From: Candidatus Bathyarchaeia archaeon
GTDB lineage: Archaea; Thermoproteota; Bathyarchaeia; Bathyarchaeales; Bathycorpusculaceae
Assembly: GCA_042296865.1 (NCBI GenBank)
Contig: CP170178.1
Span: forward strand, 2,446,162-2,510,161
Reading direction: 5' to 3'
Length of the DNA stretch: 64,000 nucleotides
Part shown: piece by piece, positions 1-64,000 of the stretch
Layout of the letters: the number at the start of each line of letters is the position of its first letter
How positions within the stretch are numbered: the stretch's first letter is position 1
The notes under the pieces: generated by a model
The model's database searches: none
What the model was told of the DNA's origin: nothing
Seen by the model: only the letters and a program-made list of their open reading frames with translations
Position numbers and translations under genes: made by a program

Positions 1-211
1 TGATGTGTTCAACGAAACTTTAACGGTCCAACCTTAAAAGCGCTGAAAAATATCCATCTGCACAGTTAACATTAATGCGGTATCTCACTAAGAGTTAACA
101 GAGTCCTGCATAGTCTCAAATATTTGGCAATATGGTTGTGTTCTACTTGTTAGACGCTGTGTTCCAAGGCTTAGCGCTAAATTTGCCCTTAACATAGCAC
201 TATCAAAAAAG

Positions 212-925
212 ATGATTAAAATGAACACTAAATCTATCTATGCATTAGTTGCAGCAGTAATCATTGTTGTTGCGGCAGTAGCGGCTGGAGTGTTTTTGTT
301 AAACCCGGGCAATTCTGAACCGCCAACTCCAACCCCAACTCCCACGACTACTCCAACAGCAACCCCATCACCCTCACCTTCACCCACAGTTACGCCAACA
401 CCAACTCCAACGCCTACCCCAACCCCGACCCCACCCCAAAACCAAACAGAAACCACAAGTTTTGAGGACGGCTTAGGCAACTGGACAGGACAAGCCCACC
501 TTCCAACGCAAGTTGACTGGAACGTAACCGTTGTAAGCAACGTTTCCTCCACAGGCAACCATTCCGCCGTGCTCTACATGGATGGTAGCCATGATGACGG
601 AACCGTCTGGATTGAACGCAAACTCCACTTAGAAGCAAACCAGACTCGAAACGTCACCGTCACGTTTAGCTTCTGGAGTGAAAGTGAAAGCTTCAACACG
701 CTCGCGGCTGTTGTAGGCTACGTCGGCACCGAGAATCCGTCCACGGAAGATGACTTCCAAGTCTTAGGCAACGCAAACGAAGTTGAAGGCTGGAAAACCT
801 ACACCATAAATGCGGAAGTAGAAACTGCTGCTTCAGGCGACGTTTACGTGGCTTTGGGTTTCTCGGTACGTTGGGAAACACACCTAACCTACTACATTGA
901 CGATGTAGAAATCAACATCAACTAA
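212..925 (+). CDS. Membrane-anchored/secreted protein: N-terminal TM or signal anchor, Pro/Thr linker, C-terminal beta-sandwich-like domain rich in N-x-S/T sequons
   Basis: 237-aa ORF. Hydrophobic N-terminus IYALVAAVIIVVAAVAAGVFLL, then TPTPTPTTTPTATPSPSPSPTVTPTPTPTPTPTP linker, then many NxT/NxS sites. No family recognised. Confidence 0.6.
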   Translation: MIKMNTKSIYALVAAVIIVVAAVAAGVFLLNPGNSEPPTPTPTPTTTPTATPSPSPSPTVTPTPTPTPTPTPTPPQNQTETTSFEDGLGNWTGQAHLPTQVDWNVTVVSNVSSTGNHSAVLYMDGSHDDGTVWIERKLHLEANQTRNVTVTFSFWSESESFNTLAAVVGYVGTENPSTEDDFQVLGNANEVEGWKTYTINAEVETAASGDVYVALGFSVRWETHLTYYIDDVEININ

Positions 926-965
926 ACTCGTAAAAGAGCGGTTTTTTGAAGCTGCTCCAAACAAC

Positions 966-1075
966 TTTTTTTCAACATATTAATGACTTGATTTTCAACC
1001 AATAACCACCTACCCCCCTTAGCGTTTCTGATAATTGTCTCCTAATTCGCCGTTAAGGACTTAGAGAATTGTTTA
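966..1075 (+). repeat. Intergenic repeat family, copy A (core ACCTACCCCCCTTAG at 1008-1022)
   Basis: Core is identical to copies at 17827, 43471 and 45360, and to 27716 on the minus strand. Flanks align with copy C (AACATATTAATG...) and copy B (CTTGATTTTCAACCA). Boundaries are approximate. Confidence 0.6.
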
Positions 1076-1139
1076 TTGTTGCATTTTGCAGTCACACAAC
1101 TGTAAAAGCGCAAAAAACCTTTTTTTCCAGGGTTCTATT

Positions 1140-1280
1140 ATGGCAGAATCAGGCAAAGAATGCCCAGTCTGTAACGCTGTTTCTCCTAAACCTGAAGAAT
1201 TAACAAGCCACATTCAAACCCAGCATATGTTTGCCTTTGAGCATGCTTGGATGGATGTTTGCTTGGTACAATGCTGGTAA
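1140..1280 (+). CDS. Small (46 aa) C2H2-type zinc-finger protein
   Basis: ATG at 1140 inside track ORF 1086-1280. CPVC-x12-H-x4-H spacing (CPVCNAVSPKPEELTSHIQTQH) matches the classical C2H2 pattern. Short, so coding status is uncertain. Confidence 0.35.
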   Translation: MAESGKECPVCNAVSPKPEELTSHIQTQHMFAFEHAWMDVCLVQCW

Positions 1281-1281
1281 A

Positions 1282-1857
1282 TTAGTTTGACAAGGTTTTG
1301 CTTGCCGCAATAAGGCGAACCGTTGTTAATTCGCCAAGCACCGCTAAATCCTCTGTCGGCAAATAGCTGCTTGCGGAATCATCAAACAAAATGCTAACTT
1401 CAGCAGCAAACTCTTCATCAGAACTCCAAAGAATGTATGTTAACGGAATGCCCTTAAAGGCTTCAACAACAAAAGACGCCTCCCCAAGTCCGAGCGGTTT
1501 GCCGCCTAAAAGCTGGGATGCTTTACCCATGAGCTCTGGGTCATCACCGAAGGTTTTCGCGACTGGTTCAACTGCCCTTTTTGTGAAGGTGTCTGCGTAG
1601 GAGTAGCCGCCGGGTAAGTCTTTGAATTTTACAAGGTTGCCGATGGAGGGTGCGGGTTTGGCTTGGGTGTAGTGGCTTAGCATGGCGGGTAGGAGTTTTA
1701 TGCTGAGTTCTTCGGGGTTGACTTGGCCGATGTGGTTGGTTAGGGTGGCGGTTTTCAGGTTTAGTGTGAAGCCTAGGAACTGGTAGGTGTTGTTTGGTGG
1801 GTTTAGGAGTTGTTTTAGTTTTTGTAGGGTTTCTGTGGTGTGGTCGATTTGGGTCAT
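1282..1857 (-). CDS. DUF3786-like protein
   Basis: 191 aa. Motifs FKDLPGGYSY, FGDDPE, LLGGKP, ILWSSDEEFAAEVSILFD and YLPTEDLAVL match my memory of the DUF3786 pattern. Needs an HMM check. Confidence 0.55.
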   Translation of the reverse strand: MTQIDHTTETLQKLKQLLNPPNNTYQFLGFTLNLKTATLTNHIGQVNPEELSIKLLPAMLSHYTQAKPAPSIGNLVKFKDLPGGYSYADTFTKRAVEPVAKTFGDDPELMGKASQLLGGKPLGLGEASFVVEAFKGIPLTYILWSSDEEFAAEVSILFDDSASSYLPTEDLAVLGELTTVRLIAASKTLSN

Positions 1858-1962
1858 TTTTTGGTTCCTGTTATTTTTGGGTTTGGCTTGATTAATGTTT
1901 ACGGTGTTTTTTGCATGTTTTGATGAGCAATTGTTGTCTTACGGTTGCTGTATAGCGCTATT

Positions 1963-1970
1963 CTTATATA
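1963..1970 (+). promoter_or_regulatory. TATA-like box (CTTATATA) about 27 nt upstream of the vapB ATG; implies a leaderless transcript
   Basis: The spacing to ATG 1994 equals the usual archaeal TATA-to-TSS distance. There is no SD between them. Confidence 0.4.
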
Positions 1971-1993
1971 CTAATTTGTAATACATTTTTTGT

Positions 1994-2218
1994 ATGTCAG
2001 AAATCATTACCGTCCGAGTAGACAAAGCACTCAAAGAAAAAATACGCCAATACAAAATCAACGTTAGCGAAACCGTCAGATTAGCCCTTGAAGACCAAGT
2101 CAGCCGCATCGAAAACGCCGAATTAACAGACGCAATCAACCAAATGAAACTCGTCCTAAACAAAATCCCCGAAGCAGAAATCGTAACCACAATACATCAC
2201 TCAAGAGACCAACGATGA
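1994..2218 (+). CDS. vapB: VapB-type antitoxin (ribbon-helix-helix-like N-terminus)
   Basis: 74 aa with N-terminal ITVRVDKALKEKI beta-strand/helix pattern. ATGA overlap (2215-2218) with the downstream PIN gene. Confidence 0.6.
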   Translation: MSEIITVRVDKALKEKIRQYKINVSETVRLALEDQVSRIENAELTDAINQMKLVLNKIPEAEIVTTIHHSRDQR

Positions 2219-2634
2219 AACAATACTTACTCGACGCATCCGCATTCATACTTTTAATCAAAAAAGCAAACGCACAAACAACTTTCCAGCACCTGCAAAA
2301 CTCACTCATCCTTGACCTAACCGTATATGAAGTCGGCAATGCACTCTGGAAAGAGAGCACCCTCGCAAAGTACCTAACCAAAGAAGAGGCTAAAACGCTG
2401 GAGAAGGTTGCCCAAATCATCCTGTCCAGAACCGACAAAATCCTTAACCAAGACGTAACTTTCCAGCATATAATGGAAATAGCTAAAACCGAAAACCTCT
2501 CATTTTACGATTCAAGCTACATCTATTTTGCCAAACAAAAAAACATCAAACTCATAACCGAAGACCCAACCCTCAAAGAGACAGCCCAAAAATACGTGCA
2601 AGCCCAAACAACCACGGCGCTCTTGTCGGCTTAG
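2215..2634 (+). CDS. vapC: PIN-domain toxin VapC
   Basis: 139 aa. Acidic PIN positions are visible (YLLDASAF, VYEVGN, FYDSSY, LITED). 4-nt overlap with the antitoxin. Confidence 0.7.
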   Translation: MKQYLLDASAFILLIKKANAQTTFQHLQNSLILDLTVYEVGNALWKESTLAKYLTKEEAKTLEKVAQIILSRTDKILNQDVTFQHIMEIAKTENLSFYDSSYIYFAKQKNIKLITEDPTLKETAQKYVQAQTTTALLSA

Positions 2635-2643
2635 GCGACCTTC

Positions 2644-3045
2644 GTGAAAGGCATCTATATTCTAATAATTAGAATCAGCAAACCCATCCGTCCAAAGGTT
2701 GGCGCATTAGGCGAAATCGTTTTTCCCACTGGCTTGTATGCTTATGTTGGTTCAGCCCAAAACAGCCTTGAATCCCGTGTTAGGCGGCATTTGCGTAAAG
2801 AGAAACGCTTGTTTTGGCATATTGATTATTTGCTATCTGAGCGTGTGGCGGAAGTGGTGGAGGTTTACTGTTTGGAAGGTGACAAAACGTGTGAATGTCA
2901 AACTGCACAATTATTGGCTAAACATGCGGTGCCTGTGCCTCGTTTTGGCTGTTCTGATTGCCAATGTACAAGTCACCTGTTTTGTTCAGACAGTTTTGGT
3001 TTTCTTAACAGTCAAATGAAGAAGTTAGCGTTTAGCAGTGAATAA
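2644..3045 (+). CDS. DUF123 / GIY-YIG nuclease superfamily protein
   Basis: GTG start. KGIYIL (GIY) and YAYVGSA (YxG) motifs, conserved R (RVRRHL), and a Cys-rich C-terminus. Confidence 0.6.
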   Translation: MKGIYILIIRISKPIRPKVGALGEIVFPTGLYAYVGSAQNSLESRVRRHLRKEKRLFWHIDYLLSERVAEVVEVYCLEGDKTCECQTAQLLAKHAVPVPRFGCSDCQCTSHLFCSDSFGFLNSQMKKLAFSSE

Positions 3046-3094
3046 TGGATAAAAACCTTTAATGTCATACAGTTAAGTGTAGGACGGTTATTTT

Positions 3095-5143
3095 TTGCAG
3101 TCAAACCTTAAAGTTAAACCAAACAGGCTGATTAACGAGAAAAGCCCCTATCTTCAAGAGCACGCGTATAACCCCGTGGACTGGTTTCCTTGGGGGCAAG
3201 ACGCCCTTGACAAAGCCAAAGCCGAAGTCAAGCCTCTTTTCGTCAGTATCGGCTACTCCAGTTGCCACTGGTGCCACGTTATGGAGCATGAAAGCTTCAG
3301 TGACCAGCAAGTAGCTGACCTTTTGAACGAAGCGTTTGTCTGCATCAAAGTTGACCGTGAAGAACGCCCAGACATCGATGCAGTTTACATGGCGTACTGT
3401 CAAGCAATGGGCAGAAACTGTGGTTGGCCCCTAAACGTCATCCTAACCCCTAACCTTAACCCGTTCTTTTTCGCCAGCTACATCCCCAAAAACAGCCGTT
3501 TCGGCATAGTTGGCATGTTGGACCTTGTACCCCAAATAAAGCAGATATGGAAAAACCAGCGGCAAGAAATGGAAATGGTCGGTCAAGACGTTAAACGTCG
3601 CTTAGCAGTAATCGAAAACAGGCTCTCAGAAACGCGGCTTGACGAGTCAGTGTTAACGGCGGCTTACCAGCATATCCAAATGGATTTCGATGACGTCAAC
3701 GGCGGTTTTTATGCTGCACCCAAATTCCCCATGCCACACAGGCTCCTGTTTCTAATGCGGTATTACGCCCAAACAGGCGATAAACAGGCATTAGCGATGG
3801 TTAAAAAAACCCTAACAAACATGCGGCTAGGCGGCATTTATGACCAAATCGGCTACGGTTTTCACCGTTACAGCACCGACGCGCATTGGCTGGTCCCTCA
3901 TTTTGAAAAGATGCTTTACGACCAAGCCTTGCTCGTGTTGGCTTACATTGAAGCTTACCAGTTAACAGGTAACCAAACCTACGCCCAAACCGCCAAACAA
4001 ACTCTAGACTATGTGCAACGCGAGTTAACTTCGCCACAAGGAGGCTTCTATTCGGCGCAGGACGCTGACAGTGAAGGCGAAGAAGGCAAATTCTACCTCT
4101 GGACCCTAAACGAAATTCTCGACATCCTGCGGCCAGCCGACTCTGAGTTGGCGGTCCACGTTTTCGGTTTGAAAGCTGAAGGCAACTTTTCTGAACGTGG
4201 AAGACCAACGGGCAAAAACGTGCTTTACATTGCTGAGTCTCTTGAGGCGCTTGCCCCCTACAAAGGCTTAACAATGCAGGAACTAACCAGTCAACTATCC
4301 AGCATCCGCTCGGCGCTTTTTGAGGCGAGAAAAAAGCGTGTTGCCCCCGCTTTGGATGATAAAGTGCTGGTTGACTGGAACGGACTTATGATTGCTGCTT
4401 ATGCTAAAGCCGGCAGAGTTCTAAATGAACCAACATACTTAAGTGCGGCAAAGAACGCGGCAGAATTCATTTTAAAAAACATGCTCAAAGGCGACGTCCT
4501 TTTCCACCGCCACATAAAGGGTGAAACAGCAATCGAGGGGTTCCTTGACGATTATGCTTTCTTATCTTTTGGGTTAATCGAGCTTTATGAGGCAACTTTT
4601 GAAGCTAAATACTTGGGTGCAGCCGCTGACTTAGCAAAAGTGATGGTTAAACGGTTCTGGGACAGCGGCAAGGGCGGCTTTTACCAGACATTCAAGGCAG
4701 AGGGCATGCCTAAACTAAAACAACTTTATGATGGCGCCTTTCCCTCTGGCAACTCGGCAGCGTTTTGGGTTTTGCTGTGGCTTAGCCGTTTAACAGGCAA
4801 CTTTGACTATGAAGCAAAGGCTGAGCAAATGACTCAAACATTCGCCGACGAAATCGCCGATGGACCTCAAGCTTTCACTTTCTTTCTAAGCGCCATGTTC
4901 CTGTTAACTGGGCAATCTAGCAGTGTGGTTATTGTTGGAGATCCAAAAGACGCTGACGTTATCCAAATGGTTGATGTACTTAGAGAACGGTATTTACCAA
5001 ATGCGGTTATCCAGTTAAGAACCAATGACACTGCTTACACGCAGCTTGAAGGAAAAGCAACCGCGTATGTCTGCAAAGGCAAAACCTGCATGCCGCCAAC
5101 AAACAGCGCAGAAACCATGCTTGAGCAGTTAAAAATAAAATAA
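3095..5143 (+). CDS. Thioredoxin-domain protein (DUF255 / YyaL / SPATA20-like) with alpha/alpha-barrel C-terminal domain
   Basis: 682 aa. [18 protein letters not shown] and [16 protein letters not shown] are hallmark N-terminal motifs. TTG start. Confidence 0.85.
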
Positions 5144-5155
5144 TGGAAAGGCTGG

Positions 5156-6565
5156 TTAAGCCTTGTCAAGGTTGAATTCTTCGTGAATTGCCTTGACGAC
5201 TTCTATGCCGTCTTTTTCTTTGACAACAAAGCTGATGTTCAATTCTGAGCTGCCTTGGGCAATCATGCGGATGTTTATGCCTTTCTTGGCAACGATTGCA
5301 AAGATTCTTGACGCTAAACCCAAGGTGCCTTTCATGTAGGCGCCCATAACCGCGATTACGGCAACGTCATCTTCAGCTGTAACTTCGCTAACCAGTCCGC
5401 CCCGTTCAAGCAATGCAATTTCAAGGTTGCTGATTGCTCTGCCAAGCATGCCTCGTTTGATTATCATTGAAATGTTTGCTTCAGACACGGCGGTGGATAT
5501 CATCATGACGTTAATGTTATTTTTGCCTAGCACGTCGAAGACTTTTGCGTAGCTGCCGGGTGCGCCAACCATTGCGGCGCCGTTAACGTTTATCATGGCA
5601 ACGTCTTTTATCATGGCTACTGCTTTAACGACTTGTTTTGCGTCTGCCACTGGTTCTTTAGTGATTAAGGTGCCCGGGTTTTCTGGATGAAACGCGTTAC
5701 GGATTCTGACTGGAATGTTTTCTTTGCTTACCGGTCCCAAAGCGCGTGGGTGCATGGCTTTTGCGCCGAAAATCGCCATTTCAGCGGCTTCTTGATAGCT
5801 AAGTTGCGGCAACAGTTTTGCGGATGGTACCAGTTTGGGGTCGGTGGTTAAGATTCCGTCAACGTCTGTCCATATCCAAACTTCATCAGCCTCTAATGCG
5901 ACGCCAAGGATGGTTGCGGTGTAGTCGCTGCCTCCGCGTCCAACGGTGGTTACGATGCCGTCTTGGTTTGCGGCAATAAATCCTGTTACAACTGGGATTA
6001 CGCCTTTGTCGAGCAGTGGTCCAAGTCTTTCACGTGCAAGGTGAGTGGTAAAGTTCATGAGGGGGTCTGCTTCGCCAAAGTTTGAGTCGGTTACTATGCC
6101 GGCTTCTTTGCCTGTGAAGCATTGAGTTTCAAGTTTGTAGTCTTGTATTGCGCCCCAAACAATTGGAGCTGAAAGGCGTTCGCCAAAAGAGACGACGTAA
6201 TCTTTTGATTTAGGGGTTAACTCGCCTACGTAGCAGATGCCTGTTAAGACTTTTTCAAGTTCTGCTATTGTTTCTTCAATTATTTGGTTAACTTCTTTCT
6301 GTAATTGTTTGCTGCTAATCGCGGCTATGATGGCTTCTTTATGTTTTTGCAGCAGTTCGTCTGTGAAGTTCTTGACCAGTTTTTCGTCGCTTTTCTTGGC
6401 TTGACAGGCAACTTCCAAAAGCTTGTTTGTGACGCCTGCCAAAGCTGAAACAACAACAGCGACACGGTATTCTTTACTGTACTGGGATACTATGTCAGCT
6501 ACGCGGCGTATGTTTTCGCCTGTGCCAACGCTGGTTCCGCCGAACTTCATTATTACTTTCTTCAT
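5156..6565 (-). CDS. lysC: Aspartate kinase
   Basis: 469 aa. KFGGTSV N-terminus, the GRGGSDYTA motif, and tandem ACT-like C-terminal domains. Confidence 0.9.
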   Translation of the reverse strand: MKKVIMKFGGTSVGTGENIRRVADIVSQYSKEYRVAVVVSALAGVTNKLLEVACQAKKSDEKLVKNFTDELLQKHKEAIIAAISSKQLQKEVNQIIEETIAELEKVLTGICYVGELTPKSKDYVVSFGERLSAPIVWGAIQDYKLETQCFTGKEAGIVTDSNFGEADPLMNFTTHLARERLGPLLDKGVIPVVTGFIAANQDGIVTTVGRGGSDYTATILGVALEADEVWIWTDVDGILTTDPKLVPSAKLLPQLSYQEAAEMAIFGAKAMHPRALGPVSKENIPVRIRNAFHPENPGTLITKEPVADAKQVVKAVAMIKDVAMINVNGAAMVGAPGSYAKVFDVLGKNNINVMMISTAVSEANISMIIKRGMLGRAISNLEIALLERGGLVSEVTAEDDVAVIAVMGAYMKGTLGLASRIFAIVAKKGINIRMIAQGSSELNISFVVKEKDGIEVVKAIHEEFNLDKA

Positions 6566-6584
6566 CTTATTTTTTCAGCTCTTT

Positions 6585-7613
6585 TTAGGATAGTAGTTTT
6601 GAGGCTAACTTATGTCTTATGTCTAAGAGGTCTCTTAAAACTGCACTGGCTGTCTCAATTCCGCCTGCACCCCTGCCGATTAAGGTTTGGTCCGCCGCAT
6701 ACTCGGTTTGGAAAGTGATAGCGTTTAAAACTCCGCTTACGCATAACGGGTTAGCCCATGGTATTTCTAACGGTTTAACGGAAACTTCTTTGTCGTCTAC
6801 TGTGCCGATGAGTTTTATGGTGCTGTTTCTTTTTGCCGCGTCCTGAAGCATCTCTAAAGAGACGTCTCGGATGCCTGTGCGGTCAACATCTTTAAGCGTT
6901 ACTTTTTTGCCCATAATCCAGTTAGACAAGATAACAACTTTGCAGGCTGTGTCAAACCCGTCAATATCCATTGAGGGTTCTCTTTCTGCGTAACCAAGCT
7001 TCTGCGCAGTGGCGAGTGCTTCTTGGAAGCTGATGTGGTTTTGACCCATTTCTGTTAGGATATAGTTGGTTGTGCCGTTAAGGATGCCTCGGATGGCAAG
7101 GATTTTGTCGCCTGCAAGGCAACGTTTGGCAAATTCAAGCATGGGTGTTCCGCCGCCGACTGTGCCGCTGAACCGCAAAAACACGTTATTGTATTCTGCA
7201 AGTTCAGTGAGGGCTGGCATGGCAAGGGCGAGTGGTCCCTTGTTTGTTGTGACGACGTGTTTGCCTGTTTTGAAGGCTTTTGTGATGTGTGATAGTGCGG
7301 GTTCCGCGTTTTTGATGTTAACGGGGGTTACTTCGACGACGACTTCTGCTTCAACGTTTTCAATCACGTCAAGCGCCGCCATTCCTTGGTGACCAAAGTC
7401 TGGGTCAGCTGAGATTGGGTAACCTTTTTGTTTGAACTGTTCGAGTTTTTCAGGGCTAAAACCACGCGGGTTAATTACTGCCCCGTCAATGTCGGCAATC
7501 GCGACAACTTTTGGGTTAAACCCGTAACTAGCAATTTTTTCACTGTACCGTTTGGCAAGAATGGTGGTTACGCCTTTACCGACGACGCCGTAGCCGACTA
7601 GGATAATTCTCAT
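6585..7613 (-). CDS. hom: Homoserine dehydrogenase
   Basis: 342 aa. GYGVVGKGV Rossmann motif and the NGTTNYIL motif. 4-nt ATGA overlap with thrC at 7610-7613. Confidence 0.9.
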   Translation of the reverse strand: MRIILVGYGVVGKGVTTILAKRYSEKIASYGFNPKVVAIADIDGAVINPRGFSPEKLEQFKQKGYPISADPDFGHQGMAALDVIENVEAEVVVEVTPVNIKNAEPALSHITKAFKTGKHVVTTNKGPLALAMPALTELAEYNNVFLRFSGTVGGGTPMLEFAKRCLAGDKILAIRGILNGTTNYILTEMGQNHISFQEALATAQKLGYAEREPSMDIDGFDTACKVVILSNWIMGKKVTLKDVDRTGIRDVSLEMLQDAAKRNSTIKLIGTVDDKEVSVKPLEIPWANPLCVSGVLNAITFQTEYAADQTLIGRGAGGIETASAVLRDLLDIRHKLASKLLS

Positions 7614-8869
7614 GCCGTTTTCACCTGTGTTACTGCTACTTGGGATTTAATGCCTAAAGCGTTTTCGATAGCTGACATTTCCGCGTCAACCTCAACTGGT
7701 TTCTCACTCATCTTAATGGCGGTGTCTGGATCCTTTAAACCGTGACCAGTAGTAACGCAGACGACCCGTTCATCCTTGTTGATTACGCCGTTGCGGACAA
7801 GCTTTCTTAAACCAGCAATTGAAGAAGCACTTGCAGGCTCCACAAAGATACCTTCAATCTGCGCCAGCAACTTCTGAGCAGCAAGAATTTCTTCATCGGT
7901 GACAGTTTCGGCTGTTCCATGCGAATCGTTGATGGCGTTGAGCGCTTTCTTCCAGCTAACTGGCGCGCCAATACGGATGGCTGTTGCAACGGTTTCTGGT
8001 TCAGCGACAGGCACAATTTTGCTGCTGTGGCTTTTGACGGCTTTGGCAATTGGGGCTGAACCTGCCGCTTGAATTCCAGTCATCTTTGGTAATTTCTTGA
8101 TTAAGCCGAGTTTGTAGAATTCGCTAAAGCCTTTCCAGATGGCGCTAATGTTTCCAGCGTTGCCCACTGGCACAATTAAGCGGTCTGGCGCGTCATAGTT
8201 TAGTTGTTCGCAGATTTCGTAGCCAAGTGATTTTTGTCCTTCAATACGGAAGGGGTTGATTGAGTTAAGCAGGTAAATGCTCCTGTGTTTCTCGGCAAGT
8301 TTAAGCACGAACTCGAGGGCTTCGTCAAAGTTTCCTCGGACTTGAAGGACTTTGGCGCCGTGAATCATGGCTTGGGAAAGTTTGCCGTAAGCAATTTTGC
8401 CTGACGGAATCAACACAGTGCAACGTATGCCTGCACGGGCGGCGTAGGCGGCTAAGCTTGCGCTTGTGTTTCCTGTTGATGCACAGATTACGTGTCTTGC
8501 GCCCAGTTCAACGGCTTTGGTGACACCGACAGTCATGCCTCTGTCTTTGAAGCTGCCTGTTGGGTTTTCGCCCTCGTTCTTTATCCACAGGTTTGTAAGT
8601 CCAAGTGCTTCGCCTAAACGTTCAGAACGGTGTAAGCCTGTGCCGCCTTCATTTAAGGTTACTAAACGTGTAGACTCGTGGATTGGCATGAAATCGCGGT
8701 ATCGCCAAACAGAAAGCGGAGTTTTCTTGTAGTCTTCAGTGTTAACTGTTTCCGCCGCTTTTTCCATGTTAATTTTTATTTCAAGGATGTCTCCGCATTT
8801 TTTGCAGAAATAAACTATTTCGTCTATGCCGTATTGTGTGTGGCAGTTTATGCATTCTTGGTAACTCAT
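7610..8869 (-). CDS. thrC: Threonine synthase with N-terminal zinc ribbon
   Basis: PLP motif FKDRG. CINC...CKKC ribbon at the N-terminus. I prefer the start at MSYQEC (8869) because it forms an ATGA overlap with the thrB stop. The track ORF extends to 8890. Confidence 0.9.
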   Translation of the reverse strand: MSYQECINCHTQYGIDEIVYFCKKCGDILEIKINMEKAAETVNTEDYKKTPLSVWRYRDFMPIHESTRLVTLNEGGTGLHRSERLGEALGLTNLWIKNEGENPTGSFKDRGMTVGVTKAVELGARHVICASTGNTSASLAAYAARAGIRCTVLIPSGKIAYGKLSQAMIHGAKVLQVRGNFDEALEFVLKLAEKHRSIYLLNSINPFRIEGQKSLGYEICEQLNYDAPDRLIVPVGNAGNISAIWKGFSEFYKLGLIKKLPKMTGIQAAGSAPIAKAVKSHSSKIVPVAEPETVATAIRIGAPVSWKKALNAINDSHGTAETVTDEEILAAQKLLAQIEGIFVEPASASSIAGLRKLVRNGVINKDERVVCVTTGHGLKDPDTAIKMSEKPVEVDAEMSAIENALGIKSQVAVTQVKTA

Positions 8870-9828
8870 TGTTTCAACTCCACTAAACATGTGCCTTTGC
8901 CTGGTTTTGTAGCAAAAGCGTTAGAATCATAACCAGCAGAACGGAACCCGTCATGCATCGCCGCTGCCACTTTAGCTGCATCACCAGTTTTCTTATTCAC
9001 AATTGCTATCATAGTTGGTCCAGCACCGCTTATTGTTACGCCTAAAGCGCCAGCGTTTAACGCGTTTTCTTTAACCTTACTGTAACCTGGAACAAGCGAC
9101 GCCCGTGCAGGTTCAACAATCTCATCAACCATAGATTGACCAATAATGTCAACATCGCCGATGGCAAATCCTGCAGCCATGGCAACTGCTTTGCCTAAGT
9201 TGTGAACATGCTTTTCTAGGGGGACAAGTTTGGGGATGACTGCTCGGGCTTTTTCTGTTTTGTTTGGAGGTGTAATAATTTTTGGCATGGCTACGGCGAA
9301 TTCTAAGTTTTTTGGGCACTCTAGATTAATAATTTCTAAAGGATGGTATGAGCGTATTAGTACAAAGTTTCCGCAGATGGCTGCTGACACGTTGTCGGCA
9401 TGTTCAGAACCTGCAGAGGCAACTTCGCCTTTTGCTGCATACTCAATTAACTGTTTATTGTTTAAGCCTAAATCAAACAAAGCATTGATGCCAAACGCTA
9501 CTGCGGCTGCTGAAGCTGCGCTGCTTCCTAAGCCTTTTCCGGGGAAGATGCCTTTTTCCACGTGAATTTGCAAGCCAGTTTTTAGTTTGAAATCGTTAAT
9601 CATTGTTTTTGCTACTAGGCCTGCAGTGTTTTTGTCTGGTGTAAGTGAGATTGTTCTTGCTCCTATGCCGCTGATTTGGATTTTTATGCCTTGATTGACG
9701 GCTGTTAGGGTTACTTTGTCGCTTGGCTGCTCTAAGGCTATGCCGAAAACGTCAAAGCCTGGGCCAAGATTTGCGCTTGTTGCTGGCGCTTTTACTGTTA
9801 CTTGTTTTGCTGGCATCTTTATTTTCAC
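8866..9828 (-). CDS. thrB: Homoserine kinase (GHMP family)
   Basis: 320 aa. APATSANLGPGFD and PGKGLGSSAASAAA GHMP motifs. Confidence 0.9.
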   Translation of the reverse strand: MKIKMPAKQVTVKAPATSANLGPGFDVFGIALEQPSDKVTLTAVNQGIKIQISGIGARTISLTPDKNTAGLVAKTMINDFKLKTGLQIHVEKGIFPGKGLGSSAASAAAVAFGINALFDLGLNNKQLIEYAAKGEVASAGSEHADNVSAAICGNFVLIRSYHPLEIINLECPKNLEFAVAMPKIITPPNKTEKARAVIPKLVPLEKHVHNLGKAVAMAAGFAIGDVDIIGQSMVDEIVEPARASLVPGYSKVKENALNAGALGVTISGAGPTMIAIVNKKTGDAAKVAAAMHDGFRSAGYDSNAFATKPGKGTCLVELKQ

Positions 9829-9890
9829 TTTAGATTAGAACCTTTATCGATTGTGAACATTATTAATTTTATTGCTAAAGCTCGCAAGGG

Positions 9891-10469
9891 TTAGCCTACC
9901 ATGTTTGAGAGAACCTCATAAGTTTTTAGGCTATCCTTCTTTTCAACCACAATAATTGTTTCTGTCCAGCATGAAATGAACTCAATCATGTTCACGTTCT
10001 GCTCCGCCAGCAAAGTGGCAAGAAAAGCGACAACACCTGGAGTTGCTTCCAACTCTTCGGGGGAATGGACAACAATCATTGTGCAGTTTTCATGTTTAAC
10101 CAGTGTTGTTATGCGTTCAGGCAAGTCTGCCCTGTCCAGCAGGTACACGTATTTTCCTGGCAGGTCAACTTTCATGCCGTTTTTTGATTGCATCTCTTTT
10201 GAGGTTATCATGACGCTTTTGCGGTCGTAAACTGCGATGCTGCTGCGTTTTAGCAGGGCAAGGACTTTTTCTTCTCTTTTCTGTTTATGTTTCTGTAGCT
10301 CTTCTGAGAACCGTCTTAGCGCGGCTTTTACGGCGCTTGTGTTATCGGTTTTTAGTTCGTTTTGGATTTGTCTTGATAGCTCGCTTAGGTTAACTATGTT
10401 TTTCTCGAGCGCCTCAAGCAGGTAGGGTTTGTTTCGTAGATAATTGCGGACGTTTTGAGCTATCGTCAT
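9891..10469 (-). CDS. Predicted amino-acid-metabolism regulator: N-terminal HTH-like region plus C-terminal ACT domain (COG2150-like)
   Basis: 192 aa. C-terminal GVVAFLATLLAEQNVNMIEFIS is an ACT-type beta-alpha-beta. It sits directly upstream of thrB on the same strand. Confidence 0.5.
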   Translation of the reverse strand: MTIAQNVRNYLRNKPYLLEALEKNIVNLSELSRQIQNELKTDNTSAVKAALRRFSEELQKHKQKREEKVLALLKRSSIAVYDRKSVMITSKEMQSKNGMKVDLPGKYVYLLDRADLPERITTLVKHENCTMIVVHSPEELEATPGVVAFLATLLAEQNVNMIEFISCWTETIIVVEKKDSLKTYEVLSNMVG

Positions 10470-10578
10470 AGAAAAATGAGTGTATCAAATAGTACATTTA
10501 AAGGTTCTTATGTAACAAAAAAGTCATAAGGTTTAAAAATGCAGTCCTCAAGGTAAGGGAAAATAATTAGCTCATAAA

Positions 10579-11814
10579 ATGGGGGAGCAAACAATAAACG
10601 AAAAAATTGTACTTGCATACAGCGGCGGATTAGACACATCCGTATTAATCAGATACCTCCAAGAAAAATATAATGCACAAGTAATCACCGTTACAGTAGA
10701 TGTAGGTCAAGGCGAAGACCTCCCCGGCGCAGAAGAAAAAGCCCACAAACTCGGCGTTCTAAAACACTTCTCAATCGACGCCAAAGACGAATTCGCCAAA
10801 GAATACATTTTCCCAGCCATCAAAGCCAACGCCTTATACGAGGATAAATACCCAATCAGCACCAGCCTATCCCGACCTTTAATTGCTAAAAAAATGGTTG
10901 AAATAGCCAAACAAGAAGGCGCAACAGGCTTAGCCCACGGCTGCACAGGACGAGGAAACGACCAAGTTCGATTCGACATAACCCTTAGCAGTCTTGCACC
11001 TGAAATGAAAGTGCTTGCTCCAGTCCGAGAATGGGGCATGACACGTGAAGAAGAAATGGAGTACGCCAAAGCAAAAGGCATCCCAATCTCAGTAAGCGCC
11101 ACTAAATACAGCATTGACGCCAGCGTTTGGGGACGAGCAATCGAATGCGGCTTGCTTGAAGATGCCAGCGTTGAACCTCCAGCAGACGCGTATGAATGGA
11201 CAGTTGCGCCAGAAAAAGCTCCAGACCAGCCAGAATACGTAACAATCACCTTCGAAAAAGGCGTACCCATAGCAGTAAACGGCAAAACTCTGCCGCCGCT
11301 TGAGCTTATTCAAGAAGTAAACACAATCGCAGGACGAAACGGGGTAGGCAGAATCGACCACATTGAAGACCGCATTGTCGGCTTAAAATCTCGTGAGGTT
11401 TATGAGTGTCCAGCGGCGGTTGTTATTCTTGAGGCTCACCGTGACCTTGAAAAAATGGTTATGACACGTCATGAGAACCTGTTTAAACAAACCATTGATG
11501 ACCAATGGGTTTTTCTAGCGTATGCAGGCTTATGGGTTGACCCCTTAAAGGATGACCTTGACGCATTCATAAATCGTTCACAAGAAAACGTCAACGGCGA
11601 AGTCAAACTTAAACTCTACAAAGGCAGCATGCAAGTAGTTGGACGCAGTTCACCAAACTCGCTTTATGACAAGAACTTGGCAAACTATAACATAAAAACC
11701 AGCTTCAACCAGTCATACTCAAAAGGCTTCATTGAACTCTGGGGCATGCAAACCAAGATGTACAATGCATTAAAAGCGTCAAAGGAACCGAAAGCCTCAA
11801 AGACTACCAAGTAG
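10579..11814 (+). CDS. argG: Argininosuccinate synthase
   Basis: 411 aa. AYSGGLDTS P-loop-like motif and GCTGRGNDQVRF. Confidence 0.95.
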   Translation: MGEQTINEKIVLAYSGGLDTSVLIRYLQEKYNAQVITVTVDVGQGEDLPGAEEKAHKLGVLKHFSIDAKDEFAKEYIFPAIKANALYEDKYPISTSLSRPLIAKKMVEIAKQEGATGLAHGCTGRGNDQVRFDITLSSLAPEMKVLAPVREWGMTREEEMEYAKAKGIPISVSATKYSIDASVWGRAIECGLLEDASVEPPADAYEWTVAPEKAPDQPEYVTITFEKGVPIAVNGKTLPPLELIQEVNTIAGRNGVGRIDHIEDRIVGLKSREVYECPAAVVILEAHRDLEKMVMTRHENLFKQTIDDQWVFLAYAGLWVDPLKDDLDAFINRSQENVNGEVKLKLYKGSMQVVGRSSPNSLYDKNLANYNIKTSFNQSYSKGFIELWGMQTKMYNALKASKEPKASKTTK

Positions 11815-11857
11815 AAAAAAAATAAAAAAACTTGAGGAGGGCAAAGAAACGTCTAAA

Positions 11858-13336
11858 ATGTTGCATGGAGGGCGCCTCGGCAATGTTCGAGAAGACGTAG
11901 CTCATTTTACCTCTTCAAGAAAAGACGACACCCGCCTTGCAGAGGCGGTTTTAGCCATTAACAAAGCACATGTTGCCATGGTTATGGAACAAAAAATCAT
12001 CCAATGGCAGCCGGGCACAAAAATCCTTGCTGCTCTTGGCAAACTTTCTGCCTCTACACTTGACCCAAACGCTGAAGACGTACACATGGCAGTTGAAGAA
12101 GCCGTCCTAGCCGAAACAGGCTCCGAAGTCGGCGGCAACATGCACGTAGCAAAAAGCCGAAACGACCAAGTCACAACAGCCATCCGCATAACCCTACGAA
12201 ACGAACTTTTGGTTATCATGCAGGAAATTTTGGACATGCAGCAGAACCTGCTTGACTCGGCGGCTAAACATTTAGACACAATTATTCTGGAATACACTCA
12301 TTTGCAGGCGGCTCAACCTGTAACTTACGCGCATTACTTGCTCTCACAGCATGACGCTTTAGGACGTGACCTGCAGCGGCTACAAGGCGCTTATGAACGT
12401 GTCAACCTGTCTCCCCTTGGCGCTGGAGCATTGGCAACCACCAGTTTCCCACTCAACCGCAAACGCACCGCCGAACTTTTAGGTTTCAGCGACGTTTTAG
12501 AAAACTCTATCGACGCAGTCGGGAGTCGAGACTTCATAATTGAAACCATTGCCGCCTTAACCATGACAGCCGTGAATCTAAGCCGGTTTGCCGAAGACCT
12601 AATCATCTGGAGCAGTGCAGAGTTTGGCACTGTCGAGTTGCCAGACGAATTCACGTCCACCAGCAGCATTATGCCGCAGAAAAAGAATCCTGAATGCCTC
12701 GAAGTTATCCGTGCACGGGCGAGTTACATGCTTGGCGATTACGTGGCGGCGGCAGCGGCAGTAAAAAGTTTACCTACAACTTACAATCTTGACTTCCAAG
12801 AAGTAACCCCTAAACTTTGGGCAGCAACAGACAACCTGAAAGCTTCTCTAAACATTTTCACTCAACTGATTCCCAACATCAAAGTTTCAAGTAACGTTGA
12901 AGACAAAGCTGCAGCAGGCTTTGTGGGCGCTACCGAATTGGCAAACATGCTTGTCCGAAAATACAACGTGGCTTTCCGAACGGCGCACAAGATTGCGGGT
13001 GCTCTTGTGAAAGCCTTGATTGAATCTAAAAAGACGTTGTTGGATGCTACGCCAGAACTGTTGCAGACGGTTGCTAAAGACTGCGCTGGTTTAGAGTTAA
13101 CCGTTAAAACCGAAGACCTTGACCAATGCACAAATCCACGCAAAATAGTCGAAACATATAAAGTTCAAGGTGGACCATCACCCGTTGAGGTTGAAAGAGC
13201 CTTAAAAGAAAGAACAAAAAGTCACAAGCAAACACAAAAAACGGTTTTAGACCTTAAAGCTTCTCTTTCAAACGCGTTAAAGCAACTTGACGCTCTTGTG
13301 GATTCATACTCTTTAAAGTCATCAATAAAGGATTGA
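11858..13336 (+). CDS. argH: Argininosuccinate lyase
   Basis: 492 aa. Fumarate-lyase signature SSIMPQKKNPE and the TEL.N pattern. Confidence 0.9.
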   Translation: MLHGGRLGNVREDVAHFTSSRKDDTRLAEAVLAINKAHVAMVMEQKIIQWQPGTKILAALGKLSASTLDPNAEDVHMAVEEAVLAETGSEVGGNMHVAKSRNDQVTTAIRITLRNELLVIMQEILDMQQNLLDSAAKHLDTIILEYTHLQAAQPVTYAHYLLSQHDALGRDLQRLQGAYERVNLSPLGAGALATTSFPLNRKRTAELLGFSDVLENSIDAVGSRDFIIETIAALTMTAVNLSRFAEDLIIWSSAEFGTVELPDEFTSTSSIMPQKKNPECLEVIRARASYMLGDYVAAAAAVKSLPTTYNLDFQEVTPKLWAATDNLKASLNIFTQLIPNIKVSSNVEDKAAAGFVGATELANMLVRKYNVAFRTAHKIAGALVKALIESKKTLLDATPELLQTVAKDCAGLELTVKTEDLDQCTNPRKIVETYKVQGGPSPVEVERALKERTKSHKQTQKTVLDLKASLSNALKQLDALVDSYSLKSSIKD

Positions 13337-13375
13337 AAATTATAGGTAGATCAAGCTTTGGAGTCAAATAACAGC

Positions 13376-14503
13376 ATGTCGGAGAAAACAAAAAAGGCGG
13401 TTCTGCTTCTTGAAGACGGGACGTCATTTATCGGGAAAGGTTTTGGGGCAACTGGAAAAATCAGCGGTGAAGTGGTTTTTTCAACTTCAATGGTTGGGTA
13501 CCCTGAATCTTTGACCGACCCCTCATACAAAGGACAAATCTTAACATTAACTTACCCAATGGTTGGCAATTACGGGGTTCCTTCAAACGAGCTTAACCTT
13601 GGATTGCCGCTTTATTTTGAATCTGACCACATTCAAGTTCAAGGTTTAGTCATCCATGAACTCTGTCTTGAACCGTACCATTGGGCTTCAACACGCACCC
13701 TTGACAAGTGGCTCTCCGACGAAGGTGTCCCCGGCATTTACGGCGTAGACACACGACGCTTAACCAAAAAACTGCGAACCCACGGCGTCATGCTTGGATT
13801 GCTGCAGGTTTTTGACGTAAACGAGGAACCAAACCTTGAAGTGCTCCTAAAGAATGGCCACAACATTGCAGACCCCAACCAAACCGACCTGGTTAAGGAA
13901 GTTTCAATTAAAAAACCCTGCAAGTACAATGTTGAGGGCAAACTAAACGTTGTCCTAATAGACTGCGGAGTAAAATTCAACATCATCCGCAATCTGCTAA
14001 GGCGTGGAATAAATGTTATCCGTGTACCCTACGACACGTCTGCAGAAGAGATAATGTCTTACCATCCTGACGGCGTCTTTGTCAGCAACGGACCCGGCGA
14101 CCCTAAACGCAACGTAAAAACAATTGAAGCCATCCGCGAACTTTCGGAAAAGGTTCCTTTGATGGGTATCTGCCTTGGCGCCCAAATTTTAGCGTTGGCA
14201 TTGGGCGGTGACACTTACAAACTCAAGTTTGGGCACAGAGCTCAAAACCAGCCTGCCCTTGACCTGAATAGTCAACGTTGTTACATTACTACTCAAAATC
14301 ACGGATACGCTATAAACATGGAAACACTGAAACAGACGCCGCTTGAACCCTGGTATCTAAACCCAAACGACAAAACAACTGAAGGCATAAAACACAAAAC
14401 CAAACCCGTCTTTGCTGTTCAATGGCACCCCGAAGCCTCACCTGGACCATACGACACCGAATTGCTGTTTGATAAATTCAAAAAATCTTTGGAGGCAAAG
14501 TAA
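13376..14503 (+). CDS. carA: Carbamoyl-phosphate synthase small (glutaminase) subunit
   Basis: KAVLLLEDGT N-terminus. GICLGAQ catalytic Cys and the WHPE motif. ATG at 13376 chosen; the track ORF starts at TTG 13358. Confidence 0.9.
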   Translation: MSEKTKKAVLLLEDGTSFIGKGFGATGKISGEVVFSTSMVGYPESLTDPSYKGQILTLTYPMVGNYGVPSNELNLGLPLYFESDHIQVQGLVIHELCLEPYHWASTRTLDKWLSDEGVPGIYGVDTRRLTKKLRTHGVMLGLLQVFDVNEEPNLEVLLKNGHNIADPNQTDLVKEVSIKKPCKYNVEGKLNVVLIDCGVKFNIIRNLLRRGINVIRVPYDTSAEEIMSYHPDGVFVSNGPGDPKRNVKTIEAIRELSEKVPLMGICLGAQILALALGGDTYKLKFGHRAQNQPALDLNSQRCYITTQNHGYAINMETLKQTPLEPWYLNPNDKTTEGIKHKTKPVFAVQWHPEASPGPYDTELLFDKFKKSLEAK

Positions 14504-17500
14504 ATGCCGAAATTCGATTGGATACATAAAGTTCTTGTTCTTGGAAGCGGCGCAATCAAAATTGGCGAAGCAGCCGAATTCGATTACAGCGGTAGCCAAT
14601 GCCTAAAAGCCCTCAGGGAAGAAGGCATAGAAACCGTTCTCATTAACCCTAACATTGCAACAATCCAAACCGACCCCCGACTCTCAGGCAAAGTCTACCT
14701 TCTCCCAGTCACCCCAGAATTCGTGGAGAAGGTCATCGCAAAAGAACGCCCCGACGGCATCCTGCTCGGGTTCGGTGGACAAACCGCACTCAACTGCGGC
14801 ATCGAACTAGCAAAAACAGGTGTCCTTGACAAGTACAACTGTAAAGTCTTGGGAACCCCAATCTCTGCTATTGAAGACACTGGCGACCGGGAACGTTTCC
14901 GTCAATCAATGCTTGAAGCCGACGTTCCGCCGCTAAAAAGCAAGTCTGCAACAAGCTTAAAATCCGCAATGGAAACCGCGGAAGAAATCGGTTACCCCGT
15001 AATCGTCCGTGTAGCTTACACTTTAGGCGGCAAAGGCTCTGGTGTCGCCCACAACGTTACTGAACTTAAAGAAATCGTTACCCGCGGTATCGCTCAAAGC
15101 CGCATCGGCCAAGTCTTAATCGAAGAATACGTTGGTCACTGGAAAGAAGTTGAATACGAAGTAATGCGTGACTATGCAGACAACTGTTTAACCGTATGCA
15201 ACATGGAAAACTTTGACCCCATGGGCGTCCACACGGGCGACAGCATCGTTGTTGCTCCATCGCAAACCATGACTAACCGTGAGTACCACAAAATACGTTC
15301 AATCAGCATAAACGCCATCCGACACCTCGGCATAGTCGGTGAATGCAACATTCAATGGGCACTGCACACTAAATCTGAAGAATGCCGCGTAATCGAAGTT
15401 AACTCGAGAATGTCTCGAAGCAGCGCATTAGCCAGCAAAGTCACAGGTTATCCGCTTGCTTACATCGCAACTAAATTAACCATCGGGTACCTGCTGCCTG
15501 AACTTATTAATAAAGTCACTGAAGTAACAACCGCCTGCTTTGAACCAGCTCTTGACTATATTACCGTAAAGATTCCACGTTGGGACCTTCAGAAATTCAA
15601 GAACGCCGACCGTCATATTGGTCCACAGATGCGCAGTGTGGGTGAAGTTATGGCTATTGGTCGCTGTTTTGAAGAAGCCCTGCAAAAAGCTGTTCGCATG
15701 CTAGATATCGGCAAAATCGGTTTAGTTTGTAACCCAGAAGATTTTGAGCCTGAATCTGAGGAACGCATACGTGACGAACTGGCAAACCCAACTGATGAGC
15801 GTCTTTACGTAATTAGCAAAGCCCTCCGCATGGGCTTAAGCGTACCTGAAGTTTACCGTCTAAGCGGCATTGACCCGTTCTTCCTCTACAAGATCAAAAA
15901 CATTCTTGACATGGAAGATAAACTGCGCAAACTAAACCTAGGCGAATTTGACGCTGTAGAGGTTATCCGTGAAGCTAAACGCATCGGTTTCTCAGATGAG
16001 CAAATCGCTGTTTGCCAATGCACTGACGAAGCAACAATTCGCCAGTTCCGCAAAAACAACAGCATCATCCCATCAGTAAAACAAATCGACACACTCGCCG
16101 CTGAATACCCAGCCAAAACCAACTATCTCTACATGACTTACGGCGGAGACGAAGACGACATCGAACTCTCCACTACCGCAAGCAAGGTTATCGTTTTGGG
16201 CGCTGGGGTTTTCCGTATTGGCTCAAGCGTCGAGTTTGACTGGTGCGGCGTTAACACGATTTGGGCGCTTAAAAAGAACGGCATACAGGAAGCTATAATG
16301 GTTAACTATAACCCTGAAACCGTCAGCACCGACTATGACGTGTCGGATAAACTGTACTTTGAAGAATTAACAAACGAACGCATCATGGACATTTACGACA
16401 AAGAAAACCCGTTAGGCATAATTACAAGCGTTGGCGGGCAAATCCCCAACAACCTGTCCATGAAGTTGACGGAGTCAGGCGCCAAAATCTTGGGCACATC
16501 AGCACACGATGTCGACTTAGCTGAAGACCGCAGCAAATTCAGCGCACTGCTCGACCAGTTGGGTATTAGTCAGCCCCCTTGGAGTAAGCTCGTGTCCATC
16601 GCAGACGCTAAACGTAGTGCAGAAAAAATCGGTTACCCCGTCATCGTCCGTCCCAGCTACGTGCTCTCTGGCAGCGCTATGCGTGTAGCTTACAACGAAG
16701 CCTCCTTAGAGAACTTCCTTAACCTTGCCGCTAAAGTTTCCCATGACCACCCAGTTGTCATCAGCAAATTCATAACACGCGCCAAAGAAGTTGAAGTAGA
16801 CGGCGTATCAGACGGCGATAACGTGTTAATCGGCGCAATCATGGAACACGTTGAAAACGCAGGTGTCCACAGCGGCGACGCAACCATGACTATTCCACCC
16901 CAAGCCCTAAAGCCTGAGGTTCAAAAGAAAATTGAAGACTCCACCCAACGCATCGTCAAAGCGCTTAAAATCCGTGGCCCCTACAACATTCAGTACCTCG
17001 TAAAAGACGACGTTGTCAACGTTATCGAATGTAACCTACGCGCTTCTCGTTCTATGCCGTTTGTCAGCAAAACTCGCGGAGTAAACCTGATTGAACAGGC
17101 AACTTTGGCGATGCTTGGCAAAAAAATCAACATTCAACTCTCACCAATGCAGGTTGCGCCACACGTGGGCGTAAAGGTTCCACAATTCAGTTTCATGCGC
17201 CTCAGCGGAGCAGACCCAGTCTTGGGCGTTGAAATGCTCAGCACAGGCGAAGTCGCGTGCATAGGCGAAAACTTTGCAGACGCCTTTAGCAAAGCATTGC
17301 AGGCCGCTGAAGTTCACATTCCACCAAAAGACGGAGCGATTCTCATCAGTGTAGGCGGCGACCAGGAACGCAAAAAACGTGTCGTACCCATCGCAAAAGC
17401 CTTTGCCGACATGAACTTCCGCATTTACGCAACAGCCCACACCGCCGACGTGCTTAACGCTTCAGGCGTAAACACCACGATTCTCTACAAAGTTAAAGAC

Positions 17501-17773
17501 GCCCAAGCCAACCCCAACATTCTCGATTACCTGCAGGAACGCAAAATCGACCTAGTCATCAACGTGCCAGTTGCTAACCGCCAAACCAGCTACTCAGACA
17601 TCTTAACCGACGGCTACATTATTCGGCGCCAAGCAGTAGAATTCAACGTGCCAGTAATCACCAACCTGCAACTCGCAGAAGCCCTCGTCGACGTCCTAAA
17701 GAAGAATAACCAGAACGGGCAAATCCGCAGCCTCAACGAATACATGGACCAAATCCCCTGGAAACAATGGTAA
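14504..17773 (+). CDS. carB: Carbamoyl-phosphate synthase large subunit
   Basis: 1089 aa with duplicated ATP-grasp halves. The start abuts the carA stop (TAAATG). Confidence 0.95.
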   Translation: MPKFDWIHKVLVLGSGAIKIGEAAEFDYSGSQCLKALREEGIETVLINPNIATIQTDPRLSGKVYLLPVTPEFVEKVIAKERPDGILLGFGGQTALNCGIELAKTGVLDKYNCKVLGTPISAIEDTGDRERFRQSMLEADVPPLKSKSATSLKSAMETAEEIGYPVIVRVAYTLGGKGSGVAHNVTELKEIVTRGIAQSRIGQVLIEEYVGHWKEVEYEVMRDYADNCLTVCNMENFDPMGVHTGDSIVVAPSQTMTNREYHKIRSISINAIRHLGIVGECNIQWALHTKSEECRVIEVNSRMSRSSALASKVTGYPLAYIATKLTIGYLLPELINKVTEVTTACFEPALDYITVKIPRWDLQKFKNADRHIGPQMRSVGEVMAIGRCFEEALQKAVRMLDIGKIGLVCNPEDFEPESEERIRDELANPTDERLYVISKALRMGLSVPEVYRLSGIDPFFLYKIKNILDMEDKLRKLNLGEFDAVEVIREAKRIGFSDEQIAVCQCTDEATIRQFRKNNSIIPSVKQIDTLAAEYPAKTNYLYMTYGGDEDDIELSTTASKVIVLGAGVFRIGSSVEFDWCGVNTIWALKKNGIQEAIMVNYNPETVSTDYDVSDKLYFEELTNERIMDIYDKENPLGIITSVGGQIPNNLSMKLTESGAKILGTSAHDVDLAEDRSKFSALLDQLGISQPPWSKLVSIADAKRSAEKIGYPVIVRPSYVLSGSAMRVAYNEASLENFLNLAAKVSHDHPVVISKFITRAKEVEVDGVSDGDNVLIGAIMEHVENAGVHSGDATMTIPPQALKPEVQKKIEDSTQRIVKALKIRGPYNIQYLVKDDVVNVIECNLRASRSMPFVSKTRGVNLIEQATLAMLGKKINIQLSPMQVAPHVGVKVPQFSFMRLSGADPVLGVEMLSTGEVACIGENFADAFSKALQAAEVHIPPKDGAILISVGGDQERKKRVVPIAKAFADMNFRIYATAHTADVLNASGVNTTILYKVKDAQANPNILDYLQERKIDLVINVPVANRQTSYSDILTDGYIIRRQAVEFNVPVITNLQLAEALVDVLKKNNQNGQIRSLNEYMDQIPWKQW

Positions 17774-17799
17774 ACCGCCAAGTTCCTAACCATTCCTTA

Positions 17800-17888
17800 T
17801 TTTTGGCTTGATTTTCAACCATTAGCACCTACCCCCCTTAGGTTTTCTGCAATGATTGAATATTAGGATACAAATAGACTGCAAACAG
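17800..17888 (+). repeat. Intergenic repeat family, copy B (core ACCTACCCCCCTTAGG at 17827-17842)
   Basis: Lies between the convergent carB and hydrolase genes. Shares its left arm with copy A, and its right arm (GGTTTTCTGCAnnGATTnAATATTAGG...CAAATAG) with copy D. Confidence 0.65.
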
Positions 17889-17904
17889 GGTTAAAAAATG
17901 GAAA

Positions 17905-18777
17905 TTAAGCGGCTGGTTGCATTGGAGCCGTTTTTTCTTTTTCGGGTTTTAATTCGCCTTTGATGAATGCGAGCAAGTCCTCGTTAATCTGCTGTTTATG
18001 GGTAGTGCACATGCCGTGTGGTGCGCCCTTGTAAACTTTGAAAATATTGTTTTTAACGATTTTAGCGGAAAGCACGCCAGAATTGGCAATTGGCACAATC
18101 TGGTCATCGTCACCCTGCAAAATCAACGTGGGGACGTTAATTTTTTTTAGGTCAGCGTTTTGGTCTGTTTCCGAGAAAGCTTTAACACAGTAGTATACCG
18201 CTGGAAGGCTTGCCATCATGCCTTGAAGCCAGAAAGTGTTTCGGACGCCTTCAGAAACTTTAGCGTTTGGCCTATTGTAGCCGTAGAATTGCATTGATAA
18301 ATCCTTGAAGAATTGTGAGCGATCATCAAGTATTGCTTGTCTTAATTGGTCAAAAGCTTCCATTGGTGTGCCGCCGGGGTTTGCTGGGGTTTTAACCATA
18401 AGGGGCGGTATAGCTGATATCATAACGGCTTTTGAAACTCTGTCTGTTCCATGCCTTGCCATGTACCGAACAATTTCGCCGCCCCCAGTGGAATGCCCAA
18501 CTAAAACTATGTTGGTTAAATCCAGTTTTTCAATAAGACCCGAAAGGTCATCCGCGTAAGTGTCAAGGTCATGTCCTGTTCCAGGTTGGCTTGAACGTCC
18601 ATGCCCGCGTCTGTCATGTGCAATGCAACGGTAGCCTCTGGCAGCTAGAAAGAACATTTGGTCTTCAAACGCGTCGCTATTTAGCGGCCAACCGTGACTA
18701 AAAACTACTGGTTGACCATTACTGTTGCCCCAATCCTTGTAAAAAAGCTCAACACCATTCACGTTTATTTTTGCCAT
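17905..18777 (-). CDS. Alpha/beta hydrolase (non-heme haloperoxidase / arylesterase-like)
   Basis: [33 protein letters not shown] and the GHSTGGGE nucleophile elbow. ATG at 18777 preferred over 18813. Confidence 0.8.
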
Positions 18778-18950
18778 AAAATTTCTATTCTCCAATTTTA
18801 AGGTCAAAAGCACTGAATTTTAGGGTATGTTTCTTCAATGCGCAACAACACTTTCTAACAGAGGTTTGTTTTCTGGATTTTTTAGGCGGCTTTTTGCGTA
18901 AATATTATATTGCTTGGGTTACTTTTCGATTGGCATCAAGGTAAGGCTGC

Positions 18951-20453
18951 TTGTCACAAGGGAAGAAAACACGGACAATCGAGGAAATTAACCAGAAAAT
19001 AATGAAAGGCGACGCTCAAGTTTTAACCGCTGAAGAAATGAAAAAACTAGTCGAAAGCAGCGGCGTAGAGGTTGCTTTTAAAGAAGTTGACGTTGTAACC
19101 ACGGGCACTTTTGGAGCCATGTGCTCTTCAGGCGCCGTTATCAACCTTGGACATTCTGACCCGCCAATCAAAATCACTCGGGCTTGGCTAAACGACGTGG
19201 AAGTTTGCCACCCCGGCGCAGCCGTTGACCTTTTCATTGGAGCCACAAACTCTTGCGAAAAACAGCCCTTTGAATACGGGGGCGGTCACGTAATTCAAGA
19301 TTTGGTTGCAGGAAACGAAGTTGAATTCCGAGCTACTGCGTACGGCACTGACTGTTACCCCAGAACTGGTGTTAAAACAACCATAACCAAAGACGACCTC
19401 AACCAGTTTTACCTATTAAACTTCCGTAACTGCTACCAACTTTACAACTGCGCAATCAACGGTAGTGACGAAACAATTTACACTTACATGAACAAACTGT
19501 TGCCTCGCATGCGTAACGCCACCTTCTCAGGCGCAGGTGAACTTAACCCACTCATGAACGACCCTGACTATGAAACCGTGGGGTTTGGCACCAAAATCTT
19601 CCTCGGTGGCGGTCAAGGCTACATTATAGGTGAAGGCACCCAGCATAGCCCTAAAAACCTTAACGGCACATTGATGGTTAAAGGTGACGCTAAAAAAATG
19701 AGCCCCGACTTTCTGCAGGGCGCCGCTTTTACGCGTTATGGCACAACCTTGTATGTTGGTTTAGGCATACCTATTCCAATCCTTAACGAGGGTTTAGTTA
19801 GGAAGACCGCGATTCGTGACAGCGAAATCTTCACCGACGTAATAGACTACAGCGTTATGCGTCGAGACAAACCTAAACTTCGCAAAGTCTCCTACGCCGA
19901 GTTAAAATCGGGTTCAATCACTGTTAACGACAAACGGGTTCGCGTTAGCTCGCTTTCCAGCTTGAAAATGGCAAAAAAAGTTTGCCAAACCCTGAAAAGC
20001 TGGATTGAAGAAGGGCAATTCACCTTAACCGTACCCATTGAACGGCTGCCGCTTGACACCGTTGTTAAGCCGATGCGTCAAACCCAAGAAATCCCGTTCG
20101 TCTCAAACGTTATGCATCCAGCCGTAACCTGCACCGAAGACGAGGAAATCCGCGCCATCGCTGAACGCATAGTCACAAAATCCGTAAACCACATAGTCGT
20201 AATTGACCCTAACGGTAAACTGCTTGGCATTGTCACGTCATGGGACATTACCCGCGCTATGGCTGAAGGCAAAAAAGCGCTTGCAGAAATTGAATCACGC
20301 AAAGTCATAACTGCCAAGCCTGATGAACCCTTGGAAATTGCTTCAAAACGCATGGCGCAACATAACATTTCAGCGTTACCTGTAATAGATTCTGAACACA
20401 AAGTCTTAGGTATAGTAACTTCTGAAGATGTTTCTAAACTGTTAGGACGGTAA
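18951..20453 (+). CDS. Homocysteine-biosynthesis protein (COG1900/DUF39 domain plus two CBS domains; MJ0100/MA1821-like)
   Basis: 500 aa. RTIEEINQKI...VLTAEE N-terminus typical of DUF39. C-terminal tandem CBS (HIVVIDPNGKLLGIVTSWDI and ISALPVIDSEHKVLGIVTSEDV). TTG start. Confidence 0.8.
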   Translation: MSQGKKTRTIEEINQKIMKGDAQVLTAEEMKKLVESSGVEVAFKEVDVVTTGTFGAMCSSGAVINLGHSDPPIKITRAWLNDVEVCHPGAAVDLFIGATNSCEKQPFEYGGGHVIQDLVAGNEVEFRATAYGTDCYPRTGVKTTITKDDLNQFYLLNFRNCYQLYNCAINGSDETIYTYMNKLLPRMRNATFSGAGELNPLMNDPDYETVGFGTKIFLGGGQGYIIGEGTQHSPKNLNGTLMVKGDAKKMSPDFLQGAAFTRYGTTLYVGLGIPIPILNEGLVRKTAIRDSEIFTDVIDYSVMRRDKPKLRKVSYAELKSGSITVNDKRVRVSSLSSLKMAKKVCQTLKSWIEEGQFTLTVPIERLPLDTVVKPMRQTQEIPFVSNVMHPAVTCTEDEEIRAIAERIVTKSVNHIVVIDPNGKLLGIVTSWDITRAMAEGKKALAEIESRKVITAKPDEPLEIASKRMAQHNISALPVIDSEHKVLGIVTSEDVSKLLGR

Positions 20454-20457
20454 AGTT

Positions 20458-20898
20458 ATGGCACGTATATTGTTACGGTTAAACGAAAACTTGGTTTCTG
20501 CACCTGTTGTTTCAGAGGTTATACTGGAAAACAAGGTGATGCTGGCTATTTTAGCGGCGCATATTAACTCGAAAGGCGGCGAAATAGTGCTTGAAGTTCC
20601 AGATGATGACCTTAACCAGATTGTATCAGCTTTCCGCCAGAAAGGCGTAACCGTAACAGTGCCTAAACTAATCGAAGTAGACAATGACAAATGCTTCAAC
20701 TGCGGCTCCTGCGTCGCCCTGTGCCCCGTAGAAGCAATCAGCATCACAGAGGACTCATCCATCCAGTTTAACAAAGAAAAATGTGTCGGAAGCGCCTGCA
20801 GCATCTGCGTAGACGCCTGCCCCGCTAGAGCAATAAAATCGATTAGGTACTCTAACGCTGAAAACATGCACAACGGTAACGGGCACCGTGGAAAATAG
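20458..20898 (+). CDS. NIL-domain plus 2x[4Fe-4S] ferredoxin protein (MA1822-like partner)
   Basis: 146 aa. N-terminal NIL-like fold, CFNCGSCVALCP and CSICVDACP cluster motifs. Begins 4 nt after the upstream stop. Confidence 0.75.
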   Translation: MARILLRLNENLVSAPVVSEVILENKVMLAILAAHINSKGGEIVLEVPDDDLNQIVSAFRQKGVTVTVPKLIEVDNDKCFNCGSCVALCPVEAISITEDSSIQFNKEKCVGSACSICVDACPARAIKSIRYSNAENMHNGNGHRGK

Positions 20899-21600
20899 TT
20901 GCCAAACAATCTTTTTAAAGAAAACTTTACCTACAAAGACAGCGTCTGCCACATAATCAGCGACATCTCAGACGGTTTAGGTGCTGCTAAAGAATCAATC
21001 ACCCGCAACTATCAAGAACTCGAAACTTACATACGGACAAACCAAAAATTCTTTTACAGTTTTGACCCATTAACAGCACCTGATAAGCCTATTGTTGCTA
21101 AATTGATGGCGTTAGCTGCACAGAAAGCCAATGTTGGCCCCATGGCGGCTGTCGCAGGCGTCATTGCCGATTTAGCGGTGGCTGACATGCAAAAGGTTGG
21201 CTGTAAAGTTGCGGTTGTAGAGGACGGCGGCGAAATCTGCGCAGTCTCTGACAGGCCAATTGATGTGGCTTTAGCTGCAGGTAATGAGCCGTTGTCGAAA
21301 CATTTCGGGTTTAGGCTTACAGATTTTCCAGTTGGTGTTGCAACGAGTTCTGGCAGGTTTAGTCACGCTTTTAGTTTCGGTGAAGCGGAGGCGGCTACGG
21401 TTTTCTGCAGGGAAGCAGGATTGGCGGATGCAGCTGCTACGGCGGTTGGCAACGTGGTGAAGGGCTCGGTTGAGGAGGGTATAGCGGCTGGGTTAAAGCA
21501 GGGTTTAAGCATTGAGGGCGTGTTGGGTGTGCTTGTCTTGTATCAGGGTCAAGTGGGTACGGCTGGCAAGATTCCGCAGATAATCAAGGTTGACTCTTAG
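20899..21600 (+). CDS. UPF0280 / COG2122 (ApbE-superfamily-like) protein
   Basis: 233 aa. Starts immediately after the NIL-ferredoxin stop. Gly/Ala-rich pattern with PMAAVAG. Family call is from memory and context. Confidence 0.55.
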   Translation: MPNNLFKENFTYKDSVCHIISDISDGLGAAKESITRNYQELETYIRTNQKFFYSFDPLTAPDKPIVAKLMALAAQKANVGPMAAVAGVIADLAVADMQKVGCKVAVVEDGGEICAVSDRPIDVALAAGNEPLSKHFGFRLTDFPVGVATSSGRFSHAFSFGEAEAATVFCREAGLADAAATAVGNVVKGSVEEGIAAGLKQGLSIEGVLGVLVLYQGQVGTAGKIPQIIKVDS

Positions 21601-21724
21601 CCTTTGCTGGAATGCTTGGTTTTTGTTTGTTTTGCTTGTTAGAATTTAATTGTTTAATCGATATACTGATAAGTGGAAACATTATTTTAACAAAATATCT
21701 TCCAAGCATTAAAGGTAGAAAAAG

Positions 21725-22744
21725 ATGGTTAAAACTTACAATATTGCAGTCCTTAAAGGCGACGGAATCGGACCTGAAGTTACCGAGGCAACCGTAAAGG
21801 TTCTTGACGCTGTCCAAAAAACTTCAAACTTTAAACTTAACTACCTCTATGGCGAAGCAGGTGCACACTGCATCCCAGAACACGGCACAAACCTGCCCAA
21901 AGAAACCGTGGAAATGATAAAAAAAACCGATGCCTGCCTTAAAGGCCCAATGACCACCCCCGAAGAACCCGGCGCACCAGTCAGCGTTGCAGTTACCCTA
22001 CGTCGAATGTTTGACTTGTATGCAAATGTTCGTCCATGTAAAAGCTTTCCAAGTGTAGAATCATTAAAACCCGATATTGACTTAGTCGTTGTCAGAGAGA
22101 ACACTGAAGGCCTCTACTCCGGCAAAGAAGCACTTATCGCACCAGGCGTAAGCGTGGCTTTCCGAATTATCACAACAGAAGCTTCAACCAAAGTAGCCGA
22201 ATTCGCTTTCAAACTGGCAATGCAACGCAAAAAACACTTAACCTACATACACAAAGGCAACATTCTACGCATAACCGACGGAGTCTTCAAGGATGCAGTG
22301 AAAGAAGTCCAAAAGAAATACCCCGAAGTCACCGTTGACGATTTGCACATTGACGCTGCAACCATGCAACTCATCAAGCAACCCGCAAGCTACGACGTTA
22401 TGGTTACCACAAACCTGTTCGGCGACATCATCAGCGACGAAGCCGCGCAAGTAACCGGCAGCCTCGGTTTAGCGGCAGGCGCCAACATCGGCAACACGTA
22501 CGGCATGTTTGAACCAGTCCACGGGTCAGCACCAAAATACACTGGCATGAACCGCGTTAACCCAATCGCCACTATTCTTGCAGGCGCAATGATGCTTGAC
22601 TACCTTGGCGAAAAAGAAGCCGCTAAAAAGATTGAAAACGCAGTAATTGCAGTGCTGGTTGAAGGAAAAGTTCGAACAGCAGATTTAGGTGGAAAAGCAA
22701 CAACCAGTGACATGGCAGACGCAATCGTTGAAAAACTCAAATAG
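21725..22744 (+). CDS. Isopropylmalate / homoisocitrate / isocitrate dehydrogenase family protein
   Basis: 339 aa. GDGIGPEV, NLFGDIISDEAA and the GSAPKY(TG) motif. Substrate cannot be decided by eye. Confidence 0.85.
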   Translation: MVKTYNIAVLKGDGIGPEVTEATVKVLDAVQKTSNFKLNYLYGEAGAHCIPEHGTNLPKETVEMIKKTDACLKGPMTTPEEPGAPVSVAVTLRRMFDLYANVRPCKSFPSVESLKPDIDLVVVRENTEGLYSGKEALIAPGVSVAFRIITTEASTKVAEFAFKLAMQRKKHLTYIHKGNILRITDGVFKDAVKEVQKKYPEVTVDDLHIDAATMQLIKQPASYDVMVTTNLFGDIISDEAAQVTGSLGLAAGANIGNTYGMFEPVHGSAPKYTGMNRVNPIATILAGAMMLDYLGEKEAAKKIENAVIAVLVEGKVRTADLGGKATTSDMADAIVEKLK

Positions 22745-23957
22745 TTTTAACTGTAAATTTGGTTCCGCCTCGAGTGGATAACTCCACTCTATTTCCATAC
22801 CCCTTCTTAACAAAAGCGTTTTCCACAGTAACCTCATCACCCAGCTTTATGCTGCTAAGTTGTTCAGCTTGGTTACGCCATACAGAAACCCGCACGGAAC
22901 CAGTTTCGTCTTTTAACTCAAAATTAAGCAGTTTGATTTGTTCGCCTTTGCCGGTGGTTACTTCTTTTATGGGGTCAACATTTGAGATGTCGCCTTCAAC
23001 GTTCACGGTGTCTCCTTCTTTTAGGTTTGCCAACTTGGTCATTGTAAGAACAACAGGTTGAACCTGAACAAAACTTGACGAGTCAACATGAACTTCAAAA
23101 CCGCCCGCTTCTTTTTCTTTAACTTTACCGTTAACCAAGTGTATGCAAGCTTTAGGTTTAAGTTGCCCTTCCAACTCATCCACTTTGCCGTTCCAAACCA
23201 CAACCGTGATGTCTGCTGAACCGTCCGTGAGAGTGAACCGTAACAGTTTGCCTTCTGCTCCGTCGCCTTTAGTGAACGTTTTCGAACCAAACACTTCCTT
23301 AACCATACCAGCTAAATGCACGTTGCTAAAAGTGTTGGTTATTTCACCAATTTTTGAAGCAAACTTTTCCACGCCGGGGTAACTGGTTTTTGGGTCTTCG
23401 TTAATTTCGATTTTGCTTTTACCGCCCAAATGCAATTCAACCTTGCCGTACTGGTCATCCCTTGTGTACCCATGCAGAAGCCTAACCGTTTGACCAGCTT
23501 TCAACTCGCCATTCTCAACAATATCCGCTTTATCATTCCACAAAACCACACGCAGAATGCTGTCATCGTCAACAATCATCAGGTTGGCGAATTTGCCACT
23601 TTTTTCTGCGCCGTTAAAACTGCGTGCTGGAAAAACAGCAACCAATCTGCCTTCAACCGAAACATCATTTAAACCTGAAAAAAGTCGGCCTGAGGGCAAA
23701 ATTTGGCTAAACTCAATCTTCTGCTGTGTAACTTCAACGCCGTGTCGTGCAGCTATTAGTCGTAGAAGCGTTTCGTCACTTAACAGTCCGCCTGAACGTG
23801 CCCTTTCCTGCAGGAGGGTTTCTTGGATCTGCTGTTCAGACATTTCTGGATGCTTAGCAAGTATGCCTGCAATAATTTCTTGGGTTGTCATTTGCTCTGC
23901 ACGAAATAGGTGTTCTGCTTGTTTATAGTTTACCATTAAAAAAGACGGTTTTGGCAT
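22737..23957 (-). CDS. RPA-like ssDNA-binding protein with three OB folds and a helical N-terminal domain
   Basis: 406 aa. Three repeats of the pattern V.GR/G.V..V....F......G....L.L.D.(T)G.I.V..W. Alternative start at 23891. 8-nt convergent overlap with the upstream dehydrogenase gene. Confidence 0.6.
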   Translation of the reverse strand: MPKPSFLMVNYKQAEHLFRAEQMTTQEIIAGILAKHPEMSEQQIQETLLQERARSGGLLSDETLLRLIAARHGVEVTQQKIEFSQILPSGRLFSGLNDVSVEGRLVAVFPARSFNGAEKSGKFANLMIVDDDSILRVVLWNDKADIVENGELKAGQTVRLLHGYTRDDQYGKVELHLGGKSKIEINEDPKTSYPGVEKFASKIGEITNTFSNVHLAGMVKEVFGSKTFTKGDGAEGKLLRFTLTDGSADITVVVWNGKVDELEGQLKPKACIHLVNGKVKEKEAGGFEVHVDSSSFVQVQPVVLTMTKLANLKEGDTVNVEGDISNVDPIKEVTTGKGEQIKLLNFELKDETGSVRVSVWRNQAEQLSSIKLGDEVTVENAFVKKGYGNRVELSTRGGTKFTVKTI

Positions 23958-23995
23958 AATTTATTAAACCTAAAATCAGATATTGTTTGAATAAG

Positions 23996-24265
23996 ATGGA
24001 TTATTCTCTTCTTTACACAGTCGGCTTCGTGCTAATTATTGTTGGAATCATTGTTGTAGCCGTCGCCATTTTGGTTTCAGCAGGCAAATCCAGAAGCACC
24101 GAGGGTAAAGAAGAAGGCAGTAAAGCGCGGGGTGGAGGCGTAATCATGATTGGACCAATTCCCATAATTTTTGGCACAGACAAAAAATCCGTAAAAACTG
24201 TGTTGGCGCTTGCGTTAGCCCTAACAATCGCGCTTATTGTATGGTATTATTTGATGTTGAGGTGA
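23996..24265 (+). CDS. DUF131 (TIGR00304-like) small membrane protein
   Basis: [19 protein letters not shown] motif between two TM helices. ATG at 23996; the track ORF starts at TTG 23987. Confidence 0.55.
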
Positions 24266-24270
24266 ACAGA

Positions 24271-24579
24271 ATGTTTACAAGTAATGAACAGGCAGATGAT
24301 AAATCAGATGGGGTCACTGTTTCTAGCAGACTCTTTGGCTTGTTACTGTTGGGTTTTGGGTTGGTTTTTGTTGGTGTTATTGTTTTGGTGGTTGCCGCCG
24401 TTTTGAGCAGTGGCGGTTCAGGCAGCGTGGGCGGTGTTATTTTTATTGGTCCAATCCCTATCGTGTTTGGGGCAGGACCTGACTCAAATTGGCTAATAAT
24501 AATTAGTATTATAATTGCGGTTGTAATGTTCGCGGTTTTCTTTATATTTTCAAGGCGAACAAGAAGAGTAAATAATTAA
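24271..24579 (+). CDS. DUF131 (TIGR00304-like) small membrane protein, tandem paralogue
   Basis: GGVIFIGPIPIVFGAGPD motif. GAGGTGA Shine-Dalgarno 6 nt before ATG 24271. Confidence 0.55.
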   Translation: MFTSNEQADDKSDGVTVSSRLFGLLLLGFGLVFVGVIVLVVAAVLSSGGSGSVGGVIFIGPIPIVFGAGPDSNWLIIISIIIAVVMFAVFFIFSRRTRRVNN

Positions 24580-24589
24580 AGAAAATGGT

Positions 24590-24715
24590 TTATTCTTCTT
24601 CTTTTTCTTCCTTATCTTTACCGTAGTAAACGTAAAGGAAGATTAACAGTATAGCAACAGCAGTTGCACCCATCAAGAGATACTGCAAGATTGCGAAATA
24701 TGCACTTAAGTCCAT
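24590..24715 (-). CDS. Possible 41-aa single-TM micro-protein with acidic tail (not in ORF track)
   Basis: MDLSAYFAILQYLLMGATAVAILLIFLYVYYGKDKEEKEEE, read by hand. AGGAG lies 8 nt upstream of the ATG. Confidence 0.3.
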   Translation of the reverse strand: MDLSAYFAILQYLLMGATAVAILLIFLYVYYGKDKEEKEEE

Positions 24716-24760
24716 CGTGATTCTCCTATTGTTTTACTTATTCTTGTAACATCTAAATAT

Positions 24761-25171
24761 TTAAGGTGTAGCTTTTTTCCACTCATTCATAAGCATATCA
24801 TAGTTCTCGTCGTATGCATCAATGGTTTCAAACCAGCCTAGATTCTGAGCAATTTTTTGAGCAAACAAGTGATAGCACATATGAACCTTCTTGTCTAAGA
24901 CTCGAAAATAGAAGTCTTCGCAGGTGCAGTATTCGGCTTCAGGCATAATCAGGTAATCTCTTTCTCTGCCGATGACAATCCAAACTACACGCATGCTTGG
25001 TTTGAAAATGTACTTTTTTACCCTGTTATCCTTAAGCGTGTCGAGGGCTTTAGTAAAGCGTTGCCCAAAAAGCTCGTAGAGTTCGTTAATGTTGTCGCCT
25101 GAAAGTTTGCCTGCTGCTTTGGCTTGCCTGCAAATAGCGTTTAAGGTTTCTATTTCAGAGTTGTCAGTCAA
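24761..25171 (-). CDS. SWIM zinc-finger domain protein
   Basis: 136 aa. CTCEDFYFRVLDKKVHMCYH fits CxC-x(n)-CxH. Confidence 0.5.
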   Translation of the reverse strand: MTDNSEIETLNAICRQAKAAGKLSGDNINELYELFGQRFTKALDTLKDNRVKKYIFKPSMRVVWIVIGRERDYLIMPEAEYCTCEDFYFRVLDKKVHMCYHLFAQKIAQNLGWFETIDAYDENYDMLMNEWKKATP

Positions 25172-25222
25172 CAGTTTACACTGCAGTATTCTATGAAAAG
25201 AGGGAGAATTTAGGCTTTTAGT

Positions 25223-25822
25223 TTAGCTGATGTTGATTGGCTCGCCTTTTGGATTACCTGCGGGTTCAACTTTTGGAATTACGACCTCTAAAACGCCGTT
25301 CTTATACGTTGAATGAGCCTCTTTAATGCGTGTTTTAACAGGTAACTCTACTTCCTTGTAATACTTGTACTGAGGCGTATCAACGGAAATGGTCAAGGAG
25401 TCGTCGGTTCCGTGCAGTTTAATGTCCGTTTTTTCCACACCAGGCAACTCAACCACGACACGAATTTCACTAGCGTTGTCTATCACGTCAACGAGGGGTT
25501 CACGTTCCTCTTTAACTTCGGGGCCTTTGAGGCTTTTTTTAAGGTTTCCAAACTCTTGAATGTCCGGTTTACCGTCTGGGCCTATCTTCATGCTGTAACC
25601 GTAAACAAATGGTCCAAGCTCTTTAACCGTGCTGCCGTCTGGTAGTTTGCGTTCTTTTATGTATTCTTTTGGAACTTTTTCTTGGAAGTTTTTGAATTCA
25701 TTTTCCATCATTTTTTCCATTTCACGAAACATGTTATCGATGTCGCCAAAGAATGGGTCTTTAGATGTTGAACGTTTTTTCTTGAACCATTCAGGAAAAT
25801 CATCATTGTTCTCCGAAGACAA
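25223..25822 (-). CDS. hsp20: Hsp20/alpha-crystallin small heat-shock protein
   Basis: 199 aa. The alpha-crystallin core (VDVIDNASEIRVVVELPGVEKTDIKL...) and C-terminal YKNGVLEVVIPK are typical. Confidence 0.85.
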   Translation of the reverse strand: MSSENNDDFPEWFKKKRSTSKDPFFGDIDNMFREMEKMMENEFKNFQEKVPKEYIKERKLPDGSTVKELGPFVYGYSMKIGPDGKPDIQEFGNLKKSLKGPEVKEEREPLVDVIDNASEIRVVVELPGVEKTDIKLHGTDDSLTISVDTPQYKYYKEVELPVKTRIKEAHSTYKNGVLEVVIPKVEPAGNPKGEPINIS

Positions 25823-25907
25823 AACAGGTCACCACCTAAAATGTTGGGCTTTCCGCTCCAATAAATTTTTTGTCCTCAACAGGCTTGATACAGGTTAATT
25901 GTTTGGT

Positions 25908-26750
25908 CTAAACTGTTTTAAGTTGATGTAAAGTTCCTAAAAACGTGCCGTCAAGCAAGTAAAGGTCTGAATGTGCCACGTCAACCGCGTCCGAACGCAA
26001 AACTGGACCAATCAAGCCTTCAGCACCCGTTTCTCTTTTTGGGTGTGCCTCATTAATTGGTCTGCCGCCTAAGAAATCGTTAAAACTAGGCATAATCAAA
26101 AGCTCCACAGTTTTAGCCCTAAACCCAAAATGCGCCTTCAACGTTTGCTCCACTGAGCCCTCAATTTTGGTGCCATGTTTCTCCAAAAAAACCTGTGCCA
26201 ACGATTGAGTGTTGCAGTTTGCTTTCATCCACACTTGCCGGTTAATCTTAAACCCTGCAGGGTCACGAAACACCACAACAGGATGCAGATGCCCCATAAC
26301 AAGGGTTTTGCACTTTAAAAGTTCAGGTGAAGGCCACTTGTGCCCATGAAACACTCCCACGTCACCGATTACGGCGCCAGTTGCAGGTAGCATTTTGACG
26401 TTTTCAGGTAGTAGCGGTTCCAAGTTGGCGTCGTGGTTGCCTCGGACGATGGCGATGTCTTTTACCAGGTTGCCTATTTTGTTGAAGAAGTCTGGGATGT
26501 CATGCCATTCGCCAGGCTCGGTTTTCATAACGGTGTATTTTACGTCACCCAAAACGACAAGTCTGTCAGGGTTGTACTGGGTGATTAGGTTTGCGAGTTT
26601 GTCTAAAAGTTTTATGGTTTGGCTTGGTACATGGATGCCTTTTGCTTGAAGCTCATTTTCCCAACCAATGTGCGTGTCGGCGATAAGAAGAGTTTTGGTT
26701 TTTTCTGTTTTTATTAGTGCTGCAGGGTGTGGGAAAAGGAGTTTTAGCAT
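25908..26750 (-). CDS. Metallophosphoesterase (archaeal SbcD/Mre11-related, TIGR00024-like)
   Basis: 280 aa. LIADTHIG, VLGDVKY, RGNHD and GHLHP motifs. 1-nt TAATG overlap with the upstream IMPase gene. Confidence 0.75.
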   Translation of the reverse strand: MLKLLFPHPAALIKTEKTKTLLIADTHIGWENELQAKGIHVPSQTIKLLDKLANLITQYNPDRLVVLGDVKYTVMKTEPGEWHDIPDFFNKIGNLVKDIAIVRGNHDANLEPLLPENVKMLPATGAVIGDVGVFHGHKWPSPELLKCKTLVMGHLHPVVVFRDPAGFKINRQVWMKANCNTQSLAQVFLEKHGTKIEGSVEQTLKAHFGFRAKTVELLIMPSFNDFLGGRPINEAHPKRETGAEGLIGPVLRSDAVDVAHSDLYLLDGTFLGTLHQLKTV

Positions 26751-27574
26751 TAGGGTTTGACCAATCCAAGAATCGTCTCGTGGATTTTGGTGTTGCCTGA
26801 CGCTACAAACTTTAAGCTCTGCTTTGGGTCTAATGGTACGTTTACTGGCTGATTATCCATGCCGGTTACTAAGCCGCCTGCTTCCTTAATTATTAAAAAC
26901 CCGGCTGCCACGTCGGTAGTACGCAGTTTTCCCCGTATGTCAACAAACGCGTCTGTTAACCCGTTAGCGACATAGCAGAGCTCCAGCGCGTTTGCGCCGT
27001 AATGCCTGATGTGTTTGGTTTGCTGGATAAGGTCGGTTAGTTTGGGGGCTACTTCGGCGACTTTGTAAGTGTTAAGGTCCATGCCGATTACTGCTTCATG
27101 AAGCGAGGTCACTTGTGAGGTGCTGATTTTTTCGCCGTCACGGTAAGCGCCCTTGCCTTCCTGCGCCATATACGTAATGTCATGGTAAAGGTCGGTGACT
27201 GAGGCTGCGAAAACTTCACTCATGACTGGTTTTTTTGAAACTGCAATTGACGACGCGTAGAAGGGTAAGCCTCTAAGGAAGTTTGTTGTGCCGTCGATTG
27301 GGTCAATTGTTATGTAACAATCTTGAGGTGAGTTGCCATATTTTTCAAAACCTGATTCTTCGCTGATAAGCGAGAAGGATACGCCGTTATTTTGCATGGT
27401 TTCAACGATGGCTTTTTCTGCTGCTAAATCGGCTGGTTTTTTTGCGTCTCCGCCTGCGCCTATGCCAAGGTCGGGTAAGGGTTCATGGATGGTTTTTAGG
27501 TGTGGTTTTATTGCTTTTTCAACGTTGTTTTTGCATTCATTTAAGATTTTAAACCAGTCTTGTTGAGTGCTCAT
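26750..27574 (-). CDS. suhB: Inositol monophosphatase / FBPase family protein
   Basis: 274 aa. SEESG, IDPIDGTTNF and the GA.ALELCYVA motif. Confidence 0.85.
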   Translation of the reverse strand: MSTQQDWFKILNECKNNVEKAIKPHLKTIHEPLPDLGIGAGGDAKKPADLAAEKAIVETMQNNGVSFSLISEESGFEKYGNSPQDCYITIDPIDGTTNFLRGLPFYASSIAVSKKPVMSEVFAASVTDLYHDITYMAQEGKGAYRDGEKISTSQVTSLHEAVIGMDLNTYKVAEVAPKLTDLIQQTKHIRHYGANALELCYVANGLTDAFVDIRGKLRTTDVAAGFLIIKEAGGLVTGMDNQPVNVPLDPKQSLKFVASGNTKIHETILGLVKP

Positions 27575-27667
27575 CTTTGGTTCTTCCTGTTAAGAGTGTA
27601 TTATGTTAAACTTGATAAAGGCTTTATCCTAAAAACAAAATTTGTACCTTACAGCAAAAGGTTAACC

Positions 27668-27760
27668 AACCTATTTGCCGTCTATTAGGATGCTAATAGT
27701 TATTCTATGCAAAAACCTATAGGGGGTAGACCATTTTAACGCTTTTTGCAGTGCAAAAAT
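27668..27760 (-). repeat. Intergenic repeat family, copy E (inverted; core CCTATAGGGGGTAGA on plus strand at 27716-27730)
   Basis: The reverse complement aligns with copy D (AAAAAGCGTnA...CTACCCCCTATAGGTTTTTGCATAGA...). It has 5 rather than 6 C. Lies in the divergent suhB/albA intergenic region. Confidence 0.55.
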
Positions 27761-27961
27761 TATGTTATAAAAACCACTTTAACCCTTTGGTTTTATGGTC
27801 GCATATTATGGTTTCTTCAAGTATAGTTTTTAGAGGCTATAAAATATCGACTTGTTTTTTGTTAGCCAGAAGAATCATTATGCACCACAACATATTTATG
27901 CTCGTAAAAAAAGCTACTAAACCGCACCTTAAAATGTTAATTTAGGAGTAAAGCTAAAACC

Positions 27962-28240
27962 ATGTCAGAAGCTAATGCAGTGTTGATCGGCAAAAAACCA
28001 ATCATGAATTACGTCCTTGCTTGCATAACCTTCTTTCATGGTGGAGCTAAAGAAGTAAATATTAAAGCAAGAGGAAAAGCAATCAGCAGAGCCATCGATG
28101 TAGCTGAAGTTGTAAGACGCAAATTCCTTCCAGACGTAAAAGTTAAAGCAATTGCAATCGGAACTGATCAGGTTCAACCTCAAGATGAGGAAGCTCAACT
28201 CAGCAACGTAAGCACAATCGAAATTACTCTTCAACGCTGA
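27962..28240 (+). CDS. albA: Alba DNA/RNA-binding protein
   Basis: 92 aa. [14 protein letters not shown] and [20 protein letters not shown] are typical Alba motifs. Confidence 0.9.
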
Positions 28241-28307
28241 AAGCATATGCCTCACGCTTAGGGCTCAAACAAAAGCTCCTATTACAATAAATGAAGGCGA
28301 TTCAGAC

Positions 28308-28817
28308 ATGAAAACAGAACTTTGCAGCTTTTGCCTAAAAAGTGGCATGCTATGCCAGAAATGTTCAGCCAAAGTAAAGGCTGGAGAAATAACCGACCTA
28401 GACCTTAGAATCGCCAGACTCCTACTCAACATGGAAGATAAGTATCCTACGCTTCAAAACGTTTGCTTCTACAAAGCCGTTGACGTAGAAAAAACTTTAG
28501 CAATCCTTGTCGGACACGGCGATGTACCACGCTTACTAGGGTACGGCGGCAAAATCATCAAAGCACTCAGCGACGAAACAGGCAAAAACGTACGCATACT
28601 TGAATACGGCGTTGACGACCGCAAATTCCTCGAAGACCTCTTCATCCCATTCAGCATACTAACCATCAACACAATCTGGCTACCTGACGGAACAACCGAA
28701 ACCCGCGTCATCCTAAAACGCAAACGTGGCCAACAATTACCCTTTGACCTTACAGCGCTTAAAGGAATCGCTCAAAGCGTAAGGAAAATGTCTATTCGCG
28801 TTGAATTTGCAGATTAA
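28308..28817 (+). CDS. KH-domain RNA-binding protein with N-terminal zinc ribbon
   Basis: 169 aa. CSFC...CQKC ribbon, then LGYGGKIIKALSDETGKNVRILEY (GxxG KH motif). Confidence 0.5.
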   Translation: MKTELCSFCLKSGMLCQKCSAKVKAGEITDLDLRIARLLLNMEDKYPTLQNVCFYKAVDVEKTLAILVGHGDVPRLLGYGGKIIKALSDETGKNVRILEYGVDDRKFLEDLFIPFSILTINTIWLPDGTTETRVILKRKRGQQLPFDLTALKGIAQSVRKMSIRVEFAD

Positions 28818-28830
28818 CGGTTGAAGAGCC

Positions 28831-30150
28831 ATGACTATGGACTTCATTGGAGACTGGACAAGAACACACAACATCAGTAAGGTTTCTCCAGACTTAGACA
28901 CTAAAGAGGTTACCCTGTTTGGGTGGGTACAGGAAGTCCGCGACTTAGGCGGCATCCGTTTCATCATCATGCAAGACAGCACAGGCACCATCCAAATAAC
29001 CATACCCAAAAAACGCGTAGCACCCGAAGTTCTGCAGAAATCTGACCTTCTACAGAAACGTTTCAGCGTAGCCGTCAAAGGTACAGTTAAAAAAACCAAC
29101 ATGACCACCCGCGGCATCGAAATCATCCCAACACAAATCAAACTTTTAAACACCGCAATCGAGCAGTTACCAATCGACATAACGGGCAAAACACCAGCAA
29201 ACATTGAAGCACGCCTCGACGCAAGAGCCCTTGACTTAGCAATGGAAACAAGCCTTGCAGTCTTCAAAATCCAACACACAGCATTACAGGCTATCCGCAG
29301 CTTCCTTTTCGAGAAAGGCTATCTTGAAGTCCACACTCCAAGAATTATCGCCTCCGCAACTGAAGGCGGAGCAGAACTGTTTAGCGTAAAATATTTTGAC
29401 CAAACCGCTTACCTTGCACAGAGTCCACAACTCTACAAGGAACAGTTAACCATGAGCATGGAAAAAGTCTTCGAAGTTGGTCCATTCTTCCGAGCTGAAG
29501 AATCCCACACAAGAAGGCACCTGAGCGAATTTACAAGCGTAGACATAGAGCAAGCTTTCGCTAATGCAGACGACGTAATGGCGCTTCTGGAGCAAGTAAT
29601 CCATCATGTTTTTGTAACCGTTAAAGAGAAATGCGCTAACGAATCACACTTGCTTAAGTACAAGTTTGAAGTCCCAACGCTCCCATTCAAACGTTTAACC
29701 TACACTGAAGTGCTTGAAAACCTAAAAGAGCACGGAGTAGAAATTCCTTGGGGCGAAGACATCCCAACCGAAGCGTTCCGTGAACTGGGCAAACTTTACC
29801 CGTTCTTCTATTTTGTCACAGATTGGCCGTCTAAAGCCAAAACCTTCTACATTAAACCATGCAAAGACAAACCTGAAGTCTGCGAAGGTTTCGACTTAAT
29901 GTGGCGTTACATTGAGTTGGTTTCTGGCGGAACAAGAATAGAGCATAAAGACCAGTTGATGGAGCGAATGCGGGAAAAGGGTTTAAACCCTGAATCATTC
30001 AAGTTTCATCTGCAAGCATTCGATTGGGGCATGCCTCCACATGCAGGTTGGGCTATTGGTCTTGAACGTTTGACAATGATTTTGTCGGGTAGAAAAAATA
30101 TTCGTGAAACAGTCTTGTATCCGCGTGACCGAGTGAGACTAACACCTTAA
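28831..30150 (+). CDS. aspS: Aspartate--tRNA ligase (archaeal/eukaryal type)
   Basis: 439 aa. N-terminal OB fold, class II motifs FRAEESHTRRHLSEF and GLERL. Confidence 0.9.
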   Translation: MTMDFIGDWTRTHNISKVSPDLDTKEVTLFGWVQEVRDLGGIRFIIMQDSTGTIQITIPKKRVAPEVLQKSDLLQKRFSVAVKGTVKKTNMTTRGIEIIPTQIKLLNTAIEQLPIDITGKTPANIEARLDARALDLAMETSLAVFKIQHTALQAIRSFLFEKGYLEVHTPRIIASATEGGAELFSVKYFDQTAYLAQSPQLYKEQLTMSMEKVFEVGPFFRAEESHTRRHLSEFTSVDIEQAFANADDVMALLEQVIHHVFVTVKEKCANESHLLKYKFEVPTLPFKRLTYTEVLENLKEHGVEIPWGEDIPTEAFRELGKLYPFFYFVTDWPSKAKTFYIKPCKDKPEVCEGFDLMWRYIELVSGGTRIEHKDQLMERMREKGLNPESFKFHLQAFDWGMPPHAGWAIGLERLTMILSGRKNIRETVLYPRDRVRLTP

Positions 30151-30151
30151 A

Positions 30152-30173
30152 TTTTTTAGTAATGTTTCTTTTT
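30152..30173 (+). terminator. Oligo-T tracts downstream of aspS (putative archaeal terminator)
   Basis: TTTTTTAGTAATGTTTCTTTTT begins 2 nt after the stop codon. Confidence 0.35.
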
Positions 30174-30275
30174 GGCTTAAGGATTTTTACTTTTTTATTT
30201 TGGAGTCAAGTTCATAAGCAAGCATTGCTACTATTGTAAAGGTTTAACTTAACAAAACATGATAAAGGTAAGACT

Positions 30276-30734
30276 TTGGAACCATTAACTAAACGTTCAA
30301 TCCAACTCCTAAAAACACTATACGAGAAAGGCAGATCAACCAGCACCTACACACTCCGCGTTAAACAAGACGAACTATCAAACCAACTCGGCATAAGCCG
30401 CCAAGCCCTAAACGTTCACCTACGCAAACTAAAAACACGCGGCTTCATTAGAACCGGCAGAGGCTTCATCGACGTAACCGACAAAGGACTTGACGCACTC
30501 GGCGTATCCTCAACACCAGCTTTCATACTGCTAAAAATTTCTCCCATAAAACGCATCCACGTTTACGAGCAAATTCACCAGTTGGCAATTTCCAGAGCTT
30601 TCCGCATCGCAGGTGAAGTTGACGCTTTGATCATGGTTGAACGTGAAAACCTTGACGATGTACTCAAAAAACTCTATGCCATTGACGGTATTGAAGACAC
30701 TCGTTCGTACGTGACGATTGAAGTTATCAAATAA
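30276..30734 (+). CDS. Lrp/AsnC-family transcriptional regulator
   Basis: 152 aa. wHTH (QDELSNQLGISRQALNVHLRKLKTRGFI) plus a C-terminal RAM/AsnC-type domain. TTG start. Confidence 0.7.
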   Translation: MEPLTKRSIQLLKTLYEKGRSTSTYTLRVKQDELSNQLGISRQALNVHLRKLKTRGFIRTGRGFIDVTDKGLDALGVSSTPAFILLKISPIKRIHVYEQIHQLAISRAFRIAGEVDALIMVERENLDDVLKKLYAIDGIEDTRSYVTIEVIK

Positions 30735-30813
30735 ACCTTCAAGATTAGACAAAAGGTATATTTGACAGTTAACCATCAAAGAAGTAGCCTAAAAGCAGAA
30801 GGATAACATCAAC

Positions 30814-30975
30814 ATGCCAATATTAGATCCAGTTAAGAAAACAATCGCTCAAAAGAAAAGGTTGTACATGAAAATCTGCCGCGACTGCGGTGCACGCAAT
30901 GCAGAGACAGCGCTAAAATGCCGCAAATGCAAAGGCAAGAACCTGCGCTGGAAGAAACGCGAAATAGTAAAGTAA
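30814..30975 (+). CDS. rpl40e: Ribosomal protein L40e (53 aa; below the ORF-track cutoff)
   Basis: Hand translation MPILDPVKKTIAQKKRLYMKICRDCGARNAETALKCRKCKGKNLRWKKREIVK. It shows the CxxC-x(n)-CxxC zinc ribbon and basic tail typical of archaeal L40e. Confidence 0.75.
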   Translation: MPILDPVKKTIAQKKRLYMKICRDCGARNAETALKCRKCKGKNLRWKKREIVK

Positions 30976-31074
30976 TCTATTCTTTACTTTGTTTTATTGT
31001 ATTTTACGTCCAAGAAATTTTCTTATTTCTTACTCTTCAAATTATCAAAAATTATGTATCTAAAATAGTAATGT

Positions 31075-31689
31075 CTAAAGCACTTTTGCCAGTGATTCCA
31101 GGTTAAAAACGGTGTTTGCACAACCATTCTTTATCAACGGAATAGCCTGCCCCGCAATATTGAGGTTACTTAACAGAGGCTGCAGCATCTTTAACTCTTC
31201 ACCACACGCCACACCCACAACTCCCTCATATTTGGAGCTTTTTAGAATTTTGGGGATGCAGGAACCGCCAGCCAGAATATACACATCATAGCCTTTCTCT
31301 TTAGCCAACTTATCCGCTTGATTTACCATGCAGTCTTCTGAACAGTGAGCACAAACATACGATGGGATGTTTGAGTCGAAAAACGCTTTACATCGGTGAT
31401 CCAAATATTTTCTAGAGCAATGCGGCAGTACGAGTGCTCTTTTGTTGCTTTCTAAAAATCTTTTTCGTTCAATCACGTTAATCGCTTGCATGTCAATTAA
31501 GTCATGAAGCAGAACCACAGCGTCGTTAATGTTTAAGCCCGTGGCTTCTTCAATTTTGAATTTTTTAATAATTTCTAAAGACGTGTTTAGGACGGCTGTA
31601 TGCATGCCCTTTTGGTAACTAACCGTTGCAAGTTCGGTGAAGAAAAATCTTGGTACATTTGATAAATCAAACGTAAACTTATAGGGCAT
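31075..31689 (-). CDS. DUF116 family protein
   Basis: 204 aa. LPHCSRKYLDHRC...CAHCSEDC...GGSC...GVACGEEL cysteine pattern. Confidence 0.7.
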   Translation of the reverse strand: MPYKFTFDLSNVPRFFFTELATVSYQKGMHTAVLNTSLEIIKKFKIEEATGLNINDAVVLLHDLIDMQAINVIERKRFLESNKRALVLPHCSRKYLDHRCKAFFDSNIPSYVCAHCSEDCMVNQADKLAKEKGYDVYILAGGSCIPKILKSSKYEGVVGVACGEELKMLQPLLSNLNIAGQAIPLIKNGCANTVFNLESLAKVL

Positions 31690-31750
31690 ATGCTACATAA
31701 GGAAAAGCCACGCTTAAAAAAATACCTGTCAACGTTTGCGGTGGTAAACG

Positions 31751-32185
31751 CTAAAACGCCGAATCGGACCTGATTTTTTTGCTTAAACCTAAAACCTCTA
31801 TTAAATCATGAATTTCTTCGCGTAATCTATTAATTTCTTCAAGCCCTATTGCTTTAACGCAGAATCTTTGTTTCTAACTCGACAAGTACATTTGAGCATT
31901 CAGTTTCAAGAAAATCCAAGTTATGCCGTAAAATAGTTAAGTTCTGATTAAGCTCCAACTGCACTTCATTGAGTTTATGCGTTAAGGGTGTCTCTAGGAG
32001 TTTGGGTTTTGTGTATGGTCTGTTGAGGTGGTTTCGTCTGGAATGAAGACTATGTTGCATGTGGGACACTGCCATGCTTTCGCTTCTACTTCCGTCTTTG
32101 CATCACCTTGTTTGGTTTGCAGAACTGTGACTGTTCTTGCCGTATTAGTTTGTTTTGCGCCGAAGTTAGAACAGTAAACTGACAT
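31751..32185 (-). pseudogene. Possible frame-disrupted gene: zinc-ribbon N-terminus followed by coiled-coil segments in three successive frames
   Basis: ORF 31994-32185 (CPTC motif, GGGAGAGGG SD upstream). Next comes overlapping ORF 31854-32075 (heptad-like LNEVQLELNQNLTILRHNLDFLETE). Then an ATG-less frame at 31751-31852 (AIGLEEINRLREEIHDLIEVLGL). The alternative is that only the first small ORF is real. Confidence 0.3.
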
Positions 32186-32308
32186 TTAGCCCTCTCCCAT
32201 TAATTATTCTAACTAATGCTCAGAATTGGAACAAGCATAAGCTTTAACTTTCACATCAAAAAACAAACAATCAAGCATCTAAAAGTTAAAACAAAAAAGA
32301 AAAAGCGT

Positions 32309-33280
32309 TTAGATGCTTATTTCAAACATTAACCGTTCCACAAGTTCCTTGTAACGATTCCTAATCGTTACCTCAGTAACCTGCGCAATCTCGGCAATTT
32401 CCCTCTGAGTTTTACGTTCGCCAGTCAAAACCGACGCAACATAACTTGCCGCCGCCGCAATACCGGTTGGTCCCCGTCCAGAAGTGAGTTTTAGGTCTTT
32501 TGCTGCTGAAAGGATTTTATGAGCGATTTCTTCAACTTTTCCCTGCATCGTCAGTTGGTTTGAGAATTTGGTGATGTATTGACTTGGTCGAAGTGGCGGT
32601 ATAGAATAGTTGAGTTCTTTTATTAGAAAACGGTAGCTTCTTCCAACCTCTTTCTTGTTCACAGTTGAAGCCTGAGATATCTCGTCAAGAGTTCTTGGCA
32701 GCCCACATTGCCTGCATGCCAAATAAAGCGCCGCTGACGTTACACCCTGAATTGAGCGTCCACGAATTAAGCGTTCTTTGACTGCTTTACGGTAAATAAC
32801 TGATGCTGTCTCCAAAATGTTTTTGGGGAGATTCAAGTTGTTGGATATTTTGGTTATTTCAGACAATGCAAAAGCTAAGTTGCGTTCAGTAGCATCTGAA
32901 ACTCTGATGCGTCTTTGCCATTTTCGCAGTCGGTAAACTTGGGCTTTTTGGCCGGGAGAGAGGCTTTTGCCGTATATGTCTCGGTCATGCCAATCAATTG
33001 TGGTTGATAATCCTTTGTCATGTATGGTGTAGGTTAATGGTGCACCGACCCTGGTGCGTTTTGACCTTTGCTCGTCATCAAATGCTCTCCATTCTGGTCC
33101 TCTGTCTGCGATTTTTTGTTGAACAACGAAGCCACAGTCCATGCATACTTTTTCAGCGCATTCATAGTCGTGCATTATTCTTGTGCTGCCGCATTCGGGG
33201 CATGCTTGTACTTTGGTTGTTTCAGTTTTTGTTGCTGCTGGGTCAACTTCATGTAGTTTACTACTATCCTTAACTATCAT
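32309..33280 (-). CDS. tfb: Transcription initiation factor IIB (TFB)
   Basis: 323 aa. N-terminal ribbon CPECGS...CMDCG and two cyclin-fold repeats. Confidence 0.95.
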
Positions 33281-33516
33281 TATCTTTTGCTCCGCGTTTT
33301 CGAGAGAAGCAAATATAATGGTTTATTCAGTAGTACAGCAGGATTCTTTACGTTTGGTTTAATTACAGCATACGGAGACGACACTGGACCTATAACATCA
33401 AAAACTTTGCCTACAACATTTAAGCCTTCGTCAACAACCTCAACGCCAATTTTTGGCGGACTTTCTGTTTTTATGATAAGGCTGCTTGATGGCGTAATAC
33501 TTAATACTTTGCCCAT
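33280..33516 (-). CDS. gar1: H/ACA RNP component Gar1
   Basis: [16 protein letters not shown]...[26 protein letters not shown] 1-nt overlap with tfb, a classic archaeal gene pair. ATG 33516 preferred over 33558. Confidence 0.8.
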
Positions 33517-33687
33517 TCTCTGCAAACCCGTTCCCCTCTCGAAAAACATCAAGGTCAACGTATGTGCGAATTTAAAGCTTTCGATTATGCACTTGTATAG
33601 GGCGAGATACAGGGAATTTTTGGCAGAAAGCTTCTTTAATGAGAAGTGTTGATATGACTCTGCCTTAAAAGGGTGAGGCCAAGAAAA

Positions 33688-34068
33688 ATGACAAAACCTT
33701 TCTATGTAAAAATTGAAGTGCCAAAAGAAATTGTAGATGCAGCCTATGAAGCCCTATCGATCGCTTCAAAAAGTGGCAGTGTTAGAAAAGGAACTAACGA
33801 AGCTACAAAAGCTGTTGAACGATCAATAGCCAAACTTGTTGTAATAGCTGAAGATGTTGATCCTCCAGAAGTTATTGCACACTTACCATTGCTTTGTGAC
33901 GAAAGGAAAATTCCTTACGTTTTTGTTCCGACAAAACTTGAGTTAGGAAAAGCAATCGGTATTGACGTTCCATGTGCGTCAGCATGTATCATTAAGGAAG
34001 GCGAAGCTTCAGGCTTAATTAAAGAAATCATTACACGGCTTGACCAGGTTAAACGAGGAACTCAGTAA
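33688..34068 (+). CDS. rpl7ae: Ribosomal protein L7Ae
   Basis: [31 protein letters not shown] 33688 is preceded by GGTGAGG. The track ORF starts at GTG 33673. Confidence 0.9.
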
Positions 34069-34301
34069 TGAGTACTAAAGAAGAACGCGCTGCAGCGCAG
34101 GATGAATTAATTCCCGCAGAAGTTATACAGGTCATCGGACGTACAGGCGTCACCGGTGAAATCACGCAGGTCAGAGTGCGCATCATGGAAGGCAAAGATA
34201 AAGGTAGAATCATTACACGCAACGTTAAAGGACCCGTAAGGGCACAAGATATCTTAATGCTCCGCGAAACAGAACGTGAAGCAAAGAAAATCACAAGATA
34301 A
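34068..34301 (+). CDS. rps28e: Ribosomal protein S28e
   Basis: [26 protein letters not shown]...[13 protein letters not shown] overlap with rpl7ae. Confidence 0.9.
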
Positions 34302-34321
34302 ACCTAGGAGAATGATTAGTC

Positions 34322-34519
34322 ATGCCAAAAGCAAGAAAATGTTCATTCTGCGGTAACGATTTCCCAGCGGGTACAGGCATGATGTACGTTAAAAATGACG
34401 GTACCATTTTATGGTTTGATTCAAGCAAATGCAAGAAAAGCAGCTTGAAGTTCGGCAGAGATGCCCGTAAACTGAAATGGACCGAATACTACGGTAAAGA
34501 AGAAAAGGGCAAAGCCTAA
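34322..34519 (+). CDS. rpl24e: Ribosomal protein L24e
   Basis: 65 aa. CSFCGNDFPAGTGMMYVKNDGTILWFDSSKC. Confidence 0.9.
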   Translation: MPKARKCSFCGNDFPAGTGMMYVKNDGTILWFDSSKCKKSSLKFGRDARKLKWTEYYGKEEKGKA

Positions 34520-34891
34520 ACCTTCACCGTGGTACGCCATCAAACCAACCCATTTCTATTTTTTAGTTTTTAGAGTATTTTTAGCGGTTTTGTATTGTTT
34601 TTTGTTTAGAAGTTGTTGCCGTAAATTCTCTTAGCACAACAACAACCAACGGTTTGTAGGGGCGTTTGTGTTTTGGGTTCTGCTGGTTCTGGGGGTTGTT
34701 GGCGGTGTGTGCAAGATGCCACAAGCAGAACAGATGGAATACTGAAAACTTTTGGAGCAACACGTTTTTTGGCTGGTTTCTGTGTTGCCTGCTGGTTGTG
34801 GTTGCTGCTGCCACAAGCTTCTAGGTGACATTGACGTGAAGGTGCAAAACTGGTCAATATTGATTGTTAATTATTGTGAGAAAAGAGAACA

Positions 34892-35485
34892 CTACGGATT
34901 GTATCTTAACTCGTCTAGAGTTTGGTTACCTATCTTGACAGTTGCAACAGCGGTTAATGGTTTTGAAGAGTCATTCACCGTGCCCCAATCAGAAATAATT
35001 CCGCCCCTTATCGTTCGAACTTCTTTAGCGTGAAGTATACCGTCAAATGGTGTTCCAAACAGAGCGCCATGTCCAATAATTTCCGGACCATAAAAAAGAG
35101 CTTCAGGTTTTATTTTGCTGCCATTAGCATCTAGCATTTTAACATCCAACGATAAACTATCCAAGTCCTCTTGTTCCAAGTTCTCAAGCGTAATGTTAAA
35201 TGAAATTGCCGCCATCACTCCGCCGGGGGTTCCCCAAGTGCTTGTAAACTTGAACTCAGCTACCTTCACATTATAAGCTTGACCTGTGTCCTCAGAAGGG
35301 TAGCTATTAACAGGGTAATTTTGATTGTCATTTGTTAAGGCTCCAATTTGGTTCAGAATCAGAAAACCGCTACAAATGGCAGAGAAAAAGATGAAAAAAA
35401 TTAAGTAGCTTTTTTCATTTTCTTTTCTCCGTAATAAATTAGTTTCGATTGATTTTATTAAAAAGATTTCCTGTAGAGATTTCAT
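34892..35485 (-). CDS. N-terminally membrane-anchored hypothetical protein
   Basis: 197 aa with one N-terminal TM (YLIFFIFFSAICSGFLIL). No family recognised. The same frame continues past two stops into a Q/P/T-rich tract (see findings). Confidence 0.5.
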   Translation of the reverse strand: MKSLQEIFLIKSIETNLLRRKENEKSYLIFFIFFSAICSGFLILNQIGALTNDNQNYPVNSYPSEDTGQAYNVKVAEFKFTSTWGTPGGVMAAISFNITLENLEQEDLDSLSLDVKMLDANGSKIKPEALFYGPEIIGHGALFGTPFDGILHAKEVRTIRGGIISDWGTVNDSSKPLTAVATVKIGNQTLDELRYNP

Positions 35486-35535
35486 GACTAACCTTAGTTC
35501 AAGGTTCCCTGACCAAAAAGCTCTTTATTAAAAAA

Positions 35536-36618
35536 ATGCTCGCTTTTTTTGAGGTGGACGGGTTGAAAAAAGGTGCTGTCAAAATATGTCTTCTTTGTTT
35601 TTTAATTGTGCTAATGGCAACTGAAATCCATCATGTCAACGAAGTAAAGGCAAACTTTTTGGTGTCTTTGCCAGCGATAACAATCAACGAGGACGGACGT
35701 ATTTATCCACAGACAGACTTGATTGCAAAAACCAGTCAAAATATGTATACCCTAACAGGTGACATTTCCCAATACGTTCTGGTAGTCATGTGCAGTAATA
35801 TTGTCTTAGATGGGGCTGGATACTGTATTAACGGTACAGCTATGCAGGGTGTAGGTTACAATAATGTCGGCTTAACGTTGGAAGGCGTGTCTAATGTTAC
35901 TGTTAAGAATCTTGAGGTATGCAATTTTGGCGATTACTGCATTAAACTTGAGAATTGCTCGGAATGTCTCATCTATAACGTTACTGCAGATGACTTGTCA
36001 TTAGGGAACAGTATACTCATCAAAGTCATTGAAAACCGTATCAGCGATGCCCTTAGTTTAGGTCAAAAAAACCAAGTCAACAGAAGCAATATTGGCACAT
36101 TACTTTTAGTTCAACATAATTTGGTCACAGAAAACAACATCTCTTCCATAACCATAGCATCAAACACAGCTAATAATACAGTTTTTAAAAATAACTTTTT
36201 CTGTCTGATGAATTCCTTTAAAGAAAGCGGAACGAACTTTTGGAATAATGGAACGGTTGGCAACTATTGGAAGGATTATAATGGAACAGATGAGGACAAA
36301 AATGGCATTGGTGATGCAGCTTATTGTGTATACGTCATTGCTCTAGGTTAATCAGTCTCTAACATGAAAATAGTAGATACTTTTCCTCTTATGACACCTT
36401 ATACAGCGCCATCTTTACCGTCGCCATTGCAAACATTACAACCCCAATCAAAACCCTTTCCTACAGCGATAGTCATAGGGGCTGCTGGAGCTCTAGCGGC
36501 AATTGGTGTAACCATTGGGTTCTTTTATCATAAAGACATTCACTCTAAATCCATTAAGGTAGAGCTATTATTGCCTTTAAGTTCACAGCCTGCTCACGAC
36601 CTAAGCATGACACTTTAG
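35536..36618 (+). pseudogene. NosD-like parallel beta-helix surface protein interrupted by one in-frame TAA (36349-36351) before its YPL-like motif and C-terminal TM anchor
   Basis: Track ORFs 35536-36351 and 36364-36618 are in the same frame (the offset, 828, is divisible by 3). The junction reads GIGDAAYCVYVIALG*SVSNMKIVDTFPLMTPY. That corresponds to the contiguous GIGDTP...D.YPL motif in paralogues. Confidence 0.5.
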
Positions 36619-36689
36619 GTTAGCCTTTTTTTAACTGAAGACTTATCAACAAAAGATTCATTTGGCTTTACTGGAAAAAAGGTGCGAGT

Positions 36690-36998
36690 TTGCCGCTTTT
36701 GTATGCAAGAAAAGAAGTCTTCCAATGGCTAATGCAGGGCATAAAAACTATTGATATCCGCAAAGGTAAGCCGTTGAATGGTGAGTTTGCGGTTTTTCAG
36801 TGTGGTCCGCAGGTTTTGAGGCTTCGGATTGTTGGTGTTGAGTCGGGACTTCTTGTTGACTTGGTTAGGGTTGATAATTTTTTGCGTGTTATTCCGACTG
36901 CTGGCGGTTTGGAGGCGGCTTTGGCGTATGTGCAGGGTTTGTATCCTGGGTATGGTGGGGTTTTTACTGCTTATTTTCTTGAGGGTTGTGGTCGGTGA
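36690..36998 (+). CDS. ASCH-domain-like small protein
   Basis: 102 aa. The pattern VFQWLMQGIKTIDIRKGKP resembles ASCH N-termini. TTG start. Confidence 0.4.
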   Translation: MPLLYARKEVFQWLMQGIKTIDIRKGKPLNGEFAVFQCGPQVLRLRIVGVESGLLVDLVRVDNFLRVIPTAGGLEAALAYVQGLYPGYGGVFTAYFLEGCGR

Positions 36999-37078
36999 GG
37001 TTGTTTTTGTTTATGCGGTTTTTCTTGTTTTCGTTTAATATTTACGTTTTGCGTAAAAAAATTATGTAATTCGTAAAA

Positions 37079-37088
37079 TTTATATATT
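37079..37088 (+). promoter_or_regulatory. TATA-like box (TTTATATATT) upstream of the dap operon
   Basis: About 45 nt upstream of dapA ATG 37128, with GAGGA SD at 37116-37120. Flanked by CGTAAAA repeats and a TTTACG/CGTAAA palindrome. Confidence 0.35.
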
Positions 37089-37127
37089 AACGTATGTTAC
37101 TATAACCTCCTTAATGAGGAATACCGT

Positions 37128-38165
37128 ATGTTCACATTCAGTGGCTGCACAACAGCATTAATCACGCCAATGAAAGCAAACCAGCAAGTAGACTACGAAG
37201 GCTTAAGCCGCCTAATAGACTTCCAAATACAAGAAGGCGCAAAAGGCATACTCGCAGTAGGAACAACAGGCGAATCACCAACCCTAAACTGGGAAGAACA
37301 CTCAAAAGTAATCGAAAAAACCCGTGAATACGCTGGCAAACGTTGCATAACCATTGCTGGCACAGGCAGCAACTCCACCCAAGAAGCCATCGAAGGAACC
37401 CAACATGCCCAAGACTCAGGCGTAAACGCAGTCCTGCTTGTAGACCCATACTATAACGGGCCAAGCTCAATGGAAATCCGCCGAGAATACATTGAACCCA
37501 TCGCACGCCAGTTTCCCGAAGTTCAGATTATTCCTTACATTATACCGGGAAGAACAGGCTGCCAACTATTACCGCAAGACCTTGCTTTGCTGCATCAACA
37601 GTACCCGAACGTGAGTTGCGTAAAAGAAGCAACAGGTGACCTAAAGAATATGGAGTTAACGCGGCAGTTATGCGGAGAAAACTTTGAAATCCTCAGCGGT
37701 GACGATGACAAAACCTACACTATGATGGTGAGTCCTGACATTGGGGCAACTGGAGTTATCTCTGTAGTGTCCAACGTTGCACCTAGGGCAGTAGCTGACA
37801 TGGTTCATTACATACTTGACGGAAACGAGGAAGCCGCAGCCGTAATCCAGCAGGCACTTCAACCATTATTCAGCATTGTCACCGTGAAGACTATGGAGCA
37901 AACACCCTACGGTCCAGTAGCATGCAAAGCACGAAACCCTCTTGCATTTAAGACGTTAATGAACATCTTGGGAATGCCTTCGGGACCATGCAGGCGACCA
38001 TTAGGTAAAATGACCCGCGCTGGAATAGAAGTTGTTCTGGCAAACGTCCGCAAAGTCTACCAGGCAAACCCGCAGGTGCTACAGCCAATCGCAGATTACT
38101 TCAGCGTAGACCTAAATGACCGCCTTTACAATGAAAGGTATCTTGAGGGTTTAACGTATGCTTAA
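37128..38165 (+). CDS. dapA: 4-hydroxy-tetrahydrodipicolinate synthase
   Basis: 345 aa. ALITPM, VGTTGESPTL and the catalytic-Lys region VKEATGD. About 50-aa C-terminal extension. Confidence 0.9.
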   Translation: MFTFSGCTTALITPMKANQQVDYEGLSRLIDFQIQEGAKGILAVGTTGESPTLNWEEHSKVIEKTREYAGKRCITIAGTGSNSTQEAIEGTQHAQDSGVNAVLLVDPYYNGPSSMEIRREYIEPIARQFPEVQIIPYIIPGRTGCQLLPQDLALLHQQYPNVSCVKEATGDLKNMELTRQLCGENFEILSGDDDKTYTMMVSPDIGATGVISVVSNVAPRAVADMVHYILDGNEEAAAVIQQALQPLFSIVTVKTMEQTPYGPVACKARNPLAFKTLMNILGMPSGPCRRPLGKMTRAGIEVVLANVRKVYQANPQVLQPIADYFSVDLNDRLYNERYLEGLTYA

Positions 38166-38952
38166 GCTCTGTGTTGCAGGCGCAGCAGGTAGAATGGGCC
38201 AAGCAATCATTAGGGAAGCCAACGCTAAAGGCATCCAGACCGTGGGCGCCATAGAATCACCAAGCTGCCCCGCCTTAGGAAAAAGCCTTCGCTGTTTAGG
38301 CATTTCAGAGCAAGACACCACAATCCTAAGCTGCGACCAAATAGCCAGTGCACTTTCGGAAGCTGACGTTTTCATAAGCTTCACCGCCCCAGCAGCCGAC
38401 CTAATCAACATTCCAATAGTTGCAGCCCAAGGAAAACGCATAATTCTTGGCACCACAGGCTTCACGCCAGAACAAAAAAACACAATAATTGAGGCAATGA
38501 ACGGGAAAGTTCCTGCAGTGTTTTCGCCCAACTACAGTTTAGGCGTGAACGTGTTCTTTAAGCTTGCAGAAGCGCTCAAAGCGTTCCCCGCAGAGTACGA
38601 TTTCAGCATAAACGAAATTCACCACACTGGCAAGAAGGATGCGCCAAGTGGGACCGCCCTGAAACTTGGAGAAATCGTCTCTAACATGCGTGGTTACAAT
38701 AAAACAGTAACTGGACGAGAAGGCAACAGTCCAAGGCAACCCGGTGAATTGGAAATCACTTCGCTGCGTGCTGGAGGTGTGCCTGGAGTTCACGATTTAA
38801 TCGTTGCTGGACCTCACGAGATGCTGCGCATTGAACATACCGCGTTTTCCCGTGATGCACTTGCTCAAGGCGCCGTTTATGCGGCAAAGTGGGTAAGCAA
38901 ACAGACTACGCCTAAAGTTTACAGTATGGCTGACGTTTTAGGTTTAACTTAA
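38158..38952 (+). CDS. dapB: 4-hydroxy-tetrahydrodipicolinate reductase
   Basis: 264 aa. GAAGRMG and EIHHTGKKDAPSGTA. 8-nt overlap with dapA. Confidence 0.9.
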   Translation: MLKLCVAGAAGRMGQAIIREANAKGIQTVGAIESPSCPALGKSLRCLGISEQDTTILSCDQIASALSEADVFISFTAPAADLINIPIVAAQGKRIILGTTGFTPEQKNTIIEAMNGKVPAVFSPNYSLGVNVFFKLAEALKAFPAEYDFSINEIHHTGKKDAPSGTALKLGEIVSNMRGYNKTVTGREGNSPRQPGELEITSLRAGGVPGVHDLIVAGPHEMLRIEHTAFSRDALAQGAVYAAKWVSKQTTPKVYSMADVLGLT

Positions 38953-39027
38953 CCAGCTTTTTTCACCCGTTAACTTTTTTATCAAGAAAAAATATACACA
39001 AACAACACAAAGAGGAAGAAATAAGTC

Positions 39028-40086
39028 ATGTCGAATAAGCGTAAAGTCGCCATTTTAGGCGCAACAGGAGCCGTTGGACAACGGTACATACAGCTCTTGC
39101 AGGGTCACCCCTGGTTTGAAATTTCAGTGCTCGCCGCTTCAGAGCGGAGTGCAGGCAAAAAATACAAAGACGCATGCACCTGGCTAATGGAAACTGAGAT
39201 GCCAAAAGAAATCGCAGAAATGCCAGTAGCCAACATAGACGTTAAGTCAGCAGAGCAAACAGGCGACTTCGACTTAGTCTTCACTTCCTTGCCTGGTGAC
39301 TTGGCGGGTCCAGTGGAAAACGAGTTTGGCGCACTTTACCCAGTGTTTAGCAAAGCCAGCGCTCACCGCATGGACAAAGACGTGCCGCTTATTGTTCCAG
39401 AAATTAACCCTGACCATACAGCTTTAGTTAAGGTTCAACAGAAAAAACGTGGCTGGAAAGGTTTCATCACAACTGACCCTAACTGCAGCACCATCGGTTT
39501 AGTCATCACTTTGGCGCCTTTGTCACAGTTTGGTATACAGCAGGTTATGGTTACCACGATGCAGGCGCTCAGCGGAGCAGGATACCCAGGCGTGCCCTCA
39601 CTGGACATCATCGACAACGTTGTACCTTTCATTTCAGGCGAGGAAGACAAAATGGAAACTGAAGCCCTCAAAATCTTAGGCTCATTCGACGGTGAAAGCA
39701 TAAAGTTTGCTAATTTCAAGATGAGTGCAAGCTGCAACCGCGTCAACGTTAAAGATGGTCACCTTGAATCCGTCTTCATCAAATTGGCAGATGAACCCTC
39801 ACTTGAAGAAGTCGAGAAGGCGTTTACCAGTTTCCAAGGTGAACCTCAACGTCTCAAGCTGCCCTCTGCTCCAGAGCAGCCTATTATTGTGCGTCATGAA
39901 AAGAATCGTCCTCAACCTCGTTTCGACCGAGACGCAGGAAACGGTCAAAGCGTAGTAGTAGGAAGGTTACGAAAAGACCCAATAATGTCTGTTAAGTACA
40001 TGTGCTTAAGCCATAATACTGTTCGGGGTGCTGCGGGCGGCGGCATTTTAAGTGCTGAACTGTATGTTTCTAAAGGCTTAGCTTAA
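39028..40086 (+). CDS. asd: Aspartate-semialdehyde dehydrogenase
   Basis: 352 aa. VAILGATGAVGQ, the active-site NCSTIG, and SHNTVRGAAGG. Confidence 0.9.
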   Translation: MSNKRKVAILGATGAVGQRYIQLLQGHPWFEISVLAASERSAGKKYKDACTWLMETEMPKEIAEMPVANIDVKSAEQTGDFDLVFTSLPGDLAGPVENEFGALYPVFSKASAHRMDKDVPLIVPEINPDHTALVKVQQKKRGWKGFITTDPNCSTIGLVITLAPLSQFGIQQVMVTTMQALSGAGYPGVPSLDIIDNVVPFISGEEDKMETEALKILGSFDGESIKFANFKMSASCNRVNVKDGHLESVFIKLADEPSLEEVEKAFTSFQGEPQRLKLPSAPEQPIIVRHEKNRPQPRFDRDAGNGQSVVVGRLRKDPIMSVKYMCLSHNTVRGAAGGGILSAELYVSKGLA

Positions 40087-40128
40087 ATCTTCCTTTCTTT
40101 ACTAACTTTGAAATCTGGTGTGAAATTG

Positions 40129-41418
40129 ATGGTTAAACGTAAACTTCGTGAACCCTTAGAAGACCGCAAAGGCAACTTGTATTTTGACGGTTTCTCCGTT
40201 AAGGAATTAGCGCAAAAGTATGATACTCCACTTTACGTGATAAGCGAGAAGCGAATCCGCGAAAACTACAACCGACTACATGACGCCCTAGCAGCCAAAT
40301 ACAAGGATCTACGCATCTATTACGCTTGCAAGGCAAACACTAACCTTACCGTGCTAAAGATTTTGCAGTCCGAAGGCGCATATCTTGACACAGTCAGCCC
40401 CGGCGAGGTTTTCATGGGTTTAAGCAGCGGCTACACACCAGACCGCATACTCTTCACTGGAACAAGCGTCCGCGATGACGAACTAAAATTCCTTGCCGGC
40501 ACAGGCATCACTGTAAACATTGACAGCCAAAGCGAACTTGACCGCTTACTCAAAATCGCTGTTCCCCCAATCATTTCCGTCCGAGTTAACCCAGAAGTCG
40601 GCGCTGGACACCATGACCACTGCATCACTGCTGGTCCACAAACAAAGTTTGGACTCTGGGAAGAAGAAGCCCTAAAAGCGTACGCTACTGCAAAGAAGGC
40701 GCGAGTTGAACGCTTCGGTATCCACATGCACATTGGCTCGGGCATCTTAAAGATTGACCCTTACGTTCAAGCTGTAGAAAAGTTTTTGAGCATCGCTAAG
40801 CGGGTTCACGACGAGTTGGGCGTAGACTTTGAATTTATTGATTTAGGCGGCGGTTTGGGGGTTCCTTATCAGCCAAAGGATAAGGATCTGGACTTGTCAG
40901 AGTTTGCTATCAAAGTGGTTTCAATGTTCAAGACTAAGGTGAAAGAGTACAATTTAGGCAAACCGTTCCTGTGCATTGAACCTGGCAGGTACCTGGTTTG
41001 TGACGCAAGCATCCTGCTAACCATAGTTAACACGGTAAAGGTTACGCCTCACCGCAAATTCCTCGGCGTAGACGCAGGCTTCAACACGCTTGTGCGCCCA
41101 GCAATGTACGGTTCATACCATCCAATACTGGTAGCTGACAAGCTTGACTCAAAGGAAACAGACACTTTTGATGTTGCTGGCCCCATCTGCGAGTCAGGCG
41201 ACCTTTTAGCTAAGGACCGCGAATTGCCGCTTGTGAATGAAGGCGACGTTTTAGCGGTTCTTAACGCTGGCGCTTACGGTTACAGCATGAGTTCTCAATA
41301 CAATTCTCGTCCAAGAGCGGCTGAGGTAATGGTTCGTCAGGGAAAAACTGTATTAGTCAGGGAGCGAGAGCAACTTCAAGACTTGCTGACAAGTCAACGG
41401 ATGGCACAAAGTGAGTAA
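40129..41418 (+). CDS. lysA: Diaminopimelate decarboxylase
   Basis: YACKAN PLP-Lys motif, DLGGGLGVPY and CESGD. ATG 40129 preferred; the track ORF starts at TTG 40108. Confidence 0.9.
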   Translation: MVKRKLREPLEDRKGNLYFDGFSVKELAQKYDTPLYVISEKRIRENYNRLHDALAAKYKDLRIYYACKANTNLTVLKILQSEGAYLDTVSPGEVFMGLSSGYTPDRILFTGTSVRDDELKFLAGTGITVNIDSQSELDRLLKIAVPPIISVRVNPEVGAGHHDHCITAGPQTKFGLWEEEALKAYATAKKARVERFGIHMHIGSGILKIDPYVQAVEKFLSIAKRVHDELGVDFEFIDLGGGLGVPYQPKDKDLDLSEFAIKVVSMFKTKVKEYNLGKPFLCIEPGRYLVCDASILLTIVNTVKVTPHRKFLGVDAGFNTLVRPAMYGSYHPILVADKLDSKETDTFDVAGPICESGDLLAKDRELPLVNEGDVLAVLNAGAYGYSMSSQYNSRPRAAEVMVRQGKTVLVREREQLQDLLTSQRMAQSE

Positions 41419-41419
41419 T

Positions 41420-42253
41420 ATGCAGTTTTGGAAAATGCACGGGTTAGGAAACGACTACATAGTAATCGATAACCGAGACGACAAGATAGGTGACCAAAAA
41501 GCCGCAGAGTTAGCTAAGAAGCTTTGCACTCGCAGGTTTTCTGTGGGCGCTGACGGGCTCTTGCTTGTTTGCACCTCGAAGGTTGCTGACGTGAAAATGC
41601 GGATTTTCAACGTTGACGGTAGCGAAGCGGAAATGTGCGGTAACGGCATCCGCTGCTTTAGCAAGTACTGTTACGAAAACGGGGTTGTGAAGAAGTCTGA
41701 GTTTAAGGTTGAAACCCTCGGCGGCGTCAAGAACATTTGGCTGAACCTTCAAGGTGACGAAGTTGCATCGGTTAAAGTGGATATGGGTGCGCCAAACTGG
41801 GAACGCAAATCTTTGCCGATGGCTGGCGAAGGCACCTGCATCAACTGCAGTTTAATGGTTGACGAAGAATCCTACAACATAACAGCATTGTCAATGGGTA
41901 ACCCGCACTGCGTAATCTTTGTTGAAACCGTTGATGAAACACCCGTCGAATATGTTGGTCCAATGGTGGAAAACCATGAAGCTTTCCCCAACCGAACCAA
42001 CGTGGGCTTTGTCCAAGTTATAAGCAAGAATGAACTGAAAGTGCGTGTTTGGGAACGTGGCTGCGGTGAAACGCTTGCGTGTGGCACTGGAACCTGCGCT
42101 GCCGTGGCTGCCGCAAACAGGCTGGGCAAGGTGGGCAACAAAGTTACTGTTCACGTGCTCGGCGGCGACTTGCATGTTGAAGTTGGCAAAAGCCTGTTTC
42201 TGATTGGTCCTGCCGAGAAGGTTTACCAAGGCACACTATTTGGAGAAAACTAA
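41420..42253 (+). CDS. dapF: Diaminopimelate epimerase
   Basis: HGLGNDY, CGNGIRC and ACGTG catalytic cysteine motifs. ATG 41420 lies 1 nt after the lysA stop. Confidence 0.9.
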   Translation: MQFWKMHGLGNDYIVIDNRDDKIGDQKAAELAKKLCTRRFSVGADGLLLVCTSKVADVKMRIFNVDGSEAEMCGNGIRCFSKYCYENGVVKKSEFKVETLGGVKNIWLNLQGDEVASVKVDMGAPNWERKSLPMAGEGTCINCSLMVDEESYNITALSMGNPHCVIFVETVDETPVEYVGPMVENHEAFPNRTNVGFVQVISKNELKVRVWERGCGETLACGTGTCAAVAAANRLGKVGNKVTVHVLGGDLHVEVGKSLFLIGPAEKVYQGTLFGEN

Positions 42254-42254
42254 A

Positions 42255-43415
42255 TTGAACTTTGAATACGCTCAAAGAATCAAACGTTTACCACCCTACC
42301 TGTTTGCTGAAATAGAGAAAATGCAGAATGAAAAGAAAGCTCAAGGCGTCGATTTAATTTCGCTGAGCATTGGTGACCCTGACTTGCCACCGCCGGATTT
42401 TGTGGTGGATGCGCTTGCTAAAGAAGCTTCAAACCAGAAAAATCATAATTACTCGTTTAGTCAAGGTGAACCTGACTTCCGCGAAGCAGTTTCCCGTTGG
42501 TACAAGAACCGGTTCGGTGCGGATGTTGCACATGATCAAGTGGTGGCTTTGTTGGGTTCTAAGGAGGGTCTTGCAAACATTGCCCGCGCCTTCATCAATC
42601 CTGGTGACAAGGTGCTTGTTCCTGACCCAGCTTACCCAGTGTACGCTAACGGCAGCACGATTCTATGTGACGGAGATGCTGTGCCGATGCCTATGCTTGA
42701 AGACAACAATTTCCAGCCCGACTTAAACGCCATTGACCCACAAAACGCCAAAATGATGTTCTTAAACTACCCAAATAATCCCACCGCCGCAACCGTTGAC
42801 AAAGCTTTCCTTAAAGAAGCTGTGGACTTTGCCAAAGACAACAATATCATCTTATGTTATGACAATGCTTACTCGGAAATTACCTACGACGGTTACCGCG
42901 CCCCAAGCATCCTTGAGATTCCAGGCGCCGAAGAAGTCGCAATTGAATTTCACTCGCTTAGCAAAACGTTTAACATGACAGGTGACCGCATCGCGTTTGC
43001 CGTCGGCAATAAGCAGCTTGTGGCTGGCTTAACAAAAATCAAGTCCCAAATCGATTCTGGACCACCCGTTTACACCCAAAAAGTTGCCGTAGCAGCGCTT
43101 GGTGTTTACAAGAGCAGTGACCAACCAGAATTCCTGCGCAAAAACAATCAAATAATGCAAGAACGCCGTGACCTGCTTGTTGACACGTTGGCAAAAATTG
43201 GTTACCCCTGCAAGGCGCCTAAAGCAACCTTTTACGTGTGGGTAAACTGCAAGGGCGACTCAATGAAGTTTACGGCTAAACTGCTTGACGTCGGCGTGGC
43301 TGTAACGCCCGGCGTTGGGTTTGGCAAGTATGGTGAAGGCTACATACGCATGACGTTTACGCAGCCAAAAGAACGCATAAAAGAAGCCTGCAGCCGCATC
43401 GCAAGCGCCTTCTAA
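42255..43415 (+). CDS. dapL: LL-diaminopimelate aminotransferase (class I/II aminotransferase)
   Basis: RLPPYLFAEIEK N-terminus, the NPT motif, and SLSKTFNMTGDRIAF PLP-Lys motif. Last gene of the dap operon. Start is uncertain: TTG 42255 (2 nt after the dapF stop) or TTG 42204 (track). Confidence 0.75.
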   Translation: MNFEYAQRIKRLPPYLFAEIEKMQNEKKAQGVDLISLSIGDPDLPPPDFVVDALAKEASNQKNHNYSFSQGEPDFREAVSRWYKNRFGADVAHDQVVALLGSKEGLANIARAFINPGDKVLVPDPAYPVYANGSTILCDGDAVPMPMLEDNNFQPDLNAIDPQNAKMMFLNYPNNPTAATVDKAFLKEAVDFAKDNNIILCYDNAYSEITYDGYRAPSILEIPGAEEVAIEFHSLSKTFNMTGDRIAFAVGNKQLVAGLTKIKSQIDSGPPVYTQKVAVAALGVYKSSDQPEFLRKNNQIMQERRDLLVDTLAKIGYPCKAPKATFYVWVNCKGDSMKFTAKLLDVGVAVTPGVGFGKYGEGYIRMTFTQPKERIKEACSRIASAF

Positions 43416-43430
43416 CCCTCTTTTTTACTG

Positions 43431-43525
43431 TTTTTTAACATATTAATGGCGCTTTTTTCAGCCAATACTGACCTACCCCCCTTAGGTTTTTACATAGAAC
43501 CTCTAATAGGTGCCTTAGAACCAAA
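43431..43525 (+). repeat. Intergenic repeat family, copy C (core ACCTACCCCCCTTAGG at 43471-43486)
   Basis: Begins about 15 nt after the dapL stop. The left arm TTTTTTAACATATTAATGGC and right arm CCTCTAATAGGTGCCTTAGAACC align with copy A. Confidence 0.6.
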
Positions 43526-43546
43526 TTTTTTGGCTATTTTACGCCT

Positions 43547-44392
43547 TCAAACTTTTCTTTTTTTATGTTTCAAAAATGCGGTTAAAAGAACTGTGAACAG
43601 TATCAATGGAAACACAGACCAGCTGGGTATTTCTGGGATTGGGTTTGCTTCAATTATGTGCACAAGTGGTTGCGTATCAACAGCCCACCCTGTTTCGTAT
43701 GGTGTATCCCAAATTCCGGTTGCGTTGATTTCTTTAGCTTCTGGGTACTTGGCGGTGTAATTGCTGTAATAGTTGCGTTCTATAACTGGTGCTGTTGAAA
43801 GCCAAACTATAATATCGTTATTTATCAAGTTATTTTTTGTTATAACGCTGGCAGTGCCTTTGCAGTAATCAATGGAGATGGCGTTTGCGTTGTTTTCAAA
43901 AGTGTTTGAAGTGATAAGGTTGTTTTCAGAGCCAATCACAAAAATGCCCGAGTCACAACCTGTGATGTAATTATTGTCGAAAACATTATTCTTAGAATTG
44001 GTACAGGATATGCCTGCTGCAAAGTTTGTTATGCAAAAATTTGTTATAGTTACGTTGTTTATTCTTGCGCGTGATGGGTCTGCGCCGGAACCGTTCGATA
44101 AATCAAACGCTGAACCTGAACCATTTCCCTCAATAGTGTAGCCTCCTCCGTCAAGTATAATGTTGCTTCTTTGGATCTGAATGCTTCCTGAAAGGTTACC
44201 TGTCAAAGTGTACGTGTCTGCTTGTTTTAGGATTTGGTTTGTTCCTTTAACGCTTCCGTCAGGTTTGATAAAAACTGTTGAATCATTCTGTGCTGAAACA
44301 GTTTGAACGTTAATGAATACCGCTAATGCAAGTACAAGAATGGATGCAGTTGCTAATGCGTTTTTCATGAATAACTGGTAAAAAACTTTCAC
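43547..44392 (-). CDS. NosD-like parallel beta-helix surface protein with C-terminal PEI-TM-basic anchor
   Basis: 281 aa. Signal peptide, repeated N.I..N blocks, NYYSNY...GIWDTPY motif, and tail IPEIPSWSVFPLILFTVLLTAFLKHKKRKV. Confidence 0.7.
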   Translation of the reverse strand: MKVFYQLFMKNALATASILVLALAVFINVQTVSAQNDSTVFIKPDGSVKGTNQILKQADTYTLTGNLSGSIQIQRSNIILDGGGYTIEGNGSGSAFDLSNGSGADPSRARINNVTITNFCITNFAAGISCTNSKNNVFDNNYITGCDSGIFVIGSENNLITSNTFENNANAISIDYCKGTASVITKNNLINNDIIVWLSTAPVIERNYYSNYTAKYPEAKEINATGIWDTPYETGWAVDTQPLVHIIEANPIPEIPSWSVFPLILFTVLLTAFLKHKKRKV

Positions 44393-44447
44393 ATAAAAGA
44401 ATATTCGTCAAATTTTCTTGACTAACCAGTTACTGGTGTAAGAGAGG

Positions 44448-44735
44448 TTACTCTTGGGGTTCTTGTTTGTTTTGGTTTTTTGTTTTCCAGTCTTCCCGCA
44501 ATTTTTTTGCCATGTTGCCGTCTTCAAGTATGACTGGTCCTCGGTAGCCGCAGTTGTGGCAGTCCCAAATTGACCAGAACTGGGGCATGCCTTGTGCCCA
44601 GTAAACGTCGTCTGAGCCGCATTTTGGGCAGTACTTGATTGAGAAAAGTTTTGATTTTTTACTTGTTGTTTCTGGCAAACTGGTTTCCCTGCTTACTATG
44701 TTTTGGTTGTTTATTGAATTAAAACATTTTTCCAA
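44448..44735 (-). CDS. Small zinc-ribbon protein
   Basis: 95 aa. CPKCGS...CHNCG. Confidence 0.5.
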   Translation of the reverse strand: MEKCFNSINNQNIVSRETSLPETTSKKSKLFSIKYCPKCGSDDVYWAQGMPQFWSIWDCHNCGYRGPVILEDGNMAKKLREDWKTKNQNKQEPQE

Positions 44736-44853
44736 ATCTCGTCAAGGGATTGACTTTTTTGAAATGAATTGTGAATGGGCTCGTCTGTAAACCCTGCTAC
44801 ACGCTTACTTACAATATCAAAGGCTACCACAAGATTACATAAGGCGTTAAGAA

Positions 44854-45318
44854 ATGGAAAAACCTCCCTACGCTGGCAAGGTAGTTAAAACACTTGCACT
44901 CATTGCTCTTATTACAGTAACAAGCATTTCGCTTGCTTGTGCAATAGACAAACAAAATTACTCTATGAGACCAGTTCCGGAAAGCCTTGTTATACGTAAC
45001 CAAGGCGTGACTGTAAGCAACGGACAATACAACATTTCCTATTCAATAAATGCGCAGGAATCTTCGACAATTGAAAAAATTCTCATAAAACAAGCCAACA
45101 TTACCGACCCAACCACAAATGTTGCAGTCAATAAAGTAACCATTTACATTAACGGCACCACCATGAAGACAACAAGCCAACTGAATTACCAGCTAAACAG
45201 CGGTAGCAGCCTTCAACTAAACATCATTATCCCCTGCACAGCAACCAGCTCAAACCAAACGTCCCTAACAATCTATGCATCTAAAGCAATGTATTACATA
45301 GATACGGTGCTTCCATAA
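44854..45318 (+). CDS. Secreted/anchored hypothetical protein
   Basis: 154 aa. N-terminal hydrophobic segment LALIALITVTSISLACA and several NxT/S sequons. Confidence 0.5.
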   Translation: MEKPPYAGKVVKTLALIALITVTSISLACAIDKQNYSMRPVPESLVIRNQGVTVSNGQYNISYSINAQESSTIEKILIKQANITDPTTNVAVNKVTIYINGTTMKTTSQLNYQLNSGSSLQLNIIIPCTATSSNQTSLTIYASKAMYYIDTVLP

Positions 45319-45332
45319 TCAATTCTTCGTAT

Positions 45333-45427
45333 GCTTTTGATTGAAAAAGCGTCATTAGAACCTACCCCCCTATAGGTTTTCTGCATAGATTAAATATTAG
45401 GCCCCAAATAGGCTGCTAATAGACTGT
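45333..45427 (+). repeat. Intergenic repeat family, copy D (core ACCTACCCCCCTATAGG at 45360-45376)
   Basis: Preceded by hairpin GCTTTT-gattg-AAAAGC. The right arm matches copies B and E. Confidence 0.6.
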
Positions 45428-45457
45428 TTTATATATGGTGCATTGAACTGCATTGTT

Positions 45458-45577
45458 ATGTCTGATTTAGCTCCGAATTGTCCTTGCCCAAAACGAAGCT
45501 GCCAACTCCACGGCAACTGCACCGAATGCGTAAGGTATCATAAAGAAAGAAACGAGATGCCCTACTGTTCAAGATAA
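45458..45577 (+). CDS. 39-aa Cys-rich micro-protein (not in ORF track)
   Basis: Hand translation MSDLAPNCPCPKRSCQLHGNCTECVRYHKERNEMPYCSR. It has six Cys and two His in a metal-binding-like arrangement. The stop lies 2 nt from the convergent ccsA-like gene. Confidence 0.4.
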   Translation: MSDLAPNCPCPKRSCQLHGNCTECVRYHKERNEMPYCSR

Positions 45578-45579
45578 CC

Positions 45580-45975
45580 TTAAAAAGAATGAAGTCCAAA
45601 GGTGACAAACGAAACCAGAATTGTTGCCGCCACCAAAACGCATGCGGCAAGAGCAAACCATTTAGCGACTCCACGTTTACCCTCAAAAAACATTATTGTT
45701 GATGCTGAAACCGACAGGAAGAGCAGCAGGGTTGAGGTTTCTTTTGGATCCCATGACCAGTAGCTGCCCCATGCTGTTTGAGCCCAAAGCATGCCTGAAG
45801 CCAACCCCAGAAAAGTAAAAAGCCAAGCTGCCAAACCAAAAACGCCCGTTAACTTCTTCTTTTTAAACCCCTTAATCAGTATGGCAGCTGCAAAAAGGAA
45901 AACAAAAACGTAACCAACAATAGCTAACGTGGGATGAATGTAAAGCATTACTGAATCTAGTTCGTGGCTGCTCAT
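45580..45975 (-). CDS. Minimal CcsA/ResC-like heme-handling (WWD-domain) membrane protein, 131 aa, about 4 TM
   Basis: [13 protein letters not shown] (nt 45739-45771) is close to the CcsA tryptophan-rich motif. Flanking His residues in [11 protein letters not shown] and the C-terminal GLHSF. ATGA-type 4-nt overlap with the upstream CxxCH gene. Confidence 0.6.
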
Positions 45976-46778
45976 GCTGGTTTCTTTGCCCTCATTTTAA
46001 TAACAACAAAAACCGCTATGCCTAAAACCGCAAAAGCCACCACTGCCAAGATTGCTATGATTGTCCAGTCAAAAGCTTCTGGTTCCTCCACGTCGGGCGT
46101 TGTTGTTTGGGTTGGCAAGGTTGTCTGGGTTGATGGTGCTGTTTGGGTTGTGGATGGTGAAGGAGTTTGTTGGTTTGTGGTTGAGGGGGTGTTTGTTGGG
46201 TTTACTGTTGAGGTGGGGGCTGGTGTTGATGAAGGTTGTGAGGGAGTAGGTGTGTATGTTGGCGGTGTAGGTGTGGGGAAGGGCGGAGGCGTTCCTGTGG
46301 GTGAACCAACTGTGAGTAACTGTGCAGGAGAGTAGGCGTCGGAGAAGGCGCTATAGTGAGAGTTGTAACCTGAGGCTTGAATATCCAAGTAGTCGTAACC
46401 TTCTGAAGTTGCTGTTATTTGCCATGTTGCAGTAGCGGTTCCCGGTTTTAGGGTACCGACACTGTAAGTGGGATTGCTTACTTGGAAGTGGCCAAAGGTT
46501 GAACGAAGCGTTAAAGAAACACTGCCTATATCGGTATAAATTGGCGAATTAACCTCGTTTTGAATAACCACTTTTACGGTAACAGTTTGGTTAACGTTTA
46601 ACGTTGAAGGCAGTTGGTTGCCTCTGTCACCTTCCAGAATGTCAAGGTACTGGTGATACCCCTTTGAACTGTGGCAGCTTGTGCAGGGTTCATTTGAACG
46701 GCTAAAGGTTAACGGAGAAAAAACTAAAGCTAAAACAGTCAACGTTAAGATTAGCACTATTACTGTTAACTTTTTCAA
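45972..46778 (-). CDS. Surface-tethered protein with one CxxCH motif, beta-sandwich domain, P/T/Q linker and C-terminal PEAF-TM-basic anchor (candidate monoheme c-type cytochrome)
   Basis: 268 aa. Signal peptide, then CTSCH at nt 46671-46685. Linker [28 protein letters not shown].... Tail [38 protein letters not shown]. Confidence 0.6.
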
Positions 46779-46893
46779 ATGGACTCTTCCAGTTACTCTA
46801 ATGGCATGAGCTTTTCTTTATCAAACAAAAGCAAATACTTAATCCTTTTCAAAAAACATAAAAAAGAAAAAAAACAATGCAAGCACCAATAAC

Positions 46894-47148
46894 GTGACAT
46901 CAATGCCCAAACATGCACACATTGAAGCGCAAAAAAGACTAAAAATTCAACGGCACTTCTGGAACATCGTCGGTTCAGCAGAGCACATAAACATTCCTAA
47001 ACTGCAAGACGCCATACGCAAAGAATTTCGCACCTTAGACAACCGCCTGATTGATGCTCAGATTAGGCTTATGCAGTCAGAATGCAAAATCAGGGTTGAA
47101 GAAAAGGTTAAGGTGTGGATAAAGCAGCCTGTTTCTTTAGATGATTAA
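46894..47148 (+). CDS. Hypothetical protein
   Basis: 84-aa ORF, basic and helical-looking. No family recognised. Confidence 0.4.
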   Translation: MTSMPKHAHIEAQKRLKIQRHFWNIVGSAEHINIPKLQDAIRKEFRTLDNRLIDAQIRLMQSECKIRVEEKVKVWIKQPVSLDD

Positions 47149-47156
47149 GTGCAGGT

Positions 47157-47624
47157 TTAGTGGGGGATTTTTTTGGTTATGTGCAGGTCGATGGCTGCCA
47201 TAAAAATGAAGGGTAAGGCTAAATAGAATATGGCAAAGGCTGTGTTGCTAACTGCTTGTGTGCAGATGCTTGGGATTATCTGGTTTGGGTTTGTAAGGTC
47301 TAATCCGTTACTGTTTAACTGGTTGATTATGGCTGTGCTTGCTATTGTTAAGCCTAAACTGATTAGGAATTGGATAGAAACGCGTTTTTCTTTTCCAAAT
47401 ATTAACCTTGAAATGATTGTGGACAAAACAAATGTCCATGCAAAAGAGAAGATGAAAACTGCTAGACCCATGCTGCTGCTTAGCGTTGTCGCAAGTAAAG
47501 GGTTGGTTGTGCCCAGTGCGGTTATGATTGTGGATAGGGCTGTTTGGGTGAAGATTTGGTAGCTGAGCATCAGAAAGTATGCTAAAGCCAGGTAAGCTAT
47601 GGTTCTTGTTAGTTTTCTGGCCAA
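47157..47624 (-). CDS. Integral membrane protein (about 4 TM)
   Basis: 155 aa, hydrophobic throughout. No family recognised. Confidence 0.5.
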   Translation of the reverse strand: MARKLTRTIAYLALAYFLMLSYQIFTQTALSTIITALGTTNPLLATTLSSSMGLAVFIFSFAWTFVLSTIISRLIFGKEKRVSIQFLISLGLTIASTAIINQLNSNGLDLTNPNQIIPSICTQAVSNTAFAIFYLALPFIFMAAIDLHITKKIPH

Positions 47625-47748
47625 ACTGCTTCACTGCACAAGGGTTGGCTTCATGTTTTATAATTGTTGCTCACTGATTGTTACCTTTTTTGTGACAACC
47701 GTTGGGTAGCAAGCGCGCCTAAACATTTCCCCCAACAAATTGAACAAA

Positions 47749-48096
47749 CTATTTTTTGCTTTTGCCCCTGAAATCTTCAGGGTTAACCTGAACTCTTTTC
47801 CCATCCTTAATCACATAAAACTGAAAATCATACTCGTCACAGTACTTCTTTATGTCCCAATACTCTTTTTCGTTAACCCTAAACAAGTCTTCAGTTGCAA
47901 CCTGGCAAATGCGCGTTAAACATCCAGATTTTTTCGCAACAACATCAGGCGTGTATGGACCAACTTTGTCGGGTTTCTTCCAACCTTCAAGGTTCGCGTT
48001 GACTTCCCACTTTTCTTTCTTGAGGCTTTCTGCAATTTCTAAAACGCAAGCGTCACGGGATTGTTCATCTTTTTTCTTGCTCAACAAAAACACCAC
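47749..48096 (-). CDS. Hypothetical cytoplasmic protein
   Basis: 115 aa. TPDVVAKK...ICQVATE faintly resembles a degenerate PD-(D/E)xK core, which is not enough to call. Confidence 0.45.
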   Translation of the reverse strand: MVFLLSKKKDEQSRDACVLEIAESLKKEKWEVNANLEGWKKPDKVGPYTPDVVAKKSGCLTRICQVATEDLFRVNEKEYWDIKKYCDEYDFQFYVIKDGKRVQVNPEDFRGKSKK

Positions 48097-48142
48097 TCAA
48101 CTATAGAAGTAAAAAGAAAATATAAATAAAAACAAAAACCTG

Positions 48143-48817
48143 TTAAGCAAACAGTTTTCTTGATTTCATAATCAGCAGGACACCGATTAACAGCAACACT
48201 ACGCCCACTGGAAGCAGAATGTACGGTAAAGTTCCGTAAAGAGGTATTCTGGAACCCAACTGGATATCTGCATCTATACCGTTTGAAGCGTCAGCGTTCA
48301 TTATTACAAGCATGCCTGTTCTGCCTAGACTGCTTGGACTGCAATAAAGCGTTGCCGCACTGGATGTTATAACGGTGTCAAGAAATATTTCTGTTGACAT
48401 CGGCATAACTGGGTATTGCGCGTTTACGATTTGGACGTTTGTAATGTTCAATGAAGCCGTAAATGCTTGTGCACGATAATTCCATCCGTAAGCAGGCGCC
48501 GCATACCTGTAATTGCCTGTGTAAGCGTTGACTGTTTCCATTGCGCCCCAACCAGCGAAGACTTCTTTATCTGAATCGGTGGAAATGACCCATTTTAGAC
48601 GTGCTTCAGATACGGGTGCGCCAACCCAGATCGCAAAAGCGTTTGAATCCGTCTCGATGTGGTACGTGTTGCTTAAAGCGTAGCCTTCAAAATCGTTGCC
48701 CGTGTTTAGGTACATTATGACTCCGCCTGCGATTAGGGCAACTCCGCCGAGAAGCAGCATTAAAACGCTGACTATTATCAGCAAGATTCTCTTTTTTGAA
48801 GCATTCAAATCAGCCAT
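48143..48817 (-). CDS. Hypothetical protein with TM helices at both termini and an extracytoplasmic middle domain
   Basis: 224 aa. N-terminal ILLIIVSVLMLLLGGVALIAGGVIM and C-terminal LPYILLPVGVVLLLIGVLLIMKSRK. Confidence 0.55.
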   Translation of the reverse strand: MADLNASKKRILLIIVSVLMLLLGGVALIAGGVIMYLNTGNDFEGYALSNTYHIETDSNAFAIWVGAPVSEARLKWVISTDSDKEVFAGWGAMETVNAYTGNYRYAAPAYGWNYRAQAFTASLNITNVQIVNAQYPVMPMSTEIFLDTVITSSAATLYCSPSSLGRTGMLVIMNADASNGIDADIQLGSRIPLYGTLPYILLPVGVVLLLIGVLLIMKSRKLFA

Positions 48818-48940
48818 TCCCCATTAACCAAGCATACAAATATTCTGGATAAAAACTTTATCTAAACACAAAAAATTTCAGTCAAAAAACCTGTTAATAT
48901 GCGTAAAACATATTTTATAGCTTTTCAAATTAAGGTAGTA

Positions 48941-50236
48941 ATGCTCAAAAACAGCAAAATATTGTTTCTTACACTGATTCTGTCTCTGATAGCCGGTAGC
49001 TTAACCACCCTTTTGGTTACGCCAGCAGAAGCAGAAAACACCAAAACCATAACTGTACCTACAGATTTTTTCAGCATAAAAGCAGCCGTTGGCAACGCTT
49101 CCCAAGGCGACATTATCATTGTTAAAGGCGGAGTTTACTATGAAAACTTGGTAATCGACAAGGCGCTGACGCTGGAAGGTCAGGGAGCGGTGGTTGATGG
49201 GGGCGGAGTTGGCACGGTTGTTTTTGTAAACGCAGACAACGTTACTTTCAGCGGGTTCACCGTCCAAAACAGCGGCGGCAATTTGACTGACAGCGGCATC
49301 TATGTCAACAGTTCTGAAAGCACCATGCTTTCTGGCAACGTGGTTACAGACAATAACATTGGGGTTTACCTTGCTGATTCCCCAAGAAGCCTGCTTAGAG
49401 ATAACGCTTTAACAGGTAACAAGTTCAATTTTGGAGTTTACAGCAGCAACTTTGATGGTTACATCCAAGAAATTGACCAGTCAAACACGGTGGATGGTAA
49501 ACCCATAGTTTACTGGGTAAACACTGAAGGTAAACAAGCCCCACCCAATGCGGGATATGTTGCCGCCGTAAATTGCACTGACATAACCGTTTCAGACGTG
49601 CTACTGGAGAAGAACTGGCAGAACCTATTGTTTGCTTACGTTACCAACTCCAAAATCACTGGCGTAACAGGTACACTGGGCATGGATGGCATCTGGCTAA
49701 TAGAAACCAGCAACTGCAACCTCCAAAACAACAACATCTCTGGCAACGTTTGGGGCGGTGTGGCATTAGTTAACACTAAAGACTCTACCATTCAAGAAAA
49801 CTCTTTCAAGAATAACGGTGGTTACGGCTTGTTTTTGTCAGACTCCTCAAGCAACCAGTTCTTCCACAATAACTTCATAGATAACCCACATCAAGCTTGG
49901 CTTTACGGAGAGAACAGCAACAGTTGGGATAACGGGTACCCAAGTGGCGGCAATTACTGGAGCAACTACACGGGTGTTGACCAGTATTCAGGACGGTACC
50001 AGAATGCTACAGGAAGTGACGGTTTAGGCGACACCCCAGTTGATTTAGCAAAGGACAATGTGGATAATTACCCGTTAACCAAGCCATGGACGATGCAGCC
50101 AAACGAGCCCAACTTGATTCCCATTGAGTTCTCAGTAACTGCAATAATCGCGGTAACCACCATACTGGTCATTTTCATAGTTTACTATGTCAAAAAATGG
50201 GTAACAAAAAAACAAGTAACTAAAATGGAGACATGA
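48941..50236 (+). CDS. NosD-like parallel beta-helix surface protein with C-terminal TM anchor
   Basis: Signal peptide, many PbH1-like repeats, GGNYWSNYTG...GLGDTP...DNYPL, tail PIEFSVTAIIAVTTILVIFIVYYVKKW. ATG 48941 (AAGGTAG upstream) preferred over 48899. Confidence 0.75.
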   Translation: MLKNSKILFLTLILSLIAGSLTTLLVTPAEAENTKTITVPTDFFSIKAAVGNASQGDIIIVKGGVYYENLVIDKALTLEGQGAVVDGGGVGTVVFVNADNVTFSGFTVQNSGGNLTDSGIYVNSSESTMLSGNVVTDNNIGVYLADSPRSLLRDNALTGNKFNFGVYSSNFDGYIQEIDQSNTVDGKPIVYWVNTEGKQAPPNAGYVAAVNCTDITVSDVLLEKNWQNLLFAYVTNSKITGVTGTLGMDGIWLIETSNCNLQNNNISGNVWGGVALVNTKDSTIQENSFKNNGGYGLFLSDSSSNQFFHNNFIDNPHQAWLYGENSNSWDNGYPSGGNYWSNYTGVDQYSGRYQNATGSDGLGDTPVDLAKDNVDNYPLTKPWTMQPNEPNLIPIEFSVTAIIAVTTILVIFIVYYVKKWVTKKQVTKMET

Positions 50237-50964
50237 AAGTGGTTTTAGATAAACTCAAAAAATATTCTAACGTGATATGGTTCATTCTTGTTACAGTGGT
50301 TTTTGCACTTTTCCTTTACTGGATTACTGTTGCGGTTTACGGGTTTGGCGATTGGCTGTTCCTTGCTATCAACATTGTTTTTTTCGCAGTGTTTTTAGCG
50401 TTTATTCAGTTCCGCCGAAGAATCGCTCGGTTGCCCGCAAGCGCCACTTTAGCCTTCATAGTGGCATTGTACTTGGAAATGTACGGTTTCCCCTTAACTA
50501 TGTACGTGTTCAGTTGGACGTTTGGCTATCAGAAAGTGTACATGCTTGAGTTTTTGCTGGCTGGCGTAATCGGCGCAGACGCGTTTATGGTGTTTTTCCA
50601 CTGGTTTATTCTGCCCGTTTCAAACATTCTGATGCTTTCGGGGCTGCTGTTGATTGTGTTTGGCTGGAGAAAAATTCATCAAGCCAAAGGCCAACACTTA
50701 GTAAAAGACGGCATTTATCATTACATCCGCCACCCACAATACCTTGGTTTCCTAATGTTAACTTTAGGCATGAACATTCAGTACACGACTATTCCAACGT
50801 TGTTGATGTGGCCGCTTCTTATTATTTTGTATTATCGTTTGGCAAGGCAAGAAGAGCAGGAGGTAGCGGAAAAGTTTGGGCAAGAATATGGCCGATATAA
50901 AGAAGAAACGCCCATGTTTTTCCCCCGTTTCTTTAACTCAAAAAAGGTTGCGGTAAAAAAATAG
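50233..50964 (+). CDS. ICMT/PEMT-family membrane methyltransferase
   Basis: 243 aa, multi-TM. GIYHYIRHPQYLGFLMLTLG and the EE..L...FG.EY..Y motif. 4-nt overlap with the upstream beta-helix gene. Confidence 0.7.
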   Translation: MKVVLDKLKKYSNVIWFILVTVVFALFLYWITVAVYGFGDWLFLAINIVFFAVFLAFIQFRRRIARLPASATLAFIVALYLEMYGFPLTMYVFSWTFGYQKVYMLEFLLAGVIGADAFMVFFHWFILPVSNILMLSGLLLIVFGWRKIHQAKGQHLVKDGIYHYIRHPQYLGFLMLTLGMNIQYTTIPTLLMWPLLIILYYRLARQEEQEVAEKFGQEYGRYKEETPMFFPRFFNSKKVAVKK

Positions 50965-51044
50965 ATAATACTTCTATATCTCTGAATCAGACATGTTTAA
51001 ATCTTTAAAGCAACTAGAACACCGCTTGAAAGGAAAGGAGATAA

Positions 51045-51641
51045 ATGAAAAAATTAACGGTAGTTACACTAGCATTCACTGCTGTCTTTATTATTGTAAT
51101 GTCAAGCTCTTTCGCAAACGCAAGCCTCAACATAAACATAGATGTCGCAAAATCTAACATCAACCCGTATGAAGACCAGCAAATCACTGCAACAGTCAAC
51201 GAAAAAGGATTTGGAATCATATTAATTATTCAGCCAGCACAAGGTCCAGCGTGGACAGATTACTTGAAAAACGATTTAGAATTGAAAGCTTTATGGGTTA
51301 TTATTCCTGATGAGATAAAACAGCAAGTGCAAGCAGCGATTGGAAACAAAATTGTCTCATATGCACTAGTTTCCTTTAGTAGCGATGGCGGTTCTGAAAC
51401 GTTTGATTTTGTAACTGACTTTACAGGTTTAAACGGGCAACCAAGCACAGGCTTACTTGGCGAGTATAAAGTGGTTTTTGTTTACCACTCTTTCCAGCCA
51501 TGGTACTTTATGGAGACAGATTTCGCTTGCGGCTCATGGAATGTTGTTCCTGAGGTTCCTCTTGGAACAGCAGTAGCGGCTTGCTCAATGATTGCAGCAG
51601 TAGGATTCGTTAAATACAAGAAACGAACCCCCAAAATCTAA
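51045..51641 (+). CDS. Secreted protein with C-terminal PEV-TM-basic sorting-like signal
   Basis: 198 aa. Signal peptide and tail VVPEVPLGTAVAACSMIAAVGFVKYKKRTPKI. Confidence 0.55.
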   Translation: MKKLTVVTLAFTAVFIIVMSSSFANASLNINIDVAKSNINPYEDQQITATVNEKGFGIILIIQPAQGPAWTDYLKNDLELKALWVIIPDEIKQQVQAAIGNKIVSYALVSFSSDGGSETFDFVTDFTGLNGQPSTGLLGEYKVVFVYHSFQPWYFMETDFACGSWNVVPEVPLGTAVAACSMIAAVGFVKYKKRTPKI

Positions 51642-51711
51642 ACTTTCAACAAATTATTTTTTTATTTAATTTGACTTCTAAGTGGTGAGTAGGTTTTTGA
51701 GGAAAAGTTGT

Positions 51712-51790
51712 TGGTGCGGTCGCCGGGATTTGAACCCGGGATCATTAGCTTGGAAGGCTAAAGTCCTAAACCAGACTAGACGACAACCGC
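51712..51790 (-). tRNA. tRNA-Gly (anticodon UCC), 3' CCA encoded, no intron
   Basis: Hand-folded from GCGGTTGTCGTCTAGTCTGGTTTAGGACTTTAGCCTTCCAAGCTAATGATCCCGGGTTCAAATCCCGGCGACCGCACCA. It gives a 7-bp acceptor stem, D stem GTCT/GGAC, anticodon stem TTAGC/GCTAA with loop CTTCCAA, T arm CCGGG-TTCAAAT-CCCGG, and discriminator A. Confidence 0.9.
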
Positions 51791-52087
51791 CCAAATTTGC
51801 TCAGAGCTATCCGCTTTTTTGCTCTTTGCAATAGGCAGAAATAGCTTGAGTTTTTAATAAAGTTTTCAGAAAATAGATCATCTATTCTGCAGTGAGTGAA
51901 CTGGGGCTTACCAGTAGCAGTATTCTTATTGGATTATGAAATGCAAGGGCATAGATTGTGAGTGGTCAAAAACTGTTTAGTCAAGAAAGTTTAACTAAAC
52001 TAAACCCCTCGCTTTTAAAATTTAGTAAAAGAAGTTTGACGAAACAAGTTATAAACCTATTTTGCTGTGATACTTGTGTGGGGTTTA

Positions 52088-52990
52088 ATGGTTAAAAAAT
52101 CTGTTTCGCTGAGCTTAATCTTATCACTGGTTTTACTCTTAGGTAGCCTGATTGGAAGCAATTCTGGTTTTGTTAATGCTCAAACATATGACGTCATAAC
52201 TATAACTTCTGATGGTGATGTTGAAGGTACAAGTCTAATTGAACGCGATGGAAATGTGTACACTTTCATTGGAAACATCATGGGCACAATAAATGTTGAA
52301 AAAAGTGGCATAACTATTGATGGAGCAGGATTTTCATTAAGCGTTGGTAGTGGAATAGATTTGAGGGAAAACAAAAAGTCGGATCTCTCGCCTGCTTATG
52401 GTAATGTTACTGTTAAGAATGTGCGTTTTTGTGGTGGTTCTGGTGTATGTGCTTCTTCAAATGGCAACATTTTTATTAATAATACGTTTGAAGGGGGTGA
52501 AATATTTCTCAGATATAATGAGAACACGGGAGTTATAATCAAACATAATGTTTTTATCAATTGCGAATACGCGTTGTCTGTTGATTATGCTAGTGGGGTT
52601 AATGTGGTTGAAAATGATTTTATCAATTCTAAGATAGGGCTTCACTTGTATGGTAGGGCTTCTTTTGATAGGAACTATTGGAGTGACTATAAAACTGTCT
52701 ATCCTGATGCTAAAGAAAATGGCAACACAGGCATCTGGGATACGCCATATAACTCTTCTACAACCGCTTCAGATCTTTCTTTTGTTGATTATAACCCCTT
52801 AGTTAACCCTATAAAAACTGAAACCCAAAATATAATTAACTTAACAAAAAGTAATTCAGAGTTACCAATTACACATTTAATTGCCATAGCCGCCATACTT
52901 GCAGTAATAGCAGTTATTGCAGTTAGTTGCAGAAAAAAAATTAGCTTTAACAAAAAAGAAGTAGCTACAAACACACAAAAATTGTGTTGA
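52088..52990 (+). CDS. NosD-like parallel beta-helix surface protein with C-terminal TM anchor
   Basis: Signal peptide. DRNYWSDYKTVYPDAKENGNTGIWDTPY is nearly identical in pattern to the 43547-44392 paralogue. Tail LIAIAAILAVIAVIAVSCRKK. ATG 52088 lies within the track ORF that starts at 52067. Confidence 0.7.
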   Translation: MVKKSVSLSLILSLVLLLGSLIGSNSGFVNAQTYDVITITSDGDVEGTSLIERDGNVYTFIGNIMGTINVEKSGITIDGAGFSLSVGSGIDLRENKKSDLSPAYGNVTVKNVRFCGGSGVCASSNGNIFINNTFEGGEIFLRYNENTGVIIKHNVFINCEYALSVDYASGVNVVENDFINSKIGLHLYGRASFDRNYWSDYKTVYPDAKENGNTGIWDTPYNSSTTASDLSFVDYNPLVNPIKTETQNIINLTKSNSELPITHLIAIAAILAVIAVIAVSCRKKISFNKKEVATNTQKLC

Positions 52991-53068
52991 CCTACTTGTA
53001 GAGGCTTTAAGGTTAACCTGTGCTAAATCTTTTTAAAAACTTAATGGTTTAGTTAACTGAGGCTTAAC

Positions 53069-53380
53069 TTGCTAAAGAAACGAGACCACATTATTCTATT
53101 TGCAGTTGGCGTCTTTACCGTAGGTTTAGGTGCATGGTTAATCGGTTCTTTAATTTTTAACCTACTCACAGGTAACTCTGCCGGTAACTACGGCATTGCC
53201 GGCGCCGTCTTTATTTTTGCTGGAGCAGTCATGATTAAGGACACCTATCAAATCTTTATTCCCCTCAAGACGCAATTGCATGAAGTAAGCATTTGTCCGT
53301 ACTGTGGAGCATTGACTGCTGAGGATTCATCTTTTTGTGAAAAATGCAAGAACAAACTAGAGCAAGACAAAGAATCATAA
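53069..53380 (+). CDS. Two-TM protein with C-terminal zinc ribbon
   Basis: 103 aa. CPYCG...CEKC. TTG start. Confidence 0.45.
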   Translation: MLKKRDHIILFAVGVFTVGLGAWLIGSLIFNLLTGNSAGNYGIAGAVFIFAGAVMIKDTYQIFIPLKTQLHEVSICPYCGALTAEDSSFCEKCKNKLEQDKES

Positions 53381-53486
53381 ATGCTGCTTTGCGATAAAAA
53401 AACTGCTGATTTAATATAACCGTTAGTTAAGCCTGTTTTACTGAAATGCTTTTAAACCGCCAGAACCGAAAGCAAACTGGGTTAGC

Positions 53487-54335
53487 ATGAAGAAAAACGC
53501 CTTCACAGTTGCAGCATTCTTTTCTTTGCTGGTTTTATTGCCGCTTGTTTTGGCGGTGGGAGCTAATCCTAATCCTTCGCCTGGACCCTTAAGCATTGAT
53601 GTTAAATACTTGCCTGATTACTCTGGCAACTTTATTATCTTAACAGTTAATGTGTCGGTCTGGCAAGATATCAATCAATGCAATAGAAAAGCATGGTATA
53701 GTTTAGATGGACAAAAGAATGTTTCTATACCTTTAACTTTCAAAGGGATAATTTCTGAAGGCAACTACTATTATGAGCATTCTGAAGCAAGTGGCGAGTT
53801 AAAAATGCCCATGTGGTCGGAGAGTCCACATATTCTAAATGTTACTGTAGTTTACGATTATGGCGATTTCTTTTCAGCCGAAAGTAAAGCGTTGTATATT
53901 GGGCAGCCAGAACCAACACAAACCCCTCTAATAGTCACCATACTTTCGCCAAAAGACCAAGCCACCTACAGCATTGAAGTCCCATTAACTTACAGCGTCA
54001 ACACAAACGTTTGGTATTCCTACTATACGTTGGATAATTCTGACTCCACGACGTCTGACTGGCAACGTTTTGAAGGCAACATAACATTAAATGGGCTCGC
54101 GGAAGGTTCACACAAATTAGAGCTTTTTTTTAGGACAGAAGACACCGACCTGGGGTTTGCTGAAAGAACAGTATACTTCAAGGTTGACTCAAGCATTGTT
54201 CAGGCTACCCCGACGCCGACTACTCCAGAGTTTACCGTTTTAGGTGTTGTTGTATTGATGTTGACGGTTTTTGGGGTTATGCTTATAGTAAAAAAGAGTC
54301 AAACAAGCAACCGCTATAGTTGCTGTATTTTTTGA
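53487..54335 (+). CDS. Secreted Ig-like-repeat protein with PEF-CTERM-like signal and CaaX-like C-terminus (CCIF)
   Basis: 282 aa. Signal peptide, YSLDGQKNVSIPL and LNGLAEGSHKLELF modules, then PTPTTPEFTVLGVVVLMLTVFGVMLIVKKSQTSNRYSCCIF. Confidence 0.65.
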   Translation: MKKNAFTVAAFFSLLVLLPLVLAVGANPNPSPGPLSIDVKYLPDYSGNFIILTVNVSVWQDINQCNRKAWYSLDGQKNVSIPLTFKGIISEGNYYYEHSEASGELKMPMWSESPHILNVTVVYDYGDFFSAESKALYIGQPEPTQTPLIVTILSPKDQATYSIEVPLTYSVNTNVWYSYYTLDNSDSTTSDWQRFEGNITLNGLAEGSHKLELFFRTEDTDLGFAERTVYFKVDSSIVQATPTPTTPEFTVLGVVVLMLTVFGVMLIVKKSQTSNRYSCCIF

Positions 54336-54732
54336 ATTGCTGTTTTTTAATAAATTAGTTAATGTTGTATGGATAAGCCAATATAGCGTTACCATCAGCA
54401 TTACATGTTTGTGGTTGCATGGTGAGACAACAAGTTTTCATATATAACTAGCAACTTTAGTATGTATCAACAAGTGCTTGAGTGTCCAAGTTTTGCTTAT
54501 TTACTGTAAATGTGGAAACAAGCTAAGCAAACCAATTAAAAAGCTGGAGAATTCAGTCTTCGTTATTGAAGTATATAAATGCAAAAAATGTAAAGCCACA
54601 ATCAAACAGGCACACTACCTCGCCAACGCCCTGCCGTGCTAGAAGTCAAAAACTAAACAGCATAAAAGACAAATATTCTCTAGCTAATCGAAAAACAGAA
54701 AGGTTCATAACTCTTCTGTCTTCCAAAAAATA

Positions 54733-55584
54733 ATGTGTAAAATGAAGAAAAGCTTAGCCGCTCTGTTTATTCTTGTTTTTTGTTTACCGTTTTTGCAGTT
54801 GAATGCATCTACAGCTAATCCCTATATTGAGACTCCAGCAATCACTATAACGCAACCTTCCCCAAGCTTTCTCACATGCTATCCGAATACTTCTATCCCC
54901 ATAGAAATCGGAGTAAGAGTACTAGAAACTGAAACACCCAACAATTACATTCCACAAATTGAAAACATCTCCTACGGTATTGACGATAACCAAAATGTTA
55001 CTCTCACAAACCTAACTGAAGGAGCAAAATTCTATGCTGATCTTAACACTATAGGTGTAACTTTGATGGTGAGTTCAACAATTGACAGTTTACCCGAGGG
55101 AAACCATGTTCTTAAAGCATACTCGTTAGATTCAAACGGTGAAATGCTAACAACACAGACAACCTTTACTGTAGACTCAACTTATGCCTCACCAAAACTA
55201 AACATTATTTCTCCCCAAAACAAAACTTACTCAAACAACGATATACCCTTAATTTTTTCTATTAACAAGGAATACCAAGACGCAAAATATCTTATTGACG
55301 ATGATTTTAGCTCTGGCAACTATACTCTAATTACTGGTAACACAACTCTGGTTAACCTCACTGACGGTTCTCATACGATTTGTGTTTCAGCAGTAGCCAA
55401 GGACAAATACCATCTTGGAACTCCAGTAGGTCAATTTATCACTTTCAACATCGACGGTGCAGGAACCGTACCTGAAAGCACTCAAAAATTAGAAACAGGC
55501 ATTATCGTGGTCGGTATTTTTGTTCCGTTACTTCTGGGTTCAATTTACCTTTTTTATTACAGGAGAAAGAAAAACTGCAAGTAA
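54733..55584 (+). CDS. Secreted Ig-like-repeat protein, paralogue, C-terminal TM-basic anchor
   Basis: 283 aa. YGIDDNQNVTLTNLTEG, LPEGNHVLKAYS and LVNLTDGSHTICVSA. Tail VPESTQKLETGIIVVGIFVPLLLGSIYLFYYRRKKNCK. Alternative ATG at 54742. Confidence 0.6.
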   Translation: MCKMKKSLAALFILVFCLPFLQLNASTANPYIETPAITITQPSPSFLTCYPNTSIPIEIGVRVLETETPNNYIPQIENISYGIDDNQNVTLTNLTEGAKFYADLNTIGVTLMVSSTIDSLPEGNHVLKAYSLDSNGEMLTTQTTFTVDSTYASPKLNIISPQNKTYSNNDIPLIFSINKEYQDAKYLIDDDFSSGNYTLITGNTTLVNLTDGSHTICVSAVAKDKYHLGTPVGQFITFNIDGAGTVPESTQKLETGIIVVGIFVPLLLGSIYLFYYRRKKNCK

Positions 55585-55659
55585 GCCAAGTTTTCCTGTG
55601 CTAAATGAAAAATAGAAAGGCTCAATAACCATTTTTCTTCTAAAAAGTTATTGGTTAAA

Positions 55660-56211
55660 ATGAATACGAAAGCAGAGTTAGCTTTTGCTATTGTTTTATC
55701 AATCTCTGTAATTGTTGGAGTAAATTTTGTTGGTTTAACAGAATCTAATTATAAGCCATATCAATACCCAACCATTATTGTATTTTCTCCTTCTGAAGAC
55801 CAAGTGTACGATTCATCAAATGTTCTTCTGAATGTTAGTTTGAACAGGTATGATACTTCTCCACCATTTGACGTAATTAAATCATTAAACTATAGCTTAG
55901 ATGGACAACAAGACAAGCCCTTACCCTACACGATAAGCAGCGGCATCTATTGCCATGGCAAAACTACTCTATACAACTTGACAGATGGACCACACGTTGT
56001 CTTTGTTCACAGTGAAGCAAAACATGGTGAAGAAATAATCGCTTTTAACGCAACGGTATCTTTTGTGGTTGAAACAACCATTAAACCAGTTGTTACGCAA
56101 TATCCAACACTTCAAGTTCTTTCTGTTTCCATAGGTGCTGTTGTGATAGTAAGCGTTAGTTTGATAATCTACTTTAAAGCTCATCAAAAACAGAGCCCTA
56201 AGAAAAATTAA
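55660..56211 (+). CDS. Secreted Ig-like-repeat protein, short paralogue, C-terminal TM anchor
   Basis: YSLDGQQDKPLPY and LYNLTDGPHVVFVHS. ATG 55660 lies within the track ORF that starts at TTG 55651. Confidence 0.6.
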   Translation: MNTKAELAFAIVLSISVIVGVNFVGLTESNYKPYQYPTIIVFSPSEDQVYDSSNVLLNVSLNRYDTSPPFDVIKSLNYSLDGQQDKPLPYTISSGIYCHGKTTLYNLTDGPHVVFVHSEAKHGEEIIAFNATVSFVVETTIKPVVTQYPTLQVLSVSIGAVVIVSVSLIIYFKAHQKQSPKKN

Positions 56212-56402
56212 GCTACTATTTCTGATTGTTTTTTAGGAACAGCAAGAACCAAAGCTGTATGAATAGCGATTAAGTTCCTATTACTTAGACTTTATCTTGG
56301 ATAGAAATTAAAATTCGGTGAAAGTTTACTGTTTTTGAAGGGGAAGGGTATATCTTACACAAAAAACCTATGCTTAAAAACACTTAAGTCAGAGTGAAAG
56401 TT

Positions 56403-56675
56403 ATGTGTCCAGAAATGCACAAAGTCCCCGGTAACCGCATTAAAGTTTTAACTAAAGACGCAAAGCAGATGGTTAACGGTCCATACTATTGTCCAAAATG
56501 CCGAAAAGAACTACTGCAAATCCTTGGAAACGTAGACAAAAAAGAAATTTACGCAGTCTGCAAATGCGGCGTAAATCAACAGTTAACTTACGCTCCAGTT
56601 TTCCAGCCAATCGACTACTATAACAAGTTCCGAGACATCTGGAAAAAACAAACCTACGGCATAATCAAACGATAA
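56403..56675 (+). CDS. Small zinc-ribbon-like hypothetical protein
   Basis: CPKCRKE...CKCG. ATG 56403 lies within the track ORF that starts at GTG 56394. Confidence 0.4.
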   Translation: MCPEMHKVPGNRIKVLTKDAKQMVNGPYYCPKCRKELLQILGNVDKKEIYAVCKCGVNQQLTYAPVFQPIDYYNKFRDIWKKQTYGIIKR

Positions 56676-56720
56676 ACTATATTTTCTTAACTTTTTGCGT
56701 TTGAATGCTTTCTTGGCGTT

Positions 56721-57257
56721 TTACGCGGCTAATACTTCTTTTGCAAACCTGTCAATGCGTGAACGTGCATACAAGGCAATCATGATTTCAGAAGCAATAA
56801 TTATGGAGAGAAAAACAGCAAGCATACGCGTGGTAGTCACAAAGGCTTCACCTAAAGCGTAATCAACATAACTGTCCACCGAGGCTATCCAACTCCAAGT
56901 GCTAAACCTTCCAGTGTCAAGAAAAGCTGCTAAATCAATAGACATCCAAAAACACAAGCCAACCACTATAACTGATAACGCGGTGCCGACAATGGTTAGG
57001 TTCACCCAGTCCCTGCTTAGCTTTGAACTGCAACTTATCTTGGTTTGCCCGCCTGCCTGGGTTAAGCTGCAAGAAACAACTTTTTTGGCACTTTGCGGTG
57101 AAATGCCCCAAAGTGACCCCTGCTTAACAGTTAAGCTTGAAGGTGGCGTTTCAGACGTGACTCTGCAGCCTTTCTGTTGTAAATGAGCCTTCAAATCCTC
57201 ATACGCTTCAGCAAAATTCATAGTTACGGTTTGTTCAACCACCAAGACAAACGGCAC
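56721..57257 (-). CDS. Hypothetical membrane protein (soluble N-domain plus 2 TM)
   Basis: 178-aa ORF. TM segments LTIVGTALSVIVVGLCFWM and MLAVFLSIIIASEIMIALY. Confidence 0.45.
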   Translation of the reverse strand: MPFVLVVEQTVTMNFAEAYEDLKAHLQQKGCRVTSETPPSSLTVKQGSLWGISPQSAKKVVSCSLTQAGGQTKISCSSKLSRDWVNLTIVGTALSVIVVGLCFWMSIDLAAFLDTGRFSTWSWIASVDSYVDYALGEAFVTTTRMLAVFLSIIIASEIMIALYARSRIDRFAKEVLAA

Positions 57258-57283
57258 CCCGCCTTAACCTTTAGCAGTACAGG

Positions 57284-57937
57284 TTATTGTGGCTTTTTGT
57301 CCGACTTGTACAATCGTTTCTCGTAGCTTGGACGTGGAGCGCCTAAACCGCGGATTGGTTTGCCAGTTTGGCGTTGGCGTTCAAGATTTTTGATTCGAGC
57401 ATACAGCTTGGAGACTTTGGTTTTGGACGGGGGCTTGCGTGCATGGTGCACGGGAACTGGCGTGAAGGGTTGAGTGATTTCAAGTTTTTTGCGTTTCAAC
57501 TTCTGGATTGGAACATCGCGGACTTTTTTGAACCAGACATTGCCTTCTTTAAAGTTTACTTGTTCAACTTCCCAACCGGCTTCAATCCACGCTTTACTCT
57601 GCGCATTGGTGCCCGAGTTGCTCCACCATAAGGGGTCACGGTAAGCAGCCATAGGCAGGTTAGTGCCGATTAAACCGTCAATACGAGCAAAAGAAAGCTT
57701 AACCATACTGGTGAAGGCGCCACGGAACTTGAGGTGACTAGTCAACCCAGCATACTTGGAGCGGGAAATTGGCGCGACGATTCGGCTGGCACAGTGCAGG
57801 CACAGCATGGCGTTTGGGTCGCCCGTCGCTACGTCGGGGGTCATGCAGTCACGGCAGAACATTTTTTTGCAACGTTGGCACTGCCGCATGTACGTTGTTC
57901 GCATAACTCTGCCGCAGATTCCGCATTCATCCTTCAC
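57284..57937 (-). CDS. Protein with N-terminal FYVE-like cross-brace zinc finger (4 CxxC pairs), a W-rich middle domain and a basic tail
   Basis: 217 aa. CGIC-x11-CQRC-x4-CRDC-x14-CLHC. Middle domain LPMAAYRDPLWWSNSGTNAQSKAWIEAGWEV. Lys/Arg-rich C-terminus. Confidence 0.55.
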   Translation of the reverse strand: MKDECGICGRVMRTTYMRQCQRCKKMFCRDCMTPDVATGDPNAMLCLHCASRIVAPISRSKYAGLTSHLKFRGAFTSMVKLSFARIDGLIGTNLPMAAYRDPLWWSNSGTNAQSKAWIEAGWEVEQVNFKEGNVWFKKVRDVPIQKLKRKKLEITQPFTPVPVHHARKPPSKTKVSKLYARIKNLERQRQTGKPIRGLGAPRPSYEKRLYKSDKKPQ

Positions 57938-58012
57938 TTAGCGTCACCGTATAATGGCAAAAGAAGCCGCTTATACAAAACTTCGTTGAAATGGGCATAT
58001 TAATTTTTAGGC

Positions 58013-59545
58013 TTAAAGCTCCGTTTCTTCTGGGGTTTTTTGGTTATTGTTTCTTCTAAATATGAACATGTTGATTGAGCCTCTGATTTCCGCAATTATC
58101 AGCGAAAGTAGCTTGCGTGCCTGCTTATCAATCGCCAAAAGCAGAGCTAAGTAAATGCCGATTCCAACCCCTGTTTTTATAAGCGTCAAAATTAACGTAG
58201 TTGGGTAAGGCGTAAAGTAAAGCGTCAACGCCATAATTAATGAGGCAGAAACGTATTTTGCGATGCTTCTCCATTGGACAGGTATTCTTATTGCTTTATG
58301 CATGTACACATACAGTCCAACAAACGTGGACACGTGAACCCCAATGTTTACAGCTATAACGTAAACAACCGATTCAACAGGACCCGCGGGAACCTGAGTT
58401 AAAACAAGATACACCAGCGGCAAAGAAACCGCAGCCTGAATAAAGGACAGCGAGAAGAATTTGAAGATTTTAGTTTTTAGCAGTTGACGCAGAGGGATTT
58501 TGCCGTCAGCATCAAAGTTTTCAGCACCCATTAGGCAGCTTCCATAAAAGGTGGATACCATAACAATTAGGGTGTCAATTGTCAGCAGGATTAAGGCTGG
58601 CCAAGCAACACTGTAAGCTACATTTAGCACAGTCAAAAACGAAGTTGCCATCACCATGTTTAATGCTGCTAAGGGGATAGCAAACATCATTACCGTTCTA
58701 AACGAGCTGCCAACGTGTTCGTCGCCGCAACTGTTGCTTAACAGTTTAGGATACAAAGCAAACGCTAACGAAGAAGCGTACATGATAATGTTTGTAAACG
58801 TAAACGCTGCCTGGTAGTAAGCGCGGGTTTCAGCGCCTCCAAAAAAATACAGCAAAACCAAAACAAACCCTAACAACTGTGTTCCAGCTGCGTTGTAAGC
58901 AATTAACGTGGAGCCTTTAATCCATTCCCGCAGGTACTCCCAACGAATCTTCTGTTTAAACTCGCCAGCGAAAAGCTTAACATAATAGAACACTTGCACC
59001 AAAACGGAAAGCGTTAAACTTAAAATTGCGCCAAGAAACAGTTGTCCCAATCCAAGGATGATGCCAAACGCTAAAGCAACCTTTACAACTTCTGAGATTA
59101 GCAAGCCATACCCGATTGCTTGAGGCCTATAACTGCGAAGGCAAGCTTCAAGGTTAGTTATTAACGCAGTGTCTAAAATGTACAGTGAAGCAATATAGTA
59201 GATTGGCAGGTACGCTTGTGTTCCTATGGCTTGCGCTACAAAGGTTATAACGGGAAAATAAATCGCTATGGAACCTAACGCGATAAGAAGGTTTGCGATT
59301 GTGCTGGTTTTTACTGCGCCCTCTTTGTCTCTTGCCACAAAACGTGTCGCCCAAAAAGGGATAAAACTGGTAAAAATCAGAAAGTAAGCAGTGTAATCGA
59401 AAATGTTTGTCCATGTACCGTACTGGCTAGGGGTCATTGTTCGGGTTATCAGCAGCGTGTAGGCTAAGCCTGTTATTACGCTTAAGATTTGGGCTGCAAA
59501 AATGATAAAGCCCGAATATTGAAGTCTTAGCTGTTTTTTATCCAT
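58013..59545 (-). CDS. Oligosaccharide/polysaccharide flippase (MOP/Wzx-like)
   Basis: 510 aa, about 14 TM. The N-terminal pattern SGFIIFAAQILSVITGLAYTLLITRTMTPSQYG is typical of polysaccharide biosynthesis proteins. Confidence 0.7.
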   Translation of the reverse strand: MDKKQLRLQYSGFIIFAAQILSVITGLAYTLLITRTMTPSQYGTWTNIFDYTAYFLIFTSFIPFWATRFVARDKEGAVKTSTIANLLIALGSIAIYFPVITFVAQAIGTQAYLPIYYIASLYILDTALITNLEACLRSYRPQAIGYGLLISEVVKVALAFGIILGLGQLFLGAILSLTLSVLVQVFYYVKLFAGEFKQKIRWEYLREWIKGSTLIAYNAAGTQLLGFVLVLLYFFGGAETRAYYQAAFTFTNIIMYASSLAFALYPKLLSNSCGDEHVGSSFRTVMMFAIPLAALNMVMATSFLTVLNVAYSVAWPALILLTIDTLIVMVSTFYGSCLMGAENFDADGKIPLRQLLKTKIFKFFSLSFIQAAVSLPLVYLVLTQVPAGPVESVVYVIAVNIGVHVSTFVGLYVYMHKAIRIPVQWRSIAKYVSASLIMALTLYFTPYPTTLILTLIKTGVGIGIYLALLLAIDKQARKLLSLIIAEIRGSINMFIFRRNNNQKTPEETEL

Positions 59546-59714
59546 CGAGTCACGCTGCTTTTCAAGGCTTGTTTCGAAATTGTCTGCCGCTGCATTAACT
59601 AGTGCTGGTTATAGTGGTTGCTTTTAGGTTGCAGATATATTATTTCCCAAAACTAAACTCCATGGATGACCAATAAATAGAAAAATAAACAGGTTAAAAA
59701 ACAAGAAGAGGTTT

Positions 59715-61196
59715 TTAGCCTTTAACAACTGACAAAGGCACAAGCCGCGCCACTTTAGTAGCTATACCCACTTGGTCACTAACCTCCGCAACCACATCCA
59801 CGTTCTTGTACGCAGGGTCAGCTTCTTCAGCTAGCACCATTGGACTTGCAGCCCTAACAACGATGCCGCGTTTTTCAAGGCCCGTTTTGATTTCTCCGCC
59901 CCAATACTTGCGTTTAGCTGCACTGCGGCTCATCATGCGTCCTGCACCGTGAGCTGTGGAGCCGAAAGTTAAATTCATGGCTTTTTGAGTGCCAACTAAA
60001 ACCCAAGAACTGGTGCCCATGCTGCCGGGAATAAGAACAGGTTGACCTTCACTTCGATAGTCCGTGGGAACGTCTGGGTGCCCTGGCGGGAAAGCGCGCG
60101 TAGCGCCTTTACGGTGAACCCAAACCTTCTTAGTAACGCCGTCGTCAACTTGGTGGTTCTCAATTTTTGCTATGTTATGGGCAACGTCGTAGACAAGTTT
60201 TAAGCCAAGTTTTTCTGGGTCCTGTTTTAGTACCTGAAGGAAGCTTTGACGTACCCAATGCATGATGGCTTGACGGTTAGCAAACGCGTAATTAACTGCA
60301 CATGCCATGGCTTGGTAATAATCGTGGGCTTCCATGCTGGTTCCAGGTGCGCATGCGAGTTCACGGTCTGGAACATCGATTTTGTATTTTTGGATGGCAT
60401 GCTCCATGACGCGTAGGTAGTCGCTGCAGACTTGATGTCCAAAGCCTCGGGAGCCGCAGTGGATCATGATGGTTACTTGTCCTTCATGTGTTATGCCGAA
60501 TGCCTTTGCAGTTTGTGGTTTGAAGATTTTGTCGACTTTTTGGATTTCAAGAAAATGGTTTCCTGAACCAAGTGTTCCGATTTGTGTTAAACCACGTTTT
60601 TTAGCGGTTTCAGAGACCATGTCAGGATTAGCGTTTAACATGCAGCCTTTTTCTTCGCAGTGTTCAGCGTCTTCTTTCCAACCTAAACCCCGTTCAATTA
60701 GAAAGTTTACGCCGTCAACACTTAAACGGTCAAGGTCGCTGTTGCTGAATGTGAAGTCTTTTCTGCGGCTGCCCAATCCTGAGGGAACATTGCGGAAAAT
60801 GGTTTCTGCAAGCTGAGGCAAATGTGGGCGGATGTCTTGTTCGGAAAGGTTTGACGCTAAAAGCCTAACGCCACAGTTTATGTCATATCCGACGCCGCCG
60901 GGGCTGATGACGCCTTCATTGTAGTCGGTTGCGGCTACTCCGCCGATTGGGAACCCGTAGCCTTCATGTCCATCCGGCAAAGTAATCGCGTGCTTGTATA
61001 TGCCGGGTAATTGTGCTACGTTGGCGCATTGCCAAAGGGTTCTGTCGGTTTTCATTTTTTCCAGTAAAGCTTGATTAGCAAAAATCATGCCTGGAACGCG
61101 CATAGCCTGCTTGTACTGTGGAATCTTCCACATGTAATCGTTAACCTTTTCCAGAGGAACACTCTCTGGTGCTGGTCTACCTTCATCTTCGCCCAA
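59715..61196 (-). CDS. rtcB: RNA-splicing ligase RtcB
   Basis: 493 aa. GYDINCG, GSGNHFLE, HCGSRGFGHQ and HGAGR motifs. Length shows no intein. Non-ATG (TTG) start is likely. Confidence 0.9.
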   Translation of the reverse strand: MGEDEGRPAPESVPLEKVNDYMWKIPQYKQAMRVPGMIFANQALLEKMKTDRTLWQCANVAQLPGIYKHAITLPDGHEGYGFPIGGVAATDYNEGVISPGGVGYDINCGVRLLASNLSEQDIRPHLPQLAETIFRNVPSGLGSRRKDFTFSNSDLDRLSVDGVNFLIERGLGWKEDAEHCEEKGCMLNANPDMVSETAKKRGLTQIGTLGSGNHFLEIQKVDKIFKPQTAKAFGITHEGQVTIMIHCGSRGFGHQVCSDYLRVMEHAIQKYKIDVPDRELACAPGTSMEAHDYYQAMACAVNYAFANRQAIMHWVRQSFLQVLKQDPEKLGLKLVYDVAHNIAKIENHQVDDGVTKKVWVHRKGATRAFPPGHPDVPTDYRSEGQPVLIPGSMGTSSWVLVGTQKAMNLTFGSTAHGAGRMMSRSAAKRKYWGGEIKTGLEKRGIVVRAASPMVLAEEADPAYKNVDVVAEVSDQVGIATKVARLVPLSVVKG

Positions 61197-61242
61197 AAAA
61201 TTTCACCAGTTACACAAAAAAGAAGCTGAGATTATAAAACGT

Positions 61243-62166
61243 TTAGGAAGCCTGTTTAGATAGAGTTTTCTTTGCGTACTCCACAAAACCGCATACACTG
61301 TTTTCTATAGCGGTCATAGCGTAAACTTTGTGGCTTTTTAGAAAACTTGAAAGGTCTTTCATAACTGGGTCTTCAGTGAGTACACGTTCGGTTATTTGTT
61401 CAAAGCTTTGGTTCTGTTTAACTGCGTCCTGCACGATAATGTTCCACATTAACAGTTGAGCTTTGTAGCCGCGTAAACGCCTAACTGCTTGGTCTGCTTT
61501 TCCAAAATGACTATAGTAAAGCACGGACGGCTTGAGGTTTATGAGTTTGTCAAGTGAAGCAAGGGAAGATTCCAGATAGAACGGCGGCGGAGTAGTTGGA
61601 GTAACCTGATTAAACTCTGGAAAATAAGTGCCTGCCGCATCACCTGGAAAGATGCCGTTGTTAAAGCTTTCATGAAAACTTAGATTATGCGATGCATGAC
61701 CTAAACTTTCAAAAATGGTTAGTTTGCCGCCGTCGCCAAGCTCAATTACCCCTTCAGTCACTGGTGTTATGCGGTCTTGGGGTACAGGTTCTGGTTTTCC
61801 GAAAACTTCAGCAACAAAGCCAAGCACGGATTGTGATGAGGGCCAAAGCTTTTCTGGATTAACCATGTGAGGTAAACCTTTTGGGTGAACAAGGACTTTA
61901 GCGTTTGGCAAATGCTTAAGCAGAGTTCCCGCGCCGCCGCCATGGTCAAGGTGAATGTGGGTAACTGCAACCGTGTCAACGTCCTCAGGGTTCACTTTTA
62001 GCTCGGCTAAACCACATAGCAGGTTGGGCACAGAGTTGGTTGGTCCTGACTCTATAAGCATTGTTTTTTTGGCGGTTTTTATAACGTAGCTTGCGATTAA
62101 GTTTTTGATGCCGCCTGTTTCAAGGTCAATTTGGTAAAGATTCCTTCCGATCTGTTTAGTATGCAT
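61243..62166 (-). CDS. MBL-fold metallo-hydrolase
   Basis: 307 aa with the THIHLDHGGG motif. Confidence 0.8.
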   Translation of the reverse strand: MHTKQIGRNLYQIDLETGGIKNLIASYVIKTAKKTMLIESGPTNSVPNLLCGLAELKVNPEDVDTVAVTHIHLDHGGGAGTLLKHLPNAKVLVHPKGLPHMVNPEKLWPSSQSVLGFVAEVFGKPEPVPQDRITPVTEGVIELGDGGKLTIFESLGHASHNLSFHESFNNGIFPGDAAGTYFPEFNQVTPTTPPPFYLESSLASLDKLINLKPSVLYYSHFGKADQAVRRLRGYKAQLLMWNIIVQDAVKQNQSFEQITERVLTEDPVMKDLSSFLKSHKVYAMTAIENSVCGFVEYAKKTLSKQAS

Positions 62167-62296
62167 TAGTTTTCCCTAAATGAACTTTAGAAGGTTTAAT
62201 GGGGCATAAACGTTTCCACGTAGAAACTAAGCAACCCAGCTATTAACCGCTGGTTAGAGTGATTAGTAGTCATATTAGCTTAGACATATAAATTAA

Positions 62297-62506
62297 CTAG
62301 TTAGCATGAGTCTTTATCTTTTCGTGGCGCATTTCTGCGTATTTGCCCGTTTCATATCCGCCTATTAGCACAAAAACCAAGAGAAATAATTGGCTAAAAA
62401 GGTTTGAACTGGCAAAGTTGTTGCTGGCTATGCCGACTACACCAAATAGAATTAAGGCTACCCCAACAACAAGGTTTACTGTGCTTGCTTTATGGTAGTT
62501 AGTCAT
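62297..62506 (-). CDS. Small two-TM membrane protein
   Basis: 69-aa ORF with two hydrophobic helices. Confidence 0.4.
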   Translation of the reverse strand: MTNYHKASTVNLVVGVALILFGVVGIASNNFASSNLFSQLFLLVFVLIGGYETGKYAEMRHEKIKTHAN

Positions 62507-62655
62507 TCTATCACACCCTTATGGACTCTTGTTTTCTATCCAGTTAAGTTTTTGGTTTTTTAATTAACACAAAAACAGCGTTCTTATTGCAAAAATTTTG
62601 TGGACAAAAATTTTAGTCAAGAACCTCTAAATTTAATGGTTACCCTTTTAGTGCT

Positions 62656-63594
62656 ATGACCATGCATTCGGCGTACCTTCACAAGATTCTAAGGGATGAA
62701 ACCAGACGCAAGATAGTCCTCCTACTACATGAACAAAGCAGCCTCACATACTCAGACTTACTTGAAGCCCTAAAAACCCAAAACAAAGGCAGCCTAAACT
62801 ACCATCTTAAAGCACTCTCTCCATTACTTGAAAAAGCTGACAGCAATTATAGCCTCAATGAACAGGGCGTTCTTGCTTGGAAAATGCTTCAAGAATTTGC
62901 TTATACCCAAAAATCCCGTTTAGCAACCATAGTTAAGTATGGGCGCAATATTGTCGCAGTAGGGTTAGTGGCGGTTTTCTTCATATCTTACCATCAATAC
63001 CTAAGCACTGTGTGGTTGATTGGTGTTTCAGCTGTTTTGTCAATTGTAACCTTAGCGTTAGTAGTTCTGGTTAAGGTTCAATATGGCAGGTTATCTTCTT
63101 GCCAAAGCACGGACTGCATTGACGTTTCACTGCATGAAACATTAACCGACCCTACAAGACGAAAGATTCTAAGTTTACTAAGGGAAAATGGACCGTTAAA
63201 CTACACTGAACTGATGAATAGAGCAGGCGTCAGCAGCAGCGGACAAATGAACTACCACTTGAAGGCGTTGAGTGATGTGCTCTCGGTGGACGAGAAAGGT
63301 CAATACTCATTAACTGAGAAAGGGGTATTTGCCTACACATCGCAATATAGTCTTAGGAACAGGCGAGGATTGCTTAAGATAAACCCTCTTTGGCAACAAT
63401 GGATTGCCATAGCTTTCGTTTCCGTCTTAATGCTTTTTGCTAGTTTCCTTTTCTACTCACGCGGGACTTTCGATATAGAAACCACGGTTTTGAGTGTGGT
63501 AAATGTTGCTATAGTCTCAAGCTCACTCCTTTACGTTTCAAAGGTAAACGACAACTTAAAACTATACAAAGTTAAGGATACACGGATGGTCTAA
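62656..63594 (+). CDS. Membrane protein with two ArsR-like winged-HTH domains, each followed by TM helices (internal duplication)
   Basis: 312 aa. RRKIVLLLHEQSSLTYSDLLEAL...GSLNYHLKAL and RRKILSLLRENGPLNYTELMNRA...GQMNYHLKAL, each followed by hydrophobic stretches. Confidence 0.6.
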   Translation: MTMHSAYLHKILRDETRRKIVLLLHEQSSLTYSDLLEALKTQNKGSLNYHLKALSPLLEKADSNYSLNEQGVLAWKMLQEFAYTQKSRLATIVKYGRNIVAVGLVAVFFISYHQYLSTVWLIGVSAVLSIVTLALVVLVKVQYGRLSSCQSTDCIDVSLHETLTDPTRRKILSLLRENGPLNYTELMNRAGVSSSGQMNYHLKALSDVLSVDEKGQYSLTEKGVFAYTSQYSLRNRRGLLKINPLWQQWIAIAFVSVLMLFASFLFYSRGTFDIETTVLSVVNVAIVSSSLLYVSKVNDNLKLYKVKDTRMV

Positions 63595-63615
63595 GATAAG
63601 GGTAGTTTGACGGGG

Positions 63616-63975
63616 TTAAAACTTTAGGAGGCTTACTTTCTCAAACTTTTCCCCAAAGACTGATCGGAGAAATGTTATGAATTCTTCTACTTTATAGCTA
63701 CCTGATAATCGGTGAAGATTCCAATGGTATTTTTTATCGTCGCTATATATATCTAAGAAGGCGCCTTTGCCAAATTTTTTTAGTTCCACTTTTTTGATTT
63801 TCTCATAAGTTAGAACGAAGTTGTTTATGTCGGCGCTTAAGAGTTCCTCAACTGAGAGGTCAGCTACACGTTTCTCCTGCTCGATTGATTTATGCCAACC
63901 ATATACCATATCACCCGCTCCATAACCCATCTGGAGACCTGTCGCAGTTCGGATTGCAAGGACTTTATCGCTCAT
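63616..63975 (-). CDS. Hypothetical protein
   Basis: 119-aa ORF. No family recognised. Confidence 0.4.
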   Translation of the reverse strand: MSDKVLAIRTATGLQMGYGAGDMVYGWHKSIEQEKRVADLSVEELLSADINNFVLTYEKIKKVELKKFGKGAFLDIYSDDKKYHWNLHRLSGSYKVEEFITFLRSVFGEKFEKVSLLKF

Positions 63976-64000
63976 GAAGTAGAGCGCTTCATAAACTTGA

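What the first reader, a model, noticed from the sequence alone, without database searches (positions are those of the whole stretch)
17800..17888. Five-copy intergenic repeat family with invariant ACCTACCCCCCTTAGG hairpin core
Copies lie at about 966-1075 (+), 17800-17888 (+), 43431-43525 (+), 45333-45427 (+) and 27668-27760 (-). The cores are at 1008, 17827, 43471, 45360 and 27716. The core can fold as a 5-bp stem (ACCTA/TAGGT) closing a C-rich 7-nt loop. Copies D and E have CTATAGG in place of CTTAGG, which extends the palindrome. Flanks are alignable pairwise over about 90-110 nt. A and C share TTTTTnAACATATTAATG and CCTAATnnGnGCCnTTAG. A and B share CTTGATTTTCAACCA. B, D and E share GGTTTT(C/T)TGCAnnGA...TATTAG...AATAG. 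D and E carry an extra upstream hairpin (GCTTTT-gattg-AAAAGC and TTTTTGC-act-GCAAAAA). All copies are strictly intergenic, and four sit just past plus-strand gene 3' ends. I see no terminal inverted repeats, target duplications or tRNA-like structure. The strongly conserved core with diverged arms suggests a functional RNA or protein-binding element rather than a recently spread MITE. I do not recognise it as any described archaeal RNA family.
Basis: seen in the sequence. Interest (0 to 1): 0.65.

Follow-up and report, generated by a model that had tools for sequence, protein, structure and literature searches.

The report
Dispersed intergenic DNA repeat of Bathyarchaeia
The five look-alike stretches are real copies of an undescribed, roughly 105-base non-coding repeat that is scattered through Bathyarchaeia genomes, mostly between genes that face each other; it behaves like the dispersed repeat families of bacteria (REP, BOX) and shows no sign of being a structured RNA.

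Summary
The window has five copies, at about 955-1066 (+), 17796-17889 (+), 43418-43519 (+), 45309-45426 (+) and 27666-27784 (-), and no others. The core is far above chance but not strictly invariant: it is exact only in B and C.

The family is much larger. I found about 30 more copies in Bathyarchaeia genomes and metagenomes, and at least 23 contigs of the source metagenome carry a core 90% or more like copy C.

It matches no Rfam family, tRNA or coding frame.

Tests for RNA function all failed:
- No covariation in the core hairpin or the upstream hairpins.
- No fold more stable than shuffled sequence.
- No terminal inverted repeats.
- No convincing promoter.

What stands:
- Conserved sequence blocks at fixed spacing.
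- A 3' module of TAG-containing units 11-12 nt apart.
- Strong enrichment between convergent genes (15 of 29 against a 14% baseline).
- No orientation preference between same-direction genes.
- Fast turnover at orthologous sites: 1-3 tandem units, decay, an inverted part, presence or absence.
- Copies at different loci that are more alike than orthologous copies.

Best reading (confidence 0.45): a REP/BOX-like dispersed DNA repeat spread by duplication and gene conversion, whose blocks are probably protein recognition sites. Whether the host uses it is open.

The parts
955..1066 (+). Copy A, the most degenerate. 5' block TTTTTTTCAACATATTAATG at 966-985. Core ACCTACCCCCCTTAGC at 1008-1023. The 3' module is only vestigial (1030-1066).
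   Evidence: nhmmer 955-1056, 43 bits
17796..17889 (+). Copy B, the finding's own coordinates. It starts 23 nt after the carB stop codon. Core ACCTACCCCCCTTAGG at 17827-17842 with a T4 tail. 3' module TGCAATGATTGAATATTAGGATACAAATAGACTGCAAACAGG at 17848-17889. The convergent hydrolase gene ends at 17905.
   Evidence: (70.7 bits)
43418..43519 (+). Copy C. It starts 3 nt after the dapL stop codon. 5' block TTTTTTAACATATTAATGG. Core at 43471-43486. 3' module TACATAGAACCTCTAATAGGTGCCTTAG at 43491-43518. Core plus 3' module is 40/40 identical to L001, which is another species at a non-syntenic locus.
   Evidence: (71.4 bits)
45309..45426 (+). Copy D. Core ACCTACCCCCCTATAGGT at 45360-45377. The 3' module (45380-45426) has three 11-nt units: ATATTAGGCC, CCAAATAGGCT, GCTAATAGACT. 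A conserved 39-aa Cys-rich ORF with its own TATA-like box follows.
   Evidence: (69.2 bits)
27666..27784 (-). Copy E. Core GGTCTACCCCCTATAGGT at 27732-27715. 3' module TTTTGCATAGAATAACTATTAGCATCCTAATAGACGGCAAATAGGTTGG at 27714-27666. It lies in the divergent gap between Alba (27962, +) and the inositol monophosphatase gene (start 27574, -).
   Evidence: (59.4 bits)

Best explanation
The five stretches belong to a lineage-specific, modular, non-coding DNA repeat family of Bathyarchaeia. It is the same kind of thing as the bacterial REP/BIME, BOX and ERIC families.

One unit runs about 105 nt and has these blocks:
- A T-run followed by CAACAT.
- A TTTAGG / TTAATGG / CTATTGG block.
- A variable spacer of about 12 nt, either A-rich or T-rich.
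- CCAATAC-n-GAC.
- The core, CCTA - C5-8 - (n) - TAGG - T4-6.
- TGCAATGA or TGCATAGA.
- Two or three AATAG(G)-type units spaced 11 nt apart, with a sharp 3' end.

Shown:
- It is multi-copy.
- It does not code for protein.
- It has no supported RNA structure, promoter or inverted ends.
- It accumulates in gaps between convergent genes.
- Its unit number, orientation and presence change between close relatives.
- Copies at different loci can stay more alike than orthologous copies.

Inferred:
- It spreads and is homogenised at the DNA level, by duplication, unequal or ectopic recombination and gene conversion. A trans-acting transposase or recombinase encoded elsewhere may also be involved.
- It survives where insertions do no harm, that is, where no promoter is disrupted.
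- The conserved blocks (CCTA/TAGG half-sites and the phased AATAGG units) are recognition sites for a DNA-binding protein.

Its forward-strand T-runs probably also stop transcription from an upstream gene of the same orientation. I regard that as a side effect, not the reason the repeat exists.
For: Copy number:
- Five copies in 64 kb.
- In the source metagenome 23 contigs, those listed at about the genome's own coverage, carry a sequence 90% or more like copy C. Summed depth is 535-640 against 26.9 for single-copy sequence, so about 20 or more further copies.
- Assembly contigs end at the cores of E, C and D, and some cross-join different copies.
- About 30 further copies occur in Bathyarchaeia MAGs and metagenome contigs. 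None occur in viral contigs.

Non-coding: the stretch from the core to the TGCA after the T-run is 24, 25 or 26 nt in different copies.

No RNA signal.

No promoter: a promoter matrix learned from 32 genes of this window (AAAGGTTTAA) does not mark the 5' block. Its only consistent hit is one reverse-strand position, which is within chance for 260 positions.

Context:
- 15 of 29 copies lie in convergent gaps. Only 14% of all gaps of 90 nt or more are convergent.
- 4 of the 7 such convergent gaps in the window are occupied.
- Between genes of the same direction, orientation is 6 with the genes against 5 opposed.

Turnover downstream of dapL:
- The window has 1 unit, L040 has 2 and L042 has 3.
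- L041 and L043 have decayed units.
- L044 and L045 (81-82% protein identity) have none.

Turnover downstream of carB:
- L051 has a truncated copy, then a 244-aa gene, then a complete copy.
- L052 has the 5'+core part inverted next to a forward 3' module.

Other turnover:
- L040 has a copy where the window has none, and L041 lacks D.
- L011 and L024 share 118 identical bases and diverge right at the 3' end of the repeat.
- Copy C is 40/40 identical to L001, which is non-syntenic, while its true ortholog in L040 differs.
Against: - No transposase, integrase or RAYT-like gene in the window.
- No inverted ends. No target duplication seen.
- No clean empty-site/filled-site pair was recovered, so movement is inferred and not shown.
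- The window's own copies are diverged and several sit at positions conserved between species, so they are not recent insertions.
- In the orthologous pair window-E / L048, the stretches TTTTGCATAGAAT (13/13) and CCTAATAGRCGGCAAATAGGTTGG (22/23) are conserved while the flanks fall to 15-50% identity. That looks like purifying selection or concerted evolution, and could mean the host uses the element.
- Most metagenome copies were found with a pattern that requires the core. Core conservation outside the window is therefore partly an effect of how they were found.
Confidence: 0.45

Rival explanations
1. The host uses it as DNA-level 'punctuation'. The phased AATAGG units and the CCTA-Cn-TAGG core bind a host protein at operon ends between convergent genes, for example as a roadblock to converging RNA polymerases or as a site for a topoisomerase or nucleoid protein, as reported for some bacterial REP/BIME elements (my own knowledge, not tested here).
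For: - Strong excess in convergent gaps, with 4 of 7 such gaps in the window occupied.
- TAG-containing units at spacings of 13/12/11/11 nt, close to a helical repeat (read).
- The 3' module is 95% conserved between orthologs while the flanks are not.
- Orientation does not matter between same-direction genes, which suits a double-stranded DNA site.
Against: - Orthologous copies decay: the core is lost in L043, L041 and L048.
- Relatives at 81-82% identity do without it.
- Unit number and orientation vary.
- The short motif is not enriched elsewhere in the window: 6 found against 3.2 expected.
- No candidate factor is known.
Confidence: 0.22
2. It acts as RNA. Either it is a 3' UTR module (a small C-loop hairpin plus a U-tract that terminates and protects the upstream mRNA), or it is a family of small RNAs whose C-rich loop pairs with G-rich ribosome-binding sites.
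For: - Copies A-D directly follow genes of the same strand.
- Forward-strand T-runs lie after the core and in the 5' block.
- The one-sided changes that keep a pair in the core stem are to G-U on the forward strand (4 at the first pair, 1 at the second, 2 at the third).
- In seven loci of other lineages a TTTAA box lies about 30 nt upstream of the repeat's 5' end.
Against: - No compensatory change in the core stem. In the variants TAGCG, TAGTG and CTACCGC the stem is simply broken.
- No consensus fold. Energies are like shuffles and the five minimum-energy folds differ.
- Upstream hairpins are not supported.
- 5 of 11 copies between same-direction genes are antisense to both neighbours.
- No promoter-matrix hit in the 5' block. 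No common terminator after the 3' module.
- A copy number of dozens per genome is unusual for a small-RNA family.
- No RNA-seq run could be found, so transcription is untested.
Confidence: 0.18
3. It is a site-specific recombination (att- or attC-like) site at which single genes or small blocks are gained and lost.
For: - In L051 a 244-aa gene sits between two copies in direct orientation, where the window has one copy and no gene.
- Gene order downstream of dapL differs between relatives from the repeat onwards. A NosD-like gene follows copy C only in the window.
- Mosaic copies: L001 pairs a 5' half like D with a 3' half like C.
- The core is two inverted 4-5 bp arms around a spacer.
Against: - The spacer length varies from 6 to 8 nt, which tyrosine recombinases do not tolerate.
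- The arms are very short.
- There is no overall imperfect palindrome as in attC.
- Copies are separated by multi-gene housekeeping operons, not by cassettes.
- No integrase is in the window.
- Homologous recombination between repeats explains the same patterns.
Confidence: 0.1

Closest known systems
REP / BIME / REPIN elements of Proteobacteria, with their RAYT transposases (PMC3116915, PMC3337134, PMC3686654)
   Same: - Short non-coding repeats, with dozens or more per genome.
- Confined to intergenic DNA, typically at operon ends.
- Clustered in variable tandem arrangements.
- Vertically persistent yet turning over.
- No terminal inverted repeats or target duplications.
   Different: - REPs are G+C-rich imperfect palindromes of 20-40 nt. 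REPINs are inverted pairs of them.
- Here the only palindrome is a 5-bp stem without evolutionary support.
- Tandem units here are direct, not inverted. One inverted segment was seen, in L052.
- No RAYT gene was seen, and none could be searched for genome-wide.
BOX elements of Streptococcus pneumoniae
   Same: Modular build of a 5' box, a variable number of internal sub-units and a 3' box. Intergenic, about a hundred copies, no known transposase, function disputed.
   Different: No sequence relation. BOX elements are predicted to fold stably as RNA, which this repeat does not. Different domain of life.
MITEs of bacteria and archaea (PMC11602168, PMC10969869)
   Same: Small, non-autonomous, intergenic and lineage-specific.
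   Different: MITEs are defined by terminal inverted repeats and target-site duplications. Inverted ends were tested here and are absent. The TIR-based census in PMC11602168 would not detect this family, and its text does not mention Bathyarchaeia.
Integron attC sites, including those reported in Archaea (PMC9668308)
   Same: They sit just past the 3' ends of genes. In one relative a single gene is bracketed by two copies.
   Different: No overall hairpin symmetry. The centre is conserved and the ends are less so, the reverse of attC. There are no cassette arrays and no integrase nearby.
Archaeal oligo-T intrinsic terminators (my own knowledge)
   Same: Two to four T4-T7 runs on the forward strand within about 100 nt after stop codons.
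   Different: Terminators need no conserved non-T sequence and must be co-oriented with the gene. This repeat keeps about 60 non-T positions and is antisense to both neighbours in 5 of 11 copies between same-direction genes.

Membership tests
Any Rfam 15 RNA family | Covariance-model score at or above the family's gathering threshold | tested here: not met
   Window at gathering threshold: only tRNA-Gly. E-value mode on 14 loci and on 43380-45480: only a tRNA and chance-level hits with E above 1.
Structured RNA in general | Base pairs kept through compensatory changes; a fold more stable than shuffled sequence | tested here: not met
   - Core stem: 0 of 5 pairs have changes on both sides, and the shuffled controls score the same.
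- RNAalifold covariation term is 0.01.
- Upstream arms: 5.83 within copies against 5.71 between copies, p = 0.31.
- z-scores are 0.47, -2.46, -1.54, -0.75 and 0.95.
MITE | Terminal inverted repeats | tested here: not met
   Local alignment of the 5' 28 nt against the reverse complement of the 3' 36 nt in 19 copies gives a mean z of -0.25.
MITE | Target-site duplication flanking each copy | tested here: inconclusive
   None seen by eye. The 5' boundary is not sharp (B, D and several other copies lack the 5' block), so no systematic test was possible.
MITE / non-autonomous transposon | A parent element with the same ends that encodes a transposase | not tested
   None in the window (Pfam scans).
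REP / REPIN-RAYT | A G+C-rich imperfect palindrome of 20-40 nt, usually in inverted pairs | tested here: not met
   The only palindrome is ACCTA..TAGGT (5 bp). Tandem units are direct.
REP / REPIN-RAYT | A single-copy RAYT (Y1 transposase) gene flanked by the repeats | not tested
   No Y1_Tnp hit among the window's proteins.
Integron attC | R''(RYYYAAC)...R'(GTTRRRY) ends that pair into a bulged hairpin; arrays of single-gene cassettes | tested here: not met
   The ends are not complementary. There is no stable fold. Copies lie 2-17 kb apart, separated by housekeeping operons.
tRNA-like element / box C/D sRNA | A cloverleaf, or C (RUGAUGA) and D (CUGA) boxes | tested here: not met
   ARAGORN finds one tRNA, elsewhere in the window. 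No C/D-box family scores better than E = 1.9, and those hits are not at the repeat.
Independent archaeal gene with its own BRE/TATA promoter | A promoter-like box about 25-30 nt upstream of a fixed start | tested here: inconclusive
   - A matrix from 32 local promoters gives no consistent forward hit in the 5' block.
- One reverse-strand position in the core tail scores 6.4-6.8 bits in 84% of copies. One such position among 260 is expected by chance.
- The spacing from AACAT to the core is fixed at 35-37 nt (read).
Archaeal oligo-T terminator | T-runs on the sense strand just downstream of a gene of the same orientation | tested here: inconclusive
   T4-T7 runs are present in all copies. Orientation relative to same-direction neighbours is 6 with against 5 opposed. 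No Term-seq data are available.

The most novel reading that the evidence does not exclude
The repeat is not junk. It is a host-used protein-binding site array (CCTA-Cn-TAGG plus AATAGG units phased at 11 nt) that marks operon ends between convergent genes in Bathyarchaeia. It could act as a roadblock or topology-control element for converging transcription, or as the recombination site at which single genes are gained and lost.
Probability: 0.2. Interest if true: 0.75.

Novelty: new member of a known kind. Interest (0 to 1): 0.4.

Why it matters
- **No described family yet.** Bathyarchaeia are abundant, uncultured archaea. I found no described dispersed repeat family for them in two literature searches. 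The large TIR-based MITE census (PMC11602168) could not have seen this one.
- **Practical effect.** The repeat breaks short-read assemblies exactly at its core. It marks operon ends and sits at places where gene order changes between relatives.
- **Biological interest.** If the 3' module, which is conserved across species, binds a protein, it would give an experimental handle on what happens where transcription converges in an archaeal lineage with no genetics. If the repeat is purely selfish, it is an archaeal counterpart of REP/BOX populations and a marker for strain typing and genome dynamics.

Tried and rejected
**Tested and rejected**
- Known RNA family: Rfam at gathering threshold and in E-value mode found nothing.
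- tRNA-like element: none.
- Coding on either strand: rejected because of 24/25/26-nt length variants and TAG codons in all three frames.
- Viral origin: no hit in IMG/VR.
- 3' module as a hairpin: the partner columns do not covary. The units are direct repeats of a near-palindromic 7-mer (read).
- AATAGG-type motif as a general operator: not enriched in the window.
- Integron attC and tyrosine-recombinase core site: considered and set aside (see the membership table).

**My own readings that proper tests did not support**
- Upstream 'hairpin 1' with compensatory changes. It looked convincing by eye, but a within-copy against between-copy permutation test gave p = 0.31 with no strand asymmetry.
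- Imperfect terminal inverted repeats (AACATATTAATGG against CCTAATAGGTT). Also convincing by eye, but not above shuffles.
- The 5' block as a BRE/TATA box. Not supported by a matrix learned from local promoters.

**Could not be done**
Transcription is untested.

Full report

Yes. The 16-mer ACCTACCCCCCTTAGG occurs exactly at 17827 and 43471 and with one mismatch at 1008, against 0.02 expected. CCTACCCCCCT occurs four times against 0.4 expected.

A profile built from 30 family members finds these five copies in the window and no sixth. All five are intergenic.

The neighbours are housekeeping genes:
- B closes an argG-argH-carA-carB operon.
- C closes a dapA-dapB-asd-lysA-dapF-dapL operon.
- E lies between Alba and an inositol monophosphatase gene.

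Among the open reading frames of 100 aa or more that I scanned there is no transposase or integrase. The few left unscanned are ribosomal-protein and dap-operon genes by synteny with L040.

**2. The family is much larger than five.**

- A pattern scan of species-representative genomes found four more copies, all in Bathyarchaeia MAGs.
- A relaxed pattern in metagenome contigs gave 35 stretches, about 25 of them clearly homologous. The profile then found further, more degenerate copies beside them.
- Nothing matched in viral contigs.
- The window is the same strain as GCA_030153525.1.
- In the source bioreactor runs, assembly contigs stop exactly at the cores of E, C and D, and short contigs cross-join different copies.
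- Twenty-three contigs are 90% or more like copy C; the eight listed have depths of 20-28, about the genome's own coverage. Summed depth is 535-640 against 26.9 for single-copy DNA.
- So this genome holds dozens of copies.

**3. Anatomy.**

The aligned copies show conserved sequence blocks at fixed spacing:
- A T-run followed by CAACAT.
- A TTTAGG / TTAATGG / CTATTGG block.
- A variable spacer of about 12 nt that is A-rich in some copies and T-rich in others.
- CCAATAC-n-GAC.
- The core: CCTA, then five to eight C, then one to three bases, then TAGG, then T4-6.
- TGCAATGA or TGCATAGA.
- Two or three units of the type (C)CWAATAG(G), 11 nt apart.

Further details:
- Conservation stops abruptly after the last unit.
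- The distance from AACAT to the core is 35-37 nt in every full copy.
- B, D and several others lack the first block. Other copies lack the 3' module.
- The stretch from the core to the TGCA after the T-run is 24, 25 or 26 nt long, and TAG occurs in all three frames. So it does not code for protein.

**4. Tests of the RNA reading all failed.**

- Rfam has no match at gathering threshold or in E-value mode.
- RNAalifold predicts only the 5-bp core stem, with a covariation term of 0.01.
- On 37 copies that stem has no pair with changes on both sides and is indistinguishable from shuffled controls. Where the 3' arm changes (TAGCG, TAGTG, CTACCGC) the stem is simply lost.
- By eye I believed the upstream arms (TTAATGG...CCAATA and relatives) covaried. 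A permutation test gave 5.83 pairs within copies against 5.71 between copies, p = 0.31, with no difference between strands.
- The five window copies fold no better than shuffles and into five different shapes.
- The 3' module is a set of direct repeats of a near-palindromic 7-mer, not a covarying hairpin.
- No RNA-seq run holding any tested copy could be found. Transcription therefore remains untested, not excluded.

**5. Tests of the promoter and transposon readings.**

- A Gibbs-sampled matrix from 32 upstream regions of this window recovers a plausible BRE/TATA motif, AAAGGTTTAA, 26-54 nt (mostly 34-54) before start codons.
- That matrix does not mark the 5' block of the repeat. Its only consistent hit is one reverse-strand position in the core tail, which is within chance for 260 positions.
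- The ends of the repeat are not inverted repeats (mean z -0.25).
- So it is neither a demonstrable gene with its own promoter nor a MITE.

**6. Where it sits.**

I classified 29 of the 34 copies scanned by their neighbouring genes, using crude ORF calls; the other five lacked a called neighbour on one side or duplicated another locus:

| Context | Copies |
|---|---|
| Between convergent genes | 15 |
| Between same-direction genes, same orientation | 6 |
| Between same-direction genes, opposite orientation | 5 |
| Between divergent genes | 3 |

Among all gaps of 90 nt or more in the window and nine long related loci, only 14% are convergent. In the window, four of seven such convergent gaps carry a copy, against one of eighteen other gaps.

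The lack of orientation preference between same-direction genes argues against a function tied to the upstream mRNA. It fits either a double-stranded DNA function or simple survival where no promoter is disrupted.

**7. How it evolves.**

Downstream of dapL:
- Upstream gene order is the same in seven genomes.
- The window has one unit, L040 has two tandem units and L042 has three.
- L041 and L043 have decayed units (the C-run or TAGG is lost).
- L044 and L045 (81-82% protein identity) have none.

Downstream of carB:
- L053 has a copy without the 3' module.
- L051 has such a copy, then a 244-aa gene, then a complete copy.
- L052 has the 5'+core part inverted beside a forward 3' module.

Other changes:
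- L040 has a copy where the window has none, and L041 lacks copy D upstream of a conserved small ORF.
- L011 and L024 share 118 identical bases and diverge exactly at the repeat's 3' end.
- Copy C's core plus 3' module is 40/40 identical to L001, a non-syntenic locus in another species, while its true ortholog differs.
- In the orthologous pair E / L048 the core has decayed, but TTTTGCATAGAAT and CCTAATAGRCGGCAAATAGGTTGG are 95-100% conserved. Identity falls to 15% immediately after.

**8. Interpretation.**

These patterns match the known behaviour of dispersed intergenic repeat families such as REP/BIME and BOX: many copies, no coding or RNA signature, preference for promoter-free gaps, tandem unit changes, inversions, presence/absence, and copies at different loci that are more alike than orthologs.

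I therefore read the element as a new family of that kind. I think it spreads and is homogenised at the DNA level, and that its conserved blocks are most likely protein recognition sites (confidence 0.45).

The conserved 3' module and the high occupancy of convergent gaps keep a host-function reading alive (0.22). An RNA role (0.18) and a recombination-site role (0.10) are less likely, for the reasons given under each rival.

Movement itself is inferred and not shown. I recovered no clean filled/empty pair and no partner enzyme.

**9. Caveats.**

- Most metagenome copies were found with a pattern that demands the core, so its conservation outside the window is partly circular.
- ORF calls in short loci are crude.
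- The copy-number estimate counts contigs of a metagenome that may contain related strains.
- The genome-wide and metagenome-wide scans were capped, so no search for a parent element or for co-distributed genes was possible.

Noticed in passing
window 45458-45577 (+): A 39-aa Cys-rich ORF (MSDLAPNCPCPKRSCQLHGNCTECVRYHKERNEMPYCSR) with its own TTTTATATAT box. It is conserved in L041, where no repeat precedes it. It has no Pfam hit.
   Followed up: partly
window 1140-1280 (+): A 46-aa ORF just after copy A with a weak C2H2 zinc-finger match (E = 0.00094, below the Pfam cut-off).
   Followed up: partly
window 43547-44392 (-): A NosD/beta-helix gene lies right after copy C. It is absent at the orthologous place in L040 and L041, so there is an insertion or deletion next to the repeat.
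   Followed up: partly
L005, L012, L016, L024, L026, L029, L034 (upstream of their repeat copies, except L024 where it lies about 65 nt downstream of the copy): A second conserved non-coding block, GATTCCTCC...GATTTAAnnnnGGTCTCAGAAGTG, ends 10-15 nt before the repeat's 5' end. The TTTAA box is at about the right distance to start transcription there. It is not present in the window.
   Followed up: partly
L011 30-45, L016 2981-2996, L029 1152-1167, L033 6272-6287, L005 5271-5286: Core-like variants in which the centre is a full TATA-like box (CCCCCCTATAAATAGGTTCAACAT). Their relation to the core of the repeat is unexplained.
   Followed up: no
L051 6885-7870: A 244-aa gene without a Pfam hit is bracketed by a truncated copy and a complete copy of the repeat. 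The window has a single copy and no gene at this place.
   Followed up: partly
L052 7078-7116: The 5' block plus core of the repeat lies in inverted orientation next to a forward 3' module, in the carB-hydrolase gap.
   Followed up: no
window 27700-27722, 43462-43491, 45362-45389: Short-read (Logan) contigs of the source runs end at the repeat cores, and some cross-join different copies. The repeat is a systematic assembly breakpoint.
   Followed up: yes
L001 1136-1200: An 8-bp inverted repeat, GCTACCCT...AGGGTAGC, encloses about 45 nt and begins with a core-like CTACCCTATTTAGGTTGAAC.
   Followed up: no
L028 4941-5062: A tRNA match 122 nt long (probably intron-containing) lies about 50 nt upstream of a core-only copy of the repeat.
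   Followed up: no
window, upstream regions of 32 genes: Gibbs sampling gives a promoter motif for this organism, AAAGGTTTAA, mostly 34-54 nt before start codons. That implies short leaders.
   Followed up: partly

Follow-up and report, generated by a model that had tools for sequence, protein, structure and literature searches.

The locus lies on the minus strand of a MAG from an uncultured sediment archaeon of the Bathyarchaeia, in a window of 64 kb (the whole stretch of DNA that was analysed), and comprises two overlapping genes, the features of which are given in Table 1. The upstream gene, referred to here as the partner gene, encodes an exported surface protein of 268 aa, and the downstream gene encodes a 131-aa protein with four predicted transmembrane (TM) helices. 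The first-pass annotation of this DNA had proposed an archaeal host and had described a partner ORF with a signal, a single CTSCH motif, a beta-sandwich-like domain, a Pro/Thr/Gln-rich linker and a PEAF-TM-basic anchor, with a four-nucleotide stop/start overlap leading into the gene for the 131-aa, 4-TM protein. These elements were all found as described, and the beta-sandwich was modelled by AF2 with high pLDDT values.

Table 1. Coordinates of the partner gene, the gene for the 131-aa protein and their features in the 64-kb window.
Feature	Position	Strand	Basis
Partner gene, exported CxxCH surface protein, 268 aa, TTG start	45972-46778	(-)	ORF and sequence
N-terminal signal peptide or signal anchor, aa 1-26 (MKK, hydrophobic run, SPLTFS)	46701-46778	(-)	Sequence; AF2 helix aa 2-19
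CTSCH heme-c attachment-type motif, aa 32-36	46671-46685	(-)	Sequence and homologue conservation
Ig/macroglobulin-like beta-sandwich, aa 40-170	46269-46661	(-)	AF2 pLDDT 90-98; Foldseek
Pro/Thr/Gln-rich linker, aa 171-229	46092-46268	(-)	Sequence; AF2 pLDDT <50
C-terminal anchor: PEAF aa 233-236, TM helix aa 238-260, basic tail KMRAKKPA	45975-46082	(-)	Sequence; AF2 helix aa 238-264
ATGA overlap, partner stop TGA and small-gene start ATG	45972-45975	(-)	Sequence
131-aa, 4-TM minimal WWD heme-handling protein (predicted; mini-CcsA)	45580-45975	(-)	PF01578, homologues, profile matches
His14 (YIHPTL), P-His1 equivalent, external end of TM1	45934-45936	(-)	Invariant; aligned to CcmC His
WWD loop, 17 residues, aa 64-80, between TM2 and TM3, outer face	45736-45786	(-)	Near-invariant; aligned to CcmC/CcmF/CcsBA
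His129 (GLHSF), P-His2 equivalent, external C-terminus	45589-45591	(-)	Invariant; aligned to CcsBA

The partner protein and its CxxCH motif

Profile searches assigned the partner to no Pfam or NCBIfam family, and 58 homologues were found, the starts of which have the form [M/L]KK. The AF2 model had a mean pLDDT of 79. In a Foldseek search, the beta-sandwich matched complement C3 MG domains (E ~1e-5), a fold match that is generic; such generic beta-sandwich matches dominated the Foldseek results with both models, which were thereby uninformative on the membrane core and on heme proteins. Comparison with PDB sequences gave no informative match: a weak Fn3-like match belonged to an accessory Ig domain that longer homologues carry, and the others fell on the low-complexity linker. 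The Pfam, NCBIfam, PDB and Foldseek searches recognized no known cytochrome c family or fold in the partner, which is an undescribed protein family. The conserved columns of the beta-sandwich, in an alignment of 50 sequences, are Tyr41, His97, Trp119, His141, Asp147 and Tyr149.

Some partner homologues end in PEFP, PELP or PETP followed by a TM helix and basic residues. The C-terminus of the partner in the window matched no PEF/PGF-CTERM model at an NCBIfam E value of ≤ 1, in a search from which short models are often filtered out. It was also found that a spurious antisense ORF lies over the Pro/Thr/Gln linker and that the GenBank annotation has an antisense ORF instead of the partner gene. 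Gene callers often overlook partner genes because they call antisense ORFs of the Pro/Thr linker instead.

The CTSCH motif of the exported partner follows the N-terminal hydrophobic signal, with the CxxCH 5 to 10 residues past the hydrophobic segment, and Cys32 and Cys35 are the sole cysteines of the 268-aa protein. Using the composition of the large ORFs of the window, the chance expectation for a CxxCH was about 0.001 per 268 aa (0.069 per 18,767 aa). The location of the motif is the same across partner homologues, and in the 50-sequence alignment Cys32 never varies and Cys35 is conserved to at least 90%. The motif is conserved in the family as a whole: a canonical CxxCH is present in 66 of 78 distinct N-terminal segments (85%), and the other 12 consist of three with CX4CH, which is a known heme-c variant motif, four with CxxCxH, three with CxCxxH and two with a single Cys. 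A Cys and a nearby His are retained in all 78.

Two further CxxCH strings are present in the 64-kb window, one (CHWCH) in a DUF255 thioredoxin-like protein and the other in a PLP-dependent enzyme of the PALP family (PF00291), which is encoded beside homoserine dehydrogenase and is most likely threonine synthase. Both were rejected as candidate cytochromes on account of the proteins in which they lie, which are members of normally cytoplasmic families.

Cytochrome f is an exported protein with a CxxCH near the mature N-terminus, a beta-sandwich body, a single C-terminal anchor and CcsA-type maturation. The partner resembles it in export, in the position of the CxxCH, in the beta-sandwich and the single C-terminal membrane anchor, and by prediction in its mode of maturation, but no sequence or Foldseek similarity between the two was detected, and the partner differs in its long Pro/Thr stalk and in belonging to a family that has not been described.

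The 131-aa protein and its relation to known heme-handling proteins

The 131-aa protein matched the Cytochrom_C_asm profile (PF01578) with 65.9 bits and E = 5.2e-18, relative to a gathering cut-off of 29.9, in an alignment that covers profile positions 64 to 203 of 212. Profile matches to the structures of CcmC (7f02), CcmF (6zmq) and CcsBA (7s9y) were also obtained. The first-pass annotation had proposed a WWD-type external loop, flanking histidines for heme ligation and a C-terminus resembling the GLHSY-type end of CcsA, and the alignments agree with all three proposals. The WWD loop aligns with the WWD loops of CcmC, CcmF and CcsBA, His14 (the P-His1 equivalent) aligns with the His of IIYLHVP in E. 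coli CcmC, and GLHSF, which contains the P-His2 equivalent His129, aligns with GMHSY of H. hepaticus CcsBA and the GLHSY C-termini of CcsBA structures. Among 27 aligned family members, His14 and His129 are invariant and the WWD loop is almost entirely so. The protein has no TM-histidine, there being no His between residues 15 and 128, and where 7s9y has TM-His1, in ILHLRF, the aligned residue is Ile or Val. Where the partner motif is CX4CH, CxxCxH or CxCxxH, the core protein also shows changes, in the WWD loop and beside P-His2, and in an example of a CxxCxH partner an intact core gene is still present downstream.

Four TM helices are predicted in the 131-aa protein, and the homologous domain of a natural fusion with the partner was modelled by AF2 as four helices with pLDDT values of 86 to 95. 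In such fusions, the extracellular linker is joined straight to the sequence '...MLYIHP', which places the N-terminus of the core and P-His1 outside. The natural fusions and the positive-inside charges indicate that the WWD loop and both histidines probably face outward. Four properties of the PF01578 superfamily, namely the profile score, an external WWD loop, two external P-His residues and a four-helix TM core, were all found. The core shared by bacterial heme-trafficking synthases consists of four helices, a WWD loop and two external histidines (PMC10663686), and the 131-aa protein, judged from its sequence, consists of this conserved WWD core alone.

A total of 312 homologues of the 131-aa protein were found, and the small size is conserved, nearly all of the best 120 being 122 to 135 aa in length. 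The homologues have 53 to 85% identity and come from contigs of up to 1-3 Mb in many samples, and about 40 clusters (50% identity) score >100 bits. All of the named homologues are from Bathyarchaeia, and no prior description of a minimal or archaeal CcsA, or of PF01578 in archaea, was found in the literature. With its incomplete coverage of the profile and a length about half that of CcsA or CcmC, the ORF might be taken for a ccsA that has been truncated or has become a pseudogene, or for an error of assembly or gene calling. We rejected this explanation as extremely improbable on the basis of the number of homologues, their tightly kept length, the spread of clusters, and the conservation of the start, stop and catalytic residues in the family.

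In comparison with known systems, the best-scoring subfamily was System II CcsA/ResC, with TIGR03144 as the top NCBIfam match, and the nearest full-length relatives are of the CcsA type; the identity with Burkholderiales CcsA is 44-46% over residues 53 to 131. The 131-aa protein has in common with CcsA and CcsBA the WWD loop, P-His1 and a GLHS[FY] C-terminus with P-His2, and its predicted role, the presentation of heme to a CxxCH on the outer face, is that of CcsA. However, CcsA proteins have about 250-350 aa and 6-8 TM helices (>900 aa when fused, as in CcsBA) as opposed to 131 aa and four helices, and the score of 50.4 bits is far from the TIGR03144 equivalog cut-off of 187.6. The 131-aa protein also differs from CcsA in having Ile/Val at the TM-His1 position and no TM-heme site or channel as currently understood, in the absence of CcsB/ResB from the window and the other neighbourhoods, and in being genetically tied to a single substrate.

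The layout of four helices, a WWD loop and two P-His residues also maps onto E. coli CcmC (CcmABCD, 7F02) from about residue 56, the HMMER alignment spanning residues 56 to 162. CcmC has no TM-histidines (PMC10663686), and the 131-aa protein is like CcmC in this respect and in its predicted possession of one dedicated partner anchored beside it. In contrast to the 131-aa protein, CcmC has six TM helices, needs CcmD and CcmAB for release, and loads heme onto a His of the chaperone CcmE and not onto a CxxCH. The score relative to the CcmC model TIGR01191 was 40.3 bits (cut-off 186), there are four helices, and no ccm genes were present in the window or the neighbourhoods.

Dedicated heme lyases include CcsA1 (specific for the CX15CH of MccA) and NrfI (CXXCK) of Wolinella succinogenes, and NrfEFG of E. 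coli. The gene pair is similar in concept, with a synthase isoenzyme encoded beside one substrate. The dedicated lyases have the full size of CcsBA or CcmF and occur in hosts that have a general system as well, whereas the 131-aa protein is no more than the core and comes from a lineage for which a general system is not known.

Gene linkage, fusions and neighbourhoods

The partner gene was immediately upstream of the small gene in 10 of 10 loci fetched by way of the small protein, often with the ATGA overlap, and the identical four-base stop/start overlap recurs in loci L002, L085, L086 and L088. Read from the sequence, this overlap represents translational coupling of the two genes. A contig scan with the small-protein alignment was dominated by bacterial CcsA through shared WWD peptide patterns, and returned three Bathyarchaeia loci. 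Among 49 informative partner loci, the small gene was adjacent in 29, fused to the partner in 6 and not adjacent in about 14. Further, independent partner-core fusions were present among the database matches (P0162, P0170, P0174, P0196-P0199 and P0201). Locus L131 contains tandem partner paralogues without an adjacent core gene, and unlinked partner paralogues retain an intact CxxCH.

The first-pass annotation had called the module substrate-dedicated. This description is too strong in view of the approximately 14 of 49 partner loci that lack an adjacent small gene, which indicate that one synthase may serve several paralogous substrates. Because the unlinked paralogues have an intact CxxCH, the partner fits a substrate better than it fits an obligate subunit. 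We also considered the partner as an analogue of CcsB and rejected this, because its N-terminal helix has no His and unlinked paralogues exist.

As the annotation had noted, no CcsB/ResB, Ccm or CcdA/ResA genes are visible in the 64-kb window, and Pfam scans of about 50 ORFs found neither these nor heme-synthesis genes. Within 6-10 kb of the pair, in about 45 neighbourhoods, there were no Ccm, Ccs, ResB, CcdA, heme-synthesis or ABC heme-exporter genes, and only the partner was conserved beside the small gene. No uptake transporter was linked to the pair in the neighbourhoods examined.

In related triple fusions, a membrane domain in which two H-x13-H pairs are conserved follows the module at the C-terminus. 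This domain gave weak cytochrome b561 matches in three of three examples and a DUF4405 match, which was also sub-threshold; it had no match in the PDB, and none in the 64-kb window when searched with tblastn. We treat the His-rich domain as a lead, a putative di-heme cytochrome b domain.

Interpretation of the gene pair

We interpret the two genes as a self-contained heme-c attachment module that pairs a minimal, dedicated synthase of cytochrome c with its substrate, a reading to which we give slightly better than an even chance. The reasons are the PF01578 homology, the invariant site residues, the linkage and fusion of the genes, and a motif that contains the only cysteines of the partner and is canonical in 66 of 78 segments. 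Of the conditions that the first-pass annotation had named as refuting, three were checked, namely no significant PF01578 match, an ORF that is a fragment of a longer gene, and a CxxCH that is not conserved in partner homologues, and each outcome favoured the reading. The cytochrome-b561-like domain that is fused to the module in relatives provides a redox context that supports this interpretation.

In the proposed mechanism, Sec would export the 268-aa partner, the C-terminal helix would keep it attached, and the CxxCH would lie close to the outer face of the membrane. The 131-aa protein would hold heme b between the WWD loop and His14/His129 and present the two vinyl groups of the heme to Cys32 and Cys35 of the emerging partner. 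Thioether bonds would then form, His36 would become the proximal iron ligand, and the holo-partner would be set free, a monoheme cytochrome of the c type carried on a Pro/Thr stalk. The distal ligand would likely be the conserved His97 or His141 of the beta-sandwich. We infer heme binding by the 131-aa protein, covalent attachment to the partner and a route of heme to the outer face that would involve neither TM-histidines nor CcsB; a thiol-reducing partner appears to be absent, and is plausibly unneeded in an anaerobe. Physiologically, the pair would probably serve redox reactions or the exchange of electrons at the surface of the cell.

Several results weaken this interpretation. In System II, the TM-His and CcsB/ResB are both required to move heme across the membrane (PMC10663686), and the 131-aa protein has no TM-His1 and no CcsB/ResB was seen in the 64 kb of this genome that were covered or in the other neighbourhoods. 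The NCBIfam scores fall far short of the equivalog cut-offs for CcsA and CcmC, no known cytochrome fold or family was recognised in the partner, and 12 of 78 partner variants have non-canonical spacing. The supply of heme is uncertain because three methanogen-type Bathyarchaeota MAGs in one study lack HemBCD (PMC8351635).

The absence of a TM-histidine and of a visible heme-export route (PMC10663686) would also fit a different arrangement, in which the small protein is one subunit of a larger system that matures several cytochromes, with a CcsB-like protein, ABC exporter or heme reductase from elsewhere in the genome supplying the heme. This would accommodate the approximately 14 of 49 partner loci, and the tandem paralogues of L131, that have no adjacent core gene, and the relatives with an extra cytochrome-b-like membrane domain suggest that the core gains from added redox functions. 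We nevertheless regard such a system as unlikely, given that the approximately 45 neighbourhoods contained none of its expected genes within 6-10 kb and only the partner was conserved, that c-type cytochromes were reported to be missing from the genome of a cultivated member of the Bathyarchaeia (PMC10477458), and that three Bathyarchaeota MAGs were reported to lack both CcmCF homologues and proteins with heme-c motifs (PMC8351635). Somewhat less probable again is that the pair handles heme without making a cytochrome, with external heme captured or stored and passed to a CxxCH chaperone or receptor in the manner of CcmC and CcmE, for acquisition, detoxification or sensing. CcmE uses a single His for heme. 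The Cys-x2-Cys-His of 85% of the partners is the signature of two thioether bonds and not of a transient carrier, which argues against this explanation, as do the absence of a linked uptake transporter and the cytochrome-b-like domain in fused relatives, which points to electron transfer. It is consistent with the likeness of the core to CcmC in lacking TM-histidines, a predicted heme site that is reachable from outside, a partner without a cytochrome fold and with variable motif spacing, and the missing tetrapyrrole synthesis genes of some Bathyarchaeota MAGs (PMC8351635), although other Bathyarchaeota encode tetrapyrrole pathways (PMC7110647).

We consider it improbable that heme c is not involved at all, such that the PF01578 protein would be HemX/YpjD-like, with a regulatory or other role, and the CxxCH of the partner, then an ordinary surface protein, would be a metal-binding or thiol-redox site. 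PF01578 members do occur in organisms without c-type cytochromes, an example being HemX of S. aureus, which regulates glutamyl-tRNA reductase abundance (PMC5801465); Bathyarchaeia have been described as cytochrome-free (PMC10477458), and some partners have CxxCxH or CxCxxH. The 131-aa protein, like HemX of S. aureus and B. subtilis, is a PF01578 member, and it comes from a lineage reported to be without c-type cytochromes, but HemX is larger and is encoded with hemA, whereas the gene for the 131-aa protein is coupled to, or fused with, that for an exported CxxCH protein. There were no hem genes in the 64-kb window, the small gene is linked and repeatedly fused to the gene for an extracytoplasmic CxxCH protein and not to hemA, the full heme-site signature (WWD and both P-His residues) is invariant, and the full-length proteins closest to it are of the System II CcsA type.

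A more far-reaching form of the heme-c attachment reading, which we put forward tentatively and hold to be possible but doubtful, is that the four-helix WWD/P-His core alone is a complete cytochrome c synthase, a third minimal route beside Systems I and II that operates without CcsB, a TM-heme channel or CcmE and gives Bathyarchaeia a stalked surface protein with covalent heme for extracellular redox exchange. As a ready-made minimal system, the pair offers a way to learn whether the core is enough for positioning and attaching heme, and perhaps for transporting it. Bathyarchaeia, which belong to the most abundant archaea of sediments, are seen as fermenters or acetogens without cytochromes. 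The pair points to stripped-down surface-cytochrome production in an archaeal group thought to be cytochrome-free, and a conserved surface monoheme protein, if real, would reopen the matter of electron exchange between Bathyarchaeia and minerals, humics or partner organisms. If the third-route reading is true, the sister-lineage fusion with Ig repeats and a putative di-heme cytochrome b would form one polypeptide that extends from within the membrane to a heme c on the outside.

The paired genes, their linkage and their fusions

The two minus-strand ORFs and their ATGA overlap, as described in the first-pass annotation, were recovered intact; the upstream gene encodes an exported CxxCH surface protein (the partner) and the downstream gene a four-TM WWD protein (the small protein, or core). 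The ten loci fetched by means of the small protein (the window, L004-L006 and L084-L089) all have the partner gene immediately upstream on the same strand, so that the pairing is conserved; the overlap is common to many of them, and they share no conserved neighbour besides the partner. A survey starting from the partner (60 metagenome loci plus the earlier loci) gave 49 informative cases, and it was found that the small gene adjoins the partner in 29, is fused to it in 6, and is absent within 600 nt of it in 14, several of which are duplicates. Partners whose CxxCH is intact but whose downstream 600 nt contain no core gene were found in L131 (1-1483, two partner paralogues in tandem), L091, L096, L103, L105, L126, L133 and L139. 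Those genomes may encode the core at another place, or several substrates may share a single core.

Independent partner-core fusions (proteins P0162, P0170, P0174, P0196-P0199 and P0201) lack the partner's C-terminal anchor, and the extracellular linker runs directly into the core sequence ...MLYIHPPLAI.... Therefore, the partner and core are functionally coupled, with the first external histidine (P-His1) facing outward. The core part of a fusion was modelled as four helices with high confidence.

Features of the paired genes and of the window (nt, window positions; aa, protein positions)
Feature	Position	Strand	Description
Partner ORF	45972-46778	-	268 aa, TTG start
Partner N-terminus			MKK, then hydrophobic signal segment
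SNEPCTSCH	CxxCH at aa 32-36, nt 46671-46685	-
Partner beta-sandwich domain	aa 40-170		AlphaFold2 model, pLDDT 90-98
Partner Pro/Thr/Gln stretch	aa 171-229		low confidence in AlphaFold2 model
Partner C-terminal end			PEAF, 23-residue hydrophobic helix, basic tail
ATGA overlap	45972-45975	-
Small protein ORF	45580-45975	-	131 aa, ATG start
Trp-rich WWD loop	aa 64-80		17 residues, between hydrophobic helices
Annotated antisense ORF	46018-46335	+	105 aa, in partner's Pro/Thr linker
DUF255 protein	3095-5143	+	682 aa, CHWCH, fused to glycosyl-hydrolase-like alpha/alpha-toroid region
Lysine DAP operon	37128-43415
Surface/membrane cluster	43547-44392, 47157-47624, 48143-48817	-
Surface/membrane cluster	44854-45318, 48899-50236, 50233-50964	+
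NosD/beta-helix proteins	43547-44392, 48899-50236		membrane-anchored
tRNA-Gly(TCC)	51712-51790	-	beside low-GC stretch
Low-GC stretch	51800-57000		GC 0.35-0.39 vs 0.44 window average

The small protein as a WWD-family core

A search of 5.8 billion proteins yielded 312 homologues of the small protein, some on contigs of 0.2-3 Mb, and all of those with source names were from Candidatus Bathyarchaeia. The window's own sequence also matches a Bathyarchaeia MAG, GCA_030153525.1. Among the best 120, identities were 53-85% and nearly all lengths were 122-135 aa, in agreement with a conserved 131-aa size. The family alignment has invariant His14, WWD residues, Glu98, Cys112 and His129, and some 40 clusters of a 50%-identity library scored above 100 bits, with canonical CcsA next at 60-77 bits. 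The homologue count, length and conserved residues reduce to practically nil the chance that the small protein is a fragment of a truncated ccsA.

The small protein matched PF01578 (cytochrome c assembly protein) significantly, as had been anticipated (E = 5.2e-18; 65.9 bits vs a gathering score of 29.9), over profile positions 64-203 of 212, but its scores fell far short of NCBIfam's curated cut-offs, both for System II CcsA (50 vs 188 bits) and for CcmC (40 vs 186 bits). A profile built from 27 family members matched PDB structures of E. coli CcmC (7f02), T. thermophilus CcmF (6zmq) and two of CcsBA, all of whose WWD loops align to the Trp-rich loop. The His of IIYLHVP in CcmC aligns to His14, and the CcsBA terminus, GMHSY/GLHSY, to GLHSF, a likeness pointed out in the first-pass annotation. 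The small protein's only histidines are His4, His14 and His129; CcsBA has a transmembrane histidine (TM-His1), whereas this family has Ile/Val at the aligned position. Two loops of the small protein, KGFKKKKL and EGKRGVAK, are basic, which puts both termini and the Trp-rich loop on the outside. The nearest full-length relatives are CcsA-type, with Burkholderiales CcsA 44-46% identical over residues 53-131, and 'CcsA' is the name that automated pipelines already assign to the small protein. Judged from these alignments, it is the bare WWD-family core as PMC10663686 defines it, with nothing added.

The CxxCH partner and its motif variants

The partner has 58 detectable homologues, matched no Pfam family, and has no cysteines other than Cys32 and Cys35; with the residue frequencies of the large window ORFs, about 0.001 CxxCH would be expected by chance at its length. 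In the sandwich, Tyr41, His97, Trp119, His141, Asp147 and Tyr149 are conserved and may form a ligand pocket and supply a distal ligand. Homologue lengths run from 223 aa to over 800 aa, and therefore the stalk of this surface protein varies greatly in length; in another Bathyarchaeia genome (L084, 5871-7964) the partner, of 697 aa, keeps the N-terminal CGSCH-Ig module, followed by four Flg_new_2-type repeats, an extra Ig domain and an anchor.

The motif is canonical in 66 of 78 distinct N-terminal segments, as expected if CxxCH is conserved; the others have CX4CH (3), CxxCxH (4), CxCxxH (3) or one Cys plus His (2), and the first Cys is invariant among aligned partners. An intact core still follows a CxxCxH partner in L088 (6001-7508), and the core following a CxCxxH partner in L089 (6001-7458) has a reading-frame break before the second external histidine (P-His2). 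Both L089 genes seem frameshifted. Cores of the CxxCxH/CxCxxH clade have WAQIGWG...PKEDA and G[S/M]HS, found in no other clade, the changes being AW to GW and KET to KED in the WWD loop and GLHS to G[S/M]HS beside P-His2. Because it is confined to one clade, this covariation of motif and core may represent a single evolutionary event. These partners also have YLN[VI]VV where others have YLDILE (L088 6001-7508, L089 6001-7458, L092 1670-3225).

The partner is often missed by gene callers. The GenBank annotation of the window's contig omits it in favour of the antisense ORF, and the same error occurs in ENA contigs (L086 7299-7928, L087 7303-7785). Through such systematic miscalling, CxxCH surveys of Bathyarchaeia would overlook a candidate cytochrome.

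Predicted heme attachment and genomic context

The best-supported reading, which we hold to be somewhat probable on sequence evidence, is that the pair is a dedicated two-component module for heme c attachment. At the outer membrane face, heme would lodge in the core, flanked by the WWD loop and by His14/His129, and the core would offer the heme's vinyl groups to Cys32 and Cys35 in the partner's motif, which would emerge close to the membrane. Heme would then have to cross the membrane without the help of transmembrane histidines or CcsB, a reductant may or may not be needed, and the predicted holo-protein probably serves in redox or electron exchange at the cell surface. In the literature we found no account of a member that consists of the four-helix core alone, of a family of CxxCH partners, or of fusions between the two.

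A larger maturation system, encoded elsewhere and standing behind the small protein, we think rather unlikely. Pfam scans covering some 50 ORFs of the window revealed no ccm, ccs, resB or ccdA genes, as had been noted from the sequence, and no heme-synthesis genes; CcmCF homologues and heme-c motif proteins were reported absent from three Bathyarchaeota MAGs (PMC8351635), and c-type cytochromes from a cultivated Bathyarchaeia genome (PMC10477458). It is quite unlikely that the pair captures or chaperones heme: HemBCD are absent from some Bathyarchaeota MAGs (PMC8351635), as such a role might suit, whereas other Bathyarchaeota encode tetrapyrrole pathways (PMC7110647). A HemX-like, non-cytochrome role for the small protein (PMC5801465) appears very unlikely.

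Heme attachment by the pair would also fit three triple fusions encoded outside the window, P0214 (824 aa), P0215 (728 aa) and P0207 (423 aa), in which a single polypeptide carries the CxxCH-Ig module, CarboxypepD_reg/PEGA repeats, the 4-TM WWD core (P-His2 lost, WEP for WDP) and, at the C-terminus, a membrane domain (about 175 aa) in which two H-x13-H pairs are conserved. Such pairs have the classic di-heme cytochrome b spacing, which therefore gives the module a redox setting. This domain may be a di-heme b module; its cytochrome b561 matches were weak in all three (best E = 8.5e-5, below threshold), and its DUF4405 match was also sub-threshold. It may act as a heme reductase built into the protein, in the manner of CcmF, or form a section of an electron conduit.

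Two other window proteins contain CxxCH strings, the DUF255 thioredoxin-like protein and a PLP-dependent enzyme, probably threonine synthase, both of families that are cytoplasmic as a rule. The CHWCH of the former was rejected as a heme site, being a thioredoxin-like active-site motif.

The pair is embedded in a cluster of predicted surface and membrane proteins that recurs in part in a close relative (L085) and that includes, besides the NosD/beta-helix proteins, a small Ig-like secreted protein, two membrane proteins without known family and an ICMT/PEMT-type methyltransferase. The Pfam scans also identified housekeeping genes and, for amino-acid biosynthesis, the lysine DAP operon, arginine genes and a homoserine/threonine cluster. 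The low-GC stretch, perhaps a genomic island or integrated element, contains six ORFs of 178-307 aa without matches in Pfam and PHROG searches.
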